A stretch of DNA of 64,000 nt, taken from NCBI GenBank assembly GCA_019113005.1, contig DXIE01000026.1, positions 15,760 to 79,759 of the forward strand, given 5' to 3'. The stretch's first letter is position 1; the number at the start of each line of letters is the position of its first letter. Position numbers and translations under genes: made by a program. The notes beneath the pieces are model-generated. The model saw only the letters and a program-made list of their open reading frames with translations. It made no database searches and was not told where the DNA came from. Of this stretch, positions 1 to 64,000 are shown piece by piece. The DNA comes from Candidatus Butyricicoccus avistercoris (GTDB taxonomy: Bacteria > Bacillota > Clostridia > Oscillospirales > Butyricicoccaceae).

Positions 1-209
1 TCAAGCTTACAAGCAAGCTGTACCTTAATGAGCTGTTGCCCAAGCTCATTAAATTCTGCCCTCAGCATTTCAGGCAGATAATCAGGAGCACGAATACGCT
101 TAGCATCACTGATTTGAAGTTCAGAATTTCTACGTTCTTCCTTTTCGGCTTTGGTCTGATGCGATTTCCCACGCATCTCAATTACTTTTTGCGGTAACTT
201 TCTAGGCAT
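1..209 (-). CDS. terS: Phage terminase small subunit, P27-like (5' part; truncated by window edge)
   Basis: Manual translation from ATG at 209 (RBS GAAGGGAG): MPRKLPQKVIEMRGKSHQTKAEKEERRNSELQISDAKRIRAPDYLPEMLRAEFNELGQQL; H-x-TKAE and APDYL pattern; directly downstream of HNH and the cos-like region. Confidence 0.75.
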   Translation of the reverse strand, partial: MPRKLPQKVIEMRGKSHQTKAEKEERRNSELQISDAKRIRAPDYLPEMLRAEFNELGQQLIKVQLACKL

Positions 210-239
210 ATCTCAATCACTCCCTTCAAAAAATCTCTG

Positions 240-330
240 TATTCGGAAAAAAATTCACACAGAGGAATGCCTACGGTATTGCACTCCAATTCCCGTTTTT
301 TTCTTTGGTGGGGGGTATATAGCACTCAAA
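240..330 (-). other. Probable cos / packaging-initiation region
   Basis: Lies between the HNH gene and terS; minus strand reads ATATACCCCCCCACC-AAAGAAAAAAA...ACCG...CTCTGTGTGAATTTTTTTCC, the C-run/A-run/T-run layout typical of HNH-assisted cos phages; exact cut site not determinable. Confidence 0.55.
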
Positions 331-362
331 ACGCACACGCATGTGTACACACACGCACACGC
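331..362. repeat. 32-nt perfectly alternating purine/pyrimidine tract
   Basis: ACGCACACGCATGTGTACACACACGCACACGC. Confidence 0.9.
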
Positions 363-378
363 CCGAGCGTTCTCGGTT

Positions 379-747
379 TTATATCCGTTTCGCTCTGATT
401 TTTTTTCGAGTTTCTTTGGCTGTCTTGCGACCATGGCAAGCAGCACATAAGCTCTGGTGATTGTCTGAGCTGATGAACAACTGCCAATCACCCTCAAACG
501 GAATGATATGGTCAACGTGTTCCGCCTTAGTTCGCACGCCATGCTTTGCACACTCACGACAAAAAGGCTCTCGCATTAACTGAGCTGGTCTGAGCTTGTC
601 TTTCCAGAGCTTAGTATTATACCAGTTGTGCCATTGTTTACTTTCCTCGCTACGGTTTTCCTTTGGTTTGTGCTTATCGCAGTAACCGCCACGAACCAGC
701 ACTGTACAGCTAGGGTGTCGGCAAGGTCTTAACGGTCTATTCATCAA
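379..747 (-). CDS. HNH endonuclease (cos-associated, gp74-like)
   Basis: CRHPSC...C..H N-terminus, FCREC, VDHIIP, N-HQSLCAACHGRKT motifs; position just upstream of terS. Confidence 0.9.
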   Translation of the reverse strand: MMNRPLRPCRHPSCTVLVRGGYCDKHKPKENRSEESKQWHNWYNTKLWKDKLRPAQLMREPFCRECAKHGVRTKAEHVDHIIPFEGDWQLFISSDNHQSLCAACHGRKTAKETRKKIRAKRI

Positions 748-943
748 GATATTTTTTCATAAGCCTGATGACATAAGCTGTATCAAAAATCATAGACTCA
801 GTACAGCATAGCTTGCGTCTAAGCGTGTATTTACGCTCGTTTCGCTTTGTAGAGTTTATTTCTGCTTTTAGCTTTTCTCTATGCTGCTTTAACTCATCAA
901 GTGTTTGCTGATACTCTTGCACAAGCTCTTGCATAGTAGACAT
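737..943 (-). CDS. Hypothetical phage protein (coiled coil)
   Basis: ORF track 737..1000; start moved to ATG 943 behind RBS GAAAGGGG. Confidence 0.6.
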   Translation of the reverse strand: MSTMQELVQEYQQTLDELKQHREKLKAEINSTKRNERKYTLRRKLCCTESMIFDTAYVIRLMKKYLDE

Positions 944-964
944 CAGGCATTTCCCCCTTTCAGG

Positions 965-1023
965 CAAAATAAAAAGTGCCATAGCAAAACTACCGCACAA
1001 ACGGTAATTCTAGCTATGGCACT
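965..1023 (-). terminator. Long-stem intrinsic terminator at the end of the early/middle operon
   Basis: Outer stem AGTGCCATAGC (975-985) / GCTATGGCACT (1013-1023) is perfect, with a further inner stem; followed on the minus strand by TTTTATTTT. Confidence 0.8.
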
Positions 1024-1234
1024 GGCTCTCCAGCTCGGGCTTTCGCTCTCCGCACGAACTCTGCACTGGCTCTCCAGCTCGGGCATGATGTTCGTCGATA
1101 TTCAAAATTGCATCTAGCTTACATTTTCGGCAGTATATCGGAAAATTTTTCACAACTGTACTTTCTAGCAGAAATGTCAATCTACTTCCACATTTCGGAC
1201 ATACTAACCAATATCTCTGGTTTCCATTATACAC
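1010..1234 (-). CDS. Cys-rich KTR-type zinc-ribbon protein
   Basis: WLVCPKCG...STVVKNFPIYCRKCK matches the W-x2-CPxCG...DTxLKNFPLYCPKC pattern of Cys_rich_KTR peptides. Confidence 0.7.
   Translation of the reverse strand: MYNGNQRYWLVCPKCGSRLTFLLESTVVKNFPIYCRKCKLDAILNIDEHHARAGEPVQSSCGERKPELESQCHS
1019..1084. repeat. Two exact 22-bp direct repeats separated by 22 bp
   Basis: GCACTGGCTCTCCAGCTCGGGC at 1019-1040 and 1063-1084. Confidence 0.95.
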
Positions 1235-1280
1235 TTATTTTTTCCTCCTGTCTATTCTGTTTTACGACCGCCCGCACTTT

Positions 1281-2084
1281 CTACAATCTATGTTCATTAT
1301 ATATACATGGTTTCAAGTCCGAAATAAAAGAAACCTTATTTTGTTTTTTCTTTCTTGACGGTCTACAAGGTCTATCAATAGATGTATCAGACAACATATA
1401 TTTCAAATATTTATATGCTCCAAACTCATTTTGTTCTGAGCTAGATTCTAATACATAAGCTCCTGCTGGTGGCTCAAGAAAAACTCTGTCATCAACCCAA
1501 TCAGATGACTGTTTAGGTTTATCCAAATTCTTTGATGGTGTCCACATTCGCTTACCATTTGATGTGCCAGCCTCTTTAGGCTCTTTTGCAAGATACTCAG
1601 CTAGAGCTTTATAATTTCTAACATCTATATTTTCTATTTCAATCATATCACCATAACGCCATAATGATTTTATAATATCAAAATCATTCTCTGTGCTATT
1701 TATTACAATATGATGATGATAGCGACCTTCCGAATGTTTATTCTCGGTTACATACAAATATTTAAGTTCTTGATTATGCTTTTTCCTGTGATTGCGTAAA
1801 TCACGGATAAACTGTCTTAAACATTTAACAGCATTTTGCCTTGTATCTGGTAAATCAATGTCACGATATGTAAGAGTTATAAATAAATCCTTACCAGTAA
1901 AATTAGCAGCTAAAATAAATTCCAACATTCTACAAGCAGCTTTTAAGTTCTGCCAACTTCTAGCTTTTGTGCTGATTTTAGTTTTAGCTTGCCTTACATG
2001 CTCTTTATCTTTTGGATAAGCAGCAGTATATATAATTTCTGAAACTAATCTACCAGCAATAATAGTTTTCCTGCGTTTAGCCAA
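1281..2084 (-). CDS. HUH-superfamily rolling-circle replication-type protein
   Basis: Motif I FITLTY, motif II RYHHHIVIN, motif III LAEYLAKE (YxxK), in the correct order. Confidence 0.8.
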   Translation of the reverse strand: MAKRRKTIIAGRLVSEIIYTAAYPKDKEHVRQAKTKISTKARSWQNLKAACRMLEFILAANFTGKDLFITLTYRDIDLPDTRQNAVKCLRQFIRDLRNHRKKHNQELKYLYVTENKHSEGRYHHHIVINSTENDFDIIKSLWRYGDMIEIENIDVRNYKALAEYLAKEPKEAGTSNGKRMWTPSKNLDKPKQSSDWVDDRVFLEPPAGAYVLESSSEQNEFGAYKYLKYMLSDTSIDRPCRPSRKKKQNKVSFISDLKPCIYNEHRL

Positions 2085-2101
2085 AATTGTTCACCTCTTT
2101 A

Positions 2102-2126
2102 AAATGTGTTCAAATTGAACACATTT
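2102..2126. repeat. Palindrome copy 1 (core GTGTTCAAATTGAACAC 2106-2122, extends to 25 bp)
   Basis: AAATGTGTTCAA-A-TTGAACACATTT between the MazG-like stop and the RBS of rep. Confidence 0.95.
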
Positions 2127-2394
2127 ATTTTTTCATTCTAGCAAGCTGTCTGTTGAGTTTATTTTCCATTGTAGAAATAATTTCGCTTTTGTCAATATGC
2201 ATTAAATACTGCATCTGCTCAAGCATAATAGTTACATCTGCCATTTCTTCGATTACAGCCTTTCTTCCACCCTCACCAGAAAGCAATTTACACATAGCAG
2301 AAGAAAGCTCAGAAGCCTCTTCTGCTAATTTTAAGCCTTGATTTCTAAAGCCATAATGTTTTGCAATTTTTTTAATATCTTTATAATGGTTCAT
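2125..2394 (-). CDS. MazG-like / NTP pyrophosphohydrolase
   Basis: KLAEEASEL...VIEEMADV (EExxE...EExxD all-alpha NTP-PPase motif). Confidence 0.75.
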   Translation of the reverse strand: MNHYKDIKKIAKHYGFRNQGLKLAEEASELSSAMCKLLSGEGGRKAVIEEMADVTIMLEQMQYLMHIDKSEIISTMENKLNRQLARMKK

Positions 2395-2716
2395 TTTCTT
2401 TCACTACTTTCTTAACAAGTTCATTGTATTCTTCTATCCACTCAATAGGGATTTCTTTTTTATCAAAAAAATATCTATTTACAGCATCATGAATATCAAC
2501 TAAGCGGATATTATTCAAAATATTTTTAGGCATTAAACCAAGAGGCGGTTTTTTTATCTGTGTTTTATCTTCCTCATCTGAAATAGGAATTTCAAAAGTT
2601 AATTCACTCATATCAGGTTCTAAATAAAACTCTATGTTAAGCACTACATCTTTTGATTTATCTCTAAATCCTAACTTTCTTTTTATAGCATTAAAAACCT
2701 TTTTAAACTTCTTCAT
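2381..2716 (-). CDS. Hypothetical phage protein
   Basis: ORF track; overlaps neighbours in operon fashion. Confidence 0.6.
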   Translation of the reverse strand: MKKFKKVFNAIKRKLGFRDKSKDVVLNIEFYLEPDMSELTFEIPISDEEDKTQIKKPPLGLMPKNILNNIRLVDIHDAVNRYFFDKKEIPIEWIEEYNELVKKVVKENEPL

Positions 2717-3149
2717 GTTCTTTCACCTGTTCCAAGTAACGTTTATGAGCTGCTTTCATTTCATCTTCATAAAGATAATCAATTTTTGTATCAGTAATTT
2801 GTTCAACTTTCATTCTTAGCTTTTCATCAGCGTATTCTTCATCATTATCAGTTTTCATTTTCTGATATTCCTTTGAAATTGAAAGCAAAGAATTTATAAA
2901 AGGTTGTATTCTCTTACTACCAAAACCATAAGCATCATTAACAGCAACGATTGCAAGCCAAAGAGCTTTTTGGTTCGACCTGTCAATTTTTATTTTCAGG
3001 GCAATATCTGTTGAAGTTTTTTCTACTCCTTCATAAACTAACTTACGTTTTGTAAGTTCGTCCATCAAAGTCATTCTTGCTGATCTGCCATGATGTTTAA
3101 ATTTTCTCTTTTTGCTTTTCGACATACCAGTTCCGCTCCCAATATTCAC
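2703..3149 (-). CDS. Hypothetical phage protein
   Basis: ORF track; LAIVAVNDAYGFGSKRIQPF segment resembles a common Clostridial phage family; start uncertain. Confidence 0.6.
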   Translation of the reverse strand: MNIGSGTGMSKSKKRKFKHHGRSARMTLMDELTKRKLVYEGVEKTSTDIALKIKIDRSNQKALWLAIVAVNDAYGFGSKRIQPFINSLLSISKEYQKMKTDNDEEYADEKLRMKVEQITDTKIDYLYEDEMKAAHKRYLEQVKEHEEV

Positions 3150-3528
3150 AATTTTCCCTTAAATCCCTATGTTTTAACTTATCACAAATACACTCACTTG
3201 TAATTCTTCCATCAGAAATATGTAGCATTCCTTGCTGTAAGTGTTTACAGCACAAACACTTTCCTTTTAGTTGTGATGTTGCAATATCAAGCTCAGATTT
3301 TACTTTCATAAGCTCATTCATAAGTTTGTTTTCAGTTGATTCATCTTTATCACCTGCAAACTGACTTAGTAACTCCATAACTTCACAACTTTGCTTTGAT
3401 TTTTTAAGTTCATCTATTGCTTGATTTATAATTGCACAGCCTTTGATTGTACAATTATGCTCATATCCGCAACCAAGACATTTATGTTTATCTGTTTTTA
3501 TGCGGTTTAATTCTTTTATAATATCCAT
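3097..3528 (-). CDS. Hypothetical Cys-rich phage protein
   Basis: ORF track; CLGCGYEHNC and CLCCKH clusters. Confidence 0.6.
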   Translation of the reverse strand: MDIIKELNRIKTDKHKCLGCGYEHNCTIKGCAIINQAIDELKKSKQSCEVMELLSQFAGDKDESTENKLMNELMKVKSELDIATSQLKGKCLCCKHLQQGMLHISDGRITSECICDKLKHRDLRENCEYWERNWYVEKQKEKI

Positions 3529-3544
3529 TGCTTAAACCTCAAAT

Positions 3545-3682
3545 TTACTTATTATTCTTGCACTCACTGCAAGGTGATTTATAACAAGGTGTACCTGAAT
3601 AACAACAATTCAAACAATCTTTTATAATTGATTGTTTTTTATCTAAACTTGAAACTTCCCATTTAAGTTTTATATTTTCCAT
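3545..3682 (-). CDS. Small Cys-rich hypothetical protein (45 aa)
   Basis: Manual translation MENIKLKWEVSSLDKKQSIIKDCLNCCYSGTPCYKSPCSECKNNK; fills an operon gap. Confidence 0.45.
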   Translation of the reverse strand: MENIKLKWEVSSLDKKQSIIKDCLNCCYSGTPCYKSPCSECKNNK

Positions 3683-3686
3683 TACT

Positions 3687-3839
3687 TTAACCCCTAAATA
3701 TATTATCTTTTTTATTTGTCAAACTAACTTTTAAACTCATTTTCCTGTGTGGACAATATTTCATGCGTTCTGGTCTACGCATAGCACTTTCGCATACACC
3801 AAACTTATTAAGCATCACACACCCCATAAAACACTGCAT
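3687..3839 (-). CDS. Small hypothetical protein (50 aa)
   Basis: Manual translation MQCFMGCVMLNKFGVCESAMRRPERMKYCPHRKMSLKVSLTNKKDNIFRG, RBS AGAGG. Confidence 0.4.
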   Translation of the reverse strand: MQCFMGCVMLNKFGVCESAMRRPERMKYCPHRKMSLKVSLTNKKDNIFRG

Positions 3840-3848
3840 AATAAACCT

Positions 3849-4109
3849 CTATTTATCATTACACTGCTTAATAATAATTTTCTTTTTATCTTTTATAATA
3901 TTCAGCATTAAAAACTCCTGTTCTCTCTGAAGTTCATCACCATGTATTGCAAAATAATTTAACAGTGCCAAAACTCCATTTTTATTCCACATATGTAGTC
4001 CTGTTAAACCATTAGCATTTAAAAACCATTTGTGAACATCTCTCAATGCTTGTATATAGCCTTCATTGTAAAGAATATCTAGTTTATCGCTCCAGTGTTG
4101 TTTTGTCAA
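3849..4109 (-). CDS. Hypothetical phage protein
   Basis: ORF track; 4-nt overlap with ssb stop. Confidence 0.6.
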   Translation of the reverse strand: MTKQHWSDKLDILYNEGYIQALRDVHKWFLNANGLTGLHMWNKNGVLALLNYFAIHGDELQREQEFLMLNIIKDKKKIIIKQCNDK

Positions 4110-4537
4110 AATGGCACATCTCCCTCATCGTCCAATTCAGTGAAATTGGGTTCAATGTTTGGTGCATAACTTGGCACTTGATAATTGGGTTCTGTTTGAC
4201 CGTTAGCCTCACGAGATTTTTTAGTTTCACCAAAGCTAATCTCATTTACATTTACCTCAATGGCAGTACGTTTGTTTCCGTTTTTATCCTTCCAGTTGCG
4301 TGACTGAATACGACCCTCAACAATAGCCATCATACCCTTGGTAAACCACTGTCTTATAAAATCTGCTTTTTGACCCCAAGCAGTACAATTTATAAAATCT
4401 GTTGTTTTTTCACCATTTGCAGTCTTAACATTACGGTCAATAGCCAGTGTGAAAGTACACACTGGCATATTATTATTTATATATTTGTGTTCAGGGTCAC
4501 GAGTTAAACGCCCCATCAGAATTGCTTTATTTAGCAT
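4106..4537 (-). CDS. ssb: Single-stranded DNA-binding protein
   Basis: MLNKAILMGRLTRDPE...TDFINCTAWG...VEGRIQSRNW; acidic C-terminal tail DDEGDVPF; start corrected to 4537. Confidence 0.95.
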   Translation of the reverse strand: MLNKAILMGRLTRDPEHKYINNNMPVCTFTLAIDRNVKTANGEKTTDFINCTAWGQKADFIRQWFTKGMMAIVEGRIQSRNWKDKNGNKRTAIEVNVNEISFGETKKSREANGQTEPNYQVPSYAPNIEPNFTELDDEGDVPF

Positions 4538-4553
4538 TTTATAAATCTTCCTT

Positions 4554-5435
4554 TCATGGTGCTTGAATTTCACACCAACATTGAGCTTCCCAAGAGAATA
4601 CAAAATAATCAAAATTGCCAAAAACGACCCTATACTCCCAATTCTCAAATTTATCTTTCCTAGCTAAAAGCATATTGCAAGGCTTTTTCGGTTTATCTCT
4701 TACTGGTTTCCACCACCAAGCTGGCACTGGCATTTCTTCAATTTCATCTACATCAATTTCAACTTCCTGAAATTGTTTTAATTCTTTTGCTGTTGGTGCT
4801 TTTTCTTCTTTTTTGCACTTTTCAGTGAAAGCCTTTTGTTTTTGCTCTGGCATTTTTGACATTTCATAAGCTACTGATGGAGATAATTCTCCATCAGTAA
4901 GCATTTCCTTACCCTCATTGGATAAGTTCTTTTCAATGGCTTGCATTTTTCCAATTTCGCTTGGACTTTCCTTGGTTATCTCCGCGATTTTATCCCTTAA
5001 TCGTCCATTAAATTTAAAACCTTTTTCTTTAAGAGATATCAAAGCCTCTTTAGTGCGTTTAACAGCCTCAACACGCTCAGCATAAGTTAATTCTCGTGTT
5101 TGAGTGTTAGTCTGTATCAGAGCTAGTGTTTCAAGCTCCGAATTAGCTTGACTAGATATAATACAAGGTACAGTTTCCCAGCCTAAACTTTTTATAGCTG
5201 CAAAACGTCTATGTCCCGCTATTAAAAGATAACCGTTACTACTTTTTGTAACTACTAAAGGCTGTTGAAGTCCAATAAGCTCAATACTTTCTGCAAGCTC
5301 ATCAACATTAGCAACTTCAAAGAAGTTTTCATCATTTGTTTTAATCTGAGAGCATTTAATATTTACAATTTCCAATGTGTTCAAATTGAACACATCTTCA
5401 TCTTTGAGTATTGCAGCAAGGTCAAATTTACTCAT
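4554..5435 (-). CDS. parB: ParB/RepB/Spo0J-family partition protein
   Basis: ELAESIELIGLQQPLVV...LIAGHRRFAA (GxxRxxA CTPase motif), followed by an HTH region. Confidence 0.9.
   Translation of the reverse strand: MSKFDLAAILKDEDVFNLNTLEIVNIKCSQIKTNDENFFEVANVDELAESIELIGLQQPLVVTKSSNGYLLIAGHRRFAAIKSLGWETVPCIISSQANSELETLALIQTNTQTRELTYAERVEAVKRTKEALISLKEKGFKFNGRLRDKIAEITKESPSEIGKMQAIEKNLSNEGKEMLTDGELSPSVAYEMSKMPEQKQKAFTEKCKKEEKAPTAKELKQFQEVEIDVDEIEEMPVPAWWWKPVRDKPKKPCNMLLARKDKFENWEYRVVFGNFDYFVFSWEAQCWCEIQAP
5377..5393. repeat. Palindrome copy 2, inside the 5' end of parB
   Basis: GTGTTCAAATTGAACAC; on the minus strand it encodes VFNLNT of ParB. Confidence 0.95.
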
Positions 5436-6195
5436 TACTTACACCCTCCAAATACTCATCAACAAATTTGCGGTATGTTCTGGCAGCCCAACAGTTTGGC
5501 GACCAGCTTATACAGCTTTCATTTGCATAAGCACTTTCGCCCACGCCATTAGAACGCCATATCATATTTTCAAAAATCTTTACTGGTAAATGTTTTCTGA
5601 AATAATCTGCACCTTGCATACAAAGTTCATCTTTTCTAAATTGAGTTATAAGCACCCCTGCAACATTTACATCTGGGTTAATTGCTTTCATACCGTTAAT
5701 TTGCTTTAAGAGGTTTTTAACTCCCTCTTGTTCGTAAACACCAACCGTAGTTGGAATTACTATATCATCAGCTGCACAAATAGCAGCAGCACAAGCAGCC
5801 GAAAAGCTAGGCGGACAATCTATAATCACAAAATCATAAGCATTGCCATCTCTTAAATTATTGCAAAAATCTAAAATTGCACTGTGATTTACCATACCAC
5901 TACGCAGAGTAGATAAATCCATTTTCATCAAATCAATAGAACTAGGAATTATATTTACATTCCTCAAGTATGTATGCTGAATTAAAAAACAGTTTTCCTT
6001 TATTTTGCCCTCTAACAAGTCGCACAAAGTAAAGCCATCAGTTACTGCTTTCATGTGCATGCTGAGATTATACTGACTATCAGCATCAATCAGTAAAACT
6101 CTTTTATCACGCTCAGCCAATATTGCAGCTGTATTTATTGCGGTTGTGGTCTTGCCAACACCGCCTTTTAAATTAACTATTGCTAAAACTTTCAT
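5428..6195 (-). CDS. parA: ParA/Soj-family ATPase
   Basis: Deviant Walker A KGGVGKTT, IDADSQ, IIDCPPS. Confidence 0.92.
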   Translation of the reverse strand: MKVLAIVNLKGGVGKTTTAINTAAILAERDKRVLLIDADSQYNLSMHMKAVTDGFTLCDLLEGKIKENCFLIQHTYLRNVNIIPSSIDLMKMDLSTLRSGMVNHSAILDFCNNLRDGNAYDFVIIDCPPSFSAACAAAICAADDIVIPTTVGVYEQEGVKNLLKQINGMKAINPDVNVAGVLITQFRKDELCMQGADYFRKHLPVKIFENMIWRSNGVGESAYANESCISWSPNCWAARTYRKFVDEYLEGVSNE

Positions 6196-6213
6196 AAAAA
6201 TCTAACCTCTTTT

Positions 6214-6369
6214 TTATACAGATAATTTTCCATTTATTATTTTTTGAGCTTCTTTGTACTTTTTAGTACCCATACATGTGTTAAAAGTAAACTCAATAAC
6301 TACAAAACGTTTTTCAGGGTGAACCCAGATTATATTTCCTGTCTTTCCTTTGATTTCTATAGTTTTCAT
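6214..6369 (-). CDS. Small hypothetical protein (51 aa)
   Basis: Manual translation MKTIEIKGKTGNIIWVHPEKRFVVIEFTFNTCMGTKKYKEAQKIINGKLSV; start overlaps the dnaB stop. Confidence 0.55.
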   Translation of the reverse strand: MKTIEIKGKTGNIIWVHPEKRFVVIEFTFNTCMGTKKYKEAQKIINGKLSV

Positions 6370-7691
6370 TATGCACCTGTTACAAATTTTTGTTGGACTA
6401 CTTTATCAAACTCATTTTCAATTTCAATAAAATAAACCCAGTCCTCTATAAATCTTTGATGTTTACCATCAAAGAACATTTTAAACTTTCCTGTCCTGCC
6501 CTCTTTTGCTTTAGCAATTTTAAGCCAACGGAGAGCATCTTGATTTTCAATATCATCAGGATTTTTCAGTTCATCATCATTAGGAATATATAGGAACAGG
6601 ATAACGTTTGCATCTTGTTCTATCTGACCTGATGAACGTAAGTCTGATGGGTCAGGCTCTTCATATTTTGTTATGTTACGGTTAAGCTGAGAAAGAGCTA
6701 CAACTGTAACATCAAGCTCAGTTGCAATATTTTTTAAAGCTGTTGAAGCATATGTTACACGCTCATATTCGCTATATTTTTTATTTGCATTTTGTATTAG
6801 TTGCAAATAATCAATAAAAACTATATCCAGTCTATCTTTGACAATATCACTTCTAATCTGCTCTGAAGTATAACCAGAAGCCTCATAGATTTTAAAATTT
6901 AGTTTTTTTCTTGCTGCACAGATTATATGCTCTACTTCTAACGGAGTTAAATTTCCGTCTTGAAGTTTTTCAAGAGCAACGCCAGCACTGGCAGCATTTA
7001 TTCTATCCATAATGGTTCGCCTATCAGTTTCCAATGAAAAGAAACCAACTCGGCAAAACTCACCTAAATGTCTACAAAACTGTAATGCCATAGCAGTTTT
7101 ACCAACACTAGGTCTAGCAGCTAAAACCACTAAGCCGTTTTTAGGACATCTAGCAGTTCTATTTAATTTATCAATACCAAAATCAACGAATTTTCGTGGA
7201 ACACCTAAGTTTTGAATGTACTCAACTTGTAATTCATTGTAGTCAAATACATTCTTTCGCTTTTTATTGCTAAGAATATTTACTAAGTTTTCAGCTTTTG
7301 TTCTTAATTCTTCAATATCCGTAAACATTGAAGTATCCAGCTTTATCTGTTCCATAAATTCTCTGGCATGATAAATAGCCGCTGAATTTTTGACCATTTC
7401 CCATACATCAAGCCACATAACAGCAGATGGAGTAAAATCCACCATAGCTTTACATTCTTTAAAAATATAATCTGATGTTTTACTACCAATGGTTTGAGGA
7501 GTGATTTCACTATCCTCGTTAAAGAGTTTTCTTGCAGTGTTAAAAATTAGCCTATGACTTTCAAAGATAAAATCCTTTTCTGTCATTCGCAAAATAATTT
7601 CGGCTGCTGCCTGTTTGTCTTGCAACATGCAACCAATCAGAATATGGCATGATTCAAGATAAGCATCACTGATAAAATATTCGTTGCTCAT
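6369..7691 (-). CDS. dnaB: Phage DnaB-like replicative helicase
   Basis: AARPSVGKT Walker A, FFSLE, VFIDYLQL, LSQLNR, DLRSSGQIEQDA. Confidence 0.93.
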   Translation of the reverse strand: MSNEYFISDAYLESCHILIGCMLQDKQAAAEIILRMTEKDFIFESHRLIFNTARKLFNEDSEITPQTIGSKTSDYIFKECKAMVDFTPSAVMWLDVWEMVKNSAAIYHAREFMEQIKLDTSMFTDIEELRTKAENLVNILSNKKRKNVFDYNELQVEYIQNLGVPRKFVDFGIDKLNRTARCPKNGLVVLAARPSVGKTAMALQFCRHLGEFCRVGFFSLETDRRTIMDRINAASAGVALEKLQDGNLTPLEVEHIICAARKKLNFKIYEASGYTSEQIRSDIVKDRLDIVFIDYLQLIQNANKKYSEYERVTYASTALKNIATELDVTVVALSQLNRNITKYEEPDPSDLRSSGQIEQDANVILFLYIPNDDELKNPDDIENQDALRWLKIAKAKEGRTGKFKMFFDGKHQRFIEDWVYFIEIENEFDKVVQQKFVTGA

Positions 7692-8503
7692 ATCTCTTGC
7701 ACACCCTTTCTTTTTTGTGTACCTGCCGATTTTACAGGCTGTTTTTCATCTGAATAATCTCTTTTCAGCCAATTCAGCAGTGTTGCATAATGGCTGTTAT
7801 ATTTCTTTTTGGGATTGTTCTCCAAGTAGATTGATAAATTCTCAATTTCGCTTTCTACCTGTTCAGTTCCCCAGCGTTTGTTGAGCTTATCAAGCTCCGC
7901 TTGAGTTAGCTGAACATTTTGAAATTCTCCAAAAGTCAATTTATTTTTTTCTTGAGAGAGTGTAACGACGTTAGTCGTTTTTTCCCCCTCTCTCTTATAT
8001 TTTAACTCTTTACTCTTAACTCTTAACTCTTGTCGGACATTGTCTGACGGAATGTCTTGTTCAGTGTCTTGGACAATCATTTGGACATTGTCTTGTGGAA
8101 TGTCTAAAGCTAATTGTTTTTTCTTTTGTCTGTATTTAGCTTTATCAATCGCATATTGTGTTGTGTAACCAACCATGCTTGGCACTTCTGGCAATCGCAT
8201 GAAGTTACAGTTTTCATCAGCCTCATAAACTAAACCGATTTTCTTGTATAGTTCTAAAGCTACACGCACAACATCAACATTCATTTTTGTAATTTCAGCT
8301 ATCTTGTTCACGTCATAAGGAATAATCATGTCACCGATTTGACGTGTCAAAATGCCATTGTTATTAGCTGTTTTAAGGCATAGCTTTAGGTATAAAACTA
8401 CATAAGCATAGCCGTTATTTTGTTCTGCCAACCAGTCAATTCTTTCATCTTCAAAGAAATTTACATTCAGCTGTAAATACCAATATTTTTTATTTTCTGC
8501 CAT
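7688..8503 (-). CDS. Phage replisome organiser / replication initiator (lambda O analogue)
   Basis: N-terminal KKYWYLQLNVNFFEDERID...YLKLCL typical of Phage_rep_org_N; C-terminal KYNSHYATLLNWLKRD; upstream of the helicase. Confidence 0.85.
   Translation of the reverse strand: MAENKKYWYLQLNVNFFEDERIDWLAEQNNGYAYVVLYLKLCLKTANNNGILTRQIGDMIIPYDVNKIAEITKMNVDVVRVALELYKKIGLVYEADENCNFMRLPEVPSMVGYTTQYAIDKAKYRQKKKQLALDIPQDNVQMIVQDTEQDIPSDNVRQELRVKSKELKYKREGEKTTNVVTLSQEKNKLTFGEFQNVQLTQAELDKLNKRWGTEQVESEIENLSIYLENNPKKKYNSHYATLLNWLKRDYSDEKQPVKSAGTQKRKGVQEI
8035..8105. repeat. Iteron-like repeats within the initiator gene (probable ori)
   Basis: GGACATTGTCTGACGGAATGTCT (8035-8057) and GGACATTGTCTTGTGGAATGTCT (8083-8105), 20/23 identical; adjacent TTAACTC tandem run at ~8002-8030. 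Confidence 0.65.
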
Positions 8504-8580
8504 GATTTCACCTCTTTTGGGTATGCTACCGCCAGTCTAGGGTAAAAATCCCTAAGCTGTGCATAATTCTGTGTATTTTG

Positions 8581-8609
8581 TTGACAATTTGCTTTTTAAG
8601 TGATAAAAT
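8581..8609 (+). promoter_or_regulatory. Consensus sigma-A promoter, antisense to the early operon
   Basis: TTGACA (8581-8586), 17 bp, TAAAAT (8604-8609), with extended -10 TG at 8601-8602. Confidence 0.8.
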
Positions 8610-8615
8610 AAGTTT

Positions 8616-8714
8616 AGATTTTATAAACAAAACCTCAAAAAATATTTATAAAAATCTAACCTTTTTACTTATCGTCTGACTGTTTAAACCTCACACAGTC
8701 GGGCGATTTTTTTT
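8616..8714 (+). ncRNA. Candidate ~100-nt antisense sRNA (OOP-like)
   Basis: Bounded by the promoter above and a 13-bp hairpin (8671-8683 / 8695-8707) plus T-run; no sense ORF; overlaps the 3' end of the cII-like gene; start site estimated. Confidence 0.55.
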
Positions 8715-9160
8715 GTTTTTTTTACGAAGAAATTCAAAGCCATAGCAGCCTCCATAATTTCCTCAAGCTCGTCCATGATGTTTTGATAATCTTCTAGCTC
8801 ATCAGAACTAACCAAGCCATCTTCTGCTATTTCAAGCAAAGTATCATCTTGATTATTCTTATCAAACTTATCAAGCAGCCTAACAAGTCGCATTGCAGCC
8901 TGTTCCATGCTGTACGGAACAACTTCTGGTAAAAGGTCGCATAATGGACTTGACATTAGATGCTGATATCCCAAATAAGGATATTGGTATACATCAATCA
9001 TGTTTGCAACAATGTCATCAGCTGGTCTACGTTTACCCGTTTCATAAGCTCGAATACTTTCAACGCTAATATGTAGTTGTTCGGCTACTGACTCTTGAGT
9101 AAAAACCGTTTTTTCACGAGCTGATTTATAAATATTTATGTTGATATTCATACTGGTCAA
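8684..9160 (-). CDS. XRE HTH protein with CII-like C-terminal helical domain
   Basis: N-terminal HTH (TQESVAEQLHISVESIRAYETG); C-terminal IAEDGLVSSDELEDY...ELEEI pattern; sits between xis-like and initiator genes. Confidence 0.7.
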   Translation of the reverse strand: MTSMNININIYKSAREKTVFTQESVAEQLHISVESIRAYETGKRRPADDIVANMIDVYQYPYLGYQHLMSSPLCDLLPEVVPYSMEQAAMRLVRLLDKFDKNNQDDTLLEIAEDGLVSSDELEDYQNIMDELEEIMEAAMALNFFVKKTKKIARLCEV

Positions 9161-9164
9161 CCCC

Positions 9165-9437
9165 TTATTTTTGCTTTATATTAGACTTAGGTTCAATATA
9201 AAGCGTTTTTATTTCTGTTTCTTCAATCCCTAAAGACTTTAAAAAAGGTATTCTAGGGATTTTTACTCTAGTCCCCCAAAGCAGAGTTGGAAAACCCAGA
9301 GTATCTGGAGCATAGCGAGCCTTAAAGCGTATTGCCTGAGGGTCACAACAAAGGACTTTTGCAACCTCAGCAGGAGTGAAGTAATCTCTGTTAATTGCTA
9401 AAAGCTCTTTCATGTTATCGCTCATGTTATTTCTCAC
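9165..9437 (-). CDS. Excisionase-like HTH DNA-binding protein
   Basis: YFTPAEVAKVLCCDPQAIR...LGFP...GTRVKIPRIPF winged-helix pattern; follows cro. Confidence 0.6.
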   Translation of the reverse strand: MRNNMSDNMKELLAINRDYFTPAEVAKVLCCDPQAIRFKARYAPDTLGFPTLLWGTRVKIPRIPFLKSLGIEETEIKTLYIEPKSNIKQK

Positions 9438-9445
9438 CCTTCGTT

Positions 9446-9655
9446 TTAAACTTTGCTAATAGTGAAATTTTTAGGTGTGAAAAGCTCTGAAATATCACAG
9501 TTAAGTATTTCTGCTATTTTCTTTGCACATTCACATGGTATACTTCTGTTACCATTTTCATACTGACAATAGGTAGATATTGCGATATTCAATTCATTAG
9601 CAATATCTTTTTGTGTTATTTTTGCTGTTTTTCTTTTTTCCTCTAATATATTCAT
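9446..9655 (-). CDS. cro: Cro-like XRE regulator
   Basis: 69-aa HTH (TQKDIANELNIAISTYCQYENG), divergent from the repressor. Confidence 0.8.
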   Translation of the reverse strand: MNILEEKRKTAKITQKDIANELNIAISTYCQYENGNRSIPCECAKKIAEILNCDISELFTPKNFTISKV

Positions 9656-9668
9656 ATCATCACCTCAC

Positions 9669-9723
9669 TTTCACTTTTAGAGAAGTATATTTGTATTATA
9701 ATTTCACATTTAGAGAATGTCAA
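9669..9723 (-). promoter_or_regulatory. Lytic promoter P_R with two operator-like repeats
   Basis: Minus strand TTGACA (9723-9718), 17 bp, TATAAT (9700-9695); repeats TTTCACTTTTAGAGAA (9669-9684) and TTTCACATTTAGAGAA (9702-9717, filling the spacer). Confidence 0.8.
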
Positions 9724-9814
9724 TAATAAAATTTGCAATTTGCAAAAAAACATTCACAATAAATAAAATAAATGTTATCATTTTTACATAATGAGAAGTA
9801 GAGGCATACGCAAT

Positions 9815-10174
9815 ATGAACATTGGTCAACGCATAAAAAAACTCAGAGAAGATGAGCATTTATCTCAACTCGAACTTGCAAAAATAATAAATGTTTGCAA
9901 TACAACTGTATCTCAATATGAAAATGGTTCACGAACACCAAGCGATGATATAAAAATCAAACTTGCAAATTATTTTAATGTATCTACTGATTATTTACTC
10001 GGACTATCTGACAATGAAAAAGAGCCCACTCAAGAGGAATGGGACTCCTTGACCGATACTCAAAAACAAATTATTGAGTTAATGGGTAAATTATCACCTG
10101 AGCAACAGGACGAACTTGTTCGTCAAGCTCGGTATCAGCTTTGGCTATTACTTCAAAAAGACGCTGAGCAATAA
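9815..10174 (+). CDS. CI-like repressor (XRE HTH; no peptidase domain visible)
   Basis: MNIGQRIKKLREDEHLSQLELAKIINVCNTTVSQYENG...VSTDYLLG; start moved to ATG 9815. Confidence 0.85.
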   Translation: MNIGQRIKKLREDEHLSQLELAKIINVCNTTVSQYENGSRTPSDDIKIKLANYFNVSTDYLLGLSDNEKEPTQEEWDSLTDTQKQIIELMGKLSPEQQDELVRQARYQLWLLLQKDAEQ

Positions 10175-10335
10175 AAGCATTATAGTCTTTTTGTTGTAAT
10201 GTGTAATTTGACATTGTTAGTAGACTAAACATTTCTTTTTGTTCTTTAGTCATCGGTATGCACCGTCCTTTTTGGTTATTTACCAAAATTTTCACATAAA
10301 AGAAAATATAACAAAACAACTGAAAAAATAAAAAT

Positions 10336-10352
10336 GTGTTCAAATTGAACAC
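10336..10352. repeat. Palindrome copy 3
   Basis: GTGTTCAAATTGAACAC, 23 nt before the start of lipoprotein 1. Confidence 0.95.
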
Positions 10353-10375
10353 ATTTCTTTTTAGGGGGAATTTTT

Positions 10376-10999
10376 TTGAAGAAATTATTGTTAGTTTTAG
10401 CATTAACTTGCGTTATTCTTTCTGGTTGTGGTAGTAACAATACTCAAACCGACACTACAAAAAGTGCCACAAATAGCAGTCAAAATAGCTCAACATCAGA
10501 AGTATCATCAGAAAATAATTCGGAAATTGAAAATTCACAGCCTGTTGTGCCTACTTTTGGCAAAACAGCTCAATCATTTATTGATGTAATGCGTCCTTAT
10601 GCTCAAGAACAAGACGCAAATTTATTTACTCAAGAACCTAAAGTTTCTGAAATGGAAGCTGGTGAATATTTACCAGAAGTTACTGTTTATGATTATGCGG
10701 TTGGAAATGCAGGTAGCTTAATTTTATATGAAGTAAAATCTACTGGTGAATTTTATCAGGCTTTATTAGCTTTTGATATATCAAAAGAAGATGAAACATC
10801 AATTTTATCTTTAGGTAGAGTAAGCGGTTTGATGATGGCAATGTTAGAACCAGATGAAAATACTAGAATGATTATAGATGAAGATTTAAAAACTTCTAAT
10901 ATTTCTGAAGATGCTACTACTTATGCTACTGGTACAATTGCATCATGGGTATATAATGTTAATTCAGGTCAAACATATTTAACAGCAATAGCATCATAA
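10376..10999 (+). CDS. Prophage lipoprotein 1 (unknown function)
   Basis: Signal peptide with lipobox LSGC, Ser/Thr/Asn-rich linker, TTG start after GGGGG RBS. Confidence 0.85.
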   Translation: MKKLLLVLALTCVILSGCGSNNTQTDTTKSATNSSQNSSTSEVSSENNSEIENSQPVVPTFGKTAQSFIDVMRPYAQEQDANLFTQEPKVSEMEAGEYLPEVTVYDYAVGNAGSLILYEVKSTGEFYQALLAFDISKEDETSILSLGRVSGLMMAMLEPDENTRMIIDEDLKTSNISEDATTYATGTIASWVYNVNSGQTYLTAIAS

Positions 11000-11007
11000 A
11001 TAAAAAT

Positions 11008-11024
11008 GTGTTCAAATTGAACAC
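11008..11024. repeat. Palindrome copy 4
   Basis: GTGTTCAAATTGAACAC, 8 nt after the lipoprotein 1 stop and 23 nt before lipoprotein 2. Confidence 0.95.
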
Positions 11025-11047
11025 TTTTCTTTTAAGGGGGAATATTC

Positions 11048-11791
11048 TTGAAAAAATTATTGTTAATTTTCGCATTAACCTGTGTTATTCTTTCTGGTTG
11101 TAGTAGTAACAGTCAGCAAACAGATAACTCTAAATCTTCTGTACAAAGTACAAGTAGCGGTCAAAGCAGTGAAACATCAAAGGAAGAAACTCAAAAAGAA
11201 GATTTATCTAAAGAATTGGAAAATATTAAAGTAACAGCATCTCTAGATGAAATGATGGGATATGAAAAAGTTACAATAGAAAATACCAGTTCTTATGTAT
11301 TTACAAGCAGTGTTCATGTAAGGTTTTATAATTCTAATAACAAAATGGTTGGCAATGATACAATTTTTGTAGAGTCTTTAGCTCCTGGTGACTATACTTG
11401 GGCTAATATATCTGTGTCAGAACTTGGAGAATTATCTTTTAAATATGATTTCTCTATGAATTATGAATTTACTGAACCTCAATCTGTAAGTAACAATCAA
11501 ACTGTTAATGATGATTGGTCTGCTGAAATGACAGAGAAAATGTCTGGCTTTCAAAATACATCTTGGTATCCATTTATAGAAGAAATAAATGTATATAATG
11601 GTGATGGAGAACGTGATGCACTGGTTATTGCTATTGTTTCCAGCAATACTTCACAGGAAGATATTGACCGAATAGGTAACACTATCTTTGGAAATTTTGC
11701 TTTTGGTACAGGAGCAGACCGTAGTTTTGATGTTATTTCTGTATCAGTACAAAATAGCAATGGTGATGAGTTATTTCTTCGTACAAAATAA
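11048..11791 (+). CDS. Prophage lipoprotein 2 (FxLYD-like Ig-type domain)
   Basis: Lipobox LSGC; VTIENTS...VRFYNSNNKMVG...VESLAPGD resembles FxLYD domains. Confidence 0.8.
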   Translation: MKKLLLIFALTCVILSGCSSNSQQTDNSKSSVQSTSSGQSSETSKEETQKEDLSKELENIKVTASLDEMMGYEKVTIENTSSYVFTSSVHVRFYNSNNKMVGNDTIFVESLAPGDYTWANISVSELGELSFKYDFSMNYEFTEPQSVSNNQTVNDDWSAEMTEKMSGFQNTSWYPFIEEINVYNGDGERDALVIAIVSSNTSQEDIDRIGNTIFGNFAFGTGADRSFDVISVSVQNSNGDELFLRTK

Positions 11792-11815
11792 TTTATAATA
11801 CACAGTAAATAAAAA

Positions 11816-11832
11816 GTGTTCAATTTGAACAC
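11816..11832. repeat. Palindrome copy 5 (central base T)
   Basis: GTGTTCAATTTGAACAC, 22 nt before lipoprotein 3. Confidence 0.95.
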
Positions 11833-11854
11833 TTTTCTTTTAAGGGGGAATTTT

Positions 11855-12730
11855 ATGAAAAAGCTACTATTAGGGTTAATTCTTTCTAGCCTACTTCTTA
11901 CTGGGTGCAATCAAAATAACGAAAATGCATCTAGCTCACAAGATAATAATTCTTCTGTGGAACAAACATTAGAAGTAACAGATAAAGAAATGACATTAAC
12001 CTTAAACTTCTGGAACAGTGATGATAGACTTAATTATTCAAGTTTAGAAAAAACAGGTATATATACTGGTGAAGTTGATGAAAACGGATTGCCTTCTGGA
12101 CATGGACGTTTTGATACAGAAAACAGCGAAGGGCTTCCTTGGTATTATGACGGAGAATTTTCTAACGGCTCATTTAATGGTATTGGTAAATGTGTATGGG
12201 AAAAACAAGAAGGTGTAAGAGAGAACGACTATATTGAATATGGTAATTATAAAGATGGCTTATTTGTTCCAACAAAAAGCCAGTTGTTAATGCATTTAGG
12301 ACAACCAGATATGAACTTTGGTGAATTTAGTGTTAGCGATAAAAGCATTGCTTTCATTGATTCACACGAAAACCTTTTCCCTACTTATACCGAATCTGAT
12401 TTGCAAGAATTAGAATCTTACGTAGACCGTACAATAGAATATAAACATTTAATGAAAGCACCAGACAAATATTTAGAAAATATTATAGAAATAAAAGATG
12501 CTATAATATATCAGATTTTTGAAAATGATTTATGTGGACATACAGTAACATCTATTCTAGCTGGTAATTTAAATGGAGATTATTACACCATATATTTTGA
12601 CCGTTCATTAGAACTTTATCAGGGTGACAGCATTTCTTTCTTAGGACTTCCAATAGCTTCATCTTGGTTTGAAAATGTTTCTGGTGGTGTAACTAATAAC
12701 TTTGTAGTGTATGGTTGTAGTATATTTTAA
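11855..12730 (+). CDS. Prophage lipoprotein 3 (MORN-like repeats plus OB-fold-like C-terminus)
   Basis: Start corrected to ATG 11855 (RBS GGGGG); lipobox LTGC; YTGEVDENGLPSGHGRF / YDGEFSNGSFNGIGK MORN-like repeats; YKHLMKAPDKY C-terminal pattern. Confidence 0.8.
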   Translation: MKKLLLGLILSSLLLTGCNQNNENASSSQDNNSSVEQTLEVTDKEMTLTLNFWNSDDRLNYSSLEKTGIYTGEVDENGLPSGHGRFDTENSEGLPWYYDGEFSNGSFNGIGKCVWEKQEGVRENDYIEYGNYKDGLFVPTKSQLLMHLGQPDMNFGEFSVSDKSIAFIDSHENLFPTYTESDLQELESYVDRTIEYKHLMKAPDKYLENIIEIKDAIIYQIFENDLCGHTVTSILAGNLNGDYYTIYFDRSLELYQGDSISFLGLPIASSWFENVSGGVTNNFVVYGCSIF

Positions 12731-12732
12731 AA

Positions 12733-12749
12733 GTGTTCAAATTGAACAC
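12733..12749. repeat. Palindrome copy 6
   Basis: GTGTTCAAATTGAACAC, 2 nt after the lipoprotein 3 stop. Confidence 0.95.
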
Positions 12750-12750
12750 A

Positions 12751-12785
12751 AAAAATTTCCCGTCCTTATATGGGCGGGATTTTTT
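12751..12785 (+). terminator. Intrinsic terminator between the lipoprotein array and the integrase
   Basis: TCCCGTCC / GGGCGGGA hairpin followed by a T-run. Confidence 0.75.
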
Positions 12786-12802
12786 ATAAGAGGTGAAAAT
12801 TT

Positions 12803-13993
12803 ATGATATGTATAAATAAGCGATGCGGTAAAGAGATACCAAACGAGTCAAAATTTTGTATGTATTGCGGAAAAAATCAAAAAGAAAAAGCCCGCACTAA
12901 AAGAGCGAATGGTGAAGGCTCAATATATCAAATGCCAGATAAGCGTTGGAAAGCTGAAATAGTGCTAGGCTATGAAATTGATGGATATAGTGGAAAACTT
13001 AGAAAAGTACGCAGAACAAAAATAGCAGATACAAAATCCGAGCTTGTAGAACTAATGCCTGATTGGAGAAAACAATGCATACAAGAATATAAAGCACTTA
13101 TAAAAGCAATAGAGCCAACTCCACAACCTGAACTGGAACAGGCAAAAAACACTACCACTACCCTATCTGATTGTTGGAAAATATATTGTGACTCTCGTGC
13201 ATACGATGGACTAAGTAAATCACAAAAACAAAAACTTGGGTATGCATGGAATAAGTCTGAAGCACTGCATGATAAACCAATAAAAGAAATAACACTTGAT
13301 GATATGCAAGAAATAGTAGATACAAAAGCACCGACATATTATCCAGCAAAGGATATAAGAACAGTGCTATCACATTGTATGAATGTAGCTATTAAACGAG
13401 ATTTAATAAACTTTAATCGTACCGAATATTTAGAACTTCCATCATTAAAAGCCTCAGAACGACAGCCATTTACAAATGATGATATAGAAACATTCTGGAA
13501 TGCATGGGAAAAATATGGCGGTTTTGTTGGCTATATCTTAGTTATGATATATGCAGGACTTCGACCTGGTGAACTAAGAGGACTGCAAATAGAGAATATA
13601 AATCTTAAAGAGCAGTATATGACAGGCGGTATTAAGACTGATGCAGGACGTAATAGAACTATACCAATAGCAGATAGAATAGTCCCAGTATTAGCAAAAC
13701 TTATATCTGAACGAACATCAGGAAAACTTGTAACAATGAGTGAAGATAGATTTTATGCAAGTTATTGGGATACCATAGAACGCTTACAAGTTACACGCTT
13801 GCAGCCTTACTCGTGTAGACACACATATTTTACACGACTAGCAGAAGCAGATGTGCAACCTGGAGTAATAACAGCAGCAGGTGGACATGAGTCATACTCA
13901 ACTACAATGACCTACACCCATGTAAGATTAGAAAAACTACTTGATGCAGTAAATAAAATAGACCCTAAAAACGGCAAGAGCCAGAGCAATTGA
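12803..13993 (+). CDS. int: Tyrosine integrase with N-terminal zinc ribbon
   Basis: CINKRC...FCMYCG, RANGEGSIYQ arm-binding motif, catalytic GLRPGE, YSCRHT, GGH, TTMTY. Confidence 0.95.
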   Translation: MICINKRCGKEIPNESKFCMYCGKNQKEKARTKRANGEGSIYQMPDKRWKAEIVLGYEIDGYSGKLRKVRRTKIADTKSELVELMPDWRKQCIQEYKALIKAIEPTPQPELEQAKNTTTTLSDCWKIYCDSRAYDGLSKSQKQKLGYAWNKSEALHDKPIKEITLDDMQEIVDTKAPTYYPAKDIRTVLSHCMNVAIKRDLINFNRTEYLELPSLKASERQPFTNDDIETFWNAWEKYGGFVGYILVMIYAGLRPGELRGLQIENINLKEQYMTGGIKTDAGRNRTIPIADRIVPVLAKLISERTSGKLVTMSEDRFYASYWDTIERLQVTRLQPYSCRHTYFTRLAEADVQPGVITAAGGHESYSTTMTYTHVRLEKLLDAVNKIDPKNGKSQSN

Positions 13994-14005
13994 GCTCTGG
14001 CTTTT
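13976..14005 (+). terminator. Integrase terminator
   Basis: AGCCAGAGC / GCTCTGGCT stem followed by TTT. Confidence 0.75.
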
Positions 14006-14143
14006 ATATTGGGAAATAATAGGGGGACAGTTCGTGGCGTGCATTAGAGTAGAGATGATAATACTTATTCAAAAATCAATAATTTGAATGATTTACCGCC
14101 ACTAACATAAGTATACATTAGGCTTATACATAAATCAATATAA

Positions 14144-14175
14144 AAGTGGGAATTAAGTGGGAATAAAAATGGAAT
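14144..14175. repeat. Arm-type integrase binding site candidates
   Basis: AAGTGGGAAT at 14144-14153 and 14155-14164, plus degenerate AATGGAAT, between int and the tRNA. Confidence 0.55.
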
Positions 14176-14314
14176 GAAAGAGGAACGAAAACAAACCACT
14201 TATACTTTTAACTGCTATTAAACCATAATAAGCATTAAATATAAGGATTTACACCCCATCTGTACCCCATGCTAAAATAGGCTAAAAAGTTGTATAAAAC
14301 AGACTAAAAGCAAT

Positions 14315-14346
14315 AAAAAAACGCTGTAACTAAGTGTTACAGCGTT
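14315..14346 (-). terminator. Terminator immediately downstream of tRNA-Ser(GCT)
   Basis: Perfect 11-bp stem AACGCTGTAAC / GTTACAGCGTT with a T-run on the minus strand. Confidence 0.75.
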
Positions 14347-14349
14347 ATA

Positions 14350-14439
14350 TGGCGGAGAAAGAGGGATTTGAACCCTCGCGACACTTTCGCGCCCTACTCC
14401 CTTAGCAGGGGAGCCCCTTCACCACTTGGGTATTTCTCC
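14350..14439 (-). tRNA. tRNA-Ser(GCT); probable prophage integration target
   Basis: GGAGAAATACCCAAGTGG...CTGCTAA anticodon loop, long variable arm, GGTTCAAATCC T-arm, encoded CCA. Confidence 0.95.
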
Positions 14440-14445
14440 AGCTTG

Positions 14446-14534
14446 TGGCGGAGAGGGTGGGATTCGAACCCACGCGCCCTCTCGGACAAACGGTTTTCAA
14501 GACCGCCTCGTTATGACCACTTCGATACCTCTCC
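14446..14534 (-). tRNA. tRNA-Ser(TGA)
   Basis: GGAGAGGTATCGAAGTGG...CTTGAAA anticodon loop, GGTTCGAATCC, encoded CCA. Confidence 0.95.
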
Positions 14535-14559
14535 GAATCTCCGTCTGACAAGCAAATAT

Positions 14560-14588
14560 ATTTTAACAAATAGATAGGTATATGTCAA
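14560..14588 (-). promoter_or_regulatory. sigma-A promoter of the tRNA-Ser pair
   Basis: TTGACA, 17 bp, TAAAAT on the minus strand. Confidence 0.75.
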
Positions 14589-14659
14589 TAACTTTTTTAA
14601 TATTTTGGAAAGTTTTTTTTTACAAATAAAAAAGGATCAAAGCTTAAAAGTTTTGAGCT

Positions 14660-15382
14660 TTAATTATTCAAATCATTTACAATAATTTGTCTTACCTCTT
14701 CTGGCAAAGCATGAACTTGTTCTCTTGTCATATCTTTGGTTTCTATTGGTTTGTGTATTGTGACTTTTACTTTAGCCGCATTTATAAAGGCATGAGGGTT
14801 AGCCTCTAGCATTTTATAAGAGCCATCTATTGTGACAGGAACAATAGGCTTACCTACCTGTGCAGCGATACGGAAAGCACCTGCTTTAAAAGGTTTAACA
14901 GGGCCACCTTTAGACCTAGTACCTTCTGGGAATATAGTCAGGCTGTGACCTTCTTTAAGGATTTTAGAACCATTTATAATAGTTTGAGCACCAGCTCTAG
15001 GGCTACCCCTATCAACGAATAGACAATGAAGATGACGCATCCAAAGGCGAACACAAATAAGATGTTCTAGTTCTTTTTTAGCGACAAATCCACGCACATC
15101 ACCGACCATACTTAGCATAATAGGTATATCAAAATAGCCTTGATGGTTAGCCGCTACCATATAAGCGGTATCTCTAGGCAAGTTCTCCTCACCTATTATA
15201 GTTATCTCACCACCAGCGAGTTTAATAAGACGTCTGGCCCAGTTTTTAACGAAATGAGCGACAAATTTACTAGCTTTTTGTGGATTTTTCTTTTCCAGAT
15301 ATGTTATATAACCACTTACTGGCAGTGTTAAAAGTAGATATAACCAAAAATATGCAAACCAAATAATGGTACGCAAAAGCAT
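14660..15382 (-). CDS. plsC: 1-acyl-sn-glycerol-3-phosphate acyltransferase
   Basis: NHQGYFD, FPEGTRS motifs; start corrected to 15382. Confidence 0.92.
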   Translation of the reverse strand: MLLRTIIWFAYFWLYLLLTLPVSGYITYLEKKNPQKASKFVAHFVKNWARRLIKLAGGEITIIGEENLPRDTAYMVAANHQGYFDIPIMLSMVGDVRGFVAKKELEHLICVRLWMRHLHCLFVDRGSPRAGAQTIINGSKILKEGHSLTIFPEGTRSKGGPVKPFKAGAFRIAAQVGKPIVPVTIDGSYKMLEANPHAFINAAKVKVTIHKPIETKDMTREQVHALPEEVRQIIVNDLNN

Positions 15383-15517
15383 ATATTTTCCTCCAATGCT
15401 GCGAAAAATTAGCTGCATAGAATACTCTATGCAGCAGATATTGAACACTGTGTACGTTTTCTATTTTATCTAAAAGAGTTTAATTTTTCAAGCATTTTTC
15501 TAATATTTTTCACATTA

Positions 15518-16177
15518 TCACATATATTTTTCTAAAAATGGTAATAATTCGTCAAAGCTCTTGCTTATAATTACATCGCTTGATGTTTCAAGTTCAGCTT
15601 TTCTGTGCAAATACCATTCTTCACAAATGCCACATACTAAAAATCCGCCTTTTTTAGCAGAAGTTGCCGCATAAGGTGCATCTTCACAAACAATACATTC
15701 GCTAGGGTTAACACCCATTTTCTGTGCAGCGGTTAAATATATTTTAGGGTTTTCCTTGCTGCTGCCCACCTCATCAACAGTTATTATATCTGTTAAATAT
15801 TTTTTCATACCATGATGCTCTAAAACTTTTTCGGCTTGATGTTTAGAAGTTAGCGTTGCCACCGCCATTTTAATATTATTATCAGCTAATTTCTGCATAA
15901 GATTTAATGCACCATGTCTAGCTTTTGAAAGTTTTCTATATCTTTCAATAACAACAGCGTCCATTTCATCTGAAAGCTGTTTAGCAGTTACAGGCAAATT
16001 ATATTTCTCACAAAGATATTCTAAAACCTCAATTTGGCTCATAGGGTCCATTACTTCATAATCTTTCTTGGTTGGAATAACACCAAATTTAGCAACTGAC
16101 TCGTCAATGACCTTATCCCAAACAGCCATAGAATCAATTAGAGTTCCGTCCATATCAAAAATAACACTACGAATCAT
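15518..16177 (-). CDS. HAD-family phosphatase
   Basis: FDMDGTLIDS, K-x2-P-x2-Y, EDA motifs. Confidence 0.88.
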   Translation of the reverse strand: MIRSVIFDMDGTLIDSMAVWDKVIDESVAKFGVIPTKKDYEVMDPMSQIEVLEYLCEKYNLPVTAKQLSDEMDAVVIERYRKLSKARHGALNLMQKLADNNIKMAVATLTSKHQAEKVLEHHGMKKYLTDIITVDEVGSSKENPKIYLTAAQKMGVNPSECIVCEDAPYAATSAKKGGFLVCGICEEWYLHRKAELETSSDVIISKSFDELLPFLEKYM

Positions 16178-16815
16178 TTTGCTGTTACCTCCTGAGCAAT
16201 TTTATAAAGGTTTTGAGTAGCTTTTTTTATATCTTGCTGTGCGAATATACCAGAAACAGCACAAATGCCAGCAAGACCAGTGTTTTTAAGTTTAAAGGCA
16301 TTATTTTGGTTTATTCCCCCGATAGCAACGACAGGAATATTAACCGATTTACAAATTTCAGCAAAAAACTCCAAATTCATAGGTTTAGCATCTGTTTTGG
16401 TTTCCGAACCAAATACAGCACCAGAACCTATGTAATCCGCACCACTTTCCTCAGCGAGTTTTGCAGTTTCTATTGTTTTTGCCGTAGCACCGATTATAGC
16501 ATCTTTGCCAAGTATTTCCCTAGCCTGTTTTATATCGCCATCTGACGCACCAAGATGCACACCACAGCCTAAAGCCTTAGCGACAGATACTCTATCATTT
16601 ATAATCAGCGGAATATTATATTTTTGACACACAGGTAAAATTTCGCTTGCTCTTTTTATATATTCATCATCGGAGATATTCTTTTCACGGATTTGAATAA
16701 TTGTGCTGCCTCCCAAGATAGCCTGCTCAACATCTTGAGCAAGCGAGCGACCTTGAAGCCAACTTCTGTCAGTAATGGCATATAAAGTTAGTGTTTCTGG
16801 GTTCATTTTTATCAT
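16174..16815 (-). CDS. thiE: Thiamine-phosphate synthase
   Basis: LYAITDR, IQIREK, LIINDR, GVHLG, ADYIGSG, VAIGGI. Confidence 0.93.
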   Translation of the reverse strand: MIKMNPETLTLYAITDRSWLQGRSLAQDVEQAILGGSTIIQIREKNISDDEYIKRASEILPVCQKYNIPLIINDRVSVAKALGCGVHLGASDGDIKQAREILGKDAIIGATAKTIETAKLAEESGADYIGSGAVFGSETKTDAKPMNLEFFAEICKSVNIPVVAIGGINQNNAFKLKNTGLAGICAVSGIFAQQDIKKATQNLYKIAQEVTAK

Positions 16816-16862
16816 ACCCTTTCATAATAAAAACATTAGTAACACAATCATAACATATAAAA

Positions 16863-17555
16863 TTACAATAGTATAGCCGAACCGACAGAAATAATAATAG
16901 CAGTTATAAGTCCCGCAATACCAATAGCTAAACCGCTCATAGCACCCTCTATCTCGCCTAACTGTAAAGCGCTTGAAGTGCCGACAGCATGTGATGCCGT
17001 ACCGATAGAAATACCAGTTGCAACAGGGTGTTTAAAGCCAAATAATTTAAGCACAGCAGGGAGGCATACAGCACCTATAATACCGGTTATAATAATAGCA
17101 AGCGAGGTTACAGCGGTAAGACCTCCAAGTGATGAGCTAAGAGCAACACCTATTGGAGTAGTAACAGACTTAGGAAGAAGTGATTTTACTATTTGAGCAT
17201 CAAGCCCAAAAAGATTGCCTAAAATATAAACACTACCTATTGAAACGATAGAGCCAACCAAAGCACCCGCTAGAATAGGCAAAAGATGTTTTTTTAGTAT
17301 TTCAAGCTGTCTGTATATAGGAACAGCCAAAGCGATTGTAGCAGGAGTTAAACAAAGGGTAAGCACTCCCCCACCCTCGTTATATGTTTCGAGCGGGATT
17401 TTAAATATAACAATTACAGCACCCACAATTAAACAGGATATTAAAAGCGGATTAGCAAAAGGAGATTTAGTTTTTTCATTTATCCAAAGACCGAGCGAGT
17501 AAGCGAGCAAAGAAAGTGCCAAACAAGCTATTGGCGATGTTAAAGCGTTATACAT
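16863..17555 (-). CDS. lrgB: LrgB-family membrane protein
   Basis: LTPATIALAVPIY, LPKSVTTPIG, GTASHAVGT. Confidence 0.92.
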   Translation of the reverse strand: MYNALTSPIACLALSLLAYSLGLWINEKTKSPFANPLLISCLIVGAVIVIFKIPLETYNEGGGVLTLCLTPATIALAVPIYRQLEILKKHLLPILAGALVGSIVSIGSVYILGNLFGLDAQIVKSLLPKSVTTPIGVALSSSLGGLTAVTSLAIIITGIIGAVCLPAVLKLFGFKHPVATGISIGTASHAVGTSSALQLGEIEGAMSGLAIGIAGLITAIIISVGSAILL

Positions 17556-17925
17556 TTTTGTTTTCCCCTTTCTTATTTTTGCTTTGTAAAACTAAAATAA
17601 AATGTACAGTTCCAGCGGTAGCAAGTGCAGTTAAAAAAGTGGTTATAAAACAAACTGCAATAATTGCTACAAGCTGACTTTTAAGCTGATTATAAAGCTC
17701 TAGTATGCCAAGACTTACAGGTAAAAAGAATATAGCCATATTTTTAAGAAAAAAATCTGCCGCATGCTCTACTTGACGAGCCTTTATTAGTCTGCTTGCG
17801 AGCAAAACGAGCAGTAAAATCATACCTAAAACATTAGCTGGTAATGCTCCGCCTATTAAAACAGATATAACTTCGCCCAATACACAAATCGCGAGTATTA
17901 TTCCAAGTTCTCTTAAATAATTCAC
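17548..17925 (-). CDS. lrgA: CidA/LrgA-family holin-like protein
   Basis: LPANVLGMILLL, FFLPVSLG; GTG start at 17925 behind GGAGG. Confidence 0.88.
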   Translation of the reverse strand: MNYLRELGIILAICVLGEVISVLIGGALPANVLGMILLLVLLASRLIKARQVEHAADFFLKNMAIFFLPVSLGILELYNQLKSQLVAIIAVCFITTFLTALATAGTVHFILVLQSKNKKGENKNV

Positions 17926-18075
17926 AAATTTCGACCTCCATTTTTGATTACATTGCATAGTATACGCCTATAAAGCCAATTTGAAAAGGGTTTTAACCAT
18001 TTTAACCCACATTGCAATTTAAAAAATGTTGTGATAGACTAATATTTGCCGAATACTTTCGGTTAAGGAGTTAAT

Positions 18076-19524
18076 ATGTCAGAAAAAAATACTATGACGA
18101 AAAATGCGGTATTATTTTTACCCGCAAAAATATTAGAGGGCGTACTGCTTTTAATGATGTCCTCGATGTATACGCATATATTTACCGAACCTGCGGCTGG
18201 TTCATTTGGACTTGTGCAGCAAGTTATAAATTTTTCATATCTACTTATTGCGGCATGGATGGCAAATGCGAGCACACGCTATGCAGCGGAGGAATATAAG
18301 CGAGATAAAGCGAGCGGACTACTATCGACAATGACCGTAGTATATTTAATTATGGGCATTGTGGGAGTTATAGCCTGTGCAGGCATAGCGGCTGTATTGC
18401 AAGACAGCAGTTTTATATTTGGAGCTATTATGTTCTGCACATATACAGCATTTACAATTTTAATAAATACCCTTGTACAGCTTGATAAAGTAAAACCAGC
18501 TATTTTATTTTCCCTTATTTCGGCTATTTTAAAACTTTTGGTAGCGTTTATACTGGTTGGCGGAAAAAATAACTTCCCAGACCCCACACCTGCATTTATA
18601 GCAAATATAGTAGCCGATGGCATAGGAGCAATCGGAGCTATATTTGCATTAAAAATGCCAAGTGTGGTAAGATTTAAATTTTCAAGCAAGGATATGTTAA
18701 ATAAGATGTTAACATATGGCGTACCACTTATGGGCGTGGCACTTTGCTCTGGACTTTTAACTCTGTTTGATAGATTTTATATCTATGGTATGTTTGATAG
18801 AGCAACAGGAGCTATTTATTATTATAATAGCTCTATTCCAAACTCGGTTTTTACAATGCTTTCGGTAGGTGTTTTAAGAGGTGTATATCCTGCAGTTTTA
18901 AGAGCATGGAATGAGCGAAGTAAAGACGAGGCTAAAATTTTGCTTGGTTCAGGTGTAAGACTTTATATGCTTGTAGCCTTACCTGCTGCGTTTGGACTTG
19001 CGGCTGTATCACATGCGTTTTGCTCAGTGTTCTTTGCAGATGGCTACGAAGCTGGAGCATCTGTAATCGGCACAACAGCGTTTGCAATGGTGTTTATGGG
19101 ACTTACTGAATATGCAAATAAAGGCTATGAGCTTGAACAGGATACAAAGCCTGTTTTAACCAACTGTATGATAGCAATGATAGTAAAAATAGTAGCTAGT
19201 ATTGCATGTGTTCATATGCTCGGTTTCACAGGTGGTGCAATGGGTTCACTTATCGCCTTTGCAACATATTTTATTTTAACCTCGTTAAGAGTTAGAAAAT
19301 ATTTTATGTGGCGAGTGCCACTAGGTTCATTTATAAGAATACTGGTTTCAGCCGCACTTTGCGGACTTGCTGCATATTCTTGCACATTTTTACCTGTCGG
19401 AGAACTTTTAAAACTCATTTTATCAATAGCCGCAGGCGGACTTGTATACACCGTATGTATTATAGCTTCTTGCGAAGCTAAAGAAGAAGTTAAAATGGTA
19501 CTTGCAAAAATCAAGAGAAAATGA
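18076..19524 (+). CDS. Polysaccharide flippase (Wzx / MOP superfamily)
   Basis: Many TM helices; YGVPL, FDRFYI, GASVI motifs of Polysacc_synt proteins. Confidence 0.8.
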   Translation: MSEKNTMTKNAVLFLPAKILEGVLLLMMSSMYTHIFTEPAAGSFGLVQQVINFSYLLIAAWMANASTRYAAEEYKRDKASGLLSTMTVVYLIMGIVGVIACAGIAAVLQDSSFIFGAIMFCTYTAFTILINTLVQLDKVKPAILFSLISAILKLLVAFILVGGKNNFPDPTPAFIANIVADGIGAIGAIFALKMPSVVRFKFSSKDMLNKMLTYGVPLMGVALCSGLLTLFDRFYIYGMFDRATGAIYYYNSSIPNSVFTMLSVGVLRGVYPAVLRAWNERSKDEAKILLGSGVRLYMLVALPAAFGLAAVSHAFCSVFFADGYEAGASVIGTTAFAMVFMGLTEYANKGYELEQDTKPVLTNCMIAMIVKIVASIACVHMLGFTGGAMGSLIAFATYFILTSLRVRKYFMWRVPLGSFIRILVSAALCGLAAYSCTFLPVGELLKLILSIAAGGLVYTVCIIASCEAKEEVKMVLAKIKRK

Positions 19525-19602
19525 TAAAAAGCCTGTCAAACTTTGATTTTACAGTGACAGTAAAGCAACACAATAGGTTAACTTCACGGCTGACAAACAA
19601 TT

Positions 19603-19650
19603 TTACAAAAAGCAAGTGTGCTAAACAAAGAGTACACTTGCTTTTTATTT
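19603..19650 (+). terminator. Terminator after the flippase
   Basis: AAAAAGCAAGTGTGCT / AGTACACTTGCTTTTT hairpin. Confidence 0.65.
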
Positions 19651-19734
19651 ATGTTTTGTGAAGCACATGAATAATTCGACACTATTCCTTTATCTATGCT
19701 ATAATAAAAAAATAGAAATAAGCGGAGTGGTATC

Positions 19735-20712
19735 ATGTATAATTTAAGCTTAACTGCGTGCAGCTTTCATTTGAAAAAAGCAAGTTCAAAGTGAAACACC
19801 CAAATTATTAATTTGAATACTCCTTTTGATACAGAATTAAAAGATAACAGCGAATGTCATTTTGAAGATTTATCAGAGTTATTTATTTCTTTTTTTGAAA
19901 ATCATAGAACACTAATTAAGGACGATAATAAGCAACAGTCTTTTTGTTGTGAATACGATAAGAAAAATTACAGTGAAACAGATTTGTTTCGTATGTATTG
20001 TGTAAAAATTTATTCAGGGATTTATGGTAGTTCTTCAGAAATCATAGATGGTGATACCGAAAAAGTTAGATACAAGAAAAAATCATCAGATATAGACACT
20101 CGTCCATTTTACTTAATGGTCATTCTTCCAAAAGACAATGAAAAAGTAATTGTGCAAAAAGGAATGTTTATATTCCAAAATGTTGGACAGTTTGGTGTCA
20201 AAACTATTACTACGAATTTAATGCAAAATTTCTTTTCTGATAACTTTGGAATTACCCTAAAATGTCATACAATAGCTCCAGATTTATTTGTTAAAAAAGT
20301 TATTCGCAAAGATAATATCAAAAAACTTTTGATGATAAAAAATGTTAAATCAAATGATATGGCAGATAATATTGGTGTAGGTTATGGCTCTGAAACTAGA
20401 GAAATTAGTAATCTTAGTTTTAATGAGACAACGTGGGCAAAGATTATGAACAAAATTAGATTTGTAGCAGGAGGAAAATACAATTTATTTGAATTTGAAC
20501 AGCAAAAATATGGTAATTTAAAAGTTATAGTTGATATTTGAGGTAGAAATCGTACGATTAACCTTCATAATCTTGAGAATTTAAGCATAATTGAGGGTAT
20601 TCCTGATTATATAAGAATGTCAGATGGACATCCAAATTTACCTATGCTTATTGAATATTTTCATAAAGTAGCCACTGAATACTTAAAGGAAATGGTATTG
20701 CATATATCTTAA
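19735..20712 (+). pseudogene. Interrupted soluble protein (two in-frame TGA)
   Basis: ATG 19735 with RBS GGAG; one frame continues through TGA 19792-19794 and TGA 20539-20541 to TAA 20710-20712 (…VIVDI*GRNRTINLHNLENLSIIEGIPD…). Confidence 0.7.
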
Positions 20713-20730
20713 TTAAGGAGGGTGGAATTT

Positions 20731-21263
20731 GTGAATACAATTTCGTTTATTTTATTTATAATTGGTTCTGTTGTATTATTTTTATGTTTGTGTGCAAAGC
20801 ATAGCAATTTTTTAGATATTAGACAAATTTTTATTCAACACTTTTGTGTATTTAAAGGAAACATTTTGCAATTAATAGGTATTTTTTCACCTATCCTGTT
20901 GGCTATTGGACTTACTGAGATTAAATGTGTTGATAAAGATATTCTTAGTAATTTAAATATAATTCTTTCAATTCTAACTGCTATGTTTTTATCTGTTCTA
21001 AGTATTTTATGCTCATTTAATAAAGAGAAAAAAATGAAAATTATAGCCAACTATTAAAAGAAACCTTTAATACGTCTATTTTTGAAATAATACTTTGTTT
21101 GTTGTTGCTTTTTATATCATTTATTGTGTTATTCATCGGAGATTTCAAACAATCTATTGCTTTAAAAACCATTAGTGGTATAATATACTATCTAACGATG
21201 ATAACTATTCTTAATATTTTAGTTGTTATTAAGAGAATTAAAGTGCTTTTTGATAACCAGTAA
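20731..21263 (+). pseudogene. Frameshifted multi-TM membrane protein
   Basis: RBS AAGGAGG; shifting frame at the A7 run (21028-21034) gives …NENYSQLLKETFNTSIFEIILCLLLLFISFIVLF…KRIKVLFDNQ* ending at 21263. Confidence 0.7.
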
Positions 21264-21415
21264 ATTTGTTATTCATAACATAATCGAAACTATATTTTAT
21301 ATTATAATTAACCAATAAACAATAAAAGACGGTATAGCACTTGAATTGTGCTATACCGCCTAATTAAAATATAATTCGTTATAAACTTGAACGCTTAACC
21401 TAAAGGGATTTAAAA

Positions 21416-21940
21416 TTATAGCTTAGGGAATAGCTCCTGCTCAACAGCAGCGTCAAGAGTAACACCTGAGAAACCAACAGAAGTCATACCGTCAATAAAT
21501 CTGTTAACAGTAGACATTACCATGGACATATTGTCTGCAAAGAAAGTTACAATGGACTGTAAATCCTTAGAGCAATCAATAAGGGTGTTGTGCTTTAAGA
21601 AAATCTGACCTGCATGGTCAAATAAACCAAAGTAACCGATTGCACTAAAGTTATTGCAGTAAGCACAAGCAGCACGCAGATGACCAAAGTTTTCCTTTGG
21701 AGCGTTCTGGAATAGGGTTACAAAGAACTGTAACATGCCGTTATCCTCGCCACCTGGCAGAGGCATAGGAATAAAGCAACATTCAACAGTGACGTCCATT
21801 TGAGCCTTGCCCTGCTTAGGAGGTTCAGCATGGAGAATCATTGGTACATTTTCAGCTTTCATTGTTTCAGCTTTAAATCCATTCTGATTTAAAACTTCAG
21901 CCATACATTTTAAAATTTGTTCTTGTTTTTCTACTTTCAT
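21416..21940 (-). CDS. Hypothetical protein (possible YbjN-like fold)
   Basis: ORF track; host-like codon usage; follows purD. Confidence 0.6.
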   Translation of the reverse strand: MKVEKQEQILKCMAEVLNQNGFKAETMKAENVPMILHAEPPKQGKAQMDVTVECCFIPMPLPGGEDNGMLQFFVTLFQNAPKENFGHLRAACAYCNNFSAIGYFGLFDHAGQIFLKHNTLIDCSKDLQSIVTFFADNMSMVMSTVNRFIDGMTSVGFSGVTLDAAVEQELFPKL

Positions 21941-21955
21941 ATAGACTCCTTAAAT

Positions 21956-23206
21956 TTACTTCACGCCGATATCTGTACGGAAGTGTACACCATCGAAATG
22001 AATTTTCTTAACATCAGCATACGCTTTTTTGATTGCTTCGTCAAGAGTTTTTGCATTAGCAGTTACACCCAGTACACGACCACCATTAGTTACCATAGCA
22101 CCATCAGAGAGTTTAGTGCCTGCATGATAAACAATAGAGTCTGTTACATCATCTAAACCAGTGATAACTTTACCCTTTTCATATTTTGCAGGATAGCCAC
22201 CAGAAGCCATACAAACACAGCAAGCAGCATTGTCAGACCACTTAATATCAATATCTGCTAAAGTGCCATCAATAACAGCATTAAAGATATCAAAAATATC
22301 TGTTTCAAGTCTTGAAAGCACAGCTTGAGTTTCAGGGTCTCCGAAACGAGCATTGTATTCAATAACTTTAGGACCTTTTGGAGTGAGCATTAAACCAAAA
22401 TAAATAACACCCTTAAAGGTTCTGCCCTCTTTTGCCATAGCATCAATGGTTGGACGGAAAATAGTATCCATACATGTTTTAGCTATTTCATCTGTATACA
22501 TTCTTGATGGAGAGAAAGCACCCATACCGCCAGTATTTGGACCTTTATCATGGTCATAAGCACGCTTGTGGTCTTGAGCAGAAGGCATAGTTTTGATTGT
22601 CTTGCCATCAGTAAAAGCTAAAACAGAAACCTCAGGGCCTGTTAAAAACTCCTCAATAACAACTCTAGCACCAGCAGAGCCAAAAGCACCACCGTCCATA
22701 GCGTCTTTAACTGCATTTATAGCATCTTGTTCTGTCATAGCAACGGTAACACCCTTACCAAGAGCTAAACCGTCAGCTTTTACAACAATAGGTGCTCCCT
22801 GCTCTTTAATGTATTCTATTGCCTTAGCAGAGTCCTCAAAAACAGCATAATTTGCAGTTGGAATATTGTATTTGTGCATTAAATCCTTAGCAAAAGACTT
22901 AGAGCCTTCAATAATAGCGGCATTTTTATGAGGACCAAATGCACGAATACCCGCATCTTCCAAAGCGTCAACCATGCCAAGAGCTAGAGGGTCATCAGGA
23001 GCAACCATAACTAAATCAGGCTTATTTTCCTTAGCGAAAGCCACCATTTTTTCTATATCGGTAGCGGTTATATCCACACATTCAGCAATGCTTGCAATAC
23101 CGCCATTACCTGGAGCACACCAAATTTTATCTACTTTTGCACTTTTGCTAAGAGCGTGACAAATAGCGTGTTCACGACCGCCACCGCCTACAACTAAAAC
23201 CTTCAT
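21956..23206 (-). CDS. purD: Phosphoribosylamine-glycine ligase
   Basis: MKVLVVGGGGREHA, VVKADGLALGKGV, GPNTGGMG, RFGDPE. Confidence 0.97.
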   Translation of the reverse strand: MKVLVVGGGGREHAICHALSKSAKVDKIWCAPGNGGIASIAECVDITATDIEKMVAFAKENKPDLVMVAPDDPLALGMVDALEDAGIRAFGPHKNAAIIEGSKSFAKDLMHKYNIPTANYAVFEDSAKAIEYIKEQGAPIVVKADGLALGKGVTVAMTEQDAINAVKDAMDGGAFGSAGARVVIEEFLTGPEVSVLAFTDGKTIKTMPSAQDHKRAYDHDKGPNTGGMGAFSPSRMYTDEIAKTCMDTIFRPTIDAMAKEGRTFKGVIYFGLMLTPKGPKVIEYNARFGDPETQAVLSRLETDIFDIFNAVIDGTLADIDIKWSDNAACCVCMASGGYPAKYEKGKVITGLDDVTDSIVYHAGTKLSDGAMVTNGGRVLGVTANAKTLDEAIKKAYADVKKIHFDGVHFRTDIGVK

Positions 23207-23258
23207 AATTTACCTCCGTTTTATTGATGGTGCTTTGCCCCAAAAAATTTTAAAGTTT

Positions 23259-23330
23259 CCGTCCACGCTTTTCAAAGGGTGGCGGAGTCCAGAGGCAGAG
23301 CCTTTGGTCGCTTTCCGCAGAAAGCGAAAT
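23259..23330. repeat. Structured intergenic element of three consecutive hairpins (REP/MITE-like)
   Basis: CCGTCCACGCTTT/AAAGGGTGGCGG, CCAGAGGC/GCCTTTGG, TCGCTTTC-CGCA-GAAAGCGA; GC-rich relative to its flanks. Confidence 0.55.
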
Positions 23331-23384
23331 TCTTCTTTTATAAAAAGCGTGTCACAAAAGAAACTGCGACACGCTTAAATTTTT

Positions 23385-24557
23385 TTAGTGATGGAATAAA
23401 CGCATTCCTGTGAAACTCATAACCATATTATATTTATTTGCAGTCATAATTACATGGTCATCACGGATAGAGCCACCTGGCTGAACGATAAATTCAACAC
23501 CAGATTTTCTAGCACGTTCAACATTGTCACCGAATGGGAAGAATGCATCAGAGCCAACAGTAACACCTGTATTTTTGCTAATCCAAGCCTTTTTCTCCTC
23601 AGCTGTTAGCACTTCAGGCTTAACTTTGAAAGTGTTTTCCCAAACGCCATCATCCAGAATGTCCTCATATTCATCAGAAATATAAAGGTCGATTGCATTA
23701 TCTCTGTCTGGTCGTCTAATACCATCAACAAACTGTAAACCTAAAACCTTAGGGTGCTGACGTAAGAACCAGTTATCAGCCTTGCTGCCTGCAAGACGTG
23801 TGCAGTGAATACGGCTTTGCTGACCAGCACCAACACCGATAGTCTGACCATTTTTAACATAACAAACAGAATTAGATTGAGTGTATTTAAGAGTGATAAG
23901 AGCGACAATCATATCAAGAGCCGCCTCATCAGTCAGATTTTTATTATCAGTTACAATATTATTTAATAAATCTCTAGTGATTTTAAAATCATTGTAACCC
24001 TGTTCAAAAGTTACACCGAAAACATCTCGTTGTTCTATTGCCTTAGGCTTATAATTTTCATCAATCTTGATTACATTATAACCGCCCTTACGCTTTCTCT
24101 TTAGAATTTCCAGAGCCTCGTCTGTGTAATCTGGAGCAATAATGCCGTCAGAAACCTCATTTAAAAGAAGATTTGCAGTGTCAGTGTCACAGGTATCACT
24201 TAACGCCACAAAATCGCCATAAGAACAAAGACGGTCAGCACCTCTAGCACGAGCATAAGCGGAAGCGATTGGAGAAAGCTTTTCAGCATCAACAAAATAC
24301 ATCTGCTTTTCAGTTTCTGTCAGATGATAACCAAGAGCAGCACCCGCTGGAGAAACGTGCTTAAAAGATGCAGCAGCCGCATGACCAGTTGCCTCTTTAA
24401 GCTGACTAACAAGCTGATAAGCGTTAAAAGCATCTAAGAAATTTATATACCCTGGTTTACCGTTTAAAACCTCTATTGGAAGTTCACCTTCGGTCATAAA
24501 AATACGAGAAGGCTTTTGGTTAGGGTTGCAACCATATTTAAGAGTTAATTCTTTCAT
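23385..24557 (-). CDS. purH: AICAR formyltransferase (stand-alone PurH C-terminal domain)
   Basis: LKYGCNPNQ, FKHVSPAG, TQSNSV, GAGQQSR, SDAFFPF, QPGGS; IMPCH domain absent. Confidence 0.92.
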   Translation of the reverse strand: MKELTLKYGCNPNQKPSRIFMTEGELPIEVLNGKPGYINFLDAFNAYQLVSQLKEATGHAAAASFKHVSPAGAALGYHLTETEKQMYFVDAEKLSPIASAYARARGADRLCSYGDFVALSDTCDTDTANLLLNEVSDGIIAPDYTDEALEILKRKRKGGYNVIKIDENYKPKAIEQRDVFGVTFEQGYNDFKITRDLLNNIVTDNKNLTDEAALDMIVALITLKYTQSNSVCYVKNGQTIGVGAGQQSRIHCTRLAGSKADNWFLRQHPKVLGLQFVDGIRRPDRDNAIDLYISDEYEDILDDGVWENTFKVKPEVLTAEEKKAWISKNTGVTVGSDAFFPFGDNVERARKSGVEFIVQPGGSIRDDHVIMTANKYNMVMSFTGMRLFHH

Positions 24558-24566
24558 AAATCCACC

Positions 24567-25283
24567 TTACTTTTGGTATTTATTCTTGATAATTGTTTCT
24601 GTTTCGCCTGTTTCAAGGTCGATATAACGAACAAATAGAGAAATTTTATTTATCTCATTCATAGATTCCCAAAGTAGATTTGCAAAATCATTGATATCAT
24701 AATCAATTTGAATACACTTAGGCTCACCTCTAAATGGTGGTAGTGGGTCACCGTCACACATATAAGTGTGAATAAAATGACCAAGACCAGCAACAGGCTT
24801 GTCGTATTCATAGAAGAAACGCTTGTTAGCAGTTCTATCGGAAGTGAAGTTCTTTAAAATAGAAATATCATAAGAACCATCTTCATTTACAACTGCAGAA
24901 ATACGAGAAGTGTAGTTAGGAGCATCAGGCTCAAACTGACGGGTACGCAGAGCCTCAATATAGCTCTTACCCTGCTTTAAGTATTCACAAATAGTGTCTG
25001 TCTGGTCACCGTTGGTAACAACAGTTTTTCCCTCACAAGTGCGAACAGGGTGATAAATGATAAGTGAAGGGTCGGTCATTTTGGAATGGTCAAAAGCCTC
25101 TGTGCGGATACCGTCTTCTGTTTCAACAAAGATACGGTTACGGCTGTTTTCGGAGCGACCCATAATAAAATAAGCGATAACATTTTTTTTGTTATCCTTA
25201 GTTCTGCCGAGGATTATGCCACGACCTGGGTAAGCATTGCTTTGCAGTTCCTCTTGAATGTTGTATACAAAATTACGAAACAT
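24567..25283 (-). CDS. Stand-alone IMP cyclohydrolase (PurO-like)
   Basis: YPGRGI, YFIMGRSENSRNR, TNGDQTD, FEPDAPNYTSRI; position within the pur operon. Confidence 0.85.
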   Translation of the reverse strand: MFRNFVYNIQEELQSNAYPGRGIILGRTKDNKKNVIAYFIMGRSENSRNRIFVETEDGIRTEAFDHSKMTDPSLIIYHPVRTCEGKTVVTNGDQTDTICEYLKQGKSYIEALRTRQFEPDAPNYTSRISAVVNEDGSYDISILKNFTSDRTANKRFFYEYDKPVAGLGHFIHTYMCDGDPLPPFRGEPKCIQIDYDINDFANLLWESMNEINKISLFVRYIDLETGETETIIKNKYQK

Positions 25284-25301
25284 AAATATAAACCTCTTTT
25301 C

Positions 25302-25931
25302 TTAGTTTTCAGGCAAAATTCTAACTGTTTGACCGTTAATTTGCAAACGATTTTCACAAAATAGGGATACAGCTTTAGGTAGAATATGCCATTCAGCTTG
25401 CTCCATAACACGCCTTTGTAAAATCTCAGGAGTATCATCTGGCATAACTTCAACAGCCTTTTGTAAAATTATAGCACCACCGTCAACTATTTCGGAAACA
25501 AAATGCACAGTTGCACCTGTTACCTTTACACCCTTTGCGAGAGCCGCCTCATGCACATGAAGCCCATAAAAGCCCTCACCACAAAAAGATGGTATAAGCG
25601 ATGGGTGAACATTTATAATTTTATTTTCCCATTTTTTGCAAAAAGAGTCTGGCAATACGGTCATAAAACCTGCAAGTACTACTAAGTCTATTTTAATCTG
25701 ACACAGCATTGTGTCAAGAGCTAAGCCATAATCTTCAGCTGTTTCATAATCTTTTCTTTTTAAGACATATGACGGAATAAAAGCTTTTTTAGCACGCTCT
25801 AAAGCGTAAGCATTAGGATTAGAGGAAATCACAGCGGCAATATTGCCGCCATGAATTTCCCCATTTTGCTCTGCATCTATGAGTGCCTGTAAATTTGTTC
25901 CGCCACCTGAAACCAATACAGCTATATTCAC
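25302..25931 (-). CDS. purN: Phosphoribosylglycinamide formyltransferase
   Basis: VSGGGTNLQAL, INVHPSL, GATVHFV. Confidence 0.96.
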   Translation of the reverse strand: MNIAVLVSGGGTNLQALIDAEQNGEIHGGNIAAVISSNPNAYALERAKKAFIPSYVLKRKDYETAEDYGLALDTMLCQIKIDLVVLAGFMTVLPDSFCKKWENKIINVHPSLIPSFCGEGFYGLHVHEAALAKGVKVTGATVHFVSEIVDGGAIILQKAVEVMPDDTPEILQRRVMEQAEWHILPKAVSLFCENRLQINGQTVRILPEN

Positions 25932-25944
25932 AGTTATAAACCTC

Positions 25945-26982
25945 TTAAACTAAAGTAATACCCTTTTCGCCTGTGGTGATTTCGCCCATGATATAAGCGG
26001 TTTCACCTGCGTCAGCTAAAGCCTTGATAGCCTTATCAGCGTCCTCAGCTGCAACAGCAACCATTAAACCTATGCCCATATTAAATGTGTTATACATATC
26101 ACGCTCTGGAATATTACCAGCCTTAGCGATAACATCAAATATAGGCAGTACAGGAGCAGCATTTTTGCGAATAACCGCATGAGTGCTGTCACCTAACATA
26201 CGAGGTACATTCTCATAAAAACCGCCGCCTGTGATATGGCTGATAGCCTTAACATCAGCATTTGCAATAAGGTTTTGGATTGCCTTAACATAAATTTTAG
26301 TTGGAGTTAAAAGCTCCTCACCTAAAGTCTTGCCAAGCTCATCAACATATTTTTTAACAGTATTTTCATCAATACCAAGTGTTTTACGAACAAGAGAATA
26401 ACCGTTTGAGTGAACACCAGAAGATGCAACACCGATTAAAACATCACCAGTAACTAATTTGCTGCCGTCAATCATTTTCTTTTTATCGACCATACCAACA
26501 GAGAAACCTGCAACATCATATTCATCTACTGGATAAAATCCTGGCATTTCAGCGGTTTCGCCACCGATTAACGCACAACCCGCTTGACGACAACCTTCAG
26601 TAATACCAGAAACAATGCTTGCAACTCTTTCTGGGAAATTCTTACCAACAGCGATATAATCAAGGAAAAACAGAGGTTTTGCACCACAGCAAGCAATGTC
26701 ATTTACACACATAGCAACCGCATCAATACCAATAGTATCATGCTTATCCATTAAAAAAGCGAGTTTTAGCTTAGTACCAACACCATCAGTACCAGAAACC
26801 AGAACAGGTTCTTCCATTCCTTTAAAATCAGGCTGGAAAAGACCGCCAAAACCGCCAAGGCTACCAATAACCCCTGGAATAAAAGTGCTTTCAACCATAG
26901 GCTTGATAAGTTTTACAGATTCATAACCAGCAACAACGTCTACGCCTGCTGCTTTGTAGCTTTCGGAACGGCTCTCACTCAT
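25945..26982 (-). CDS. purM: AIR synthetase
   Basis: [36 protein letters not shown]. Confidence 0.97.
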
Positions 26983-28442
26983 AACTCAATCTCACTTTCA
27001 AACATATTTTTATCTACTTGATTTGGAACTTCCATAGGATACTCACCAGTAAAGCAAGCATCACAGAAACCTAATTTACAATTTAATGCAATACGTCTTG
27101 TAGCCTCAACTGATAAGAAACCAAGGCTATCAACACCGATAATCTGACGCATTTCTTCAACGGTACGCTCATGAGCGAGTAGCTGAGTACGCTCAGGAAT
27201 ATCAGTGCCAAAGAAACAAGGGTGACGGAAAGGAGGTGCAGAAATTCTCATATGTACTTCTTTAGCACCTGCATCACGAACAAGCTTTACAAGTCTAGCA
27301 CAGGTTGTACCACGAACAATGGAGTCATCAACCATAATAACACGCTTACCGTTTACAGCCTCTCTAAGAGCATTTAGCTTTAAACGCACAGAGCGTTCAC
27401 GCTTTGATTGTCCTGGTTGAATAAAGGTTCTGCCAATATAGCGGTTTTTAATAAGACCAACGCCATAAGGAATACCAGAGCATTTAGCGTAACCGATAGC
27501 CGCAGGAATACCAGAGTCAGGCACACCGATAACAACATCAGCACCAACAGGGTGTTCAATAGATAAATATTTACCTGCCTCTTGACGAGCAAGCTCAACA
27601 GATGCACCATCAATTACAGAGTCTGGACGAGCAAAATAAATATATTCAAATACGCAGGCGGCAGATTTGCATTTAACTTCACTATGTAAAGAGCGAATTT
27701 CTCCGCCTTCAACAATAACAACTTCCCCTGGTTCAATATCACGCACAAACTCAGCACCAAGAGCATCTAATGCACAGGACTCAGAGGCAAAAATAATAGC
27801 ACCTTCTGCTGTTTTACCCATACATAGTGGACGCATACCACGAGGGTCACGAGCAGCGATGAGCTTTCGAGGTGACATAATACAAAGAGAATATGCACCT
27901 TGAACCACATTCATAGTGTTAAGTACAGCCTCTTCAATAGAACCGCATTTTAATCTCTCACGAACGATTGTATAAACTAAAACTTCAGTATCAGATGTAG
28001 AACGGAAAATACCGCCAGTATTTTCAATTTCCTTGCGAAGTTCACTAGCATTTACAAGGTTACCATTGTGAGCAACAGCCAAATTACCCTTAACATGTGT
28101 GATAGAAAGAGGTTGAGCGTTTTCACGATGAGGGTCGCCAGTTGTGGAGTAACGAACATGACCAATCGCCATTTGTCCAACCATACTGTCAAGAATTTGC
28201 TGGTCAAAAACATCATTTACAAGACCAATGTCCTTGTGGCACTTGATAACACCACGGTTATTTACAGCAATACCACAAGCCTCTTGACCTCTATGCTGAA
28301 GTGCAAAAAGAGCAGTATAAGCTTCGTGAGAAGGGCTTAAATTACAGCCATCTGGAACATAAATACCAAATACACCACATTCCTCATGTACTGCATCTGA
28401 GTCAAAAGGAGTGTGATTTAATTTTCTCATTTTATATTTCAT
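26979..28442 (-). CDS. purF: Amidophosphoribosyltransferase
   Basis: [31 protein letters not shown]. Confidence 0.97.
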
Positions 28443-28467
28443 AATATTTAAAATTACCTCGTAATAA

Positions 28468-29178
28468 TTATTTACCAGTTAAACGGCGGAGAATTTCCTG
28501 ATAAGCTTCTTCAACATTTCCAAGGTCACGACGGAAACGGTCTTTGTCAAGTTTTTCGCCAGTGTCCTTATCCCATAGACGACAGGTATCTGGAGAGATT
28601 TCATCAGCCAGAATGATTGTTCCGTCGGTTGTCTTGCCAAACTCAAGCTTAAAATCAACTAAAGTCACATTTAATGTGTCAAAGTAAGCCTTCATAACTT
28701 CGTTTACCTTGAAAGCCATCTTTTTGATTGTTTCGATTTCGTCAGCGGTAGCAAGCTTTAGAGCCATAGCATGATAATCGTTAATCAGTGGGTCGCCTAG
28801 GTCATCATTTTTATAAGAGAACTCAATAGTTGGCTGCTCAAAAACAATGCCCTCATTTACACCGTAACGTTTAGCAAAAGAACCAGCAGAGATATTACGG
28901 ATAATAACCTCAAGAGGAACAATAGAAACCTTTTTAACAACTGTTTCACGCTCGGAAAGTTGCTCTACAAAATGAGTAGGCACACCCTGCTTTTCAAGCA
29001 ACTGGAACATATGGTTGCTCATAATGTTGTTAATAACGCCCTTACCAGCGATAGTACCCTTCTTTTCGCCATTAAAAGCGGTTGCATCATCTTTATAATC
29101 TACAATATATAAGTTCTCGTCATCTGTCTTAAATACTTTCTTAGCTTTGCCTTCGTATAATTGTTCTAACTTTGTCAT
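28468..29178 (-). CDS. purC: SAICAR synthetase
   Basis: [27 protein letters not shown]. Confidence 0.97.
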
Positions 29179-29210
29179 GTCAGTTTTCTCCTTTTTAATG
29201 TATATGAATT

Positions 29211-29705
29211 TTATGCTTGATATTCTGCTCTAACTTTAGCGTCCTTAGCTGAAACCTCATCAGCCATATCCTTTTTAAACTGCTGTAGCTTTTCAGCGAG
29301 TGCATCATCAGATAGGGCGATAATCTGAGCTGCTAGTATAGCAGCATTTTCCGCACCATCAATAGCCACACAAGCCACTGGAATTCCCTTAGGCATCTGA
29401 ACCATAGAAAGTAAGCTGTCCATACCACCCATAACGCTTGTACCCATAGGAACGCCGATAACAGGCAGAGTGGTGTAAGCAGCGATTACACCGCCAAGGT
29501 GAGCGGCTTTGCCAGCAGCGGCAATAATAACGCCAAAGCCATCATTTTTTGCGTTTTTAGCAAGGGTTTCCGCAACAAGTGGGGTACGATGTGCGGAAAC
29601 AATACGAACTTCAAACGGAATATCAAATGTTTTAAGTTTATCAATACATTTGCTCATAACTTTCAGGTCGCTATCCGAACCCATTACAATACATACCTTT
29701 TTCAT
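29211..29705 (-). CDS. purE: N5-CAIR mutase
   Basis: [28 protein letters not shown]. Confidence 0.97.
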
Positions 29706-29747
29706 TTGCGAAAATCCTCCAAAAGATAAAAAATATACTGGTTGACC

Positions 29748-29784
29748 AAAAAAGAAATGCAGGATACAACTGTACCCTGCATTT
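29748..29784 (-). terminator. Intrinsic terminator in the pur operon leader
   Basis: AAATGCAGGGTACA / TGTATCCTGCATTT stem followed by CTTTTTT, upstream of the purE RBS. Confidence 0.8.
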
Positions 29785-29787
29785 TAG

Positions 29788-29871
29788 TTATTTGGTTATA
29801 AAAATGCCTGCAAAAGTGCCATGCTTATGAATATATGATTGGCTTATTAAGAAAATGCCTGAACTTAGCAT
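29788..29871 (-). CDS. Candidate 27-aa leader peptide of the pur operon
   Basis: AAGGAGG 7 nt before ATG; MLSSGIFLISQSYIHKHGTFAGIFITK; stop a few nt before the terminator stem. Confidence 0.5.
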   Translation of the reverse strand: MLSSGIFLISQSYIHKHGTFAGIFITK

Positions 29872-29913
29872 GATAATGCCTCCTTATGCAGTCAATGTGT
29901 TACTTACAAACTA

Positions 29914-29943
29914 TATTTTATATAGTAACCATGCTTGTTTCAA
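29914..29943 (-). promoter_or_regulatory. pur operon promoter
   Basis: Minus strand TTGAAA, 17 bp, TAAAAT upstream of the leader; coordinates approximate. Confidence 0.6.
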
Positions 29944-30020
29944 GCTTTTTTAAGCTTGTTTTAAAAAATCGTATACTTGCCCAAAAGAAAAGGGGCAATT
30001 ATAACAAGGTTTGTCGTGTT

Positions 30021-32264
30021 CTACTCTTGTCTGCTATGTTTTTCTAGCAGCTCACATACCGAAATTACATTTTGGCGTTCACGTTTGCGAAGCATCTCGG
30101 CTGTTTTACGAACTTCTTTGTCTAGTTTACCAGTTACACATTCATCAATAAGTGGTATAAGCTTTTCAGCTGTAACATCGCTTAAATGTATGCATGTGCG
30201 ACTACCTATATATTTAAGAAATCCGTCCACTTTTATATCATAGCTCATGCCGATAACAGGAACTCCAGCAGCGGCTGAAAACATAAGCGAATGAAGTCTA
30301 ATACCTATAACCGTTTTCATACGAGCCAAAATACCAATAGTAGTTTCTATTGATTGACGTTTAGTTATCATATAGTAAGGGCATTTCAGTTTACCGCCTA
30401 TCTGCTCGGCAGGCTCTAAATCTGACGGATATTCAATAGGCACAAAAAGCGGAATAAGTCCATATTTTTCATATGCATAGTGAGCAGCCTTTACGATTTC
30501 GTCAGAAACCTCATCTAAACCTTTCCATTTTCTAATACCTAGACCTATATAATTTTTATCAAGTGGAATATTACATTCCTCAAAAGCTGTATCTACAAGC
30601 AAATCGCTTGCAGGCTTTAAAATAATTGTAGGGTCAGCCGAAAGCCTAATATCAGGCTTTACAATGCCCATGCTGTTTAGTTCACCACGGGATAAATCAT
30701 CACGAAGTGTTATAATATCAACCGAACGATTTATAGTTTTAGCTGTACATTTTCGGTTGGTTGGATTATTTATAGGGCCAATACCGCAGCCATACATAAT
30801 AACCTTACAGCCCATTCTTTTTGCTTGGTCTAGTGTTAGAAGATAATATCTAAGTGAACGGGTTGATGTTACATCTTGCATAAGACTGCCGCCACCATTT
30901 ATATAAAGAGCAGATTTATGCAGTCTTTTTAAAATCTGGTCAAATCTAAATGTATAAACAGCATCTGTGCGATAAACCAGCTTTGTTTCAAGAGGACGTC
31001 TTGACATAACGGTTATTCGGCGGTCTGGGTCTATTGCTCGCATTTCCTGAACAATAGCTTTTAAGATAGCATCATCACCTGAGTTGCCCTTGCCATAAGC
31101 ACCACAAATAACTATTTCATCACGTTTAAACTTCTTTTGACGTTCAAAGCGTCTAATAACAGTTTTATAGTTATTTATCTGAGTTTGGCACATGGTTCTA
31201 AGTGAAAAATCTCTGTCGGCTTTTTCATATAGTCTTTTAGCAAATGTTTGACGTTTTTGTTCATCATTTGCAAATGTTAGTATATACTTAGCCAGTGTTT
31301 GATAATCTTTAGGCTTAAATATAAAACCGTTTTCCCCGCTGTCTATGAGTTCACTCATACCGCCAACATCAGAGCAAATAGTAGCACAACCTTCTCTTAT
31401 ACCCTCTAGTATAGAATAAGGAAATGTTTCAGATACTGAAGTTAGTAAATTTATATCAATCGATGCAAAGAACTTATCCATTTCCTTGACCCAGCCACAG
31501 AATAACACTTTATCCTCTATACCAAGCGACTGAATAAGTTTTTTTAGAGGTTTTTCGTCCTCACCATCACCTGCTAAAAATAGTTTTAATCTCGGCTGTT
31601 CTTTTACAGCTATTGCAAAACCTCTAACACAAGTGAAAATATCTTTAACCGCAGTCAGTCTAGCCGCTATTCCGCATATTATATCATCACTTGATACTTC
31701 ATAACCCCACTTTTCTTTTATATAAGATATTCTGTCAAAATTTTGAATAGGGTCTTTAAAGTCCATACCGTTATATATAATACACATTTTTTGTGGGTCA
31801 AATCCACGGGTTATCAGGGTTCTAGCCATTCTATCAGCAACTGGCTGATGAAAGTCCATAAATCTTAAAGCTATTGCATTTAATGTACCATATGTGTATT
31901 GTTTAAGTGGATTGCCCATATAGTCGAGCTTATAATCTGAGTGAACAGTAGTCATAATAGGTATATTAGTTTTTTTTGCTCCAATCATAACACCTATAAC
32001 ATTTGATTTTGAGCCATGGCAATGAATTATATCGGGTTTAAATTCATCAATAAGTTTAAGGACTTTATTTCTGCAAGTAAAAAGGTTAAGATATTCAAAT
32101 ATTTTCACATTAAGACCACGTTTCATAGCCTCTCTTGGGAAATCACCATCTCTAAAACTTACCAGACACACATCATTTTCTTTACTAAGTGCTTGAACAA
32201 GCGTCATGATATGGGTTTTAGCACCTCCTACATCGCCTCCACCCATCATCTGTAATATTCGCAT
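30021..32264 (-). CDS. csaB: GT4 glycosyltransferase fused to CsaB polysaccharide pyruvyltransferase
   Basis: N-terminal GGAKTH...IHCHG...SETFPYSILE; C-terminal GAYGKGNSGDDAIL, GGGSLMQD, RLHSL. Confidence 0.88.
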   Translation of the reverse strand: MRILQMMGGGDVGGAKTHIMTLVQALSKENDVCLVSFRDGDFPREAMKRGLNVKIFEYLNLFTCRNKVLKLIDEFKPDIIHCHGSKSNVIGVMIGAKKTNIPIMTTVHSDYKLDYMGNPLKQYTYGTLNAIALRFMDFHQPVADRMARTLITRGFDPQKMCIIYNGMDFKDPIQNFDRISYIKEKWGYEVSSDDIICGIAARLTAVKDIFTCVRGFAIAVKEQPRLKLFLAGDGEDEKPLKKLIQSLGIEDKVLFCGWVKEMDKFFASIDINLLTSVSETFPYSILEGIREGCATICSDVGGMSELIDSGENGFIFKPKDYQTLAKYILTFANDEQKRQTFAKRLYEKADRDFSLRTMCQTQINNYKTVIRRFERQKKFKRDEIVICGAYGKGNSGDDAILKAIVQEMRAIDPDRRITVMSRRPLETKLVYRTDAVYTFRFDQILKRLHKSALYINGGGSLMQDVTSTRSLRYYLLTLDQAKRMGCKVIMYGCGIGPINNPTNRKCTAKTINRSVDIITLRDDLSRGELNSMGIVKPDIRLSADPTIILKPASDLLVDTAFEECNIPLDKNYIGLGIRKWKGLDEVSDEIVKAAHYAYEKYGLIPLFVPIEYPSDLEPAEQIGGKLKCPYYMITKRQSIETTIGILARMKTVIGIRLHSLMFSAAAGVPVIGMSYDIKVDGFLKYIGSRTCIHLSDVTAEKLIPLIDECVTGKLDKEVRKTAEMLRKRERQNVISVCELLEKHSRQE

Positions 32265-32439
32265 TATACTCCTCCATCTGCATTTATAAATAAAATACAG
32301 TTTAATTTTTTAGAAAACGCTTATTCTTTATTATACACGTTTTTAATTATTATGTACACTGTGTAAGGCATATAAAAAATTTGCATTTGAAATAAAAAAA
32401 CGATATTATAAATAAAATAAAGAAAGGACAAGTTTTTTT

Positions 32440-33099
32440 ATGAATGTTTTCGATATAATAGGGCCAATAATGATAGGGCCATCAAGTTCACATACAGCGG
32501 GAGCAGTAAGACTTGGCAGAGTTGCATGGAAAATTCTTGGAGAAAAAGCTGTCAAAGCAAAAATCATGCTTTCGGGTTCATTTGCCGAAACATACAAAGG
32601 GCATGGCACAGACAAAGCTATAATTGCAGGAATAATGGGAATGCATTCAGATGATGAAAGAATAAAGAATGCCTTAACACTTGCAAAAGAAAGCGGTTTA
32701 GAATTCAGTTTTGAGCTTATACAGCTCCCCGATGCCCACCCAAACACCGCAAGAATAAGCCTGACGGGTGAAAATGGTGCTGAGTGTACTGTGCAAGGTT
32801 GTAGTATAGGCGGAGGAAATATACTTGTTACAGAGATAAATGGGCTTGAGGTTTCATTTACAGGTCAATATAATACACTTCTTGTACTTCATCATGACAA
32901 AGCAGGAACTATTGCGGCGGTTACAAACTTTATGGCATATTCTGGACTTAATATAGGAAATTTCAGACTTTCACGACCAAAAAAAGGCGGAGAGGCAGTT
33001 ATGACCATAGAAGTTGACGGAGAAGTACCCGATTATTTAATACAAAGTCTTAAAATTTTGCCTAATATAATAAATGTAATACTGATTAAGGCTATTTAA
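32440..33099 (+). CDS. sdaAB: L-serine dehydratase, beta subunit
   Basis: GPIMIGPSSSHTAGA, GHGTD, SIGGG, C-terminal ACT domain. Confidence 0.95.
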   Translation: MNVFDIIGPIMIGPSSSHTAGAVRLGRVAWKILGEKAVKAKIMLSGSFAETYKGHGTDKAIIAGIMGMHSDDERIKNALTLAKESGLEFSFELIQLPDAHPNTARISLTGENGAECTVQGCSIGGGNILVTEINGLEVSFTGQYNTLLVLHHDKAGTIAAVTNFMAYSGLNIGNFRLSRPKKGGEAVMTIEVDGEVPDYLIQSLKILPNIINVILIKAI

Positions 33100-33114
33100 A
33101 AAAGAGGTGAAAAA

Positions 33115-33993
33115 ATGTTATCTTATGAGAGTATAAGCGAGCTTTGTCAAAAAGCTAGTGAACAAAATAAAAAAATATCAGAAATTGTTTTAAGTGATGA
33201 AGCCATTCAAATGGAACAAACCGAACAAGAGCTTTTTAATAGAATGGCTCAAAGTTTTAAAATAATGTGTGATGCTGTAAATGAAGGCAAAAATCCTAAT
33301 TTACGTTCTACCTCTGGTCTAACAGGCGGAGATGCTGCTAAAATGGAAAAATACGCACAAACTGGCGGTTTGTGCGGAAGTTTTTTAAATTTGGCAATTT
33401 CAAAAGCGATTGCAGTATCAGAATATAACGCATCAATGGGAAAAATAGTGGCAGCACCTACGGCAGGCTCATGCGGAATACTTCCAGCGTGTATAATTTC
33501 TATGGTCGAAAGCGGTAAGTGCGACGAAAGCAAGGCAATAATGAGCCTGTTTACCGCAGGTGCATTTGGTATGGTTATCGCACAAAAAGCTAGTGTGGCA
33601 GGTGCAGAAGGCGGCTGTCAAGCTGAATGTGGTTCAGCAAGTGCAATGGCAGCCGCTTGTCTTGTAGAGCTTGCAGGTGGCACACCAGAGCAAGCCGCCC
33701 ATGCGTGTGCCATGGCAATAAAAAATCAGTTAGGCTTAGTATGTGACCCCGTAGCCGGTCTTGTTGAAATACCTTGTATAAAACGCAATGTATCGGGCAC
33801 AGTTATAGCATTTTCATCGGCTGAAATGGCACTTGCAGGTATAGAAAGCAAAATCCCAGCCGATGAATGTATAATGGCAATGAAACAAGTTGGAGCTAGC
33901 CTTCCATGTTCGCTTAGAGAAACCTCTCAAGGTGGACTTGCTATAACCCCAACAGGGCTTAAACTCAAAGAGCAAGTGTTTGGAGTTAAATAA
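33115..33993 (+). CDS. sdaAA: L-serine dehydratase, alpha subunit
   Basis: AAPTAGSCG, GGCQAE, GLVCDPVAGLVEIPC, LRET. Confidence 0.95.
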   Translation: MLSYESISELCQKASEQNKKISEIVLSDEAIQMEQTEQELFNRMAQSFKIMCDAVNEGKNPNLRSTSGLTGGDAAKMEKYAQTGGLCGSFLNLAISKAIAVSEYNASMGKIVAAPTAGSCGILPACIISMVESGKCDESKAIMSLFTAGAFGMVIAQKASVAGAEGGCQAECGSASAMAAACLVELAGGTPEQAAHACAMAIKNQLGLVCDPVAGLVEIPCIKRNVSGTVIAFSSAEMALAGIESKIPADECIMAMKQVGASLPCSLRETSQGGLAITPTGLKLKEQVFGVK

Positions 33994-34073
33994 AAAAATT
34001 TTTTGTGTATAAATTTTAATTGATATGGTGATACTATGTTCGTACCCCAAAGGGAGAAAGGCAGGTGAACACC

Positions 34074-34196
34074 ATGTCAAGCAAGAAGAACAATTCACAA
34101 AATGCTAAAAACGGTATGACTTCCCAAAACAAGAAGGGCAACACTTCTGCAAGCAATCAGCAGTCTAGCAACTGTACTAGAGATTGCAATGACTAA
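34074..34196 (+). CDS. Small hydrophilic Asn/Ser/Gln-rich protein (40 aa), not in the ORF track
   Basis: RBS AGGTGA; MSSKKNNSQNAKNGMTSQNKKGNTSASNQQSSNCTRDCND; own upstream promoter-like sequence and downstream hairpin. Confidence 0.6.
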   Translation: MSSKKNNSQNAKNGMTSQNKKGNTSASNQQSSNCTRDCND

Positions 34197-34286
34197 TTTT
34201 AAAAAACAATCGGCTGTCCAATAGGACGGCAAAAGAGCAGAAAAGCACCGAATCTGTGAACATTCTCACAAAGTCGGTGCTTTTTT

Positions 34287-34700
34287 CTATATATTAAAAT
34301 CCTCAGAGATAACGCTATAAAGCTCATTTAATCTGTCATATTGTTTTTTTAGATATAGCCAACCAAAAAGAGCCTCTAAAGCGGTAGCATGAGCATATTC
34401 ACTGCGAGATGCAGCTTTTGGTATACCATGAAGTTTAGTATTTCTAGCACGTTTAAAAACGTCCTGTTCTTCCTCGGTTAAAAGCGGAATAATTTTTTGT
34501 GCAGCAGTATACTGAGCAGATGCACGAACTAAAGATACCGTTTTAGCGTGTAAATTCTTAGCTGTTTGAGTGCCATGACACACAATATAAGAACGAGTCA
34601 TGATTTCATATACCACATCGCCAATATGTGCAAGCCCTAAAGAGGAAACCTGTAAAATTTCAGCATCTGACAAATGTGGGTGTAGAAAATCGGTATTCAT
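34287..34700 (-). CDS. mrnC: Mini-ribonuclease III
   Basis: LAHIGDVVYE, V-x-A-x-AQ, ATALEALFGWLY. Confidence 0.9.
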   Translation of the reverse strand: MNTDFLHPHLSDAEILQVSSLGLAHIGDVVYEIMTRSYIVCHGTQTAKNLHAKTVSLVRASAQYTAAQKIIPLLTEEEQDVFKRARNTKLHGIPKAASRSEYAHATALEALFGWLYLKKQYDRLNELYSVISEDFNI

Positions 34701-34816
34701 TTAAAAACCCCTTAAAATTATTTTATTATATAATATCATATTTTATGTGTAGTGTATATATTGTATATATGATACAATATACTATGTTAAAAAATACATA
34801 GGAGGTTAATTTTTTA

Positions 34817-36562
34817 ATGAAAACCACCACACTTATAAAACGGTTTGCACCGTATTTTAAGCCATATACTCATGTGCTTTTGTTTGACCTTTTTTGTGCA
34901 GGTCTTACCTCAGCATGTGATGTAGTGCTTCCCCTGCTTGTAAGGTCGCTTGCACAGCAAGGTATAAACGACCTAGCTGGCATGACAACCGAATTTATAT
35001 TAAAACTTGCAGGCATATATTTGATTTTGCGAATAATAGATGTTCTAGCTACATATTTTATGGCAAATATAGGTCATATTATGGGTGCAAAAATAGAAAC
35101 AGACATGAGGTCTGCCCTTTTCACCCATTTACAAAAGCTATCATTTAGATATTATGCAGACACTAAAGTTGGCCAGTTAATGGCAAGAATAACATCAGAT
35201 TTATTTGATGTTACCGAATTTGCACATCACTGCCCCGAGGAGTTTTTCATAGCTGGTCTTAAAATTGGTGTATCTTTTATTATTTTGTGTACAATAAATA
35301 TACCACTTACTCTTATTATCTTTGCAATAGTTCCATTTATGATATATTTTTCTGCAAAATTCAACCATAAAATGCGAGCAACTTTTAGAAAAAACAGAGT
35401 TCAAGTCGGCGAAATAAATGCACAGGTAGAAGATAGCTTGCTCGGCATAAGAGTTGTAAAATCCTTTACAGGCGAGCAAATGGAAATTGATAAATTTAAA
35501 AAAGGTAATGATGATTGGTTTGAAATAAAGCAAGAAAACTACCGTTTAATGGGTGCATTTAGTGCGACAAATAGAGCATTTGACGGTCTTTTATATCTTG
35601 CTGTTATACTCGCAGGCGGATTTTTTATGCTTAATGATATAATAACCCCTGCGGATTTTATGGCATATATACTTTATATTTCAACTTTAATGGCAACAAT
35701 ACGCCGAATTGTAGAATTTGCTGAACAATTTCAGCGTGGACTTACTGGTATAGATAGATTTTTTGAAGTTATGGACGTTGAGCCAGATATTAAGGATAGC
35801 AAAGATGCCAAGAGCTTAAAGCATGTAAACGGTGATATTGAGCTTAAAAATGTAAATTTTGCCTATGCAGATGACCCAAATACACCAGTTTTAGAGAATG
35901 TAAACTTAAAAATACATGCAGGCGAAAGTGTAGCACTTGTAGGGCCTAGCGGCGGCGGTAAATCGACCATTTGCAATCTTATACCTAGATTTTATGATGT
36001 AACTGGCGGTAGTGTTACCATTGACGGCATAGATGTACGCACAGTAAAACAAGCTGATTTAAGAAAGAAAATCGGTATGGTTCAGCAAGATGTTTATTTA
36101 TTCTCTGGTACTATTTACGATAATATACGCTACGGCAGACCAGATGCAAGCTATGAAGAAGTTGTAGAAGCTGCTAAAAAAGCTGGTGCACATGATTTCA
36201 TAATGAAAACACCAGATGGATATAATACTTATGTTGGTGAGCGTGGAGTAAGGCTTTCAGGCGGTCAAAAACAACGTATATCTATTGCTAGAGTATTTTT
36301 AAAAAATCCACCTATACTTATACTTGATGAAGCCACATCAGCTCTTGATAATGAATCCGAACGACTTGTTCAGGAAAGCTTGCAAAGGCTTAGTCATGGC
36401 AGAACTGTTTTGACCATTGCCCATAGACTTTCAACTGTAAGAGCAGCTGATTTAATTGTTGTTTTAACCGAAAATGGCATATGCGAGCAAGGCACACATG
36501 ACGAGCTTATGAAAAAAGATGGAGTTTATGCAGGGCTTTGCCATTTAGCAGAAGGCTTTTAG
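34817..36562 (+). CDS. ABC transporter, fused permease/ATPase (multidrug exporter type)
   Basis: GPSGGGKST, LSGGQKQR, ILDEATS, AHRLST. Confidence 0.93.
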   Translation: MKTTTLIKRFAPYFKPYTHVLLFDLFCAGLTSACDVVLPLLVRSLAQQGINDLAGMTTEFILKLAGIYLILRIIDVLATYFMANIGHIMGAKIETDMRSALFTHLQKLSFRYYADTKVGQLMARITSDLFDVTEFAHHCPEEFFIAGLKIGVSFIILCTINIPLTLIIFAIVPFMIYFSAKFNHKMRATFRKNRVQVGEINAQVEDSLLGIRVVKSFTGEQMEIDKFKKGNDDWFEIKQENYRLMGAFSATNRAFDGLLYLAVILAGGFFMLNDIITPADFMAYILYISTLMATIRRIVEFAEQFQRGLTGIDRFFEVMDVEPDIKDSKDAKSLKHVNGDIELKNVNFAYADDPNTPVLENVNLKIHAGESVALVGPSGGGKSTICNLIPRFYDVTGGSVTIDGIDVRTVKQADLRKKIGMVQQDVYLFSGTIYDNIRYGRPDASYEEVVEAAKKAGAHDFIMKTPDGYNTYVGERGVRLSGGQKQRISIARVFLKNPPILILDEATSALDNESERLVQESLQRLSHGRTVLTIAHRLSTVRAADLIVVLTENGICEQGTHDELMKKDGVYAGLCHLAEGF

Positions 36563-36584
36563 TATTTTTGATTGAGGGGATAAA

Positions 36585-37634
36585 ATGCAAACTCGAGATA
36601 ATTCGGTAGATATTTTAAAAGCGATTGCAATATTTTTTGTCTTGATGATACATACTTTAGCATCAGGAATAGAGATTTTCCAGATTAACACTGTAAATTG
36701 GTATTCTACAATTTTTTGGGGTAGTTTTGTTAGATGTGCTGTTCCATTATTTTTCATGTGTAGTGGTGCACTTTTGTTAAATCCTAAAAAAGAGATAACA
36801 ATAAAAAAGCTATACACAAAAAATATACCTAGGATAATAATTGCACTTTTTTTCTGGGCAAGTGCATATGAAGCATTTTCTATTCTTATAGCAATATCAA
36901 ATGGTACATTTTATATGTCAATGATTAAAGAGGCTATAAAACGTATACTTTTATTTGACCATCATTTTCAGCTTTATTTTTTACATATAATGATTATCGT
37001 TTATATGTTTTTACCTGCAACAAGAGTGCTTTGTAAGCATTTAGATATAAAAACATATAAGTATATACTTGTTATATGGAGTATAGTAACCGTAATATAT
37101 CCATTTATTATTATGATTCCAGTCTTTCAATCTATAAAAGGTGTGCCAAGACAATGGATACTTAATTTTACATATGGTGCAATAGGCTATACAATGCTTG
37201 GCGACTATATGAATAGATATTCGAGTAAAAAACCTAAATTTTATACATTAGTTTTTCTTTCTGGTGTGCTGATAACAATTATAGGTATGATTTATTTTTC
37301 AAACTATGCACCTCGTTACAGGCTGATTTTATGGGACGGTGCTTCACCTACCGTTTTAATGATGGCTTATGGTCTATATGGTTTTATAAAACACAGTCCT
37401 AAACTTGTAAATAATTTAAAGTTTACAAGTTTTTCAAGCAATATATCCAAAGCTTCATTTTGTATTTTTTTAATACATGATTTTTTCAATATTATTTTTA
37501 GGGCTATAAATATAACAATAAATAACAATGCATTTTTTATGATTCCAGCTATGTCAATATTAAATATGCTTTTAAGTTTTATTGTATATTTAATACTAAG
37601 ACGTATTCCAGTTGTTAAAACATACCTGATATAA
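36585..37634 (+). CDS. Acyltransferase family 3 (OafA-like) membrane protein
   Basis: DILKAIAIFFVLMIH, AVPLFFMCSG, multiple TM helices. Confidence 0.85.
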   Translation: MQTRDNSVDILKAIAIFFVLMIHTLASGIEIFQINTVNWYSTIFWGSFVRCAVPLFFMCSGALLLNPKKEITIKKLYTKNIPRIIIALFFWASAYEAFSILIAISNGTFYMSMIKEAIKRILLFDHHFQLYFLHIMIIVYMFLPATRVLCKHLDIKTYKYILVIWSIVTVIYPFIIMIPVFQSIKGVPRQWILNFTYGAIGYTMLGDYMNRYSSKKPKFYTLVFLSGVLITIIGMIYFSNYAPRYRLILWDGASPTVLMMAYGLYGFIKHSPKLVNNLKFTSFSSNISKASFCIFLIHDFFNIIFRAINITINNNAFFMIPAMSILNMLLSFIVYLILRRIPVVKTYLI

Positions 37635-37650
37635 ATTTAAGGAGTTAAAA

Positions 37651-38442
37651 ATGAATTATAGCTTTACACAATGGCTTTTAATATTCTATATTTATGCCTT
37701 TGCAGGCTGGATTTTTGAATGCTGTGTGGTATCATTTCAGCAAAAACGGCTTGTAAACCGTGGTTTTCTTCGTGGGCCAATGCTGCCAATCTATGGTTTT
37801 GGTGCAATTATAATGCTGTATACCGCTCTGCCACTACATTCTCACCCATTAAAGGTGTATTTTGCAGGTGTATTTGTTGCAACTATATTTGAATATATAG
37901 TAGGCGTTTTAATGGAATCTATATTCCATGTTAAGTATTGGGACTATTCTGAGCATAAATTCCAGTTTCAAGGCAGAATATGCCTCCAGTCATCACTTGC
38001 ATGGGGTGTGCTTAGTGTGCTTTTAGTGTCAGTATTCCAGCCCCCTATTGATTATCTATTAGGCGAATTTAATGCAGTACCGCTTATGTTCACAGTTATT
38101 ATTATAAGCGTGTATTTTGTAACCGATGTAGTAGCATCTACTAAGACCGCTTTCGATTTAAGCCGCAGCCTTGAAGAGCTTGATAAAATGCGACTTGAAG
38201 TACGCAGAATGAAAAAGGTACTTGCAGACCAAGCAGAACAAAAACGTGATGAGCTTTCCTCTATGGTTAAGCAAAGACGTGAACAGCTTGAAGATGCTAT
38301 TTCAGCCGCAGAACAGAAAATGGACAAAACCGTTGAGCAAATGCACTTTTTACGCAAGAGTATGATTAAAGGAAATCCTACTTTAAAATCAACTCGTTTT
38401 AATGAAACTCTTGAAGATTTACGAAAGCGTCTAAAAAAATAA
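37651..38442 (+). CDS. Putative ABC permease (CmpB-like) with C-terminal coiled coil
   Basis: NRGFLRGPMLPIYGFG, WDYS...GRICL. Confidence 0.8.
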   Translation: MNYSFTQWLLIFYIYAFAGWIFECCVVSFQQKRLVNRGFLRGPMLPIYGFGAIIMLYTALPLHSHPLKVYFAGVFVATIFEYIVGVLMESIFHVKYWDYSEHKFQFQGRICLQSSLAWGVLSVLLVSVFQPPIDYLLGEFNAVPLMFTVIIISVYFVTDVVASTKTAFDLSRSLEELDKMRLEVRRMKKVLADQAEQKRDELSSMVKQRREQLEDAISAAEQKMDKTVEQMHFLRKSMIKGNPTLKSTRFNETLEDLRKRLKK

Positions 38443-38611
38443 ATTTAAAGAACCCGACAGAAAATAAATCTGTCGGGTTCGGCTTATGTTAGAAAACAAC
38501 TGATTATAGCAATCTTTTTTCACTGTATATGATATGCAGAAACAAGTGAATATGCTATAATAAACAAAAAAGCTAATTCATTTTCTACATATATTACTAA
38601 TATAGAAAGAG

Positions 38612-39616
38612 ATGCTATATATGCAAAAATTTTTAAAATTTATATTAAGCTTAACGCTTATAATATTGCTTTGCGGTTGTCAAAACAATGTAATTTTTGA
38701 TATATATGATTTTAGTAATCACCCTAAAATTAAAATTGGAATGAGCATTCCATCTGAAGGCACATTTTTAAATAATGTGTGTGCCTCAGCTAAAAAATCT
38801 GCTGATGAACATGATGTAGAGCTTGAAATATTATCCACAAACAACGACCAGAAAACACAAGCAGAGCAAATTAAACAGTGGGCAAAAGATAATTATGCAG
38901 CTGTTATAGTCGTTTTATGTGATGATACAGCAGGAAAACAAGTTCTAGATAACGCAGGCACTATGCCTGTTGTGTTTGTAAATCGATGTCCTAGTGACCA
39001 TGATGTATTGCAAAGCAAACAAAATGTAATTTATATAGGTGGTAAAGAAGGTGATGCTGGCAGGCTACAAGGAGAGTTTTTAAGCGAATATTTTATTTCA
39101 CAAAATAATAATACACCAACAATAGCTGTTATCTCAGGAGATAGTGACAACTTTGCTTCAAGCATACGAATAAACGCAGCAAAAGAGGCTATGTCAAAGG
39201 AAGGTCTTATGCCATTTTATATCTTTGAAAATTCAGGCGGTTGGGATAAAGCTAAAACCGAGTCGGATTTTTATAAGTTTTTAAAAACAAAACCAACTAT
39301 TGATGCGGTTTTAGCTGCAAATGATGATATGGCAATAGGTGCAGCCGATGCTTTAGCTCAAGCAGGTTATGCCCTCTCTGGTATTCCGATAGTTGGAGTT
39401 GATGCCACCCCAGAAGGCAGAGCTGCTGTTAGAGATGGCAGAATAGATTTCACTGTATATCAAGACCCTGAAAAGCAAGGTGCAGGTGCAATAGATGAAA
39501 TTATGAATATGCTTGGTGGAAATACACCAAATGTCGATATAGACAGTATACAATGGCATGAATATATTCCTGTTACCGCAGCAAATATAGATAAACTTTT
39601 CCCTGATGACAGATAA
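38612..39616 (+). CDS. Sugar-binding lipoprotein (periplasmic binding protein type I)
   Basis: Lipobox LCGC; VVFVNR, ANDDMAIGA, VGVDA, TVYQD. Confidence 0.85.
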   Translation: MLYMQKFLKFILSLTLIILLCGCQNNVIFDIYDFSNHPKIKIGMSIPSEGTFLNNVCASAKKSADEHDVELEILSTNNDQKTQAEQIKQWAKDNYAAVIVVLCDDTAGKQVLDNAGTMPVVFVNRCPSDHDVLQSKQNVIYIGGKEGDAGRLQGEFLSEYFISQNNNTPTIAVISGDSDNFASSIRINAAKEAMSKEGLMPFYIFENSGGWDKAKTESDFYKFLKTKPTIDAVLAANDDMAIGAADALAQAGYALSGIPIVGVDATPEGRAAVRDGRIDFTVYQDPEKQGAGAIDEIMNMLGGNTPNVDIDSIQWHEYIPVTAANIDKLFPDDR

Positions 39617-41454
39617 TGGAGGCAATAATGCAAACTATTACAAATGGACTTCAAACTGTGCTTGATGCAATAACAGGTGCAGCAGCAGAGTATCCTATGC
39701 TTGGCATATGGTATACAACTGTAATTCGTTTTGTTTTACCTGTTCTTGCACTTCTTATTCTTTTAACTGTTATACGTTCACTTTTAACTGTTCCGCATAT
39801 TCCAGAAACATGGGCTTATATAAGTCTGCCAAATGGTGAACGTGTACCACTCACCCACTGGGAAAATTTAATTGGCAGAGCTAAAAATAATGATGTTATT
39901 TTAAGCTATCCATCAATCTCCCGAACCCATGCGGCAATAAACCGCAATGATAAAGGCGAATGGACTCTCTATGATTTAGACTCCACAGGCGGAACAACCG
40001 TAAATGGCTACACCGTTGACGGTGATGCCATTCTGGAAGAAGGCGATGTTGTTTCTTTTGGCGGCGTTGAAACTGTATTTTTACCGCTGACAGTCAGTGA
40101 AAAACGTAGCCAACGACAATTAAGAGCCGAAGAAACTCGCCCTGTTTCACCTTGGGGACTGCTTGTCCTTTTAACTATGTTTCAAGTTTTCACAGCCATT
40201 CAGCTTATTGTAAGTATGGGCGAAAAAGCTACTGTAAATATCCCGCTTGTCTTTTTAGGCTTAACTGCTACTATGTGGATTTATTGTTTAACATTTAGGG
40301 CAATGCGTCGTGTAGGGTTTGAGATGGAGCTTATAGCGTTCTTTCTCTGTACGCTTGGTCTGTCTGTTACGGCCTCGACAAATCCCGATGATTTACTAAA
40401 AATCTTTTTAACCATGCTTGGCGGTTTATTTGGGTTTATGATTTTATGTTTTATACTTAGAAATCTTGAAAATGCTCAAAAAATCCGTTGGGTAATGGCA
40501 GCTGGTGCAATAGGTATGCTTGCAATCACACTTGTAGCTGGTACTGGTGCATATGGTGCAAAACTTTGGTTAAAACTTGGTCCTATATCTATACAGCCAT
40601 CAGAGATTGCAAAAATCTGTTATATTTTCGCAGGTGCAGCAACACTTGACCGTTTGTTTAAAAAGCGAAATTTAACACTGTTTATTGTGCTTACTGGTAT
40701 GTGTGGAGGTTGCCTTGCCCTTATGAATGACTTTGGTACTGCACTTATTTTCTTTGTAACATTCCTTGTAATTGCTTTTATGCGTTCAGGTGACTGGGCA
40801 ACACTTGCTCTTATATGCTCTGGTTGTGGTATAGGTGGTATGATGCTTTTAAAACTTAAAGCACACGTTGCCGCACGTTTTGCTGTTTGGGGTCATGCTT
40901 GGGAACACGCATCAGATTCTGGTTTCCAACAGGTAAGAACTATGTCAGCATCTGCTTCTGGCGGTCTTATTGGTGTAGGTGCAGGCAATGGCTGGCTTAA
41001 AGGTATATTTGCTGCTGATACCGACCTTGTTTATGGTATGCTCTGTGAGGAATTTGGCTTTATTATCGCTTTTCTTGCGATTTTATGTATTATAACCCTT
41101 GCAGTTTTTTCTGTTCGTGCTTGCAGAGCTGGACGCTCTAGCTTTTATACAATAGCTGCTTGTGCGGCATCTTCTATGATGGTTGTACAAACCTGTTTAA
41201 ATGTATTTGGTGCGGTTGACCTTCTACCACTTACAGGTGTAACCTTCCCATTTGTATCTAATGGTGGTTCTGCTATGCTTTCTGCTTGGGGACTGCTTGC
41301 TTTCCTAAAGGCAACAGACACAAGACAAAATGCAAGCTTTGCTGTAAAGCTGCCTAGCCGAAAGCAGATAAAGCAAGAGGACGAAATAGATAATTATACC
41401 GATTATACAGAGGATTATAACGACTATATGGAGGACGATTATGAGGAAGATTGA
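39616..41454 (+). CDS. FHA-domain / FtsW-RodA-SpoVE (SEDS) fusion
   Basis: FHA IGR...SISRTHA...DLDSTGGT; SEDS IQPSEIAK, DFGT, TDLVY, TGVTFPFVSNGGS. Confidence 0.9.
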   Translation: MEAIMQTITNGLQTVLDAITGAAAEYPMLGIWYTTVIRFVLPVLALLILLTVIRSLLTVPHIPETWAYISLPNGERVPLTHWENLIGRAKNNDVILSYPSISRTHAAINRNDKGEWTLYDLDSTGGTTVNGYTVDGDAILEEGDVVSFGGVETVFLPLTVSEKRSQRQLRAEETRPVSPWGLLVLLTMFQVFTAIQLIVSMGEKATVNIPLVFLGLTATMWIYCLTFRAMRRVGFEMELIAFFLCTLGLSVTASTNPDDLLKIFLTMLGGLFGFMILCFILRNLENAQKIRWVMAAGAIGMLAITLVAGTGAYGAKLWLKLGPISIQPSEIAKICYIFAGAATLDRLFKKRNLTLFIVLTGMCGGCLALMNDFGTALIFFVTFLVIAFMRSGDWATLALICSGCGIGGMMLLKLKAHVAARFAVWGHAWEHASDSGFQQVRTMSASASGGLIGVGAGNGWLKGIFAADTDLVYGMLCEEFGFIIAFLAILCIITLAVFSVRACRAGRSSFYTIAACAASSMMVVQTCLNVFGAVDLLPLTGVTFPFVSNGGSAMLSAWGLLAFLKATDTRQNASFAVKLPSRKQIKQEDEIDNYTDYTEDYNDYMEDDYEED

Positions 41455-42784
41455 AAGACGAGCAATGATTTGTCTTATCTTGGCATTTGCTCTATTTGTC
41501 GGTATATGTACCTTCGGATATCGCTTTGTGCGTTATGGCAGTGATTGGGCATCTTTTCCTGCAAATAAGCATTTATACTCAAGTACAGGCACTATAAAAG
41601 ACCGAGATGGTGATATACTTTCAAGTGTGGATAGCTCTGGCAGACATTATTATGATGATGAAACTGTTAGAAAAGCTACACTTCACGCAGTTGGTGATAA
41701 GGCAGGAAGTATTGGCACAGGTGCTATACATGCATTCTCAGATAAACTATCTGGATATAATATACTAACAGGTAGTAAAACACCATTTAGCACAGAAAAG
41801 ACATTAACTCTTACAATAGATGCGGCGTTTAATGTAGTGGCATACAATGCTCTAGGCGGTCAAAAAGGCACAGTGGGTGTTTATGATTATACAACAGGCG
41901 AAATTTTATGTATGGTTTCCACTCCTACTTATGACCCAGAAAATGTACCAGAAAATATGGATAGTGAGCAGTATGACGGTGCATATTTAAATCGTTTTCT
42001 GTCCTCTGCTATTGTCCCAGGGTCAATTTTTAAAATTGTTACTCTAAATGCAGCTATTGAAAATATCCCTGATATTTATGATAGAACATTTAAATGTACT
42101 GGCAGTACAACAGTAGGCGGTATAGAAATAACCTGTCCTCATGCACATGGTACACTTGATATTCAGTCCGCTTTCGCAAATTCATGTAACGGTGTATTTG
42201 GTAAGCTTGCCGCTGAAATGGGCGGAGATACAATGCAAAAATATGTAGATGCAGCAGGTCTTACCTCCAGTATTTCGGTTGACGGCATAAACACAGCAAA
42301 GGGAACATTTTCTTTTGTGGGTGAAGATGCAGGTCAAGTTGCATGGTCTGGTGTAGGTCAAGGCAAAGATGCATTAAATCCTTGTTCTATGATGACCTAT
42401 ATGGGAGCTATTGCCTCTGGTGGCAGTGCGGCTGTGCCTAAGCTTATAAAATCGGTTGATGGAACTATTATTCCTAATCTTTCTACTGATAAGAAAACAG
42501 GTAATCTTGTAAACTCTGATACTGCCGAGCAAATTCATAAAATGATGAGAAACAATGTTGAACAAACTTATGGTGCAAGTCGTTTCCCAGACGGCACTTG
42601 TGCAAAATCTGGTACAGCAGAAGTTGGCGGCGGTTTAAGCCCTAATGCATGGTTTGCAGGTTTTATTGATGACCCTACTCACCCATATGCATTTATTGTA
42701 CTTGTTGAAAATGGTGGCGGCGGCTCTAGTGTTGCTGGTGAAGTCGCAAGCAAAGTTTTAAATGCAATAGTAGACAAAATGTGA
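41441..42784 (+). CDS. Class B penicillin-binding protein (short, PbpA-like)
   Basis: SIFK (SxxK), SCN (SxN), KSGT motifs. Confidence 0.9.
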   Translation: MRKIERRAMICLILAFALFVGICTFGYRFVRYGSDWASFPANKHLYSSTGTIKDRDGDILSSVDSSGRHYYDDETVRKATLHAVGDKAGSIGTGAIHAFSDKLSGYNILTGSKTPFSTEKTLTLTIDAAFNVVAYNALGGQKGTVGVYDYTTGEILCMVSTPTYDPENVPENMDSEQYDGAYLNRFLSSAIVPGSIFKIVTLNAAIENIPDIYDRTFKCTGSTTVGGIEITCPHAHGTLDIQSAFANSCNGVFGKLAAEMGGDTMQKYVDAAGLTSSISVDGINTAKGTFSFVGEDAGQVAWSGVGQGKDALNPCSMMTYMGAIASGGSAAVPKLIKSVDGTIIPNLSTDKKTGNLVNSDTAEQIHKMMRNNVEQTYGASRFPDGTCAKSGTAEVGGGLSPNAWFAGFIDDPTHPYAFIVLVENGGGGSSVAGEVASKVLNAIVDKM

Positions 42785-42789
42785 TAAAT

Positions 42790-42817
42790 AAAAGCCTTTA
42801 GCATATGCTAGAGGCTT
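42790..42817. repeat. Terminator-like hairpin, left copy of a 28-bp direct repeat
   Basis: AAAAGCCTTTAGCATATGCTAGAGGCTT. Confidence 0.85.
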
Positions 42818-42827
42818 TTTTATTATG

Positions 42828-43157
42828 TTAGACAAAATCAACTGATTTATTATTTTCTAATTTACAATCTATTTTAAATGGCAAAAAAATAAAGTTATTT
42901 GCAGATTTTTTTATAATACTGCCATTGTAGGCATATAAAATGCCACACATAAAATCTAGTATTCTGCGTGATAAATAGCTGTTCATTTTTTCATCAAATA
43001 CAATTTCTATTGGTTTGCCCATAGATAAATTAAAAATAATTTCTTGTGTTTCTGTAAATATATCAATCTCGGAGTTAACTGGAACATAATATGCCGAATT
43101 GCGAAAAGGTACTATATTTTCTGATTTAATATTTATATTTAACTTTTTACATTCCAT
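42828..43157 (-). CDS. Divergent SepF-like protein
   Basis: C-terminal SRRILDFMCGILYAYNGSIIKKSANNFIFLP matches the SepF RR-x-LDF-x-G-x3-A-x2-G motif. Confidence 0.6.
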   Translation of the reverse strand: MECKKLNINIKSENIVPFRNSAYYVPVNSEIDIFTETQEIIFNLSMGKPIEIVFDEKMNSYLSRRILDFMCGILYAYNGSIIKKSANNFIFLPFKIDCKLENNKSVDFV

Positions 43158-43331
43158 ATTTCATAACACCCTTTTTTCTTTCTTGCTCACATAAATTGTT
43201 ATTGACACAAATTTTTTTGAATGATATTTTTATTCTATCAAATATAAAGATAAATCAAATAAATTATGTAAAATTCGGCTGTTTTTGTGCAAAATTTGTC
43301 GAATAATGTCTAAAGCATAGGAGGGATAAAT

Positions 43332-44060
43332 ATGAAAATTGCTGTTTGTGATGATGATAAATATAGCTTAAATGAAACTATAAATTTGTTAAAACAATAT
43401 AATCAAATATCCAAGTTTGAACTAGACGTTATAGGTTTTAATAACGGTGATGACATGATAGAAAGTTTAAAAAAACATGGTGATTGTCAAATTTATATAC
43501 TAGATATTATTATGAAAGAAAAAAATGGCATACAAATAGCGGAAATTTTACGAAAACTTAAATATAATGGCGAAATTATATTTTTGACAAATTCCAATGC
43601 TTTTGCAGCTGAAAGCTATAATGTTGGTGCATTTAATTATATATTAAAACCATTAGATAAAAATAAGCTTTTTGACATACTAGACACAGCAATTAAAAAA
43701 ATAGAACAAAAACAAAGTTCTTTTATTGTAATTTCCACCAAGTCAGGTTTATGTAAATTACCACTGGACGACATAGTATATGCTGAAAAATTTGGTCGTA
43801 TTATTCGTTATCATTGTAAGAATGATGTTGTTATAGATTCTCTAACTTTAAAAACAAATTTTAAAGAGGCTAATGCAATATTATTACAAAATAATAAATT
43901 CAGTTTATGTGGTGCAAGCTTTGTAATAAACCTTGAATGTGTAACAAATATACAAGGTCAAACTTTAACCTTATATAACAAAGAAAAACTAACAATTCCC
44001 AGAAATATATCAACAAGCTTTAAAAGTTTATGGGGAAAATATTGGTTAAATGAGGTGTAA
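43332..44060 (+). CDS. LytTR-family response regulator (AgrA-like)
   Basis: IAVCDDD, ILDIIM, IIFLT, YILKP; C-terminal LytTR DDIVYAE. Confidence 0.9.
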   Translation: MKIAVCDDDKYSLNETINLLKQYNQISKFELDVIGFNNGDDMIESLKKHGDCQIYILDIIMKEKNGIQIAEILRKLKYNGEIIFLTNSNAFAAESYNVGAFNYILKPLDKNKLFDILDTAIKKIEQKQSSFIVISTKSGLCKLPLDDIVYAEKFGRIIRYHCKNDVVIDSLTLKTNFKEANAILLQNNKFSLCGASFVINLECVTNIQGQTLTLYNKEKLTIPRNISTSFKSLWGKYWLNEV

Positions 44061-44062
44061 AC

Positions 44063-45322
44063 ATGTTAGAATTATCTGTAATTCTTTATATGACATTTGT
44101 TGGAATGAGTATCAATTTATTATTTATTTGCAGTCGTTTTTCAAAACGTAAAACCATATTTATATTTTTTATAACAACAATAGTCATGATAATGTCATTA
44201 ATAATATTATGGGATATTTTAGGCACAAATTATTTAATAAAAATATATACGCTTGTAATACATATACCCTCTATACTTATATGTACATATATTAGTCGTT
44301 ATCGTGGTTGGAAATTGATATTTCAAATACTTTCAGCTGTATCATTTTGTATGATAATTCAACATATTGCTGGCTTAACATATTATCTAACAAATGAAAA
44401 TATTTTAGCACTCATAGTTTCTTATTTTGTATCCACTATTACAATATTTTTATTTATTATTTATTATATAAAACCTATACTGCTTAAAGTATTGTTATAT
44501 CTTAATCATGGTTGGTTTTTTATGTGCATAGTTATGGCAATTTATTATATAACAATTATATATTTAATTCCAACTTATGCTGGTATAGAATTAAACAGCA
44601 CAATATTAAAACCTGTTATTTCACTTATAATGATTGGATTTTATACGCTTATTATGTTCCTATTTACCAGCACACTTAGAGAAATAGAAACTAAAAATAA
44701 TCTCAATATACTAGAAATACAAACTTCCGCTTTGCAAAGCCGTATAAACACTATTAAAACAACTGAAAAAATGATTGAAATGGAAAGGCATGACCTTCGT
44801 CATCGTCTTAAAACTTTAGAAAATCTGATAATAAATAAAAAATATGATGTTGCCATTGAATTTATAAATTCATCACAAGAGAGAATAGACAAATGTGATA
44901 CCGTTTCTTGGTGTAAACCGCCTATTTTAGATGCTGTATTTTCATCATATTTTGAGGAGGCTAAGTTAAATAATATCAATGTAGATGCTAAAATTATTCT
45001 GTCACAAGAGCTAAATATAAATGAAAGCGAATTAGCTATTGTTATTGCTAATGCTTTAGAAAATGCTATTAATGCTTGCTTAAAACTTCCAATCAATCAA
45101 AGAAAAATCAAATGTAAAGTAATTGAAAAACCTACAATTATGTTAGAAATATTAAACACATGTTGTGAAGATGTAAATTTTGATGATAATTCACTTCCTA
45201 TATCCAATAAAAATGGTCATGGTATAGGTGTACAATCTATTATTTATTTTTGCAACAAATATAATGCAATATATAAGTTTGAATGTAAAAATGGTTGGTT
45301 TTCAGTTCAAATTATTATGTAA
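44063..45322 (+). CDS. GHKL sensor histidine kinase (AgrC-like)
   Basis: Multi-TM N-terminus; RHDLRH; NALENAINAC; GHGIGVQSI. Confidence 0.9.
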   Translation: MLELSVILYMTFVGMSINLLFICSRFSKRKTIFIFFITTIVMIMSLIILWDILGTNYLIKIYTLVIHIPSILICTYISRYRGWKLIFQILSAVSFCMIIQHIAGLTYYLTNENILALIVSYFVSTITIFLFIIYYIKPILLKVLLYLNHGWFFMCIVMAIYYITIIYLIPTYAGIELNSTILKPVISLIMIGFYTLIMFLFTSTLREIETKNNLNILEIQTSALQSRINTIKTTEKMIEMERHDLRHRLKTLENLIINKKYDVAIEFINSSQERIDKCDTVSWCKPPILDAVFSSYFEEAKLNNINVDAKIILSQELNINESELAIVIANALENAINACLKLPINQRKIKCKVIEKPTIMLEILNTCCEDVNFDDNSLPISNKNGHGIGVQSIIYFCNKYNAIYKFECKNGWFSVQIIM

Positions 45323-45323
45323 A

Positions 45324-45351
45324 AAAAGCCTCTAGCATACGCTAGAGGCTT
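45324..45351. repeat. Terminator-like hairpin, right copy of a 28-bp direct repeat
   Basis: AAAAGCCTCTAGCATACGCTAGAGGCTT, 26/28 identical to 42790-42817. Confidence 0.85.
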
Positions 45352-45357
45352 AATTTT

Positions 45358-46305
45358 TTAATTAAAATACACTATTTCGTCTTTTGGTGGAGTAGCTTTT
45401 TCTATATCAAGCAGAGTTAAAACTGGCCCTGCTCCCTTGTATATCTCCAGTTCTTCAATGTGAATTTTAGCGGTTATATTATACCATTCTTTACTTTTAA
45501 TCTGGCTGAATTTATCGCCTGTTTCGCATATAAAACCAAGATATGCTATATCATCAGCACAGCAAACCATGCCATGTCTGCCAGTGAATATAAGACCTTT
45601 TGGCAGTTTATCACTGATAAACACATGAGATTTAAATTTAACTGTTTTTCCCTCATATTTTTCAGGTGAACTGCTTGCATCTACATACCATAAACCAAAA
45701 TCTTCATCTGAAATATCAATTTCATCTGCCTCTATATCAAAAGGCATTACCATATTATCTCGATAATCTTCAGAATTGCCGTCTACATCATCAAGGAAAA
45801 TAGTAGCTCGTGGGTTCATTGCTCTAATATTTCGGCTGTGCAGATAGTCCTTGTCCTTTTGAGTACATCTATTAAATACAATTAAATCTGCATTTGTGAT
45901 ATGCTCAAACATTCTCTGACCTAAATTGGCAGAATAAAGCTCAAATGTAGAACCATTTATAGCGGCTACAACTTGATAAAGCTCCCAGTTTGCAGGCATA
46001 CACTCGTCTACAAATTCAGATAAATCCCACATGCCATTAAGCTCTATCATAACTCTGTCTGCTTTATTATCACTTACAGCCTTTTTAAGTGCCGCAATGG
46101 TGACATCTTCTATTTCATCAAATGCAACAAGTGAACAGTTGCATTTTTTTAGAAAATCATCGTCAAATTCTTCTATGCCTTCTTCAAGCTGAACAATTAA
46201 GGTTTTCTCAGTTTCTGTAAAGTTTGGGTCTGATAAAACCTCTTTCATAAATGTTGTTTTACCGCCCTCTAATAGACCAGTAAAAATATATACAGGAATA
46301 CCCAA
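45358..46305 (-). CDS. COG0523/CobW-related GTPase-like protein with TIGR03943-like C-terminus
   Basis: FTGLLEGGKTT, IELNG, FNRC; C-terminal GRHGMVCCADD. Confidence 0.8.
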   Translation of the reverse strand: MGIPVYIFTGLLEGGKTTFMKEVLSDPNFTETEKTLIVQLEEGIEEFDDDFLKKCNCSLVAFDEIEDVTIAALKKAVSDNKADRVMIELNGMWDLSEFVDECMPANWELYQVVAAINGSTFELYSANLGQRMFEHITNADLIVFNRCTQKDKDYLHSRNIRAMNPRATIFLDDVDGNSEDYRDNMVMPFDIEADEIDISDEDFGLWYVDASSSPEKYEGKTVKFKSHVFISDKLPKGLIFTGRHGMVCCADDIAYLGFICETGDKFSQIKSKEWYNITAKIHIEELEIYKGAGPVLTLLDIEKATPPKDEIVYFN

Positions 46306-46324
46306 TATTTTTCGCCTCCAAAAA

Positions 46325-47374
46325 TTAAACGCCGAAAATCTCAGCTAAACGTTCTTTGTCAAGGTCAGCACCAATAACACAAATTCTGCCTGTATAATCA
46401 GCACTGCCGTAACGGATTTCTGGTGCAGCTGGCACATAATCAAAATGTAGCCAAGTGCTAGAATCTGCACAAGGAACAATACCCTTTGCACGAAGTACAG
46501 TGCCTAAAGTTATATCACCAAGAGCGGTTAAGCAATCCTTGAGCTGCTGCTCGGTGAATTTCTTAGGGGTTTCAATGCCCCAGCTTTGGAACACTTCATC
46601 AGCATGGTGATGTCCATGCTCATGGTGATGACCGCAAGAACATGTTTCGCCATGTTCGTGGTGGTGGTGTTCATGGTCATGGTCGTGATGATGACCACAA
46701 GAACAGGTTTCGCCATGCTTGTGATGATGGTGTTCATACTCATGGTGCATATCCTCTAACATTTGCTCTGCTAGTGTATGGCTATCCTCCATAACACTTA
46801 AAAGCTGCTCACCTGTTAAGTTATCCCAAGGAGTTGTTACAATCTTAGCCTTTGGATTATGGTGCTGAAGTGCATGAACACACTGTGCAAGTTTTTCTTC
46901 CTTTAGGTTTTGTGTGCGTGATAAGAAAATCGCTCCTGCATTTTCAATCTGATTTAAGAAAAACTCACCGAAGTTTTTAGAATACATTTTGTATTTAATA
47001 GCATCAGCAACTGTTACAAAGCTGTTTAATACAACTGGCTGATGCTCTGCAACGTCCTTTACAGCCTTGATAACATCGGAGAGTTTGCCTACACCAGATG
47101 GTTCAATAATAATTCTGTCTGGACTATATTTTTCGATAACTTCGGTTAAAGCCTTGCCAAAGTCACCCACTAAAGAACAGCAAATACAACCAGAATTCAT
47201 TTCTGTAATTTCAATACCTGCATCTTTTAGAAAACCGCCATCAATGCCAATTTCACCGAATTCATTTTCAATCAGCACAATTTTCTGACCGTTTAAAGCC
47301 TCACCAATAAGTTTTTTAATAAGTGTTGTTTTACCAGCACCAAGAAAACCTGAAATAATATCAATTTTTGTCAT
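46325..47374 (-). CDS. COG0523 (CobW/YjiA/ZigA-like) metallochaperone GTPase with His/Cys-rich insert
   Basis: SGFLGAGKTT, ENEFGE, GCICC, IEPSG; HHHHKHGETCSCGHHH repeated. Confidence 0.92.
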   Translation of the reverse strand: MTKIDIISGFLGAGKTTLIKKLIGEALNGQKIVLIENEFGEIGIDGGFLKDAGIEITEMNSGCICCSLVGDFGKALTEVIEKYSPDRIIIEPSGVGKLSDVIKAVKDVAEHQPVVLNSFVTVADAIKYKMYSKNFGEFFLNQIENAGAIFLSRTQNLKEEKLAQCVHALQHHNPKAKIVTTPWDNLTGEQLLSVMEDSHTLAEQMLEDMHHEYEHHHHKHGETCSCGHHHDHDHEHHHHEHGETCSCGHHHEHGHHHADEVFQSWGIETPKKFTEQQLKDCLTALGDITLGTVLRAKGIVPCADSSTWLHFDYVPAAPEIRYGSADYTGRICVIGADLDKERLAEIFGV

Positions 47375-47472
47375 TTTAGTATTCCTTTCTATAATTAAGG
47401 CATAAATAAGCCTTGGTTAGTCGCTTCTAACATTTATAATACAACTATTACTCTATAAATTCAATATATTTT

Positions 47473-48411
47473 TTAAAGCTCTGGCAAAATTAAATCCCTA
47501 TTTGGTATTTTATCCCATGAGAATGTTTTTATAAGCTCATAAAGTGAAATATCTTCTTTTTTATCTATTAAACCACATGTATAAGCTAAAATTCCAATAA
47601 GTCTCTGTGGTTTCATATGCTGTCTTATAATACCTAAATCTAAATCCTTATCCCTTTTGCTAAGCCGTCTGCCATCTGGTGCGACCAAAAGCGGCATATG
47701 ATAAAATTTAGGCGGTGTAAATCCAAAAAGTTCATGCAGCCAAATTTGTCTTGCAGTTGAGCCTATAAGGTCATGTCCTCTTACAACCTCATTAACTCCC
47801 ATAAGAGCATCATCAACCGTAACAGCAAGCTGATATGCATACACACCATCAGAGCGTTTTATTATAAAATCGCCACATTCACTCGTTAAATCCTCGGTGT
47901 ATTTGCCCTTAACACCATCTATAAAGCTGATTTTAATATCTGGTACAGCTACACGCATAGCTGGTTTGCGGGTTTTACTTTTTATATCATCAGCCGTTAG
48001 ATTTTTACAAGTACCTGTATAAATAACTCTGCCATCTGACAAATGCGGTGCACTAGCCGTATGAAGTTCTGCACGAGTGCAAAAACATGGGTAGACAAGA
48101 CCTTTATCTTGCAAAATTTGCTCAAAGTGCTTATAAACGTCTGTACGTTCACTTTGATATATTGATTTATTATTTATAATATCAGTTTTTATAAAATTTA
48201 TATTGTCGAATTTTATACCAAACCAATCTAAATCATCTAAAACCTGTTTTGAGTTTTCTTTAGTACAGCGAATATTATCTAAATCCTCTATTCTAAGTAT
48301 ATAATCTCCGCCTTTACTTTTGGCACTTAAATAACCAAGCATAGCACAAAGTATATTTCCAAGATGCATTCTCCCGCTCGGTGAAGGTGCAAATCTGCCA
48401 ACAATATGCAT
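47473..48411 (-). CDS. gluQ: Glutamyl-Q tRNA(Asp) synthetase
   Basis: RFAPSPSGRMHLGN, YPCFCTR, YQLAVTVDD, VVRGHDL, RLSKR; lacks the anticodon-binding domain. Confidence 0.9.
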   Translation of the reverse strand: MHIVGRFAPSPSGRMHLGNILCAMLGYLSAKSKGGDYILRIEDLDNIRCTKENSKQVLDDLDWFGIKFDNINFIKTDIINNKSIYQSERTDVYKHFEQILQDKGLVYPCFCTRAELHTASAPHLSDGRVIYTGTCKNLTADDIKSKTRKPAMRVAVPDIKISFIDGVKGKYTEDLTSECGDFIIKRSDGVYAYQLAVTVDDALMGVNEVVRGHDLIGSTARQIWLHELFGFTPPKFYHMPLLVAPDGRRLSKRDKDLDLGIIRQHMKPQRLIGILAYTCGLIDKKEDISLYELIKTFSWDKIPNRDLILPEL

Positions 48412-48508
48412 AAGTTTTTAACCCTCCCATTTACTAATGGTAAATCAGAGTTTAAACTTTTTCAAGAAAAAAATGGCTCTGCTCAAAAGCAAAGCCATAA
48501 TTTTTTAA

Positions 48509-49954
48509 TTACATATCATCAACATTATATTGATTGATAGCGTCAGCAACGCCTTCCTTATCGCTCTTTTTGCCGTACTGGTCAACCTTAACCTTGCTCT
48601 TTAGCTCGTGAACAAGGCTGCCTGCACCGCTTACACAACCGCCAACACAAGCCATGCCTTCGATAAAGTTCTTATCTAGCTTGCCTGCCTTAGCCTTGAG
48701 AAGTGCAATCTTACATTCTTCAATACCGCTACAAACTTCAGCCTTAACCTCAAAGTCCATTTCTCTTTCCTTAGCAACTTGAAGTACAGCCTCAGTTAGA
48801 CCGCCAGAGCGACCAAATACACGACCAAAGTAAGATGCATCATTTACAGATGTTTCGTCCATTGTCTTTAGGTCGATTTCCTTAGCATCAATCATTGCTT
48901 GGAATTCTTCAAAAGTAATTACACAGTCAATCCACATGTCAACAGTTGGCTTGAACTTTTCTTCCTTCTTAGCTGTGCAAGGTCCAATGAAAATAGTTTT
49001 GATTGGTGTTTCAGAGTTTTCCTTGATATAGCGACCAATTTCAGCCATTGGTGAAAGGTTATGTGACACATGTTCTTTCATTGCAGGAACATGCTTTTCA
49101 ATGTAAGAAACAAATGCAGGACAGCAAGAAGAAGTTAAGAAGCCTTTTTCTGCAAGCTCTTGAGCTTCCTTATCTGCAACCATATCAGCACCCATAGCAG
49201 CCTCTACAACATAATCAAAGCCAAGCTTACGGATACCAGTAGCAACCTGAGCTAGTGAACAATCATCAAACTGAGCCGCAATAGCAGGAGCTACAATAGC
49301 AGCTACCTTATAGTTTTGCTCGCCAGATGCGTCCTTTGCATTTTTAATGATATTAATAGCATCAACCATAAATGATTTATCAACAATAGCACCGAATGGG
49401 CAAGCAGATGCACAAGCACCACAAGAGATACACTTTTCTGGATTGATTTCTGCTTTCTTTTCCTCGTTCATATTGATAGCATTGATTTTACAGCTACGCT
49501 CACAAGGACGAACATGCTCAACAATAGCACCATAAGGACAAACCTTAGCACAACGACCACATTCAATACAAGTATCTAAATCAATTTCAGCCTTACCCTT
49601 GCTATTTTTCTTGATAGCATTTTTAGGGCAATTCTTAATACAACGCTGAGAAATACAGCCACGGCATGACTCAGATACAGTGTAACGCTCTACTGGACAT
49701 TCATCACAAGCAATCTGAATAACTTCAATAATATTAGGGTCACGGCGGTCACCACCCATTGCTAAACGAACACGCTCTTGTGCGATTGCACGTTCCTTAT
49801 AAATACAGCAACGCATAGTAGCCTTTGGACCTGGAGAGATAATCTGTGGAATCTCATAATAAGAATCCATTAAATTTCCCTCATACGCACGAATTGCAAC
49901 TTCTTTAAGCACTCGATACTTTAAAAGTTGTACATCGGTTTCAAAATTTCTCAT
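48509..49954 (-). CDS. Monomeric [FeFe]-hydrogenase with N-terminal ferredoxin domains (group B-like)
   Basis: Several CxxCxxCxxxCP motifs; H-cluster motifs TSSCCP, GPCTAKKEE, EGMACVGGC; start corrected to 49954. Confidence 0.88.
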   Translation of the reverse strand: MRNFETDVQLLKYRVLKEVAIRAYEGNLMDSYYEIPQIISPGPKATMRCCIYKERAIAQERVRLAMGGDRRDPNIIEVIQIACDECPVERYTVSESCRGCISQRCIKNCPKNAIKKNSKGKAEIDLDTCIECGRCAKVCPYGAIVEHVRPCERSCKINAINMNEEKKAEINPEKCISCGACASACPFGAIVDKSFMVDAINIIKNAKDASGEQNYKVAAIVAPAIAAQFDDCSLAQVATGIRKLGFDYVVEAAMGADMVADKEAQELAEKGFLTSSCCPAFVSYIEKHVPAMKEHVSHNLSPMAEIGRYIKENSETPIKTIFIGPCTAKKEEKFKPTVDMWIDCVITFEEFQAMIDAKEIDLKTMDETSVNDASYFGRVFGRSGGLTEAVLQVAKEREMDFEVKAEVCSGIEECKIALLKAKAGKLDKNFIEGMACVGGCVSGAGSLVHELKSKVKVDQYGKKSDKEGVADAINQYNVDDM

Positions 49955-50067
49955 ATTTTGTCTTCTCCAATCCCTCTTAAATTTATTAAGCTTTACAAAT
50001 TGGGGGTTTTGCAAGCTTTAAATTTATATCAAACCCTTATGGGTTTAATCACAATCACCTAAAATTT

Positions 50068-50625
50068 TTACGCCTTATTTTTGTATAATTCCACGCCTTG
50101 TTTATAAAGATTTCCACCTTCACAGTCCATGGAAACAATAGCCGTAAAGCCTTCAACCGTAAGACGTTTTACAGACTCACAACCAAGCTCATCATAAGCT
50201 ATAACCTCTAATTTTTTTATTGAGTCGGCTTTGACTGCACCCGCACCACCGATTGCAACCATATATACACTTCCATTGCGTTTCATAGCATCTACAACTG
50301 GCTGACTTCTCACGCCCTTGCCTATCATACATGACAGACCTGCATCAAGCAATTTTGGTGAATAAACGTCCATTCTACCCGAAGTTGTTGGGCCAACAGA
50401 GCCTATAACCTGATTTGGTTTTGCAGGTGTTGGACCAGCGTAATAAATGGCTGCACCATCTAAGTCAAAAGGCAATTTTTCGCCTTTGTCCATAGCTTGT
50501 ACAATACGCTTATGTGCGGCATCTCGTGCGGTATAGATAATACCTGTAAGGGTAACTGTATCACCTGCTCTAAGTTTTGGTGCAATCTGTTTTAAATCAG
50601 CCGTATTTATATCATAATGTGCCAT
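50068..50625 (-). CDS. Fe-S hydro-lyase (class I fumarase/tartrate dehydratase) beta subunit
   Basis: YTARDAAH, YYAGP, GPTTSGRM, IGKG, GGAG. Confidence 0.9.
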   Translation of the reverse strand: MAHYDINTADLKQIAPKLRAGDTVTLTGIIYTARDAAHKRIVQAMDKGEKLPFDLDGAAIYYAGPTPAKPNQVIGSVGPTTSGRMDVYSPKLLDAGLSCMIGKGVRSQPVVDAMKRNGSVYMVAIGGAGAVKADSIKKLEVIAYDELGCESVKRLTVEGFTAIVSMDCEGGNLYKQGVELYKNKA

Positions 50626-50628
50626 AAA

Positions 50629-51375
50629 TTACACCTCCTGTTGACTTTTTTTAATATTTGTTAACATATCATTTAATGCACCATGTGAATCATTTTTATT
50701 GTTTTGATGTTCTTCTAGCTGATTTATAATGTCACTAATTGATTGTCTTGTTTGTTTTAGTACTTTTGAATATTCGGTTCTTGTTTTTTCGGTTTGAGTT
50801 TTAATTTTTTCAGCCTTTTGCTCAGCTTCATATATTATATGCTGTGCTTTTTGTTTGGCTTTTTGCTCAATTTCATCAGCTCTTTTATGTGCATTAAGCT
50901 CGATATCTGCAATATATGCCCTGTCTTTGTCAAATTCCTGTGTTTTTTGCATAAGCTCATCTACTTTATCAAGCAAAGCAGCATTTTCTTTTTCAATTTG
51001 ATGATACTTATCTTTAAATTCTTTGAACTTATCAAGCATTTCATTATAGAGCTTATTTTGTTCAGCGGTTTCATCATCAGCGAGCTTTACAAGGCTTTCT
51101 CTTTCAGAAATTTCGGTTTTAAGCTTGTCTATTTGTGCGGTCATTGATTCAATACGTTTTGACAGTTCGGTATTATTTTTTGAAAGCTTGTCATTTTCAG
51201 CATTTAATGCTTCGTTTTGCTCTAAAAGCTCATCATTTTCCTGCTTTATATCATCTATTTGCTTTGTGTACTCATGACTTTGCTTAGTTATATATTCAAT
51301 AACATCATCTCGATGAAATCCACCGACAAGCACCGTTCTAAACCCCATATCTGTATCGCTCATGAGAAAACCCAC
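50629..51375 (-). CDS. Coiled-coil protein with DivIVA/GpsB-like N-terminus
   Basis: FRTVLVGGFHRDDVIEYI followed by a long coiled coil. Confidence 0.6.
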   Translation of the reverse strand: MGFLMSDTDMGFRTVLVGGFHRDDVIEYITKQSHEYTKQIDDIKQENDELLEQNEALNAENDKLSKNNTELSKRIESMTAQIDKLKTEISERESLVKLADDETAEQNKLYNEMLDKFKEFKDKYHQIEKENAALLDKVDELMQKTQEFDKDRAYIADIELNAHKRADEIEQKAKQKAQHIIYEAEQKAEKIKTQTEKTRTEYSKVLKQTRQSISDIINQLEEHQNNKNDSHGALNDMLTNIKKSQQEV

Positions 51376-51542
51376 CTTTATAAATGTTTGTTTATTTTAT
51401 GTCAAACATATTATAACAATGCTCATAAGAAAACACAATAGATAACAATAGAGAAAAGTGTCAAATTACATTGATTTTCTTGTGCATACATGCTATATTT
51501 AAAATTAATTGTAATATATCAGTAAAGAAGGGGCGAAATAAA

Positions 51543-52745
51543 ATGTTAAGTGTCAATGACTTTCAAGCAGCAGCAAAGAGATTAAGCAGTGTGATTCATA
51601 CAATTCCGTTGTCATCTTCTAAAACATTTTCCGAAATGTCTGGTGCTGAAGTTTATTTAAAATTTGAAAATCAACAAAAAACTGGTTCGTTCAAGGTTCG
51701 TGGTGCTTACAATAAAATTATGAAACGCTATGAAGAGGGCGGATTAAATGCGGTTGTTGCATCATCTGCGGGCAACCACGCTCAAGGCGTAGCATTTGCA
51801 GCATCTAAAATTGGTGTGCCTGCAACTATTGTTATGCCACGTTCCACACCTATTGCAAAGGTATCTGCAACCGAGGGCTATGGTGCAAAGGTTGTTTTAC
51901 ATGGTGCTATTTACGACGAGGCTTATGCAAAAGCTTGCGAAATTGTAGAAAAAGAGGGTGCAGAGTTTATTCACCCATTTGATGATGAAGATGTAATGGC
52001 AGGTCAAGGCACTATTGCTCTGGAAATACTTTCTGATTTGCCTACTGTTGATATGATTTTTGTGCCAGCAGGTGGCGGCGGACTGATTTCTGGTATCGCT
52101 GCTTGTATCAAGCAAATTAACCCAAGAATTCAGATTATTGGTGTACAGGCTCAGGGTGCAAACTCTATTGTTACATCATTCCATAAAGACCAGATTACAC
52201 CTGCAACTTCTGTTCATACTATTGCTGATGGTATTGCAGTTAAAACCCCTGGTACAAAAACCATGGAATACATAAACCAGTATGTTGATAAATTTGTAAC
52301 TGTAACCGATTCTGAAATTTCTTCTACTATTTTGTTACTTCTTGAGCGTTGTAAGCAGGTTGTTGAGCCATCTGGTGCAGCCGCACTTGCAGCAGTATTA
52401 AACCACAAGGTCGATATCAAGGGCAAAAAAGTATGTTGTGTGCTTTCTGGCGGTAATATTGATGTATCCTTTATTCATAAGGTTGTAGAGCGTGGTCTAA
52501 TCACCCGTGGCAGACATATGAAGTTCTCTACAATTATGCCTGATGCCCCTGGTTCTCTTGAAAGATTTGCTCATCTTGTTGCCGAGCAAAACGCAAATGT
52601 AATTTTATTTAATCATGATAGAGTTCAAGCAGATTTAGATATTGGCGATGCAATTATTCATGTTGTATGTGAAGTTGGTGGCACTGAACACGGCAAACGT
52701 CTGCTTGATAAGCTAAGAAAAGAAGGATATACAATTCTTCCATAA
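51543..52745 (+). CDS. ilvA: Threonine ammonia-lyase with ACT domain
   Basis: KFENQQKTGSFKVRGA, SAGNHAQG, PAGGGGL, SGGN; start corrected to 51543. Confidence 0.93.
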   Translation: MLSVNDFQAAAKRLSSVIHTIPLSSSKTFSEMSGAEVYLKFENQQKTGSFKVRGAYNKIMKRYEEGGLNAVVASSAGNHAQGVAFAASKIGVPATIVMPRSTPIAKVSATEGYGAKVVLHGAIYDEAYAKACEIVEKEGAEFIHPFDDEDVMAGQGTIALEILSDLPTVDMIFVPAGGGGLISGIAACIKQINPRIQIIGVQAQGANSIVTSFHKDQITPATSVHTIADGIAVKTPGTKTMEYINQYVDKFVTVTDSEISSTILLLLERCKQVVEPSGAAALAAVLNHKVDIKGKKVCCVLSGGNIDVSFIHKVVERGLITRGRHMKFSTIMPDAPGSLERFAHLVAEQNANVILFNHDRVQADLDIGDAIIHVVCEVGGTEHGKRLLDKLRKEGYTILP

Positions 52746-52859
52746 AACACAAAGGCAAGCCTAATTTTCAGGCTTGCTTTTTTTACTTGACGCTTATACA
52801 AAAGATTGATATAATATTAACAAATAGGCTTTTATTCAGATTTGAGGAGGTTGTTTCAA

Positions 52860-54200
52860 ATGGATTATAAGGCACTTTATAGCCAAAAACTGGTTACTGC
52901 TGATAAGGCGGTTGAATGTGTAAAAGATGGTGATTGGGTAGATTTCGGTTGGTGTGTAGGTACACCTGATGCATTAGACGCTGCAATGGCAAAGCGTCTG
53001 CCACAGATGAAAGATGTAAATTTCCGTGGCGGTATTCTTCTAAAAGTTCCAGAAATCTATAAAATCGAAAACCCAGCAGAGCATATGACTTGGAACTCTT
53101 GGCATATGTCTGGTATCGAGCGTAAGTTTATCGCTACTGGTGCTGGCTTTTATGGTGCTATTCGCTACTCTGAGCTTCCACGCTACTATCGTGACAATAT
53201 CCGTCATGTAAATGTAGCTATGATGCAGGTAGCTCCTATGGACAACCATGGTTACTTTAGCTTTGGCCCTCAGGCTTCTCATATGCGTGCTGTATGTGAT
53301 GTTGCTGATATTATCATTGTTGAAGTTAACCAGAATATGCCTCGCTGTCTTGGCGGTATGGAAGACTGCATACATGTATCTGAAGTTGACATGATTGTTG
53401 AGGGCAATAACCCTGCTCCTCTTGAGCTTGGCTCTGCTGCTGCAACCGATGTTGACAAGAAAGTTGCTGAGCTTATCGTTGAAGAAATTCCAAACGGTGC
53501 TTGTCTGCAACTTGGTATTGGTGGTATGCCTAATGCAGTTGGCTCTCTAATTGCCGAGTCCGACCTTAAGGATTTAGGCGTACATACCGAAATGTATGTT
53601 GATGCATTTGTTGACATCACAATGGCTGGTAAGATTAACGGCTCAAGAAAAACAATCGACCGTGGCAGACAAGCTTATGCTTTCGCTGCTGGTACTAAAA
53701 AGCTTTATGATTTCCTAAATGATAACCCTCAATGTGCATCTATGCCTGTTGACTACACAAATGATGTGCGTGTTATCGCTCAGATTGATAACTTTATGTC
53801 TATTAACAATGCGGTAGATGTTGACTTATTTGGTCAGGTTAGCTCCGAGTCATCTGGTGTCAAGCACATATCTGGTGCAGGTGGTCAGCTTGACTTTGTA
53901 ATGGGTGCATATCTATCTAAGGGTGGTAAGAGCTTTATCTGCCTATCTTCTACTTTCAAGCAGAAGGACGGCACTATTGCTTCTCGTATTCGCCCAACAC
54001 TTGCTGAAGGCTCTATTGTTACAGATACTCGTGCAAACACTCATTATGTTGTTACTGAATACGGTAAGGTTTGCGTAAAGGGTATGAGCTCTTGGCAGCG
54101 TGCAGAGGCTCTTATCTCTATCGCTCACCCAGACTTTAGAGAACAACTTATTAAAGATGCTGAAAAGCTCAATATCTGGAAGCGTTCAAACAAACGATAA
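52860..54200 (+). CDS. but: Butyryl-CoA:acetate CoA-transferase
   Basis: [51 protein letters not shown]; specificity inferred. Confidence 0.85.
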
Positions 54201-54259
54201 CCAAAACTCCATATACAAAAAAATCCGCTTAGAGTTTAGCTCTAAGCGGATTTTTAATT

Positions 54260-56308
54260 TTACTGTTTGAAACGGAATTCACTCATCATATTTTTAAGAT
54301 TTGTTGCCTGTGCAGAAAGCTCCTCACTTGCTGCCGCACTTTCTTGTGCTGTTGCAGAGTTTGTTTGAACAACACTTGAAATCTGAGAAACACCGATTGT
54401 TAATTGCTGCATAGCATCTGCTTGATGCAGAAGTTCACCAGAAACATCATTGATTTTCTCAACTACACCCTGAACATCATCAACTGCAATCATAAGTGCT
54501 TTAGAAGCCTCATCTGCAAGCTCCATACCGTCGCTGACCGCAGACAGTGAATTTGCAATCAAAGTAGCTGTATTTTGAGATGCCTCGGCAGATTTACTTG
54601 CAAGATTTCTAACTTCATCAGCTACAACCGCAAAGCCCTTACCTGCATTACCTGCTCTTGCAGCCTCAACCGCTGCATTAAGTGCTAAAATATTTGTCTG
54701 GAATGCGATATCTTCTATTGCTTTGATAATCTTCTGAATTTCGTTAGATGTTTCATCTATTCTCTTCATAGCACTGACCATCATTTGCATTTTATCGCTG
54801 CTCTTTTTAACATCTTGACCGACATTATTTGCTGTATCACTTGCGATTTTTGCATTTTCAGACATTGTTTGCATTTTATTTGAAACATTATCTATTGTTG
54901 AAGCCAATTCCTCTACTGCACTTGCCTGCTGCGTAGAACCCTGTGCAAGCATTTGAGCACCAGAAGATACATGGTCTGCACCAACTGCAACTTGGTCTGC
55001 TGTCTGGTTTATAATCTGCATTACAGCATTCACTCTGTCTATTATACCATATAATGAATTTTTAATTTTTACAAAATCGCCCTCATAGTTTGCTGAGGTT
55101 TCAACTGTTAAGTTTTTATTTGTAATTTCTCCAAGTACATAAGAAATATCGGATATAATATCATTTAAGCCCTTACCAGTTTCAATGAATGCTTTAGCTA
55201 AATCGCCTACTTCGTCATCATTTACATTGTCGACCTTAACATGCAAGTTACCATGAACAAATTGAGCAGATGTTTCACCCAACTGTTTAATAGGATTAAC
55301 AATTTTATTAGAACGATTAACGCAAATACCTGCAAGAAGTATAATGCAAATTGCAAAACCAATAACAATAGTTGCTGTTACAATTCTTATGTGGCTACTA
55401 AACTCAGAATCTGGCATACAACCTAAAACAGTCCAACCAATATCTGATAGATAATTTGTAGCACCATAATATTTTGTATCGCCACGTTTATATTCCATAA
55501 CATCTGTTGTTTTTTTATTACTCAGTGCATCTTTCATTTCATCTGAATAAACTACATCTGACAGATTTGTGTTAACCATAGAGCTATCTGGGTTATACAG
55601 AATATTATGTGATGAATCATATACAGTTACATAACCCTGTTCACCTATTGAAAGTGATGATAAATAACTTGAAAGTGACTCTAAAAGCACATCAAGACCA
55701 ACAACGCCTATTTGCTTGCCATTTTCATCATACAGATACTTAGCAACACTTACAACATATTTACCTCCAGTGCTATCATCAGCATAAGGGTCAGAAACTA
55801 CTATTTCATTTGGAGTTTGCTGAAGCTGTTGATACCAAGAAGTTTCGTTTACAGGATAATTTGAGTCTGACACATATCCATCACTCTGCATAACCTGATT
55901 TAAATTTGATGAATAGAGCCAAAGAGTAAATACATTATCACCCGCAAAAGCTTGGTTTTGTTTTAGTGTTGAAAGAGTCTCTGCATATGTAGGCATATTT
56001 TTAAGGCTTGTTGTACCCTTAACCGCAGCTGCTGCCTCTTTTAGAATTTGATTTACTGCTGTACGGTCAGATAAAAACTGTACTGTAACATAATCTTTTT
56101 CAAAATAACTTTCAATCTGAGTTGATGCAGCATCAATTTGTGCATCTATATTTGAGTTCTGCAAGGTATTGACCGTAGAAAACACCTTATTTGTTATTAA
56201 CATAGCTAGTATAAGCAATACCACAACAGTTGGTACTATTATACCCATCAACATTTGACCTGAAAGTCCTAATCTTTTAGTCCTTTTAGTATTGATTTTT
56301 GACAACAC
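54260..56308 (-). CDS. Methyl-accepting chemotaxis protein (dCache-HAMP-MCP)
   Basis: [37 protein letters not shown]; two TM helices flanking a Cache domain. Confidence 0.95.
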
Positions 56309-56587
56309 GATACTTATTTCCCCTTTTTTTATTTTTTAGTAATATATTATGTATATTAGAATAACACATCGTTTTCTTTATATCGACATTTTAGGTTACA
56401 TTTATAATATATACAATATATTTTTGTTGAGTTGCTAAAATTTTATTATTTTAATAATAAAATATTATGCATTTTATTCACGCACACTTGTTCGTTTTTT
56501 CGCCTTTTATCTATGGAAATTAAAATCTATTTGTGTTATGCTTATATAGAATGTTTAAAATATTGCCAATAAATGAGGTGATTTTTT

Positions 56588-59134
56588 TTGTCACAAAATG
56601 AGCAAAAATCTAAAACTGCTCCTAAAAGAAGAAAAAAAAGCGAGCCTTTACAAAAAGAGTATTCTTTACCTCGTCCTGCTTGGGGGATTATATACGGTGT
56701 TTTAGGTATCTTTTCACTTTTAATTGTTTTTGGACTAGATGGAGTATTATTAAAACTTATTCGTTCTTTTATAGGTAGCCTTATCGGTTATGGACTTTAT
56801 ATAGTTCCAATAATACTTTTTACACTCTGTGCAATGCTTATAAAAAACAGAAAAGGTCCTATAAGGCTTAGAGCAAGTGCCGTTGCAATTTTTCCTGTTT
56901 TTCTATCAGCTGTACTGCATTGTCTTTTAAATAGCTCTATTCTTTCATCTAATTCGGTATTTTCTACCCTTACAAAAACAGGAGCAGATATAAAATCTGG
57001 TGGACTTATTGCAGGTGGACTTTCTTATCTGCTTAGCTGGGCATTTTCTTCTGTCGGTGGCTTTTTACTGTGTCTAATACTGTTAATAGCCGATTTAATG
57101 GTTATTTTCCGTATAACCCCACAAAGCATATACGACGCACTTCGTCCGATTGAATATGAATATGACGACGACGAAGAACGCATGAAATATGAATACCATA
57201 CCGTTTTACCAAATGTACATGAGTTTGCAGCAAACCAAAAGGCTAAACGTGAAGCTAAAAAAGCCGCTAAAAGAGCTTCTTTTGATATCGCTTTAGACGA
57301 TGAAGAGCCTGTTTTAACCCTCCCAGAAAGTAACAACGAGCCTTCACTTGAGCCTGAACCTATTTCAGATTTCTCAGCCCATGAATTTATACATCAGTCA
57401 TCAGAAAACACAAATGATACTACGGATAATATATTAACCAATGATGACTCTGATGACCCATTTGATGATATTTTATCACTTCTCCACAATAAGCCTGATG
57501 AAAAACCAGAAGTTATAGCTGATGAGCCTATGTCTGTTGATGAAAAAAATATGTCAAAAGCCGAGCTGAAACGCCATGAACAAATGGAACAAGCTAAAAT
57601 GGCTGCTGAGATTGATGCAAATCAAAATGCACCTATACCTGTTTACAGTTATCCTGAGCTTAATTTATTAAACCCACCTAAAAAATCAGCAAACAACAAC
57701 TATCAAGCCGAGCTTACTGAATATAGTCATCGTTTGGTTGATACTTTACAGTCATTTAATATTGAAGCTCAAATTGTGGGTATTGTTAGAGGCCCTACGG
57801 TTACACGTTTTGAAGTTACCATTCCACCTGGAACTAAATTCAGCCGTATAACAGGTCTTTCTGATGATATTGCTCTTGCTCTTGGTGCAATGTCTGTGCG
57901 TATCGCACCAATTCCAGAAAAAGTTGCTATCGGCATCGAAGTTCCTAACAAAACAAATACCATGGTTCCAATTTATGAGGTTTTAGACTCCGATGCATTT
58001 AAAAACAGCAAAAGCAAGGTTTCTTTCTGTGTAGGTAAAGATATAACAGGTGCTCCTGTTGTGGGCAATATCGGAAAAATGCCTCACCTGCTTATCGCTG
58101 GTACTACTGGTTCTGGTAAGTCAGTATGTGTAAACTCCATGCTTATTTCACTTCTTTATAAATCCACTCCTGAAGAAGTAAGACTTATTATGATTGACCC
58201 TAAAATGGTTGAACTTGGCAACTATAACGGCATACCACATCTGCTTATTCCCGTTGTAACCGACCCTAAAAAGGCTGCTGGTGCACTTAACTGGGCTGTT
58301 GGTGAAATGGAAAGAAGATATAAGGTATTTGCTGACAATCAAGTTAGAAAGCTTGAAGATTTTAACGAGCTTATGCAAAAGAAAAAGAAACAAGCTGAAA
58401 AAGAAGGCTCACCTTCTGATGGTTTCCAGCCACTGCCTGAAATTGTTATTGTAATAGACGAGCTTGCCGACCTTATGATGGTTGCCGCTAAAGAAGTTGA
58501 AACCTCTATATGTCGTATTGCACAGAAAGCTCGTGCCGCTGGCATGTATTTAATCGTTGCAACTCAAAGACCTTCTGCTGATGTAATCACTGGTATTATG
58601 AAAGCAAATATACCTTCTCGTATAGCATTTGCTGTTGCAAGCCAGATTGAAAGCCGTATTATTCTTGATACCACTGGTGCTGAAAAGCTGATAGGTAAAG
58701 GTGATATGCTTTATGCTCCTCTTGGTGAGGGCAAGCCTCAACGTATACAAGGCTGTTTTATCTCAAATGATGAAATAGAAAATGTTATAGAATTTATCAA
58801 GTCTACGGGCTGTGCTGAATATAATGAAGAGATACTTGAGCATATTGAAAAATCTGCTGAGGCATCAGAAAGTGGCAGCTCTGGCGGTGGCGGCAGTCTT
58901 TCGGGTGATGAAGACGAAATGCTTATGGAGGCAATAGAAATTGTTATTGACTGTGGTCAGGCATCTGTATCCATGCTTCAAAGACGCTTAAAACTCGGCT
59001 ATGCCCGTGCCGCACGAATAGTTGACCAAATGGAAGAACGTGGTATAGTAGGTCCATTTGAAGGCTCTAAACCTCGTCAGATACTAATTTCTAAAGACGA
59101 TTGGAAAGAAATGAAGCTTCGTCGTCAGCTTTAA
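56588..59134 (+). CDS. ftsK: DNA translocase FtsK/SpoIIIE
   Basis: [29 protein letters not shown], gamma domain [21 protein letters not shown]. Confidence 0.96.
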
Positions 59135-59160
59135 AATATAATACTAGGAGGCTATTTATT

Positions 59161-59661
59161 ATGAAAAAAATCGAACTTTCCAGCCTATCTTTTAACCCAT
59201 TTTTTAAAATCCGTGACCAGTGGGCTTTAGTTGCTGCTGGTGACAAAGAAAACTTTAATATGATGACCGTAAGCTGGGGCGGTATGGGTGAGCTTTGGTT
59301 TAAAGAAGTTACCACTGTTTATGTGCGTAAAAGCCGTTTAACCCATGAGTTTATGGAAAATAATGATTATTACACCCTTGTTTTCTTAAAAGATGGTAAT
59401 AAAAAAGCTCTGCAAACTTTAGGCTCAAAATCTGGTCGTGATATGAATAAAATGACCGATTCTGGTTTAACTCCTGTATTTACTGAGGAAGGCTGTCCAA
59501 CTTTTGCTGAAGCTGAGCTTACTTTAGTTTGTCGCAAGCTATATCATGGAGATTTGCCTCGTGAAAGCTTTACAGATGATGCAGTATTTGAAAAATGTTA
59601 TGCTGATGGCGATATGCATACCATGTATATTGGTGAAATCGTAGCTGCATACGCTGAGTAA
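59161..59661 (+). CDS. Flavin reductase-like FMN-binding protein
   Basis: FNMMTVSWGG, SGRD, D-x-HTMYIGEI; start corrected to 59161. Confidence 0.85.
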   Translation: MKKIELSSLSFNPFFKIRDQWALVAAGDKENFNMMTVSWGGMGELWFKEVTTVYVRKSRLTHEFMENNDYYTLVFLKDGNKKALQTLGSKSGRDMNKMTDSGLTPVFTEEGCPTFAEAELTLVCRKLYHGDLPRESFTDDAVFEKCYADGDMHTMYIGEIVAAYAE

Positions 59662-59833
59662 AAATTTCTCACTCCCCTTTTGTTTTATTACAAACGGGGA
59701 GTTCTTTTATGTCTTAAACTTGTAGCATAAATGTAATATTTCACTTTGTTTGCATCTCTTGCCTGTATATATATAAACCATTATAATAAATAATAGGTTT
59801 TATATGTATATTTTGACATGGAGGACTTTGCAT

Positions 59834-62101
59834 ATGAAAAAATACCTTCTGTCGTTAATGTTTGCAGCTGTGCTTTTTACCTTTTCTGCGGGGGCAGCTG
59901 ATTTGTTTCCAGTTAAACAGCCCTCAGATAGCATAGCTTTATGGGCATATATGCATGAAGATGGCTATTTAGCTACTTCTTACCAATATTCTGAAGCATC
60001 TAGCTTTAATGAACAAGGACTTGCCACAGTTACAGACATAAACGGCTTTGTTTCAGTAATAGATGAAGATTTACACACGATTGTTCCGCCTCAAGCTAAT
60101 CCTATTGCAGTTGAATTTTCAGATTATATGTTAGCTTTTAGATATAAAAGTCAGTCTGTTTATTTTGCTCTTGATGGCACTAGCATAGGCACATTCCCTG
60201 TAACTTCTGGCTTTTTCTCTGATGGCTTAATTCCTGCCCAGCAAGATGGTCTTTGGGGATATTTAAACCTTAAGGGCGAATTTGAAATAGAGCCTATTTA
60301 TAAAGAAGTTGGTAATTTTGAAAACGGTTTTGCTGTGGTTAAACTCAATGATACCAATGGCTATGGTGTTTTAAAAAAAGAAAACAATATTGTTTGTGTT
60401 TTACCAGAAAACTTAGAGCTTAAATATTTAAGAATATGGGATAATGATATACTTATCGCTTCACAAAATGGTCGTTATGCACTCTATTCTTTATCTTCTG
60501 GTGAGCTTTTAAGCGAATTTATTTATCAAGAGATAACAGAGTTTGAAGATGGCTTTGCTGTTGCAAGAATGAATAATATGTGGGGCATAATAAACACAAA
60601 AGGAAAACATGTTGTTGATTTCCAGTATTATGATTTATCATATATTGGTAATGGACTTTATTCGGCTCGTGGTAATTCAAACCCTACTGGAAATTGCTCT
60701 TTAATAGATGCATCTGGCAGACTGGTTTACAGAACAAATGTATATGCAGGTGGTTTTGATAATGTAACACACGGCATTTTTTGGCACGGTACGCTAAATA
60801 ATCAAATATTATTTTTATCAGAAAACGGTGCTTTCTTAAATAGCTTTGAAAACGCTGAAAATCCTGTTATTTTAACAAATAACGTTGCCAAAATAACCGT
60901 TGCTGGCAAAATTCAGTATGTAAACATAAAAACTGGCGACATAATTTTCTCACCAGAGCGTGAATATTCCTTCGAGTATTTTAAAGTAAGCTCTGCAACA
61001 TATGAAAAATATCTTGGCATAGACTCAAATGGCAATGATAATGAATGGGTTTTAACCTATCCTGTAATCTATGGAATGTCAAACAAAGTAGTTCAGGATA
61101 AAATAAACTCACAAATTCAGTCTTTCTTTATCGAAGGGCCACCAATACCATTAATTGACCAGTCTATCACAGGTTCTTTTGGCATTTCTCAAGTCGGTAG
61201 ACTTCTTATTGTTTGGGCTGACTGTGTTTATGGCACAGGTGATGGCAGTGCAATCTGGAATGACAGTATAACTCTTGATTTAGCAGATGGCACTAAATAT
61301 AATTTAATAACCGATTTATTTAATAATGATTATGTTGATGTAGTGCGTGAGCTTTTACCAGAAGAAATTCCATTTTATATGTTTGGCTCTCCTAGAGTAA
61401 CTAAAAATGGTATAAGCTTTTTCTACAATCTGTCACAGGATAATAATAGTGAACGCTATTCACCAACTAGCACAGAATACAATCTGTCTTACAACTCTTT
61501 AAAATCAGCCATTAAAATGGACAGCAAATGCTATGCCGCTTTATTAGGTACTGAGATGAATGAAATAAATCAGTTTATAAATTATACCGATGTCCCAGAA
61601 ACACACTGGGCATATGATGCAATAAAACAAATAACAAAAGTTGAACTTATGCAAGGCTCAGGCAGTAAATTTATGCCTGACAGCACAATAACAGGAGTTG
61701 AAGTTTCCTCTGTTATGGTTAGACTGCTTAAACTTGATACAAGCACTATTTTAGTGCCTGATAGCTCTCCTTGGTATTATAAAGAGGTAACAGCCGCTAA
61801 AAATGCTGGTATTATTGATGGTCTTGATGAGGATAGTTTAACACAAGTTATAACCCGTCAAGATATAATGCAAATCATATATAACGTGATTTTAAAAGAT
61901 GATTTTAAGCAAATGAGCGATGAAGAAATAGCTGAGACATTGGCTGCTTTTTCAGATAGCTCTAAAATTTCCGAATCCCGCAAAGAGGCTGCGGCTGCTT
62001 GTGTAAAACAAAAACTTATTGTTGGAAGCAACGGCAAGTTAAACCCTGAACAAACACTTACACGAGCTGAATTTGCACAAATCCTAAGCAAAATGCTTTG
62101 A
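59834..62101 (+). CDS. WG-repeat cell-surface protein with C-terminal SLH domains
   Basis: Signal peptide; GLWGYLNLKGEFEIEPIY, NMWGIINTKG repeats; YTDVPETHWA, PDSTIT, PEQTLTRAE SLH motifs. Confidence 0.88.
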   Translation: MKKYLLSLMFAAVLFTFSAGAADLFPVKQPSDSIALWAYMHEDGYLATSYQYSEASSFNEQGLATVTDINGFVSVIDEDLHTIVPPQANPIAVEFSDYMLAFRYKSQSVYFALDGTSIGTFPVTSGFFSDGLIPAQQDGLWGYLNLKGEFEIEPIYKEVGNFENGFAVVKLNDTNGYGVLKKENNIVCVLPENLELKYLRIWDNDILIASQNGRYALYSLSSGELLSEFIYQEITEFEDGFAVARMNNMWGIINTKGKHVVDFQYYDLSYIGNGLYSARGNSNPTGNCSLIDASGRLVYRTNVYAGGFDNVTHGIFWHGTLNNQILFLSENGAFLNSFENAENPVILTNNVAKITVAGKIQYVNIKTGDIIFSPEREYSFEYFKVSSATYEKYLGIDSNGNDNEWVLTYPVIYGMSNKVVQDKINSQIQSFFIEGPPIPLIDQSITGSFGISQVGRLLIVWADCVYGTGDGSAIWNDSITLDLADGTKYNLITDLFNNDYVDVVRELLPEEIPFYMFGSPRVTKNGISFFYNLSQDNNSERYSPTSTEYNLSYNSLKSAIKMDSKCYAALLGTEMNEINQFINYTDVPETHWAYDAIKQITKVELMQGSGSKFMPDSTITGVEVSSVMVRLLKLDTSTILVPDSSPWYYKEVTAAKNAGIIDGLDEDSLTQVITRQDIMQIIYNVILKDDFKQMSDEEIAETLAAFSDSSKISESRKEAAAACVKQKLIVGSNGKLNPEQTLTRAEFAQILSKML

Positions 62102-62155
62102 GATATGGTTTTTCCTTAAAAGCGAAAAGGAGTCCTAAACGGACTCCTTTTTGTT

Positions 62156-63217
62156 TTATTCTTGCTGTGCTTGTAATTTTTCAGCCGCATCTGCTGACAT
62201 TAGTGCATCAATTATATCATCTAAATCGCCGTCCATAAACTGACCTAATTTATAAAGAGTCAGCTTAATTCTATGGTCTGACACACGATTTTCTGGGAAA
62301 TTATATGTTCTAATACGTTCAGCTCTATCGCCTGTGCCGACCTGACTTTTTCTATCTGCTGCAATAGCTGCATTTTGCTTTTCAAGCTCTGCCTCATAAA
62401 GTCTAGTTCTAAGCACTCTCATTGCTTTATCTCGGTTTTTATGTTGGCTTCGCTCGTCCTGACATTCTACAACCATGCCTGTTGGTAAGTGTGTAATGCG
62501 GATTGCAGATTCGGTTTTGTTGATATGCTGACCGCCCGCACCAGATGCTCTAAATGTATCAATCTTCAAATCTGATGGGTTAATCTCAAAATCAACTTCT
62601 TCAGCCTCTGGTAATACAGCCACAGTAACAGTAGATGTATGCACTCTGCCTTGGCTTTCGGTTTCTGGCACACGCTGCACTCTATGCACACCAGACTCAA
62701 ATTTCATACGAGAATAAACATGGTCACCTGAAATCTGGAAAACAACTTCTTTACAGCCGCCTAGCTCGGTTTCATTTATGCTGAGCTGCTCCACCTTCCA
62801 GCCACGCTTTTCCGCATACATAGAATACATTCTATAAAGAGAATGAGCAAAGAGTGCTGATTCCTCACCACCTGCACCGCCACGAATTTCAACCATAATA
62901 TTTTTATCGTCATTTGGGTCTTTAGGAAGCATTAAAATTTTAAGCTCACTTTCTAATCTTTCAATATCTTCCTTAGCCTGTTTTAATTCCTCTTGTGCAA
63001 GCTCTCTCATCTCTGGGTCATTTAGCATTTCCTCTGCTTCTGCAAGCATATTTTGTGCATTTAAATATTCTCTTGCCGCTAAAACTATTGGCTCCATATC
63101 CCCACGTTCTTTTAAAAGCTTTGCAGCCTGTTGAGGGTCATCATATAAGTTAGGAGCGGAAAGTCTTGCTTCTATTTCCTCAAACTTGTGTATAACACCA
63201 TTTAATTTTTCATTCAT
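62156..63217 (-). CDS. prfA: Peptide chain release factor 1
   Basis: GGQ motif (SGAGGQHIN), PET recognition loop, RIRTYNFP. Confidence 0.97.
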
Positions 63218-63220
63218 TTA

Positions 63221-63859
63221 TTATATCCAGCCTTTTTCCCTTTGATATAGTATTATTGTATCTAAATTTTGTCTTTCAAGCTTGCTAAATCTATCTTCTG
63301 TAAATGAAGAATCTTTTTCATACCAATCAAACTCATCAAAAAACTCTTGCCACTGCTCATTTACAAAAATATATCCATGACGAGCATATGCTTCATTTTT
63401 TATTATATCTATTTCATATTTAGTAAGTCTATCAAGGTCTGTTGTAGATATTGCAAACTTATCAAGTGGCCAAAACATTTGTGATTTATCGTTTATTATA
63501 ATATTGTTATTTTGTGTTTTTGTCCCGCTAGATGCAGAATAAAACATATATGAATTATTATCATCTATATACGAATTATCGGCTTCAGGAGGCAGACTGT
63601 TTGTTCTTATAGCATCATATTGTTTATTATCTATTATAATACGAAGTTTTCCCATATTAAGTGCAACAAATTCAACTTCTTTTTTATCAAACTCTACTTT
63701 TATACTCTGCTCACCGCTATAAATTTTTGCTTTTGACTGCCAAACCTTATCATCTTTACGCATTGTACACTCAATTTGTCCATCGTCAAATTCACATGAA
63801 AATGTATAGCCACCTGCTGACCAGTTACCATCATAGCTTTCCCAGTCATTAGCACTCAT
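63221..63859 (-). CDS. YARHG-domain protein
   Basis: KNEAYARHGYIF; may extend upstream or follow a partial gene at the window edge. Confidence 0.8.
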   Translation of the reverse strand: MSANDWESYDGNWSAGGYTFSCEFDDGQIECTMRKDDKVWQSKAKIYSGEQSIKVEFDKKEVEFVALNMGKLRIIIDNKQYDAIRTNSLPPEADNSYIDDNNSYMFYSASSGTKTQNNNIIINDKSQMFWPLDKFAISTTDLDRLTKYEIDIIKNEAYARHGYIFVNEQWQEFFDEFDWYEKDSSFTEDRFSKLERQNLDTIILYQREKGWI

Positions 63860-64000
63860 AATCTTATTTTCTTCATTTTGGATAATTTCTGACGATGATG
63901 ACTCAATTTTAACAAATCCATTATTGTCTTTTGAACCAAACCATGATTTTAAATGAAAAAGTGCAATAACTAAAATTAAAACTAAAAGTAATATTCCACC

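Follow-up and report, generated by a model that had tools for sequence, protein, structure and literature searches.

The workings of ParB CTPases on chromosomes and plasmids are well established, whereas the function of phage ParA-ParB pairs is still open. The locus described here raises that question for an integrating phage: within the window (the whole 64-kb stretch of DNA analysed), a prophage encodes a ParA-ParB pair and carries six copies of a 17-bp palindrome with an odd 8-1-8 layout. Which factor recognises this palindrome, and what would a partition-type module do in a phage that integrates? The prophage is inserted in tRNA-Ser, with host genes beyond the att repeat, and continues past the left end of the window with 15.7 kb of structural genes, a part that contains no palindrome site. 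Within the early lytic operon, parAB is flanked by dnaB and ssb. The features are as follows, with strand given where one is assigned.

1281..2084, minus strand: HUH rolling-circle-type Rep (PF23343; motifs uTLTY, RxHxH and YxxK), adjoining palindrome copy 1
2106..2122: palindrome copy 1, in the 40-bp spacer separating the HUH rep gene from a MazG-like gene, 21 nt 5' of the rep start
4554..5435, minus strand: parB, 293 aa, ParB_N domain (GHRRFAA) and helix-turn-helix; the proposed binder
5377..5393: palindrome copy 2, within parB at codons 15-20 (VFNLNT), +42 from the parB start
5428..6195, minus strand: parA, 255 aa, deviant Walker A motif KGGVGKTT, with a stop that overlaps the start of parB
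10336..10352: palindrome copy 3, downstream of a cI-like gene and 23 nt 5' of lipoprotein gene 1
11008..11024: palindrome copy 4, 23 nt 5' of lipoprotein gene 2; its cassette duplicates that of copy 3
11816..11832: palindrome copy 5, with a central T, 22 nt 5' of lipoprotein gene 3
12733..12749: palindrome copy 6, after the lipoprotein-3 stop codon and 53 nt 5' of the integrase start
12758-12779: intrinsic terminator, following palindrome copy 6
12803..13993, plus strand: tyrosine integrase with an N-terminal zinc ribbon
14350..14411: attR core, 62 bp, the 3' part of tRNA-Ser(GCT)
Contig C18:8697-8758: attL, 62 bp identical to the attR core

The palindrome, GTGTTCAAWTTGAACAC, is present in six exact copies, all in the prophage (2106, 5377, 10336, 11008, 11816 and 12733), and in no copy in 100 dinucleotide shuffles. 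The 64-kb window holds no further site at up to three mismatches, and the 1.98-Mb assembly holds nothing beyond the six copies at up to one mismatch. A degenerate form of the motif yields one additional, unrelated match in the whole assembly, with one mismatch, on contig C31. The confinement to the prophage reported in the initial annotation thus extends from the window to the genome, and the exhaustive scan it proposed finds no exact host copy, so that the motif is not equally common in host DNA; the copy it had located in the 5' end of parB, encoding VFNLNT, was also recovered. The motif generalises to GTGYYCRANYYGRRCAC, with the consensus (C/A)(G/T)GTGYYCRA-N-TYGRRCAC. The position of copy 1 upstream of rep is kept in many relatives, and in relatives the counterpart of copy 3 lies downstream of the cI-like gene, ahead of a moron gene. 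The three lipoprotein-gene copies are not independent events, because they belong to a duplicated cassette composed of palindrome, ribosome-binding site and signal peptide.

The two proteins are clearly assigned. ParA matches AAA_31 (E=3.7e-42), CbiA (E=3.5e-20) and phrog_164 (ParA-like), while ParB matches PF02195 (E=1.6e-14), with sequence matches to Noc and Spo0J in the PDB; its residues G74, H75, R77, A80, N110 and R114 are invariant across 12 homologues. An AF2 model of ParB, with pLDDT ~90 over residues 21-227, was compared with known structures by Foldseek. The alignments, 190-220 columns long, take in the DNA-binding as well as the nucleotide-binding domain of Noc (7nfu, TM 0.72), ParB (6t1f, 0.68) and KorB (8qa9, 0.62); the matches include CTP- and CDP-bound ParB structures. 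Residues 228-293 have pLDDT <50 and no Pfam match, and a C-terminal dimerisation domain is not recognisable. The C-termini in relatives are either longer and Cys-rich or carry DUF3850, as in Saumur, an unrelated myovirus with a different backbone, whose ParB has the architecture ParB_N plus DUF3850 and is 40% identical to the ParB of the G040 clade. No DUF3850 match was obtained in the ParBs of this prophage, G007 and Cormatin. The recognition helices diverge considerably among clades with the same motif (SPSEIGKMQAI, SESQIARAKAI and SKSKLARLKVIR).

Beyond this host, the motif is present in more than 150 IMG/VR loci. At least three copies, clustered in prophages, are found in 26 of the 109 host-family genomes, and counts across 401 genomes of the order are bimodal, either 0 (the majority) or clusters of 3-23, with controls at ~0. 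The hosts range from ~36% G+C (this window) to ~62% (L134, Lawsonibacter).

Across this range, comparative sequence analysis supports a tie of the palindrome to the ParA/ParB module that is stronger than to any other gene. Of 38 ParB-family genes, 32 carry a site between -37 and +54 relative to their start, that of Saumur among them. The site occupies the parA-parB spacer in the clade of G015, G040, G122 and Saumur, being the sole site of the phage in G015 and G040, and in a conjugative-like element (G199_C291) the one site precedes parA. Complete IMG/VR genomes with at least three sites comprise 25 ParB-positive and 2 ParB-negative members, against 2 and 20, respectively, for those with at most two (Fisher p=3e-9). 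On the same phage backbone, sites occur in 38/38 ParB-positive elements vs 4/12 ParB-negative phages (p=9e-7). The peptide spanning the intragenic parB site varies non-conservatively (VSKSDT, VSNLDT, VPESGT, AAKLEP) with the DNA motif retained; this copy is lost in G005 and G006. A more distant ParB phage, MT835532, has an 8-1-8 palindrome of another sequence in eight copies, of which one precedes parA by 250 bp.

The initial annotation had equated the palindrome with the parS of the phage ParB and had named retention of the motif in relatives lacking parB as evidence to the contrary. Phage specificity, the proximity to parB, the ParB-positive status of almost all multi-site phages and the Noc/ParB/KorB-like fold support the proposal in part. 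Some ParB-less carriers count against it, as do the divergent recognition helices, the loss of the intragenic copy in G005 and G006 and the lack of a recognisable C-terminal dimerisation domain. ParB-less status here denotes no ParB-like ORF by hmmsearch at E<=0.01 to 1. A minority of relatives, not most, retain intact sites in this state: G375_C17 (three identical perfect sites), G375_C20 (two), G369_C1 (three), G545 (five, with a ParA and a DUF3102 partner instead), the small int-cI-Rep-capsid satellites G429_C57, G304_C2, G405_C6, L133 and L135 (2-3 each), and the remnants G142_C4 and G142_C6. G375, G405, G429 and G304 contain no ParB-positive phage of this family, so there is no sign of a ParB provided in trans.

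These carriers give substance to an alternative that we judge unlikely, in which a different dimeric DNA-binding protein of the phage occupies the palindrome. It could be a timing repressor or a roadblock acting on early and late operons, and would usually, though not invariably, be co-inherited with parAB; the parB copy would then regulate parB rather than serve as a centromere. Site placement also speaks for such a protein: 46 of 102 unique sites lie 9-25 nt before a Shine-Dalgarno sequence and start codon, compared with 9.2 ± 3.0 expected, and in one clade a TTGACA-17-TATTCT promoter and a G+C-rich hairpin precede the rep-proximal site, which is situated in the leader. However, about half of the sites across the family are within coding sequences, and all-against-all clustering revealed no protein family whose presence tells motif-positive and motif-negative elements apart. 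Individual candidates fared no better: in the divergent cI-cro promoter region, where cI/Cro operators would lie, 9655-9791 contains TTTCACnTTTAGAGAA repeats and a consensus promoter, with no palindrome even at three mismatches; the HTH158 regulator is 70-75% identical to that of Cormatin in motif-positive and motif-negative phages alike; and Rep and the Cys_rich_KTR zinc ribbon are found in motif-negative phages too. The same placement data bear on the KorB-like silencing that the initial annotation had drawn from four copies lying 21-23 nt before start codons. The distances are correct (21 nt for rep; 23, 23 and 22 nt for the lipoprotein genes), but the argument from them falls: across the family the sites fill very short intercistronic spacers, arranged as stop codon, 2-12 nt, palindrome, 12-23 nt that include a Shine-Dalgarno sequence, and start codon, with about half of the sites being intragenic. 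A KorB-like global repressor is not supported, as there is no fixed promoter spacing and no conserved partner gene marks motif-positive elements.

The remaining readings place the signal in a single strand, in RNA or in the host. It is improbable that the palindrome is a single-stranded hairpin tied to the HUH Rep, with a role in sigma replication either as a hairpin that Rep recognises or as a signal for priming or of the single-strand-origin type. An intact-motif Rep is indeed encoded by nearly all motif-bearing elements, including satellites with no other replication gene, and asymmetric sites on the lytic-sense strand comprise 50 C/A-type vs 20 T/G-type pairs, a bias that puts wobble pairs on the template strand (binomial p=4e-4, treating sites as independent and uncorrected for shared descent). 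Yet 20 of the 70 asymmetric pairs would be mismatched on the favoured strand, an 8-1-8 palindrome offers no loop for an HUH nick site, and the G199_C291 site lies beside parAB on a contig with no Rep match. Very similar Reps occur in G369_C1, with three sites, and in G185_C15 and G304_C1, with none; co-occurrence and co-variation of Rep and site break down, since seven Rep-positive prophages are site-free (G343, G356, G201, G185, G304_C1, L134 and G324). Elements acting in RNA or termination, whether intercistronic hairpins serving as weak bidirectional terminators, processing sites or targets of a Com-like zinc-ribbon protein, are highly improbable. In this A+T-rich phage the flanking bases lengthen the stem and T-runs follow, such that five sites come out as terminator-like in a simple scan. 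The Cys_rich_KTR zinc ribbon, which carries a translational-regulator annotation, occurs in every member of the family. The T-runs are absent in G+C-rich relatives, however, many sites are intragenic, and the mismatch statistics largely refute this reading: sense-strand asymmetric pairs include 34 G-U-compatible vs 30 mismatching cases (4 vs 6 among confidently oriented sites alone), C-A and A-C mismatches are as frequent as G-U pairs, and a C-A at stem position 5 would ruin a 7-8 bp stem. The half-sites vary independently, and the target is therefore double-stranded DNA, not an RNA hairpin; the pattern points to a dimeric binder. A host-encoded regulator, nucleoid protein or defence sensor exploited by phages is similarly remote in likelihood. 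The conservation of the motif across the full G+C range of hosts and in ParB-less elements would suit it, but a host regulon would leave chromosomal sites and is thus disfavoured, as this host chromosome has none and most genomes of the order contain no site at all.

We return to ParB as the binder and, with moderate confidence, favour the view that the ParB encoded by the prophage itself recognises the palindrome, specifically and as double-stranded DNA, which makes it a candidate parS. Compared with chromosomal and plasmid type I ParABS (Spo0J/ParB-parS, Noc-NBS), the locus shares a deviant-Walker-A ParA beside a ParB with ParB_N (ParB/Srx) and helix-turn-helix domains, and a perfect palindrome of 16-17 bp in or beside the par operon in several copies per replicon, here a candidate site that is absent from the host genome. 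It differs in the palindrome, which is unlike the Noc site and, as the initial annotation had stated, unlike chromosomal parS (TGTTNCACGTGAAACA), with its odd 8-1-8 layout; in the replicon, an integrase-bearing integrated prophage with parAB in an early lytic operon; and in a ParB that lacks a recognisable C-terminal dimerisation domain and begins with MAKKFxLxxL rather than LG[KR]GL.

Centromere sites of N15 are dispersed over its genome, parABS exists in mycobacteriophages, and cluster A mycobacteriophages are extrachromosomal prophages. These phages resemble the present family in being temperate, with ParA/ParB-type genes and several inverted-repeat sites (candidates here), but they are extrachromosomal and without an integrase at that locus, whereas this family has an integrase and att sites and is found integrated, in agreement with the IMG/VR provirus labels of its members. 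A plasmid-prophage (phage-plasmid) assignment does not fit, given the integrase, the 62-bp att repeat in tRNA-Ser and the flanking host genes; an episomal phase, which the initial annotation had deduced, may exist in addition to the integrated state. For the phage-plasmid N15, SopB with centromere sites IR1-4 is cited in PMC7205306. KorB of plasmid RK2 is a ParB-fold protein with many dispersed odd-length palindromic OB sites (PMC11790492). The KorB-OB system shares the fold, including the Foldseek match to the KorB-KorA co-complex 8qa9, and odd-length palindromes dispersed over a mobile element of ~40-60 kb; it differs in that the prophage has no identified KorA-like clamp-locking partner (KorA/TrbA), about half of the sites are intragenic, and there is no promoter-class spacing. 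A phage ParB-DUF3850 fusion has been reported to bind CTP, with consistent parA synteny and suggested RNA-related roles, and no DNA site is reported ('palindrom' is absent from the text; PMC12704722). The Saumur ParB has this architecture, in contrast to the ParBs of the window, G007 and Cormatin.

From these comparisons we infer ParB binding, its nucleotide dependence and its biological role. ParB is a Noc/ParB/KorB-type protein with an N-terminal nucleotide domain, probably for CTP, and a helix-turn-helix, and its dimer would contact the palindrome with one monomer per 8-bp half-site. One site is retained in or beside parB, where the conserved N-terminal MAKKFxLxxL peptide is followed by a sequence-tolerant linker, and 3-7 further sites are scattered genome-wide wherever 17 bp fits, in short intercistronic spacers or in coding stretches that tolerate them. 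Once loaded at these sites, ParB would work with ParA to position or segregate phage genome copies that are extrachromosomal, possibly damping local transcription at intercistronic sites as a side effect. Given an integrated prophage and a parAB that belongs to the early lytic operon, the system would come into play once the phage has infected or been induced, while its DNA is replicating or not yet integrated, rather than in plasmid-prophage maintenance.

A broader and doubtful extension is a ParB-parS network shared among integrative temperate phages of gut Oscillospirales-type hosts, in which ParABS would serve the lytic or pre-integration phase and ParB-less relatives and capsid-encoding satellites would plug into, or compete for, the ParB of a co-infecting phage. 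The survey that flags phage ParA-ParB pairs gives no DNA site (PMC12704722); here, a highly conserved 17-bp candidate is available that occurs in >150 viral loci and, at several copies each, in roughly one in four host-family genomes. The conserved intragenic copy, the natural ParB-less carriers and the second phage with a different 8-1-8 palindrome make a ParABS role in an integrating phage testable. Should the binder prove to be something other than ParB, gut phages would still share a widespread orphan regulatory element in this motif; if the shared-network reading is true, the palindrome would be the first DNA target for phage operons encoding ParA and a ParB-CTPase of the DUF3850 type.

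The window holds six copies, no more, of the 17-bp palindrome GTGTTCAAWTTGAACAC (positions 2106, 5377, 10336, 11008, 11816 and 12733), with no further site when 3 mismatches are allowed and zero copies in 100 dinucleotide shuffles of the window. The window corresponds to C14:15760-79759 of an assembly of 1.98 Mb in 58 contigs, across which a search at ≤1 mismatch returns the same six copies only, confirming the prophage-restricted motif of the initial annotation; a degenerate-pattern scan adds one unrelated match with 1 mismatch. The placements described there also hold, with one copy inside parB, where it encodes VFNLNT, and four copies 21-23 nt ahead of start codons. The three copies at the lipoprotein genes belong to one duplicated cassette composed of palindrome, ribosome-binding site and signal peptide.

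Genes of the window prophage (window coordinates, strand, product)
379-747, minus, HNH endonuclease
1010-1234, minus, Cys_rich_KTR zinc ribbon (74 aa, Com/Ogr-like CxxC...CxxC)
1281-2084, minus, HUH Rep (PF23343)
between Rep and SSB, minus, MazG-like gene, then small ORFs
4106-4540, minus, SSB
4554-5435, minus, ParB (ParB_N domain)
5428-6195, minus, ParA
after ParA, minus, in order: DnaB, replisome organiser, HTH regulator (HTH158), Cro-like gene
9791-10174, plus, cI-like gene
after the cI-like gene, plus, three lipoprotein genes
12803-13993, plus, tyrosine integrase
14350-14439, tRNA-Ser

The prophage is integrated, and the 3' part of the tRNA-Ser (62 bp) recurs on contig C18. Structural genes run leftward to the contig end and hold zero sites. 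HUH Rep and the zinc ribbon (1010-2084) form a conserved pair directly upstream of HNH/terminase in every family member; phages with this pair encode DnaB and a replisome organiser too, with Rep as a putative second initiator, of the rolling-circle type, at the early/late boundary. The three tandem lipoprotein moron genes (10376-12730) share a common 5' cassette and the signal peptide MKKLLL..LSGC, have unrelated mature parts, and include a MORN-repeat match in the third. Within the immunity region (9655-9791) lie a minus-strand promoter with a perfect TTGACA-17-TATAAT sequence (9723-9695) and, at 9669 and 9702, the direct repeats TTTCAC(T/A)TTTAGAGAA, likely cI/Cro operators. The palindrome itself was rejected as a cI/Cro operator, as this region holds the consensus promoter and TTTCACnTTTAGAGAA repeats and no palindrome.

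The exact 17-mer is present at 52 IMG/VR loci, the majority being phages that have ParA, ParB, Rep and HNH in common at merely 30-60% amino-acid identity. Whole-record scans broaden the motif to GTGTYCRANYYGRACAC, each genome having 3-8 scattered copies, and a GTGCCC..GGGCAC variant at more than 115 additional loci gives the combined motif GTGYYCRANYYGRRCAC, which has two flanking positions with weak preferences; site counts in fragmentary records are lower bounds. Nearly every site in genus g4 takes the hetero form GTGTTCAAWTTGGACAC. Four copies each are carried by the metagenomic record MT835558 and by Cormatin (ON453905), a Flavonifractor phage that was induced from a prophage in the OMM12 strain (PMC10197239) and resides in F. 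plautii YL31. The host's order, sampled with 401 genomes, shows a bimodal distribution of counts: most genomes have 0, and ~16 hold clusters of 3-23 copies in prophage-sized stretches, with controls near zero; within the host family, at least one copy occurs in 39 of 109 genomes and three or more in 26. Scans with single proteins yielded few loci, and the relatives retrieved by protein search belong to Oscillospiraceae (Lawsonibacter and uncultured MAGs). None of the papers searched contains the motif sequence.

Of 102 unique sites, 46 precede a Shine-Dalgarno sequence plus start codon by 9-25 nt, compared with 9.2 ± 3.0 for random positions. The commonest layout consists of a stop codon, 2-12 nt, the palindrome, 12-23 nt and a start codon; the sites therefore fill almost the sole non-coding DNA of these compact genomes. 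The 21-23 nt spacing, initially taken as a sign of KorB-like promoter control, is accordingly a weaker argument for it, as it reflects occupancy of short intercistronic spacers. In one clade (G005, G007, G023, G025 and others), the palindrome nearest to rep is part of a leader that begins with a promoter-like element, TTGACA-17-TATTCT, and continues through a G+C-rich hairpin (gcggacgggg...cctcgtccgc) to the palindrome, a Shine-Dalgarno sequence and rep, a layout that suggests a regulated late-operon start.

On balance, we lean toward the palindrome being a parS-like site of the window phage's ParB family, with a conserved copy at parB, either within the gene or adjoining it, and several more scattered over the genome. 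A profile built from alignment A2 cleanly separates family ParBs (E<1e-40) from chromosomal ParB/Noc (E ~1e-16 to 1e-25), and motif clusters occur in 12 of 12 genomes that encode a family ParB. For IMG/VR genomes of 90% completeness or more, the counts are 25 ParB-positive and 2 ParB-negative genomes with three or more sites, and 2 ParB-positive and 20 ParB-negative genomes with two or fewer (Fisher p=3e-9, with related phages taken as independent). One of the two ParB-negative exceptions with three or more sites, G031 (L086), is discounted as a ParB-less carrier, being an unrelated phage whose TTTGAACA iterons match the pattern by chance. Its dense TTTGAACA / TGTTCAAA iterons in both orientations (8380-8745), adjoining a large helicase-primase gene, look like a replication origin.

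Within the par locus, 32 of the 38 ParB-family genes with an available 5' end carry a site between -37 and +54 relative to the parB start, mostly in the linker behind the conserved N-terminal MAKKFxLxxL peptide. The peptide over this site changes non-conservatively (VFNLNT, VSKSDT, VSNLDT, VPESGT) with the DNA motif kept; the parB genes of G005 and G006 have lost the site and encode AAKLEP. The G015/G040/G122 clade places the site in the parA-parB spacer, where it is the phage's sole copy in G015 and G040, and the myovirus Saumur, with a different genome plan, has a site in that spacer too. G199_C291 (L128), a conjugative-like element, carries a single GTGTCCAACTTGGACAC site upstream of parA. 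The same element contains six intergenic ACCGGAAGTRCTTCCGGT copies (4891-14537) with A-runs/T-runs on their flanks, one abutting the GTGTCCAACTTGGACAC site; these were rejected as a second centromere and look like bidirectional intrinsic terminators. The phage record MT835532 has ParA, a ParB of 31% identity and no HUH Rep match; it is without the window motif and has a different palindrome of 8-1-8 form in eight copies, GTGCGACACnGTGTCGCAC / gGTGCGACACnGTGTCGCACc (MT835532.1, L139: 4562, 5150, 6716, 7646, 13249, 21456, 22116 and 33831), one ~250 bp upstream of parA.

The AlphaFold model of the window ParB is confident for residues 21-227 and superposes on N-terminal and DNA-binding-domain structures of Noc (TM 0.72), ParB (0.68) and KorB (0.62). 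The recognition helix differs among clades with the same motif, and the co-variation looked for between helix and palindrome yields no clean switch from GTGTYC to GTGCCC, because both forms coexist in single genomes. Two IMG/VR relatives have an in-frame stop in the ParB frame (TAG in G020:C1:201-812, TGA in G026:C1:5496-5970), which could reflect a pseudogene, sequencing error or recoding.

Most multi-site phages are ParB-positive. A minority of relatives keep the motif without parB, an observation that the initial annotation had named as refuting its reading, and these carriers speak against ParB as the only binder.

Motif-bearing elements without ParB
G375_C17: three identical perfect sites; among the closer relatives of the window prophage, parAB absent between dnaB and ssb
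G375_C20: two sites
G369_C1 (L108): three imperfect sites
G545 (L255): five heterogeneous sites; ParA partnered by a DUF3102 protein
G429_C57 (L112, 9700-17100), G304_C2 (L113), G405_C6 (L110), L133 and L135: 2-3 sites each
G142_C4 and G142_C6: decayed remnants; cI-site-lipoprotein order kept

Even at permissive thresholds, no ParB-like ORF is found in G375_C17, G375_C20, G369_C1, G545, the small elements or the G142 remnants, of which G142_C6 is a same-genus remnant. Searches of the ParB-less elements for ParB fragments, and of the remainder of G375, G405, G429 and G304 for a family ParB, were likewise negative. The small integrated elements encode an integrase, a cI-like protein, a pair of Rep paralogues, a zinc ribbon and a fused HK97 protease-capsid protein, and resemble phage satellites with a capsid gene of their own. 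The ParB-less carriers could be reconciled with a ParB site if this highly mosaic family recently lost or replaced the par cassette in them, if sites travelled along when modules were exchanged, or if the carriers use the ParB of a co-infecting phage. At G545 (L255) 3540-5433, G369_C1 (L108), G185_C15 (L120-121) and G304_C1 (L129), ParA is paired with a DUF3102 (PF11300) protein of 324-363 aa with a long coiled-coil tail in place of ParB; its N-terminal peptide is ParB-like (MAKKPVDISAML / MGKPDLGALIA), and it has apparently taken the place of the centromere-binding partner without being homologous to it.

Recognition of the palindrome by another phage-encoded DNA-binding protein is unlikely, if still the strongest rival: in all-against-all protein clustering, no family surpasses ParB in telling elements with the motif from those without it. 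HTH158 (phrog_6499) is 70-75% identical to its Cormatin counterpart in motif-bearing and motif-free phages, and the Cys_rich_KTR zinc ribbon is universal, its presence in seven motif-free prophages leaving no discrimination. It is improbable that the palindrome works as a single-stranded DNA hairpin together with HUH Rep, whose uTLTY, RxHxH and YxxK motifs are intact and whose gene is the commonest among motif carriers. Across the family, asymmetric palindrome variants point the same way along the genome; the pairs on the lytic-sense strand, 50 C5/A13 + A7/C11 against 20 T5/G13 + G7/T11 with shared descent ignored, would fit such a strand-specific role; however, seven Rep-positive prophages are without any site, and the Reps of G369_C1 (three sites) and of G185_C15 and G304_C1 (none) are highly similar. 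Binding by a host factor is highly improbable given zero chromosomal sites.

The sites could also act as RNA hairpins or terminators, and those of the A+T-rich window phage do score as terminator-like. Half-sites vary independently, and the variable pairs 5/13 and 7/11 on the sense strand include 34 G-U-compatible combinations versus 30 mismatches (4 versus 6 at 34 confidently oriented gene-proximal sites). Given these mismatch counts, the lack of a T-tract behind the site in G+C-rich relatives and the intragenic position of about half of all sites, the terminator-like score is incidental. The mismatch statistics and the G+C-rich relatives make the RNA reading scarcely credible, and the sequence variation of the palindrome is best read as that of a site in double-stranded DNA to which a symmetric dimer would bind.

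Among known systems, the nearest are ParABS of chromosomes and plasmids, KorB-OB of RK2 (PMC11790492) and SopB-IR1-4 of N15 (PMC7205306), from which the window phage differs in site sequence, 8-1-8 form and intragenic linker position, and its family in having an integrase and integration as well as ParB-less carriers. A 2025 survey described phage ParB-CTPase-DUF3850 fusions encoded beside parA and showed that one of them binds CTP; the roles it proposed are RNA-related, and it names no DNA site (PMC12704722); the Saumur ParB has the same architecture as these fusions. Since the window prophage resides in the chromosome and parAB lies in its early operon, the ParB system would act on extrachromosomal phage DNA following infection or induction.

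What the first reader, a model, noticed from the sequence alone, without database searches (positions are those of the whole stretch)
10320..12790. Cassette-like array of three unrelated lipoproteins punctuated by a 17-bp palindrome, next to the integrase
Seen: the layout is palindrome-gene-palindrome-gene-palindrome-gene-palindrome (10336, 11008, 11816, 12733), then a terminator, then int. Each unit starts with nearly the same leader (AAAAA(T)GTGTTCAAWTTGAACAC-TTTCTTTT-AGGGGG-start, 22-23 nt from palindrome to start). Units 1 and 2 also share a near-identical signal peptide at DNA level (MKKLLLVLALTCVILSGC vs MKKLLLIFALTCVILSGC), while the mature domains are unrelated. Known: the cI-int interval of temperate Firmicutes phages often holds superinfection-exclusion lipoproteins. 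Inferred: this is an integron-like or recombination-shuffled array of interchangeable surface modules behind a standard leader/signal-peptide adaptor, possibly a variable exclusion or host-interaction locus.
Basis: partly seen in the sequence, partly recalled or inferred. Interest (0 to 1): 0.85.

Follow-up and report, generated by a model that had tools for sequence, protein, structure and literature searches.

The report
Phage accessory-gene array bounded by parS-like palindromes
In a prophage of a Butyricicoccus-like gut bacterium, the accessory genes between the repressor and the integrase are each bounded by a 17-bp palindrome. The same site also lies inside parB and in front of rep, so it is most likely the phage's ParB-binding (parS-type) site, and near-identical prophages carry different gene sets that change at these boundaries.

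Summary
GTGTTCAAWTTGAACAC stands at 10336, 11008, 11816 and 12733. A conserved leader, TTTCTTTT-N-AGGGGG, ends 22-23 nt before each start. Three lipoprotein genes with unrelated mature parts follow, then a terminator and int.

The palindrome is not specific to the array. Two more copies lie inside the 5' end of parB (5377) and just upstream of rep (2106). There are none elsewhere in the 1.98-Mb genome.

Distant relatives (ParB 34-45% identical, some in high-GC DNA) keep the same or a symmetrically changed palindrome in parB, before rep and next to int. Two diverged relatives have one copy only, between parA and parB. It is therefore most likely the phage's parS-type ParB site (inferred, about 65%).

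The cassette idea is partly right. Related prophages carry Lpp1-Lpp2-Lpp3, Lpp2-Lpp3, a DEDDh exonuclease plus Lpp3, an HsdR_N-like gene plus Lpp3' plus a membrane protein, or Lpp2' plus a zinc-ribbon protein. A palindrome marks every boundary.

Crossover points differ from case to case: inside the signal peptide, in the leader, or at the palindrome edge. Leaders are mosaic. This fits homologous exchange at repeated boundary motifs, as with T4 PeSLs, and not an integron-like mechanism.

The parts
10336..10352 (.). Palindrome P1 (GTGTTCAAATTGAACAC), the left boundary of the array
10353..10375 (+). Leader 1: ATTTCTTTTT-AGGGGG (RBS), then a TTG start
   Evidence: (D2)
10376..10999 (+). Lpp1, a 207-aa lipoprotein (lipobox LSGC) with no Pfam family
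11008..11024 (.). Palindrome P2
11048..11791 (+). Lpp2, a 247-aa lipoprotein. The model shows an Ig-like beta-sandwich plus an alpha/beta domain. No functional match was found.
11816..11832 (.). Palindrome P3 (central T)
11855..12730 (+). Lpp3, a 291-aa lipoprotein with a MORN repeat. It is close to an ORFan, with 4 clusters among 5.8 billion proteins.
12733..12749 (.). Palindrome P4, the terminal boundary. No leader or gene follows it.
12758..12785 (+). Strong intrinsic terminator that closes the array
12803..13993 (+). Tyrosine integrase with an N-terminal zinc ribbon
10326..10452 (+). 127-nt direct repeat (copy 2 at 10998-11124, 88% identical): A-run, palindrome, leader, signal peptide and the start of the linker. 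The crossover of the Lpp1 gain/loss variant lies inside it.
5377..5393 (.). Palindrome inside the parB coding sequence (codons 15-20, VFNLNT)
4554..5435 (-). parB (ParB_N domain, GHRRFAA box). The closest solved structures are Noc and Spo0J.
5428..6195 (-). parA (Walker-type ParA ATPase)
2106..2122 (.). Palindrome 2 nt after the MazG-like stop and 21 nt before the rep start
1281..2084 (-). HUH-type replication initiator (PF23343, phrog_3584)
9791..10174 (+). cI-like XRE repressor directly upstream of the array, on the same strand
14350..14534 (-). Two tRNA-Ser genes at the prophage/host junction

Best explanation
Window 1-14340 is the right end of an integrated temperate phage that also carries a complete ParA/ParB module.

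The 17-bp palindrome is a multi-copy protein-binding site of this phage family. It is most likely the parS-type site of the phage's own ParB (inferred).

The cI-int interval is an accessory-gene (moron) array that appears to be co-transcribed with the repressor and to end at the terminator before int (inferred from sequence). Every gene in it is framed as stop, palindrome, T-rich leader with the AGGGGG ribosome-binding site, then start. One further palindrome closes the array.

Related prophages carry different gene sets in this array (shown). The most likely cause is homologous recombination between co-resident or co-infecting relatives at the repeated 20-130-bp boundary sequences: palindrome, leader and, for lipoproteins, the signal-peptide codons (inferred). 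This would swap lipoprotein, nuclease and other cassettes, much as the PeSL motifs of T4-type phages do.

What ParB binding does to the array is untested. It could silence transcription or block RNA polymerase after induction, or form a clustered centromere.
For: **Site statistics.** There are 6 copies in 10.6 kb and none in the other 1.97 Mb.

**Family-wide conservation at fixed positions.**
- The site lies directly upstream of rep homologues that are only about 39% identical, at or inside the parB 5' end, and in the cI-int interval. This holds in high-GC phages with no flanking T-runs.
- Records that are 80-100% complete carry 2-6 sites dispersed along the genome, and the reversed control pattern gives 0.

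**Symmetry is selected inside the parB coding sequence.** VFNLNT, VSNLDT, VSKSDT and VSNSDT arise from paired T>C and A>G changes in the two arms.

**All copies in one genome change together.** G084 uses GTGGTCCAASTTGGACCAC at both cassette boundaries and before rep. L121 uses GTGTCCAATTTGGACAC twice.

**Link to ParB rather than other proteins.**
- Two diverged relatives (one record 100% complete, the other 84%) have a single copy, exactly between parA and parB, and none near rep.
- The 100% complete one lacks the p158 regulator.
- Immunity regions differ among phages that share the site.
- ParB has the GxxRxxA box and matches Noc and Spo0J.

**Array turnover.** Five or more compositions occur in near-identical prophages, always with a palindrome at each boundary.

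**Variable junctions and mosaic leaders.**
- The Lpp2-Lpp3 form has unit-1 leader and codons fused to the unit-2 signal peptide.
- Lpp3' carries a unit-1-type start and Lpp2' a unit-3-type signal peptide.
- Homology to the exonuclease variant breaks at 11812, the left edge of P3.
Against: - No binding data exist.
- The putative ParB recognition helix shows no clean covariation with the site variant.
- Rep co-occurs with the site in almost all relatives.
- In this low-GC lineage the palindrome sits in an A-run/T-run context that a simple scan calls terminator-like, so an RNA-level role cannot be excluded.
- The extra terminal palindrome (n+1 sites for n genes) is not required by exchange through the leader. 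It hints that the palindrome itself matters for cassette boundaries.
- No phage recombinase gene was recognised near the array.
Confidence: 0.6

Rival explanations
1. Integron-like or other site-specific cassette system. A recombinase (the tyrosine Int, the HUH Rep or ParB itself) cuts and rejoins at the palindrome and moves palindrome-bounded cassettes.
For: Every cassette boundary carries the palindrome, and each array has n+1 palindromes for n genes, including a terminal one with no leader. One homology breakpoint lies at the palindrome edge.
Against: - The same site lies inside parB and before rep and is dispersed genome-wide in relatives. A recombinase acting on it would delete essential genes.
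- Junction positions vary, and one lies inside the signal-peptide codons.
- The architecture persists with a serine integrase.
- The site is 8-1-8 with no 6-8-bp spacer, unlike tyrosine-recombinase core sites (established knowledge).
- Int sits at a tRNA-Ser attachment junction like an ordinary phage integrase.
Confidence: 0.12
2. The palindrome acts mainly in RNA or transcription. It would be a leaky intrinsic terminator, or a stabilising or processing hairpin between cistrons placed just before each ribosome-binding site, with no dedicated DNA-binding protein.
For: It lies 2-27 nt after a stop and about 22 nt before the next start. P1-P3 are flanked by A-runs and T-runs and are flagged as terminator-like. 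Hairpin energies are -10.7 to -13.8 kcal/mol for the segments that contain them.
Against: - The exact 17-nt sequence is kept across phages with 34-45% protein identity and very different GC content, where no T-run follows.
- All copies in a genome change together.
- Copies inside parB tolerate C-A mismatches in the mRNA sense strand (GTGTCCAAATTGAACAC), which fits degenerate half-sites better than a hairpin.
- Sites occur all round 38-kb genomes.
Confidence: 0.12
3. The palindrome is the recognition or nick site of the HUH Rep (a rolling-circle origin element), not of ParB.
For: A copy lies directly upstream of rep in nearly all relatives, and Rep co-occurs with the site.
Against: - Two diverged relatives keep only the copy at parA/parB and none near rep.
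- Several origin-like sites per genome would give subgenomic circles.
- The site and its immediate flanks are symmetric (G...C extension in high-GC relatives), as for a dimeric HTH protein and unlike asymmetric nick sites (established knowledge).
Confidence: 0.1
4. Old tandem duplication of one lipoprotein gene with its upstream ParB site, followed by divergence of the mature parts. No ongoing exchange.
For: Units 1 and 2 share 127 nt at 88% identity.
Against: The mature domains show no similarity. Unrelated cytoplasmic proteins occupy the same slots behind the same leader. Closely related prophages (int 97-98% identical) differ in content.
Confidence: 0.03

Closest known systems
PeSL (promoter-early stem-loop) mobile regulatory cassettes of T4-type phages (PMC2839356, PMC4122927)
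   Same: A short composite regulatory motif is repeated at the borders of non-essential ORFs in a hyperplastic region. Insertions, deletions and replacements between near-identical phages map to the motif. Exchange is attributed to recombination between motif copies.
   Different: PeSLs are a sigma-70 promoter plus a terminator stem-loop in lytic myoviruses. Here the motif is a perfect 17-bp palindrome that is also found inside parB and before rep and is conserved family-wide as a probable ParB site. It is followed by an RBS leader, and no promoter is evident. PeSL mini-circles were shown experimentally and could not be looked for here.
Dispersed centromere sites IR1-IR4 of the plasmid-prophage N15 (cited in PMC7205306), and the multiple KorB operator sites of plasmid RK2
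   Same: A ParB-family protein has several single palindromic sites scattered over a phage or plasmid genome instead of one centromere block. Bound ParB can silence nearby promoters.
   Different: N15 is not integrated, and its sites do not frame accessory genes. This phage has both int and parAB, and four of its six sites frame a gene array. The RK2 comparison comes from my own knowledge and was not checked in a paper. Binding and silencing are untested here.
Integron gene cassettes (attC/IntI)
   Same: Promoterless ORFs in one orientation, each followed by an imperfectly conserved palindromic element, next to a tyrosine recombinase gene. Content varies between relatives.
   Different: The element is a 17-bp perfect palindrome rather than a 57-141-bp attC. 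It occurs outside the array in essential genes. Junctions are not at a fixed position. The recombinase is an ordinary phage integrase at a tRNA site, and a serine-integrase relative has the same layout.
Superinfection-exclusion and moron loci between repressor and integrase in temperate Firmicutes phages (for example the Ltp lipoprotein of Streptococcus phage TP-J34; from my own knowledge)
   Same: Same position and strand, lipoprotein products and probable expression in the lysogen.
   Different: No sequence or fold match to Ltp or any known exclusion protein was found. The regular palindrome punctuation has not been described for those loci as far as my searches went.

Membership tests
ParABS partition system | ParA Walker-type ATPase | tested here: met
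   5428-6195(-): PF13614/PF01656/PF10609 and phrog_164 ParA-like
ParABS partition system | ParB with the ParB_N (CTP-binding) domain and GxxRxxA box | tested here: met
   PF02195 at 1.6e-14. GHRRFAA is present. Best PDB matches are Noc and Spo0J at about 1e-12.
ParABS partition system | Palindromic parS site(s) in or next to the par operon and repeated on the replicon | tested here: met
   A copy lies inside the parB 5' end. It is conserved with compensatory changes in relatives. It is the sole copy, between parA and parB, in two diverged relatives.
ParABS partition system | ParB binds the site, and the site stabilises a replicon | not testable with these tools
   Needs a gel shift, ChIP or a plasmid-stability assay.
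Integron | attC-type recombination sites found only at cassette ends | tested here: not met
   17-bp perfect palindrome. It is also found inside parB, before rep and genome-wide in relatives.
Integron | Constant crossover point at the site | tested here: not met
   Crossovers lie inside the signal-peptide codons, in the leader and at the palindrome edge.
Integron | IntI-type integrase dedicated to cassettes | tested here: inconclusive
   Int is a PF00589/phrog_1 phage integrase at a tRNA-Ser junction. The IntI-specific insertion was not examined. A serine-integrase phage has the same cassette layout.
PeSL-like mobile regulatory cassettes | Repeated composite motif flanking variable ORFs, with indels between close relatives mapping to the motif | tested here: met
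PeSL-like mobile regulatory cassettes | The motif contains a promoter and an effective terminator | tested here: inconclusive
   No convincing promoter was found. The hairpins are weak and only scan-level terminator-like.
PeSL-like mobile regulatory cassettes | Mini-circles formed by motif-to-motif recombination | not testable with these tools
Bacterial lipoproteins | Signal peptide ending in a lipobox L-x-[GAS]-C | tested here: met
   LSGC, LSGC and LTGC at residues 15-18
Known superinfection-exclusion or defence proteins | Homology to a described family | tested here: not met
   Lpp1-3 have no PADLOC hits and no informative Pfam, PHROG or fold match. Only the exonuclease cassette of sister prophages hits DEDDh and PDC-S48.

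The most novel reading that the evidence does not exclude
The parS-type palindrome is itself the unit boundary of a new kind of phage gene cassette. ParB sites would both regulate the accessory genes, in a KorB-like way that silences or blocks transcription once ParB is made, and act as the preferred exchange points. Any ORF framed by two sites could then move between phages that share the ParB specificity. Each ParB/site variant (GTGTTCAAWTTGAACAC, GTGGTCCAASTTGGACCAC, GTGTCCAATTTGGACAC) would define its own exchange group.
Probability: 0.3. Interest if true: 0.75.

Novelty: new variant of a known kind. Interest (0 to 1): 0.62.

Why it matters
Temperate gut phages carry fast-changing accessory genes for exclusion, defence and surface proteins. 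How these genes are swapped is mostly described only as "moron hot spots". Here the swap points are marked by a defined, family-conserved element that is probably the phage's own ParB site.

- This gives a simple sequence rule for finding such arrays and their cargo in metagenomes. The cargo here includes lipoproteins, a DEDDh exonuclease and an HsdR_N-like protein.
- It suggests that a partition protein may also organise or regulate accessory genes in integrated prophages.
- It offers a tractable model for motif-mediated modular exchange outside T4-type phages.

It is an ordinary prophage in other respects.

Tried and rejected
**Searches that gave little or nothing**
- Public phage records by DNA: no match.
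- Integrase relatives in viral contigs: none.
- The G084 variant palindrome in viral contigs: one hit only.
- Leader pattern in metagenome contigs: one contig, with the same Lpp2-Lpp3-int order.
- The palindrome as text in papers: none.
- A literature search for parS in temperate phages: nothing on this layout.

**Candidates ruled out as the binder**
- cI/Cro: no site lies in the cI-cro intergenic region, and the immunity modules differ among phages with the same site.
- The p158 regulator: it is absent from a complete relative that has the site.

**Tests that did not settle anything**
- Covariation between the ParB recognition helix and the site variant gave no clear signal.
- L101 looked like a replaced Lpp2, but the difference is a scaffold gap of N's.
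- Lpp2 gave only generic Ig-like fold matches. The Lpp3 model was too poor to search, with mean pLDDT 57.6.
- attL was not found, because the contig starts inside the prophage.

Full report
**1. What is in the window**

Positions 1 to about 14340 are the right-hand end of an integrated siphovirus-type prophage.

On the minus strand lie:
- an HNH endonuclease gene and a small-terminase-like gene at the window start;
- an HUH-type rep gene (1281-2084);
- a MazG-like gene, several small ORFs and ssb;
- parB (4554-5435) and parA (5428-6195);
- a DnaB helicase gene, a replisome-organiser gene and an XRE-type regulator gene, called p158 here (8684-9160);
- a cro-like gene.

On the plus strand lie:
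- a cI-like XRE repressor (9791-10174);
- three lipoprotein genes;
- a terminator;
- a tyrosine integrase (12803-13993).

Two tRNA-Ser genes follow at 14350-14534. The contig starts inside the prophage, so attL is not available.

**2.

- The palindrome GTGTTCAAWTTGAACAC is at 10336, 11008, 11816 and 12733.
- The leader (A/T)TTTCTTTT(A/T)AGGGGG follows the first three copies, and the start codon lies 22-23 nt after the palindrome.
- Units 1 and 2 share 127 nt at 88% identity. As protein this covers residues 1-46 only.
- The mature parts of the three proteins are unrelated.
- All three proteins have a lipobox.
- A strong terminator at 12758-12779 closes the array.

**3. The palindrome is not specific to the array**

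The window has six exact copies against 0.02 expected by chance. The extra two lie inside the parB coding sequence (codons 15-20) and 21 nt before the rep start. The rest of the 1.98-Mb genome has none, even with a degenerate pattern and one mismatch. The 15.8 kb of structural genes to the left has none within four mismatches.

**4. It is a conserved site of a whole phage family**

- An exact-match scan of IMG/VR gave 52 stretches. Many lie in phages whose ParB, ParA, Rep and DnaB are only 30-48% identical to those here.
- The site recurs at the same places: directly before rep, at or inside the parB 5' end, and between the repressor and int.
- In the high-GC relatives the flanks are GC-rich with no T-run. 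The site there is extended symmetrically to G-17mer-C.
- Six related virus records, 80-100% complete, have 2-6 sites matching GTGTYCRAWTYGRACAC spread over the whole 30-40 kb genome. The reversed control pattern gives none.
- In the family of the host genome, 16 of 164 genomes carry the exact site.

**5. Symmetry is under selection, and copies change together**

- Inside parB the encoded peptide varies (VFNLNT, VSNLDT, VSKSDT, VSKLNT, VSNSDT) while the DNA stays palindromic. This happens through paired T>C and A>G changes in the two arms.
- The G084 prophage (ParB 59% identical) has no copy of the window's site. It has three copies of GTGGTCCAASTTGGACCAC instead. Two frame its single lipoprotein gene behind the same leader, and one precedes rep.
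- L008 has GTGTCCAATTCGGACAC twice, one of them in parB.
- L121 has GTGTCCAATTTGGACAC twice, each before a secreted-protein gene.

**6. Who binds it?**

- cI and Cro are excluded. No copy lies in their intergenic region, and phages with different immunity modules share the site.
- p158 is excluded. A 100%-complete relative with the site lacks it.
- ParB and Rep both co-occur with the site.
- Two diverged relatives point to ParB. One record is 100% complete and the other 84%. Each has a single copy, exactly in the gap between parA and parB, and none near rep.
- ParB has the ParB_N domain with a GHRRFAA box and matches Noc and Spo0J.
- Among seven IMG/VR records with the site that are at least 90% complete, five have the ParB homologue. 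The other two carry the 17-mer once, in unrelated iteron-like contexts.
- I could not show covariation between the ParB recognition helix and the site variant.

I therefore put ParB as the binder at about 65%. This is inferred, not shown.

**7. The array really is modular**

Exact-protein look-ups of Lpp3, Lpp2 relatives and int variants gave these layouts between the repressor and the integrase:

| Layout | Loci |
|---|---|
| Lpp1-Lpp2-Lpp3 | window, L095, L099; L101 is the same with a scaffold gap |
| Lpp2-Lpp3 | L096, L097, L098, L100 |
| 379-aa DEDDh exonuclease + Lpp3 | L103, L110, G083 |
| HsdR_N-like 361 aa + Lpp3' (87%) + 222-aa membrane protein | L114 |
| Lpp2' (88%) + 118-aa zinc-ribbon protein | L117-L120 |
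| one lipoprotein | G084; G024/L020 |
| a DUF4236 gene behind one palindrome | high-GC relatives, L112 |

In the first six layouts every boundary reads stop, 2-27 nt, palindrome, leader, start. One extra palindrome precedes the terminator. One more distant phage (L124) has a palindrome only before its first cassette.

The int genes of the variants that keep Lpp3 unchanged are 97-98% identical to the window's, and in most of them the shared flanks are 93-100% identical as DNA.

**8. How the content changes**

- **Lpp2-Lpp3 form.** It has the unit-1 leader and first codons joined to the unit-2 signal peptide. The crossover therefore lies inside the 127-nt repeat, downstream of the palindrome.
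- **Exonuclease variant.** Its homology to the window starts at 11812, four bases before P3. On the left it keeps the unit-1 leader up to the start codon.
- **Mosaic 5' ends.** Lpp3' in L114 has a unit-1-type start (TTGAAGAAATTATTGTTA). Lpp2' in L117 has the unit-3-type signal peptide.
- **Interpretation.** Junctions at varying positions within shared sequence are the signature of homologous recombination or gene conversion, not of a site-specific enzyme.
- **Other points against a site-specific system.** The same layout occurs in a phage with a large serine recombinase. Copies inside parB and before rep would make a palindrome-specific recombinase destructive.
- **The best point for the rival view.** There are n+1 palindromes for n genes, and the terminal one has no leader.

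**9. Expression (inferred only)**

No terminator separates cI from the array, and the strong terminator comes after P4. The genes are therefore probably made in the lysogen together with the repressor.

P1-P3 sit in an A-run/T-run context, and the simple scan flags them as weak terminators in both directions. In this low-GC lineage they may also attenuate transcription.

parB lies in the early lytic operon. ParB would then appear after induction and could occupy the four sites. The effect is unknown.

**10. The cargo**

- Lpp1-3 have no informative family hits.
- Lpp3 has 4 clusters and Lpp2 has 8 clusters among 5.8 billion proteins.
- The Lpp2 model (pLDDT 79) is an Ig-like sandwich plus an alpha/beta domain with only generic matches.
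- The Lpp3 model was poor.
- The exonuclease cassette hits DEDDh and the defence-candidate family PDC-S48.

An exclusion or defence role for the array is plausible but untested.

**11. Comparison with known systems**

- The nearest functional analogue for the exchange is the PeSL motif of T4-type phages (PMC2839356, PMC4122927).
- The nearest analogue for the site distribution is the set of dispersed SopB sites IR1-4 of N15 (PMC7205306). The KorB operators of RK2 are a second analogue, cited from my own knowledge.
- It is not an integron (see the membership table).
- I found no paper describing this palindrome or this layout.

**12. Verdict**

The integron reading is not supported. The reading of interchangeable modules behind a standard leader is supported and extended.

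The new element is that the module boundaries are the phage's own probable ParB sites. I rate it a new variant of known kinds, with interest 0.62.

Noticed in passing
window 5377-5393 and relatives: The parB N-terminal peptide V-[FS]-[NK]-[LS]-[ND]-T is encoded by the palindrome itself. Amino-acid changes come in pairs (F with N, S with D) that keep the DNA symmetric, so a DNA constraint is visible in the protein sequence.
   Followed up: yes
L007:1920-1938: A ParB 72% identical to the window's lacks the palindrome at the equivalent place and has a different one there, ATTTGATGCTAAATCAAAT. This may be a switch of site specificity. The contig is too short to see other copies.
   Followed up: partly
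window 10071-10295 (-): A 74-aa ORF (MTKEQKEMF...) runs antisense across the 3' end of the cI-like gene. It is called as a gene in several relatives and conserved in G084 (78 aa). It may be a real small gene or a by-product of DNA conservation.
   Followed up: no
L103:4950-6089; L114:6872-7957: Sister prophages carry, in the same slots, a 379-aa zinc-ribbon plus DEDDh exonuclease (PADLOC DEDDh and PDC-S48 hits) and a 361-aa HsdR_N-like protein. Both are candidate anti-phage genes.
   Followed up: partly
G083:C54 end; L129, L130 ends; L101:5930-5960: Metagenome contigs often stop, or carry an N gap, at the leader/signal-peptide repeat. The array is therefore under-assembled in public data, and variants are probably under-counted.
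   Followed up: partly
window 1281-2084 and 6369-8503: The prophage has both an HUH-type Rep and a DnaD-like organiser with a DnaB helicase. It also has both int and parAB. This double equipment is shared by the whole phage family.
   Followed up: partly
L121:2166 and 4400: A phage with a large serine recombinase has the same palindrome-leader-secreted-protein layout, with the variant site GTGTCCAATTTGGACAC and its own leader ATGGAGGTTTTTATG. An Lpp2 homologue (54%) and an RNase_T protein lie nearby.
   Followed up: partly
L045:5200-5260; L023:1433-1500: Two complete, unrelated phages hold the 17-mer once, inside iteron-like repeats (GTTCAAA runs; TTATCCACA boxes). These look like unrelated origin regions, not members of this system.
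   Followed up: no
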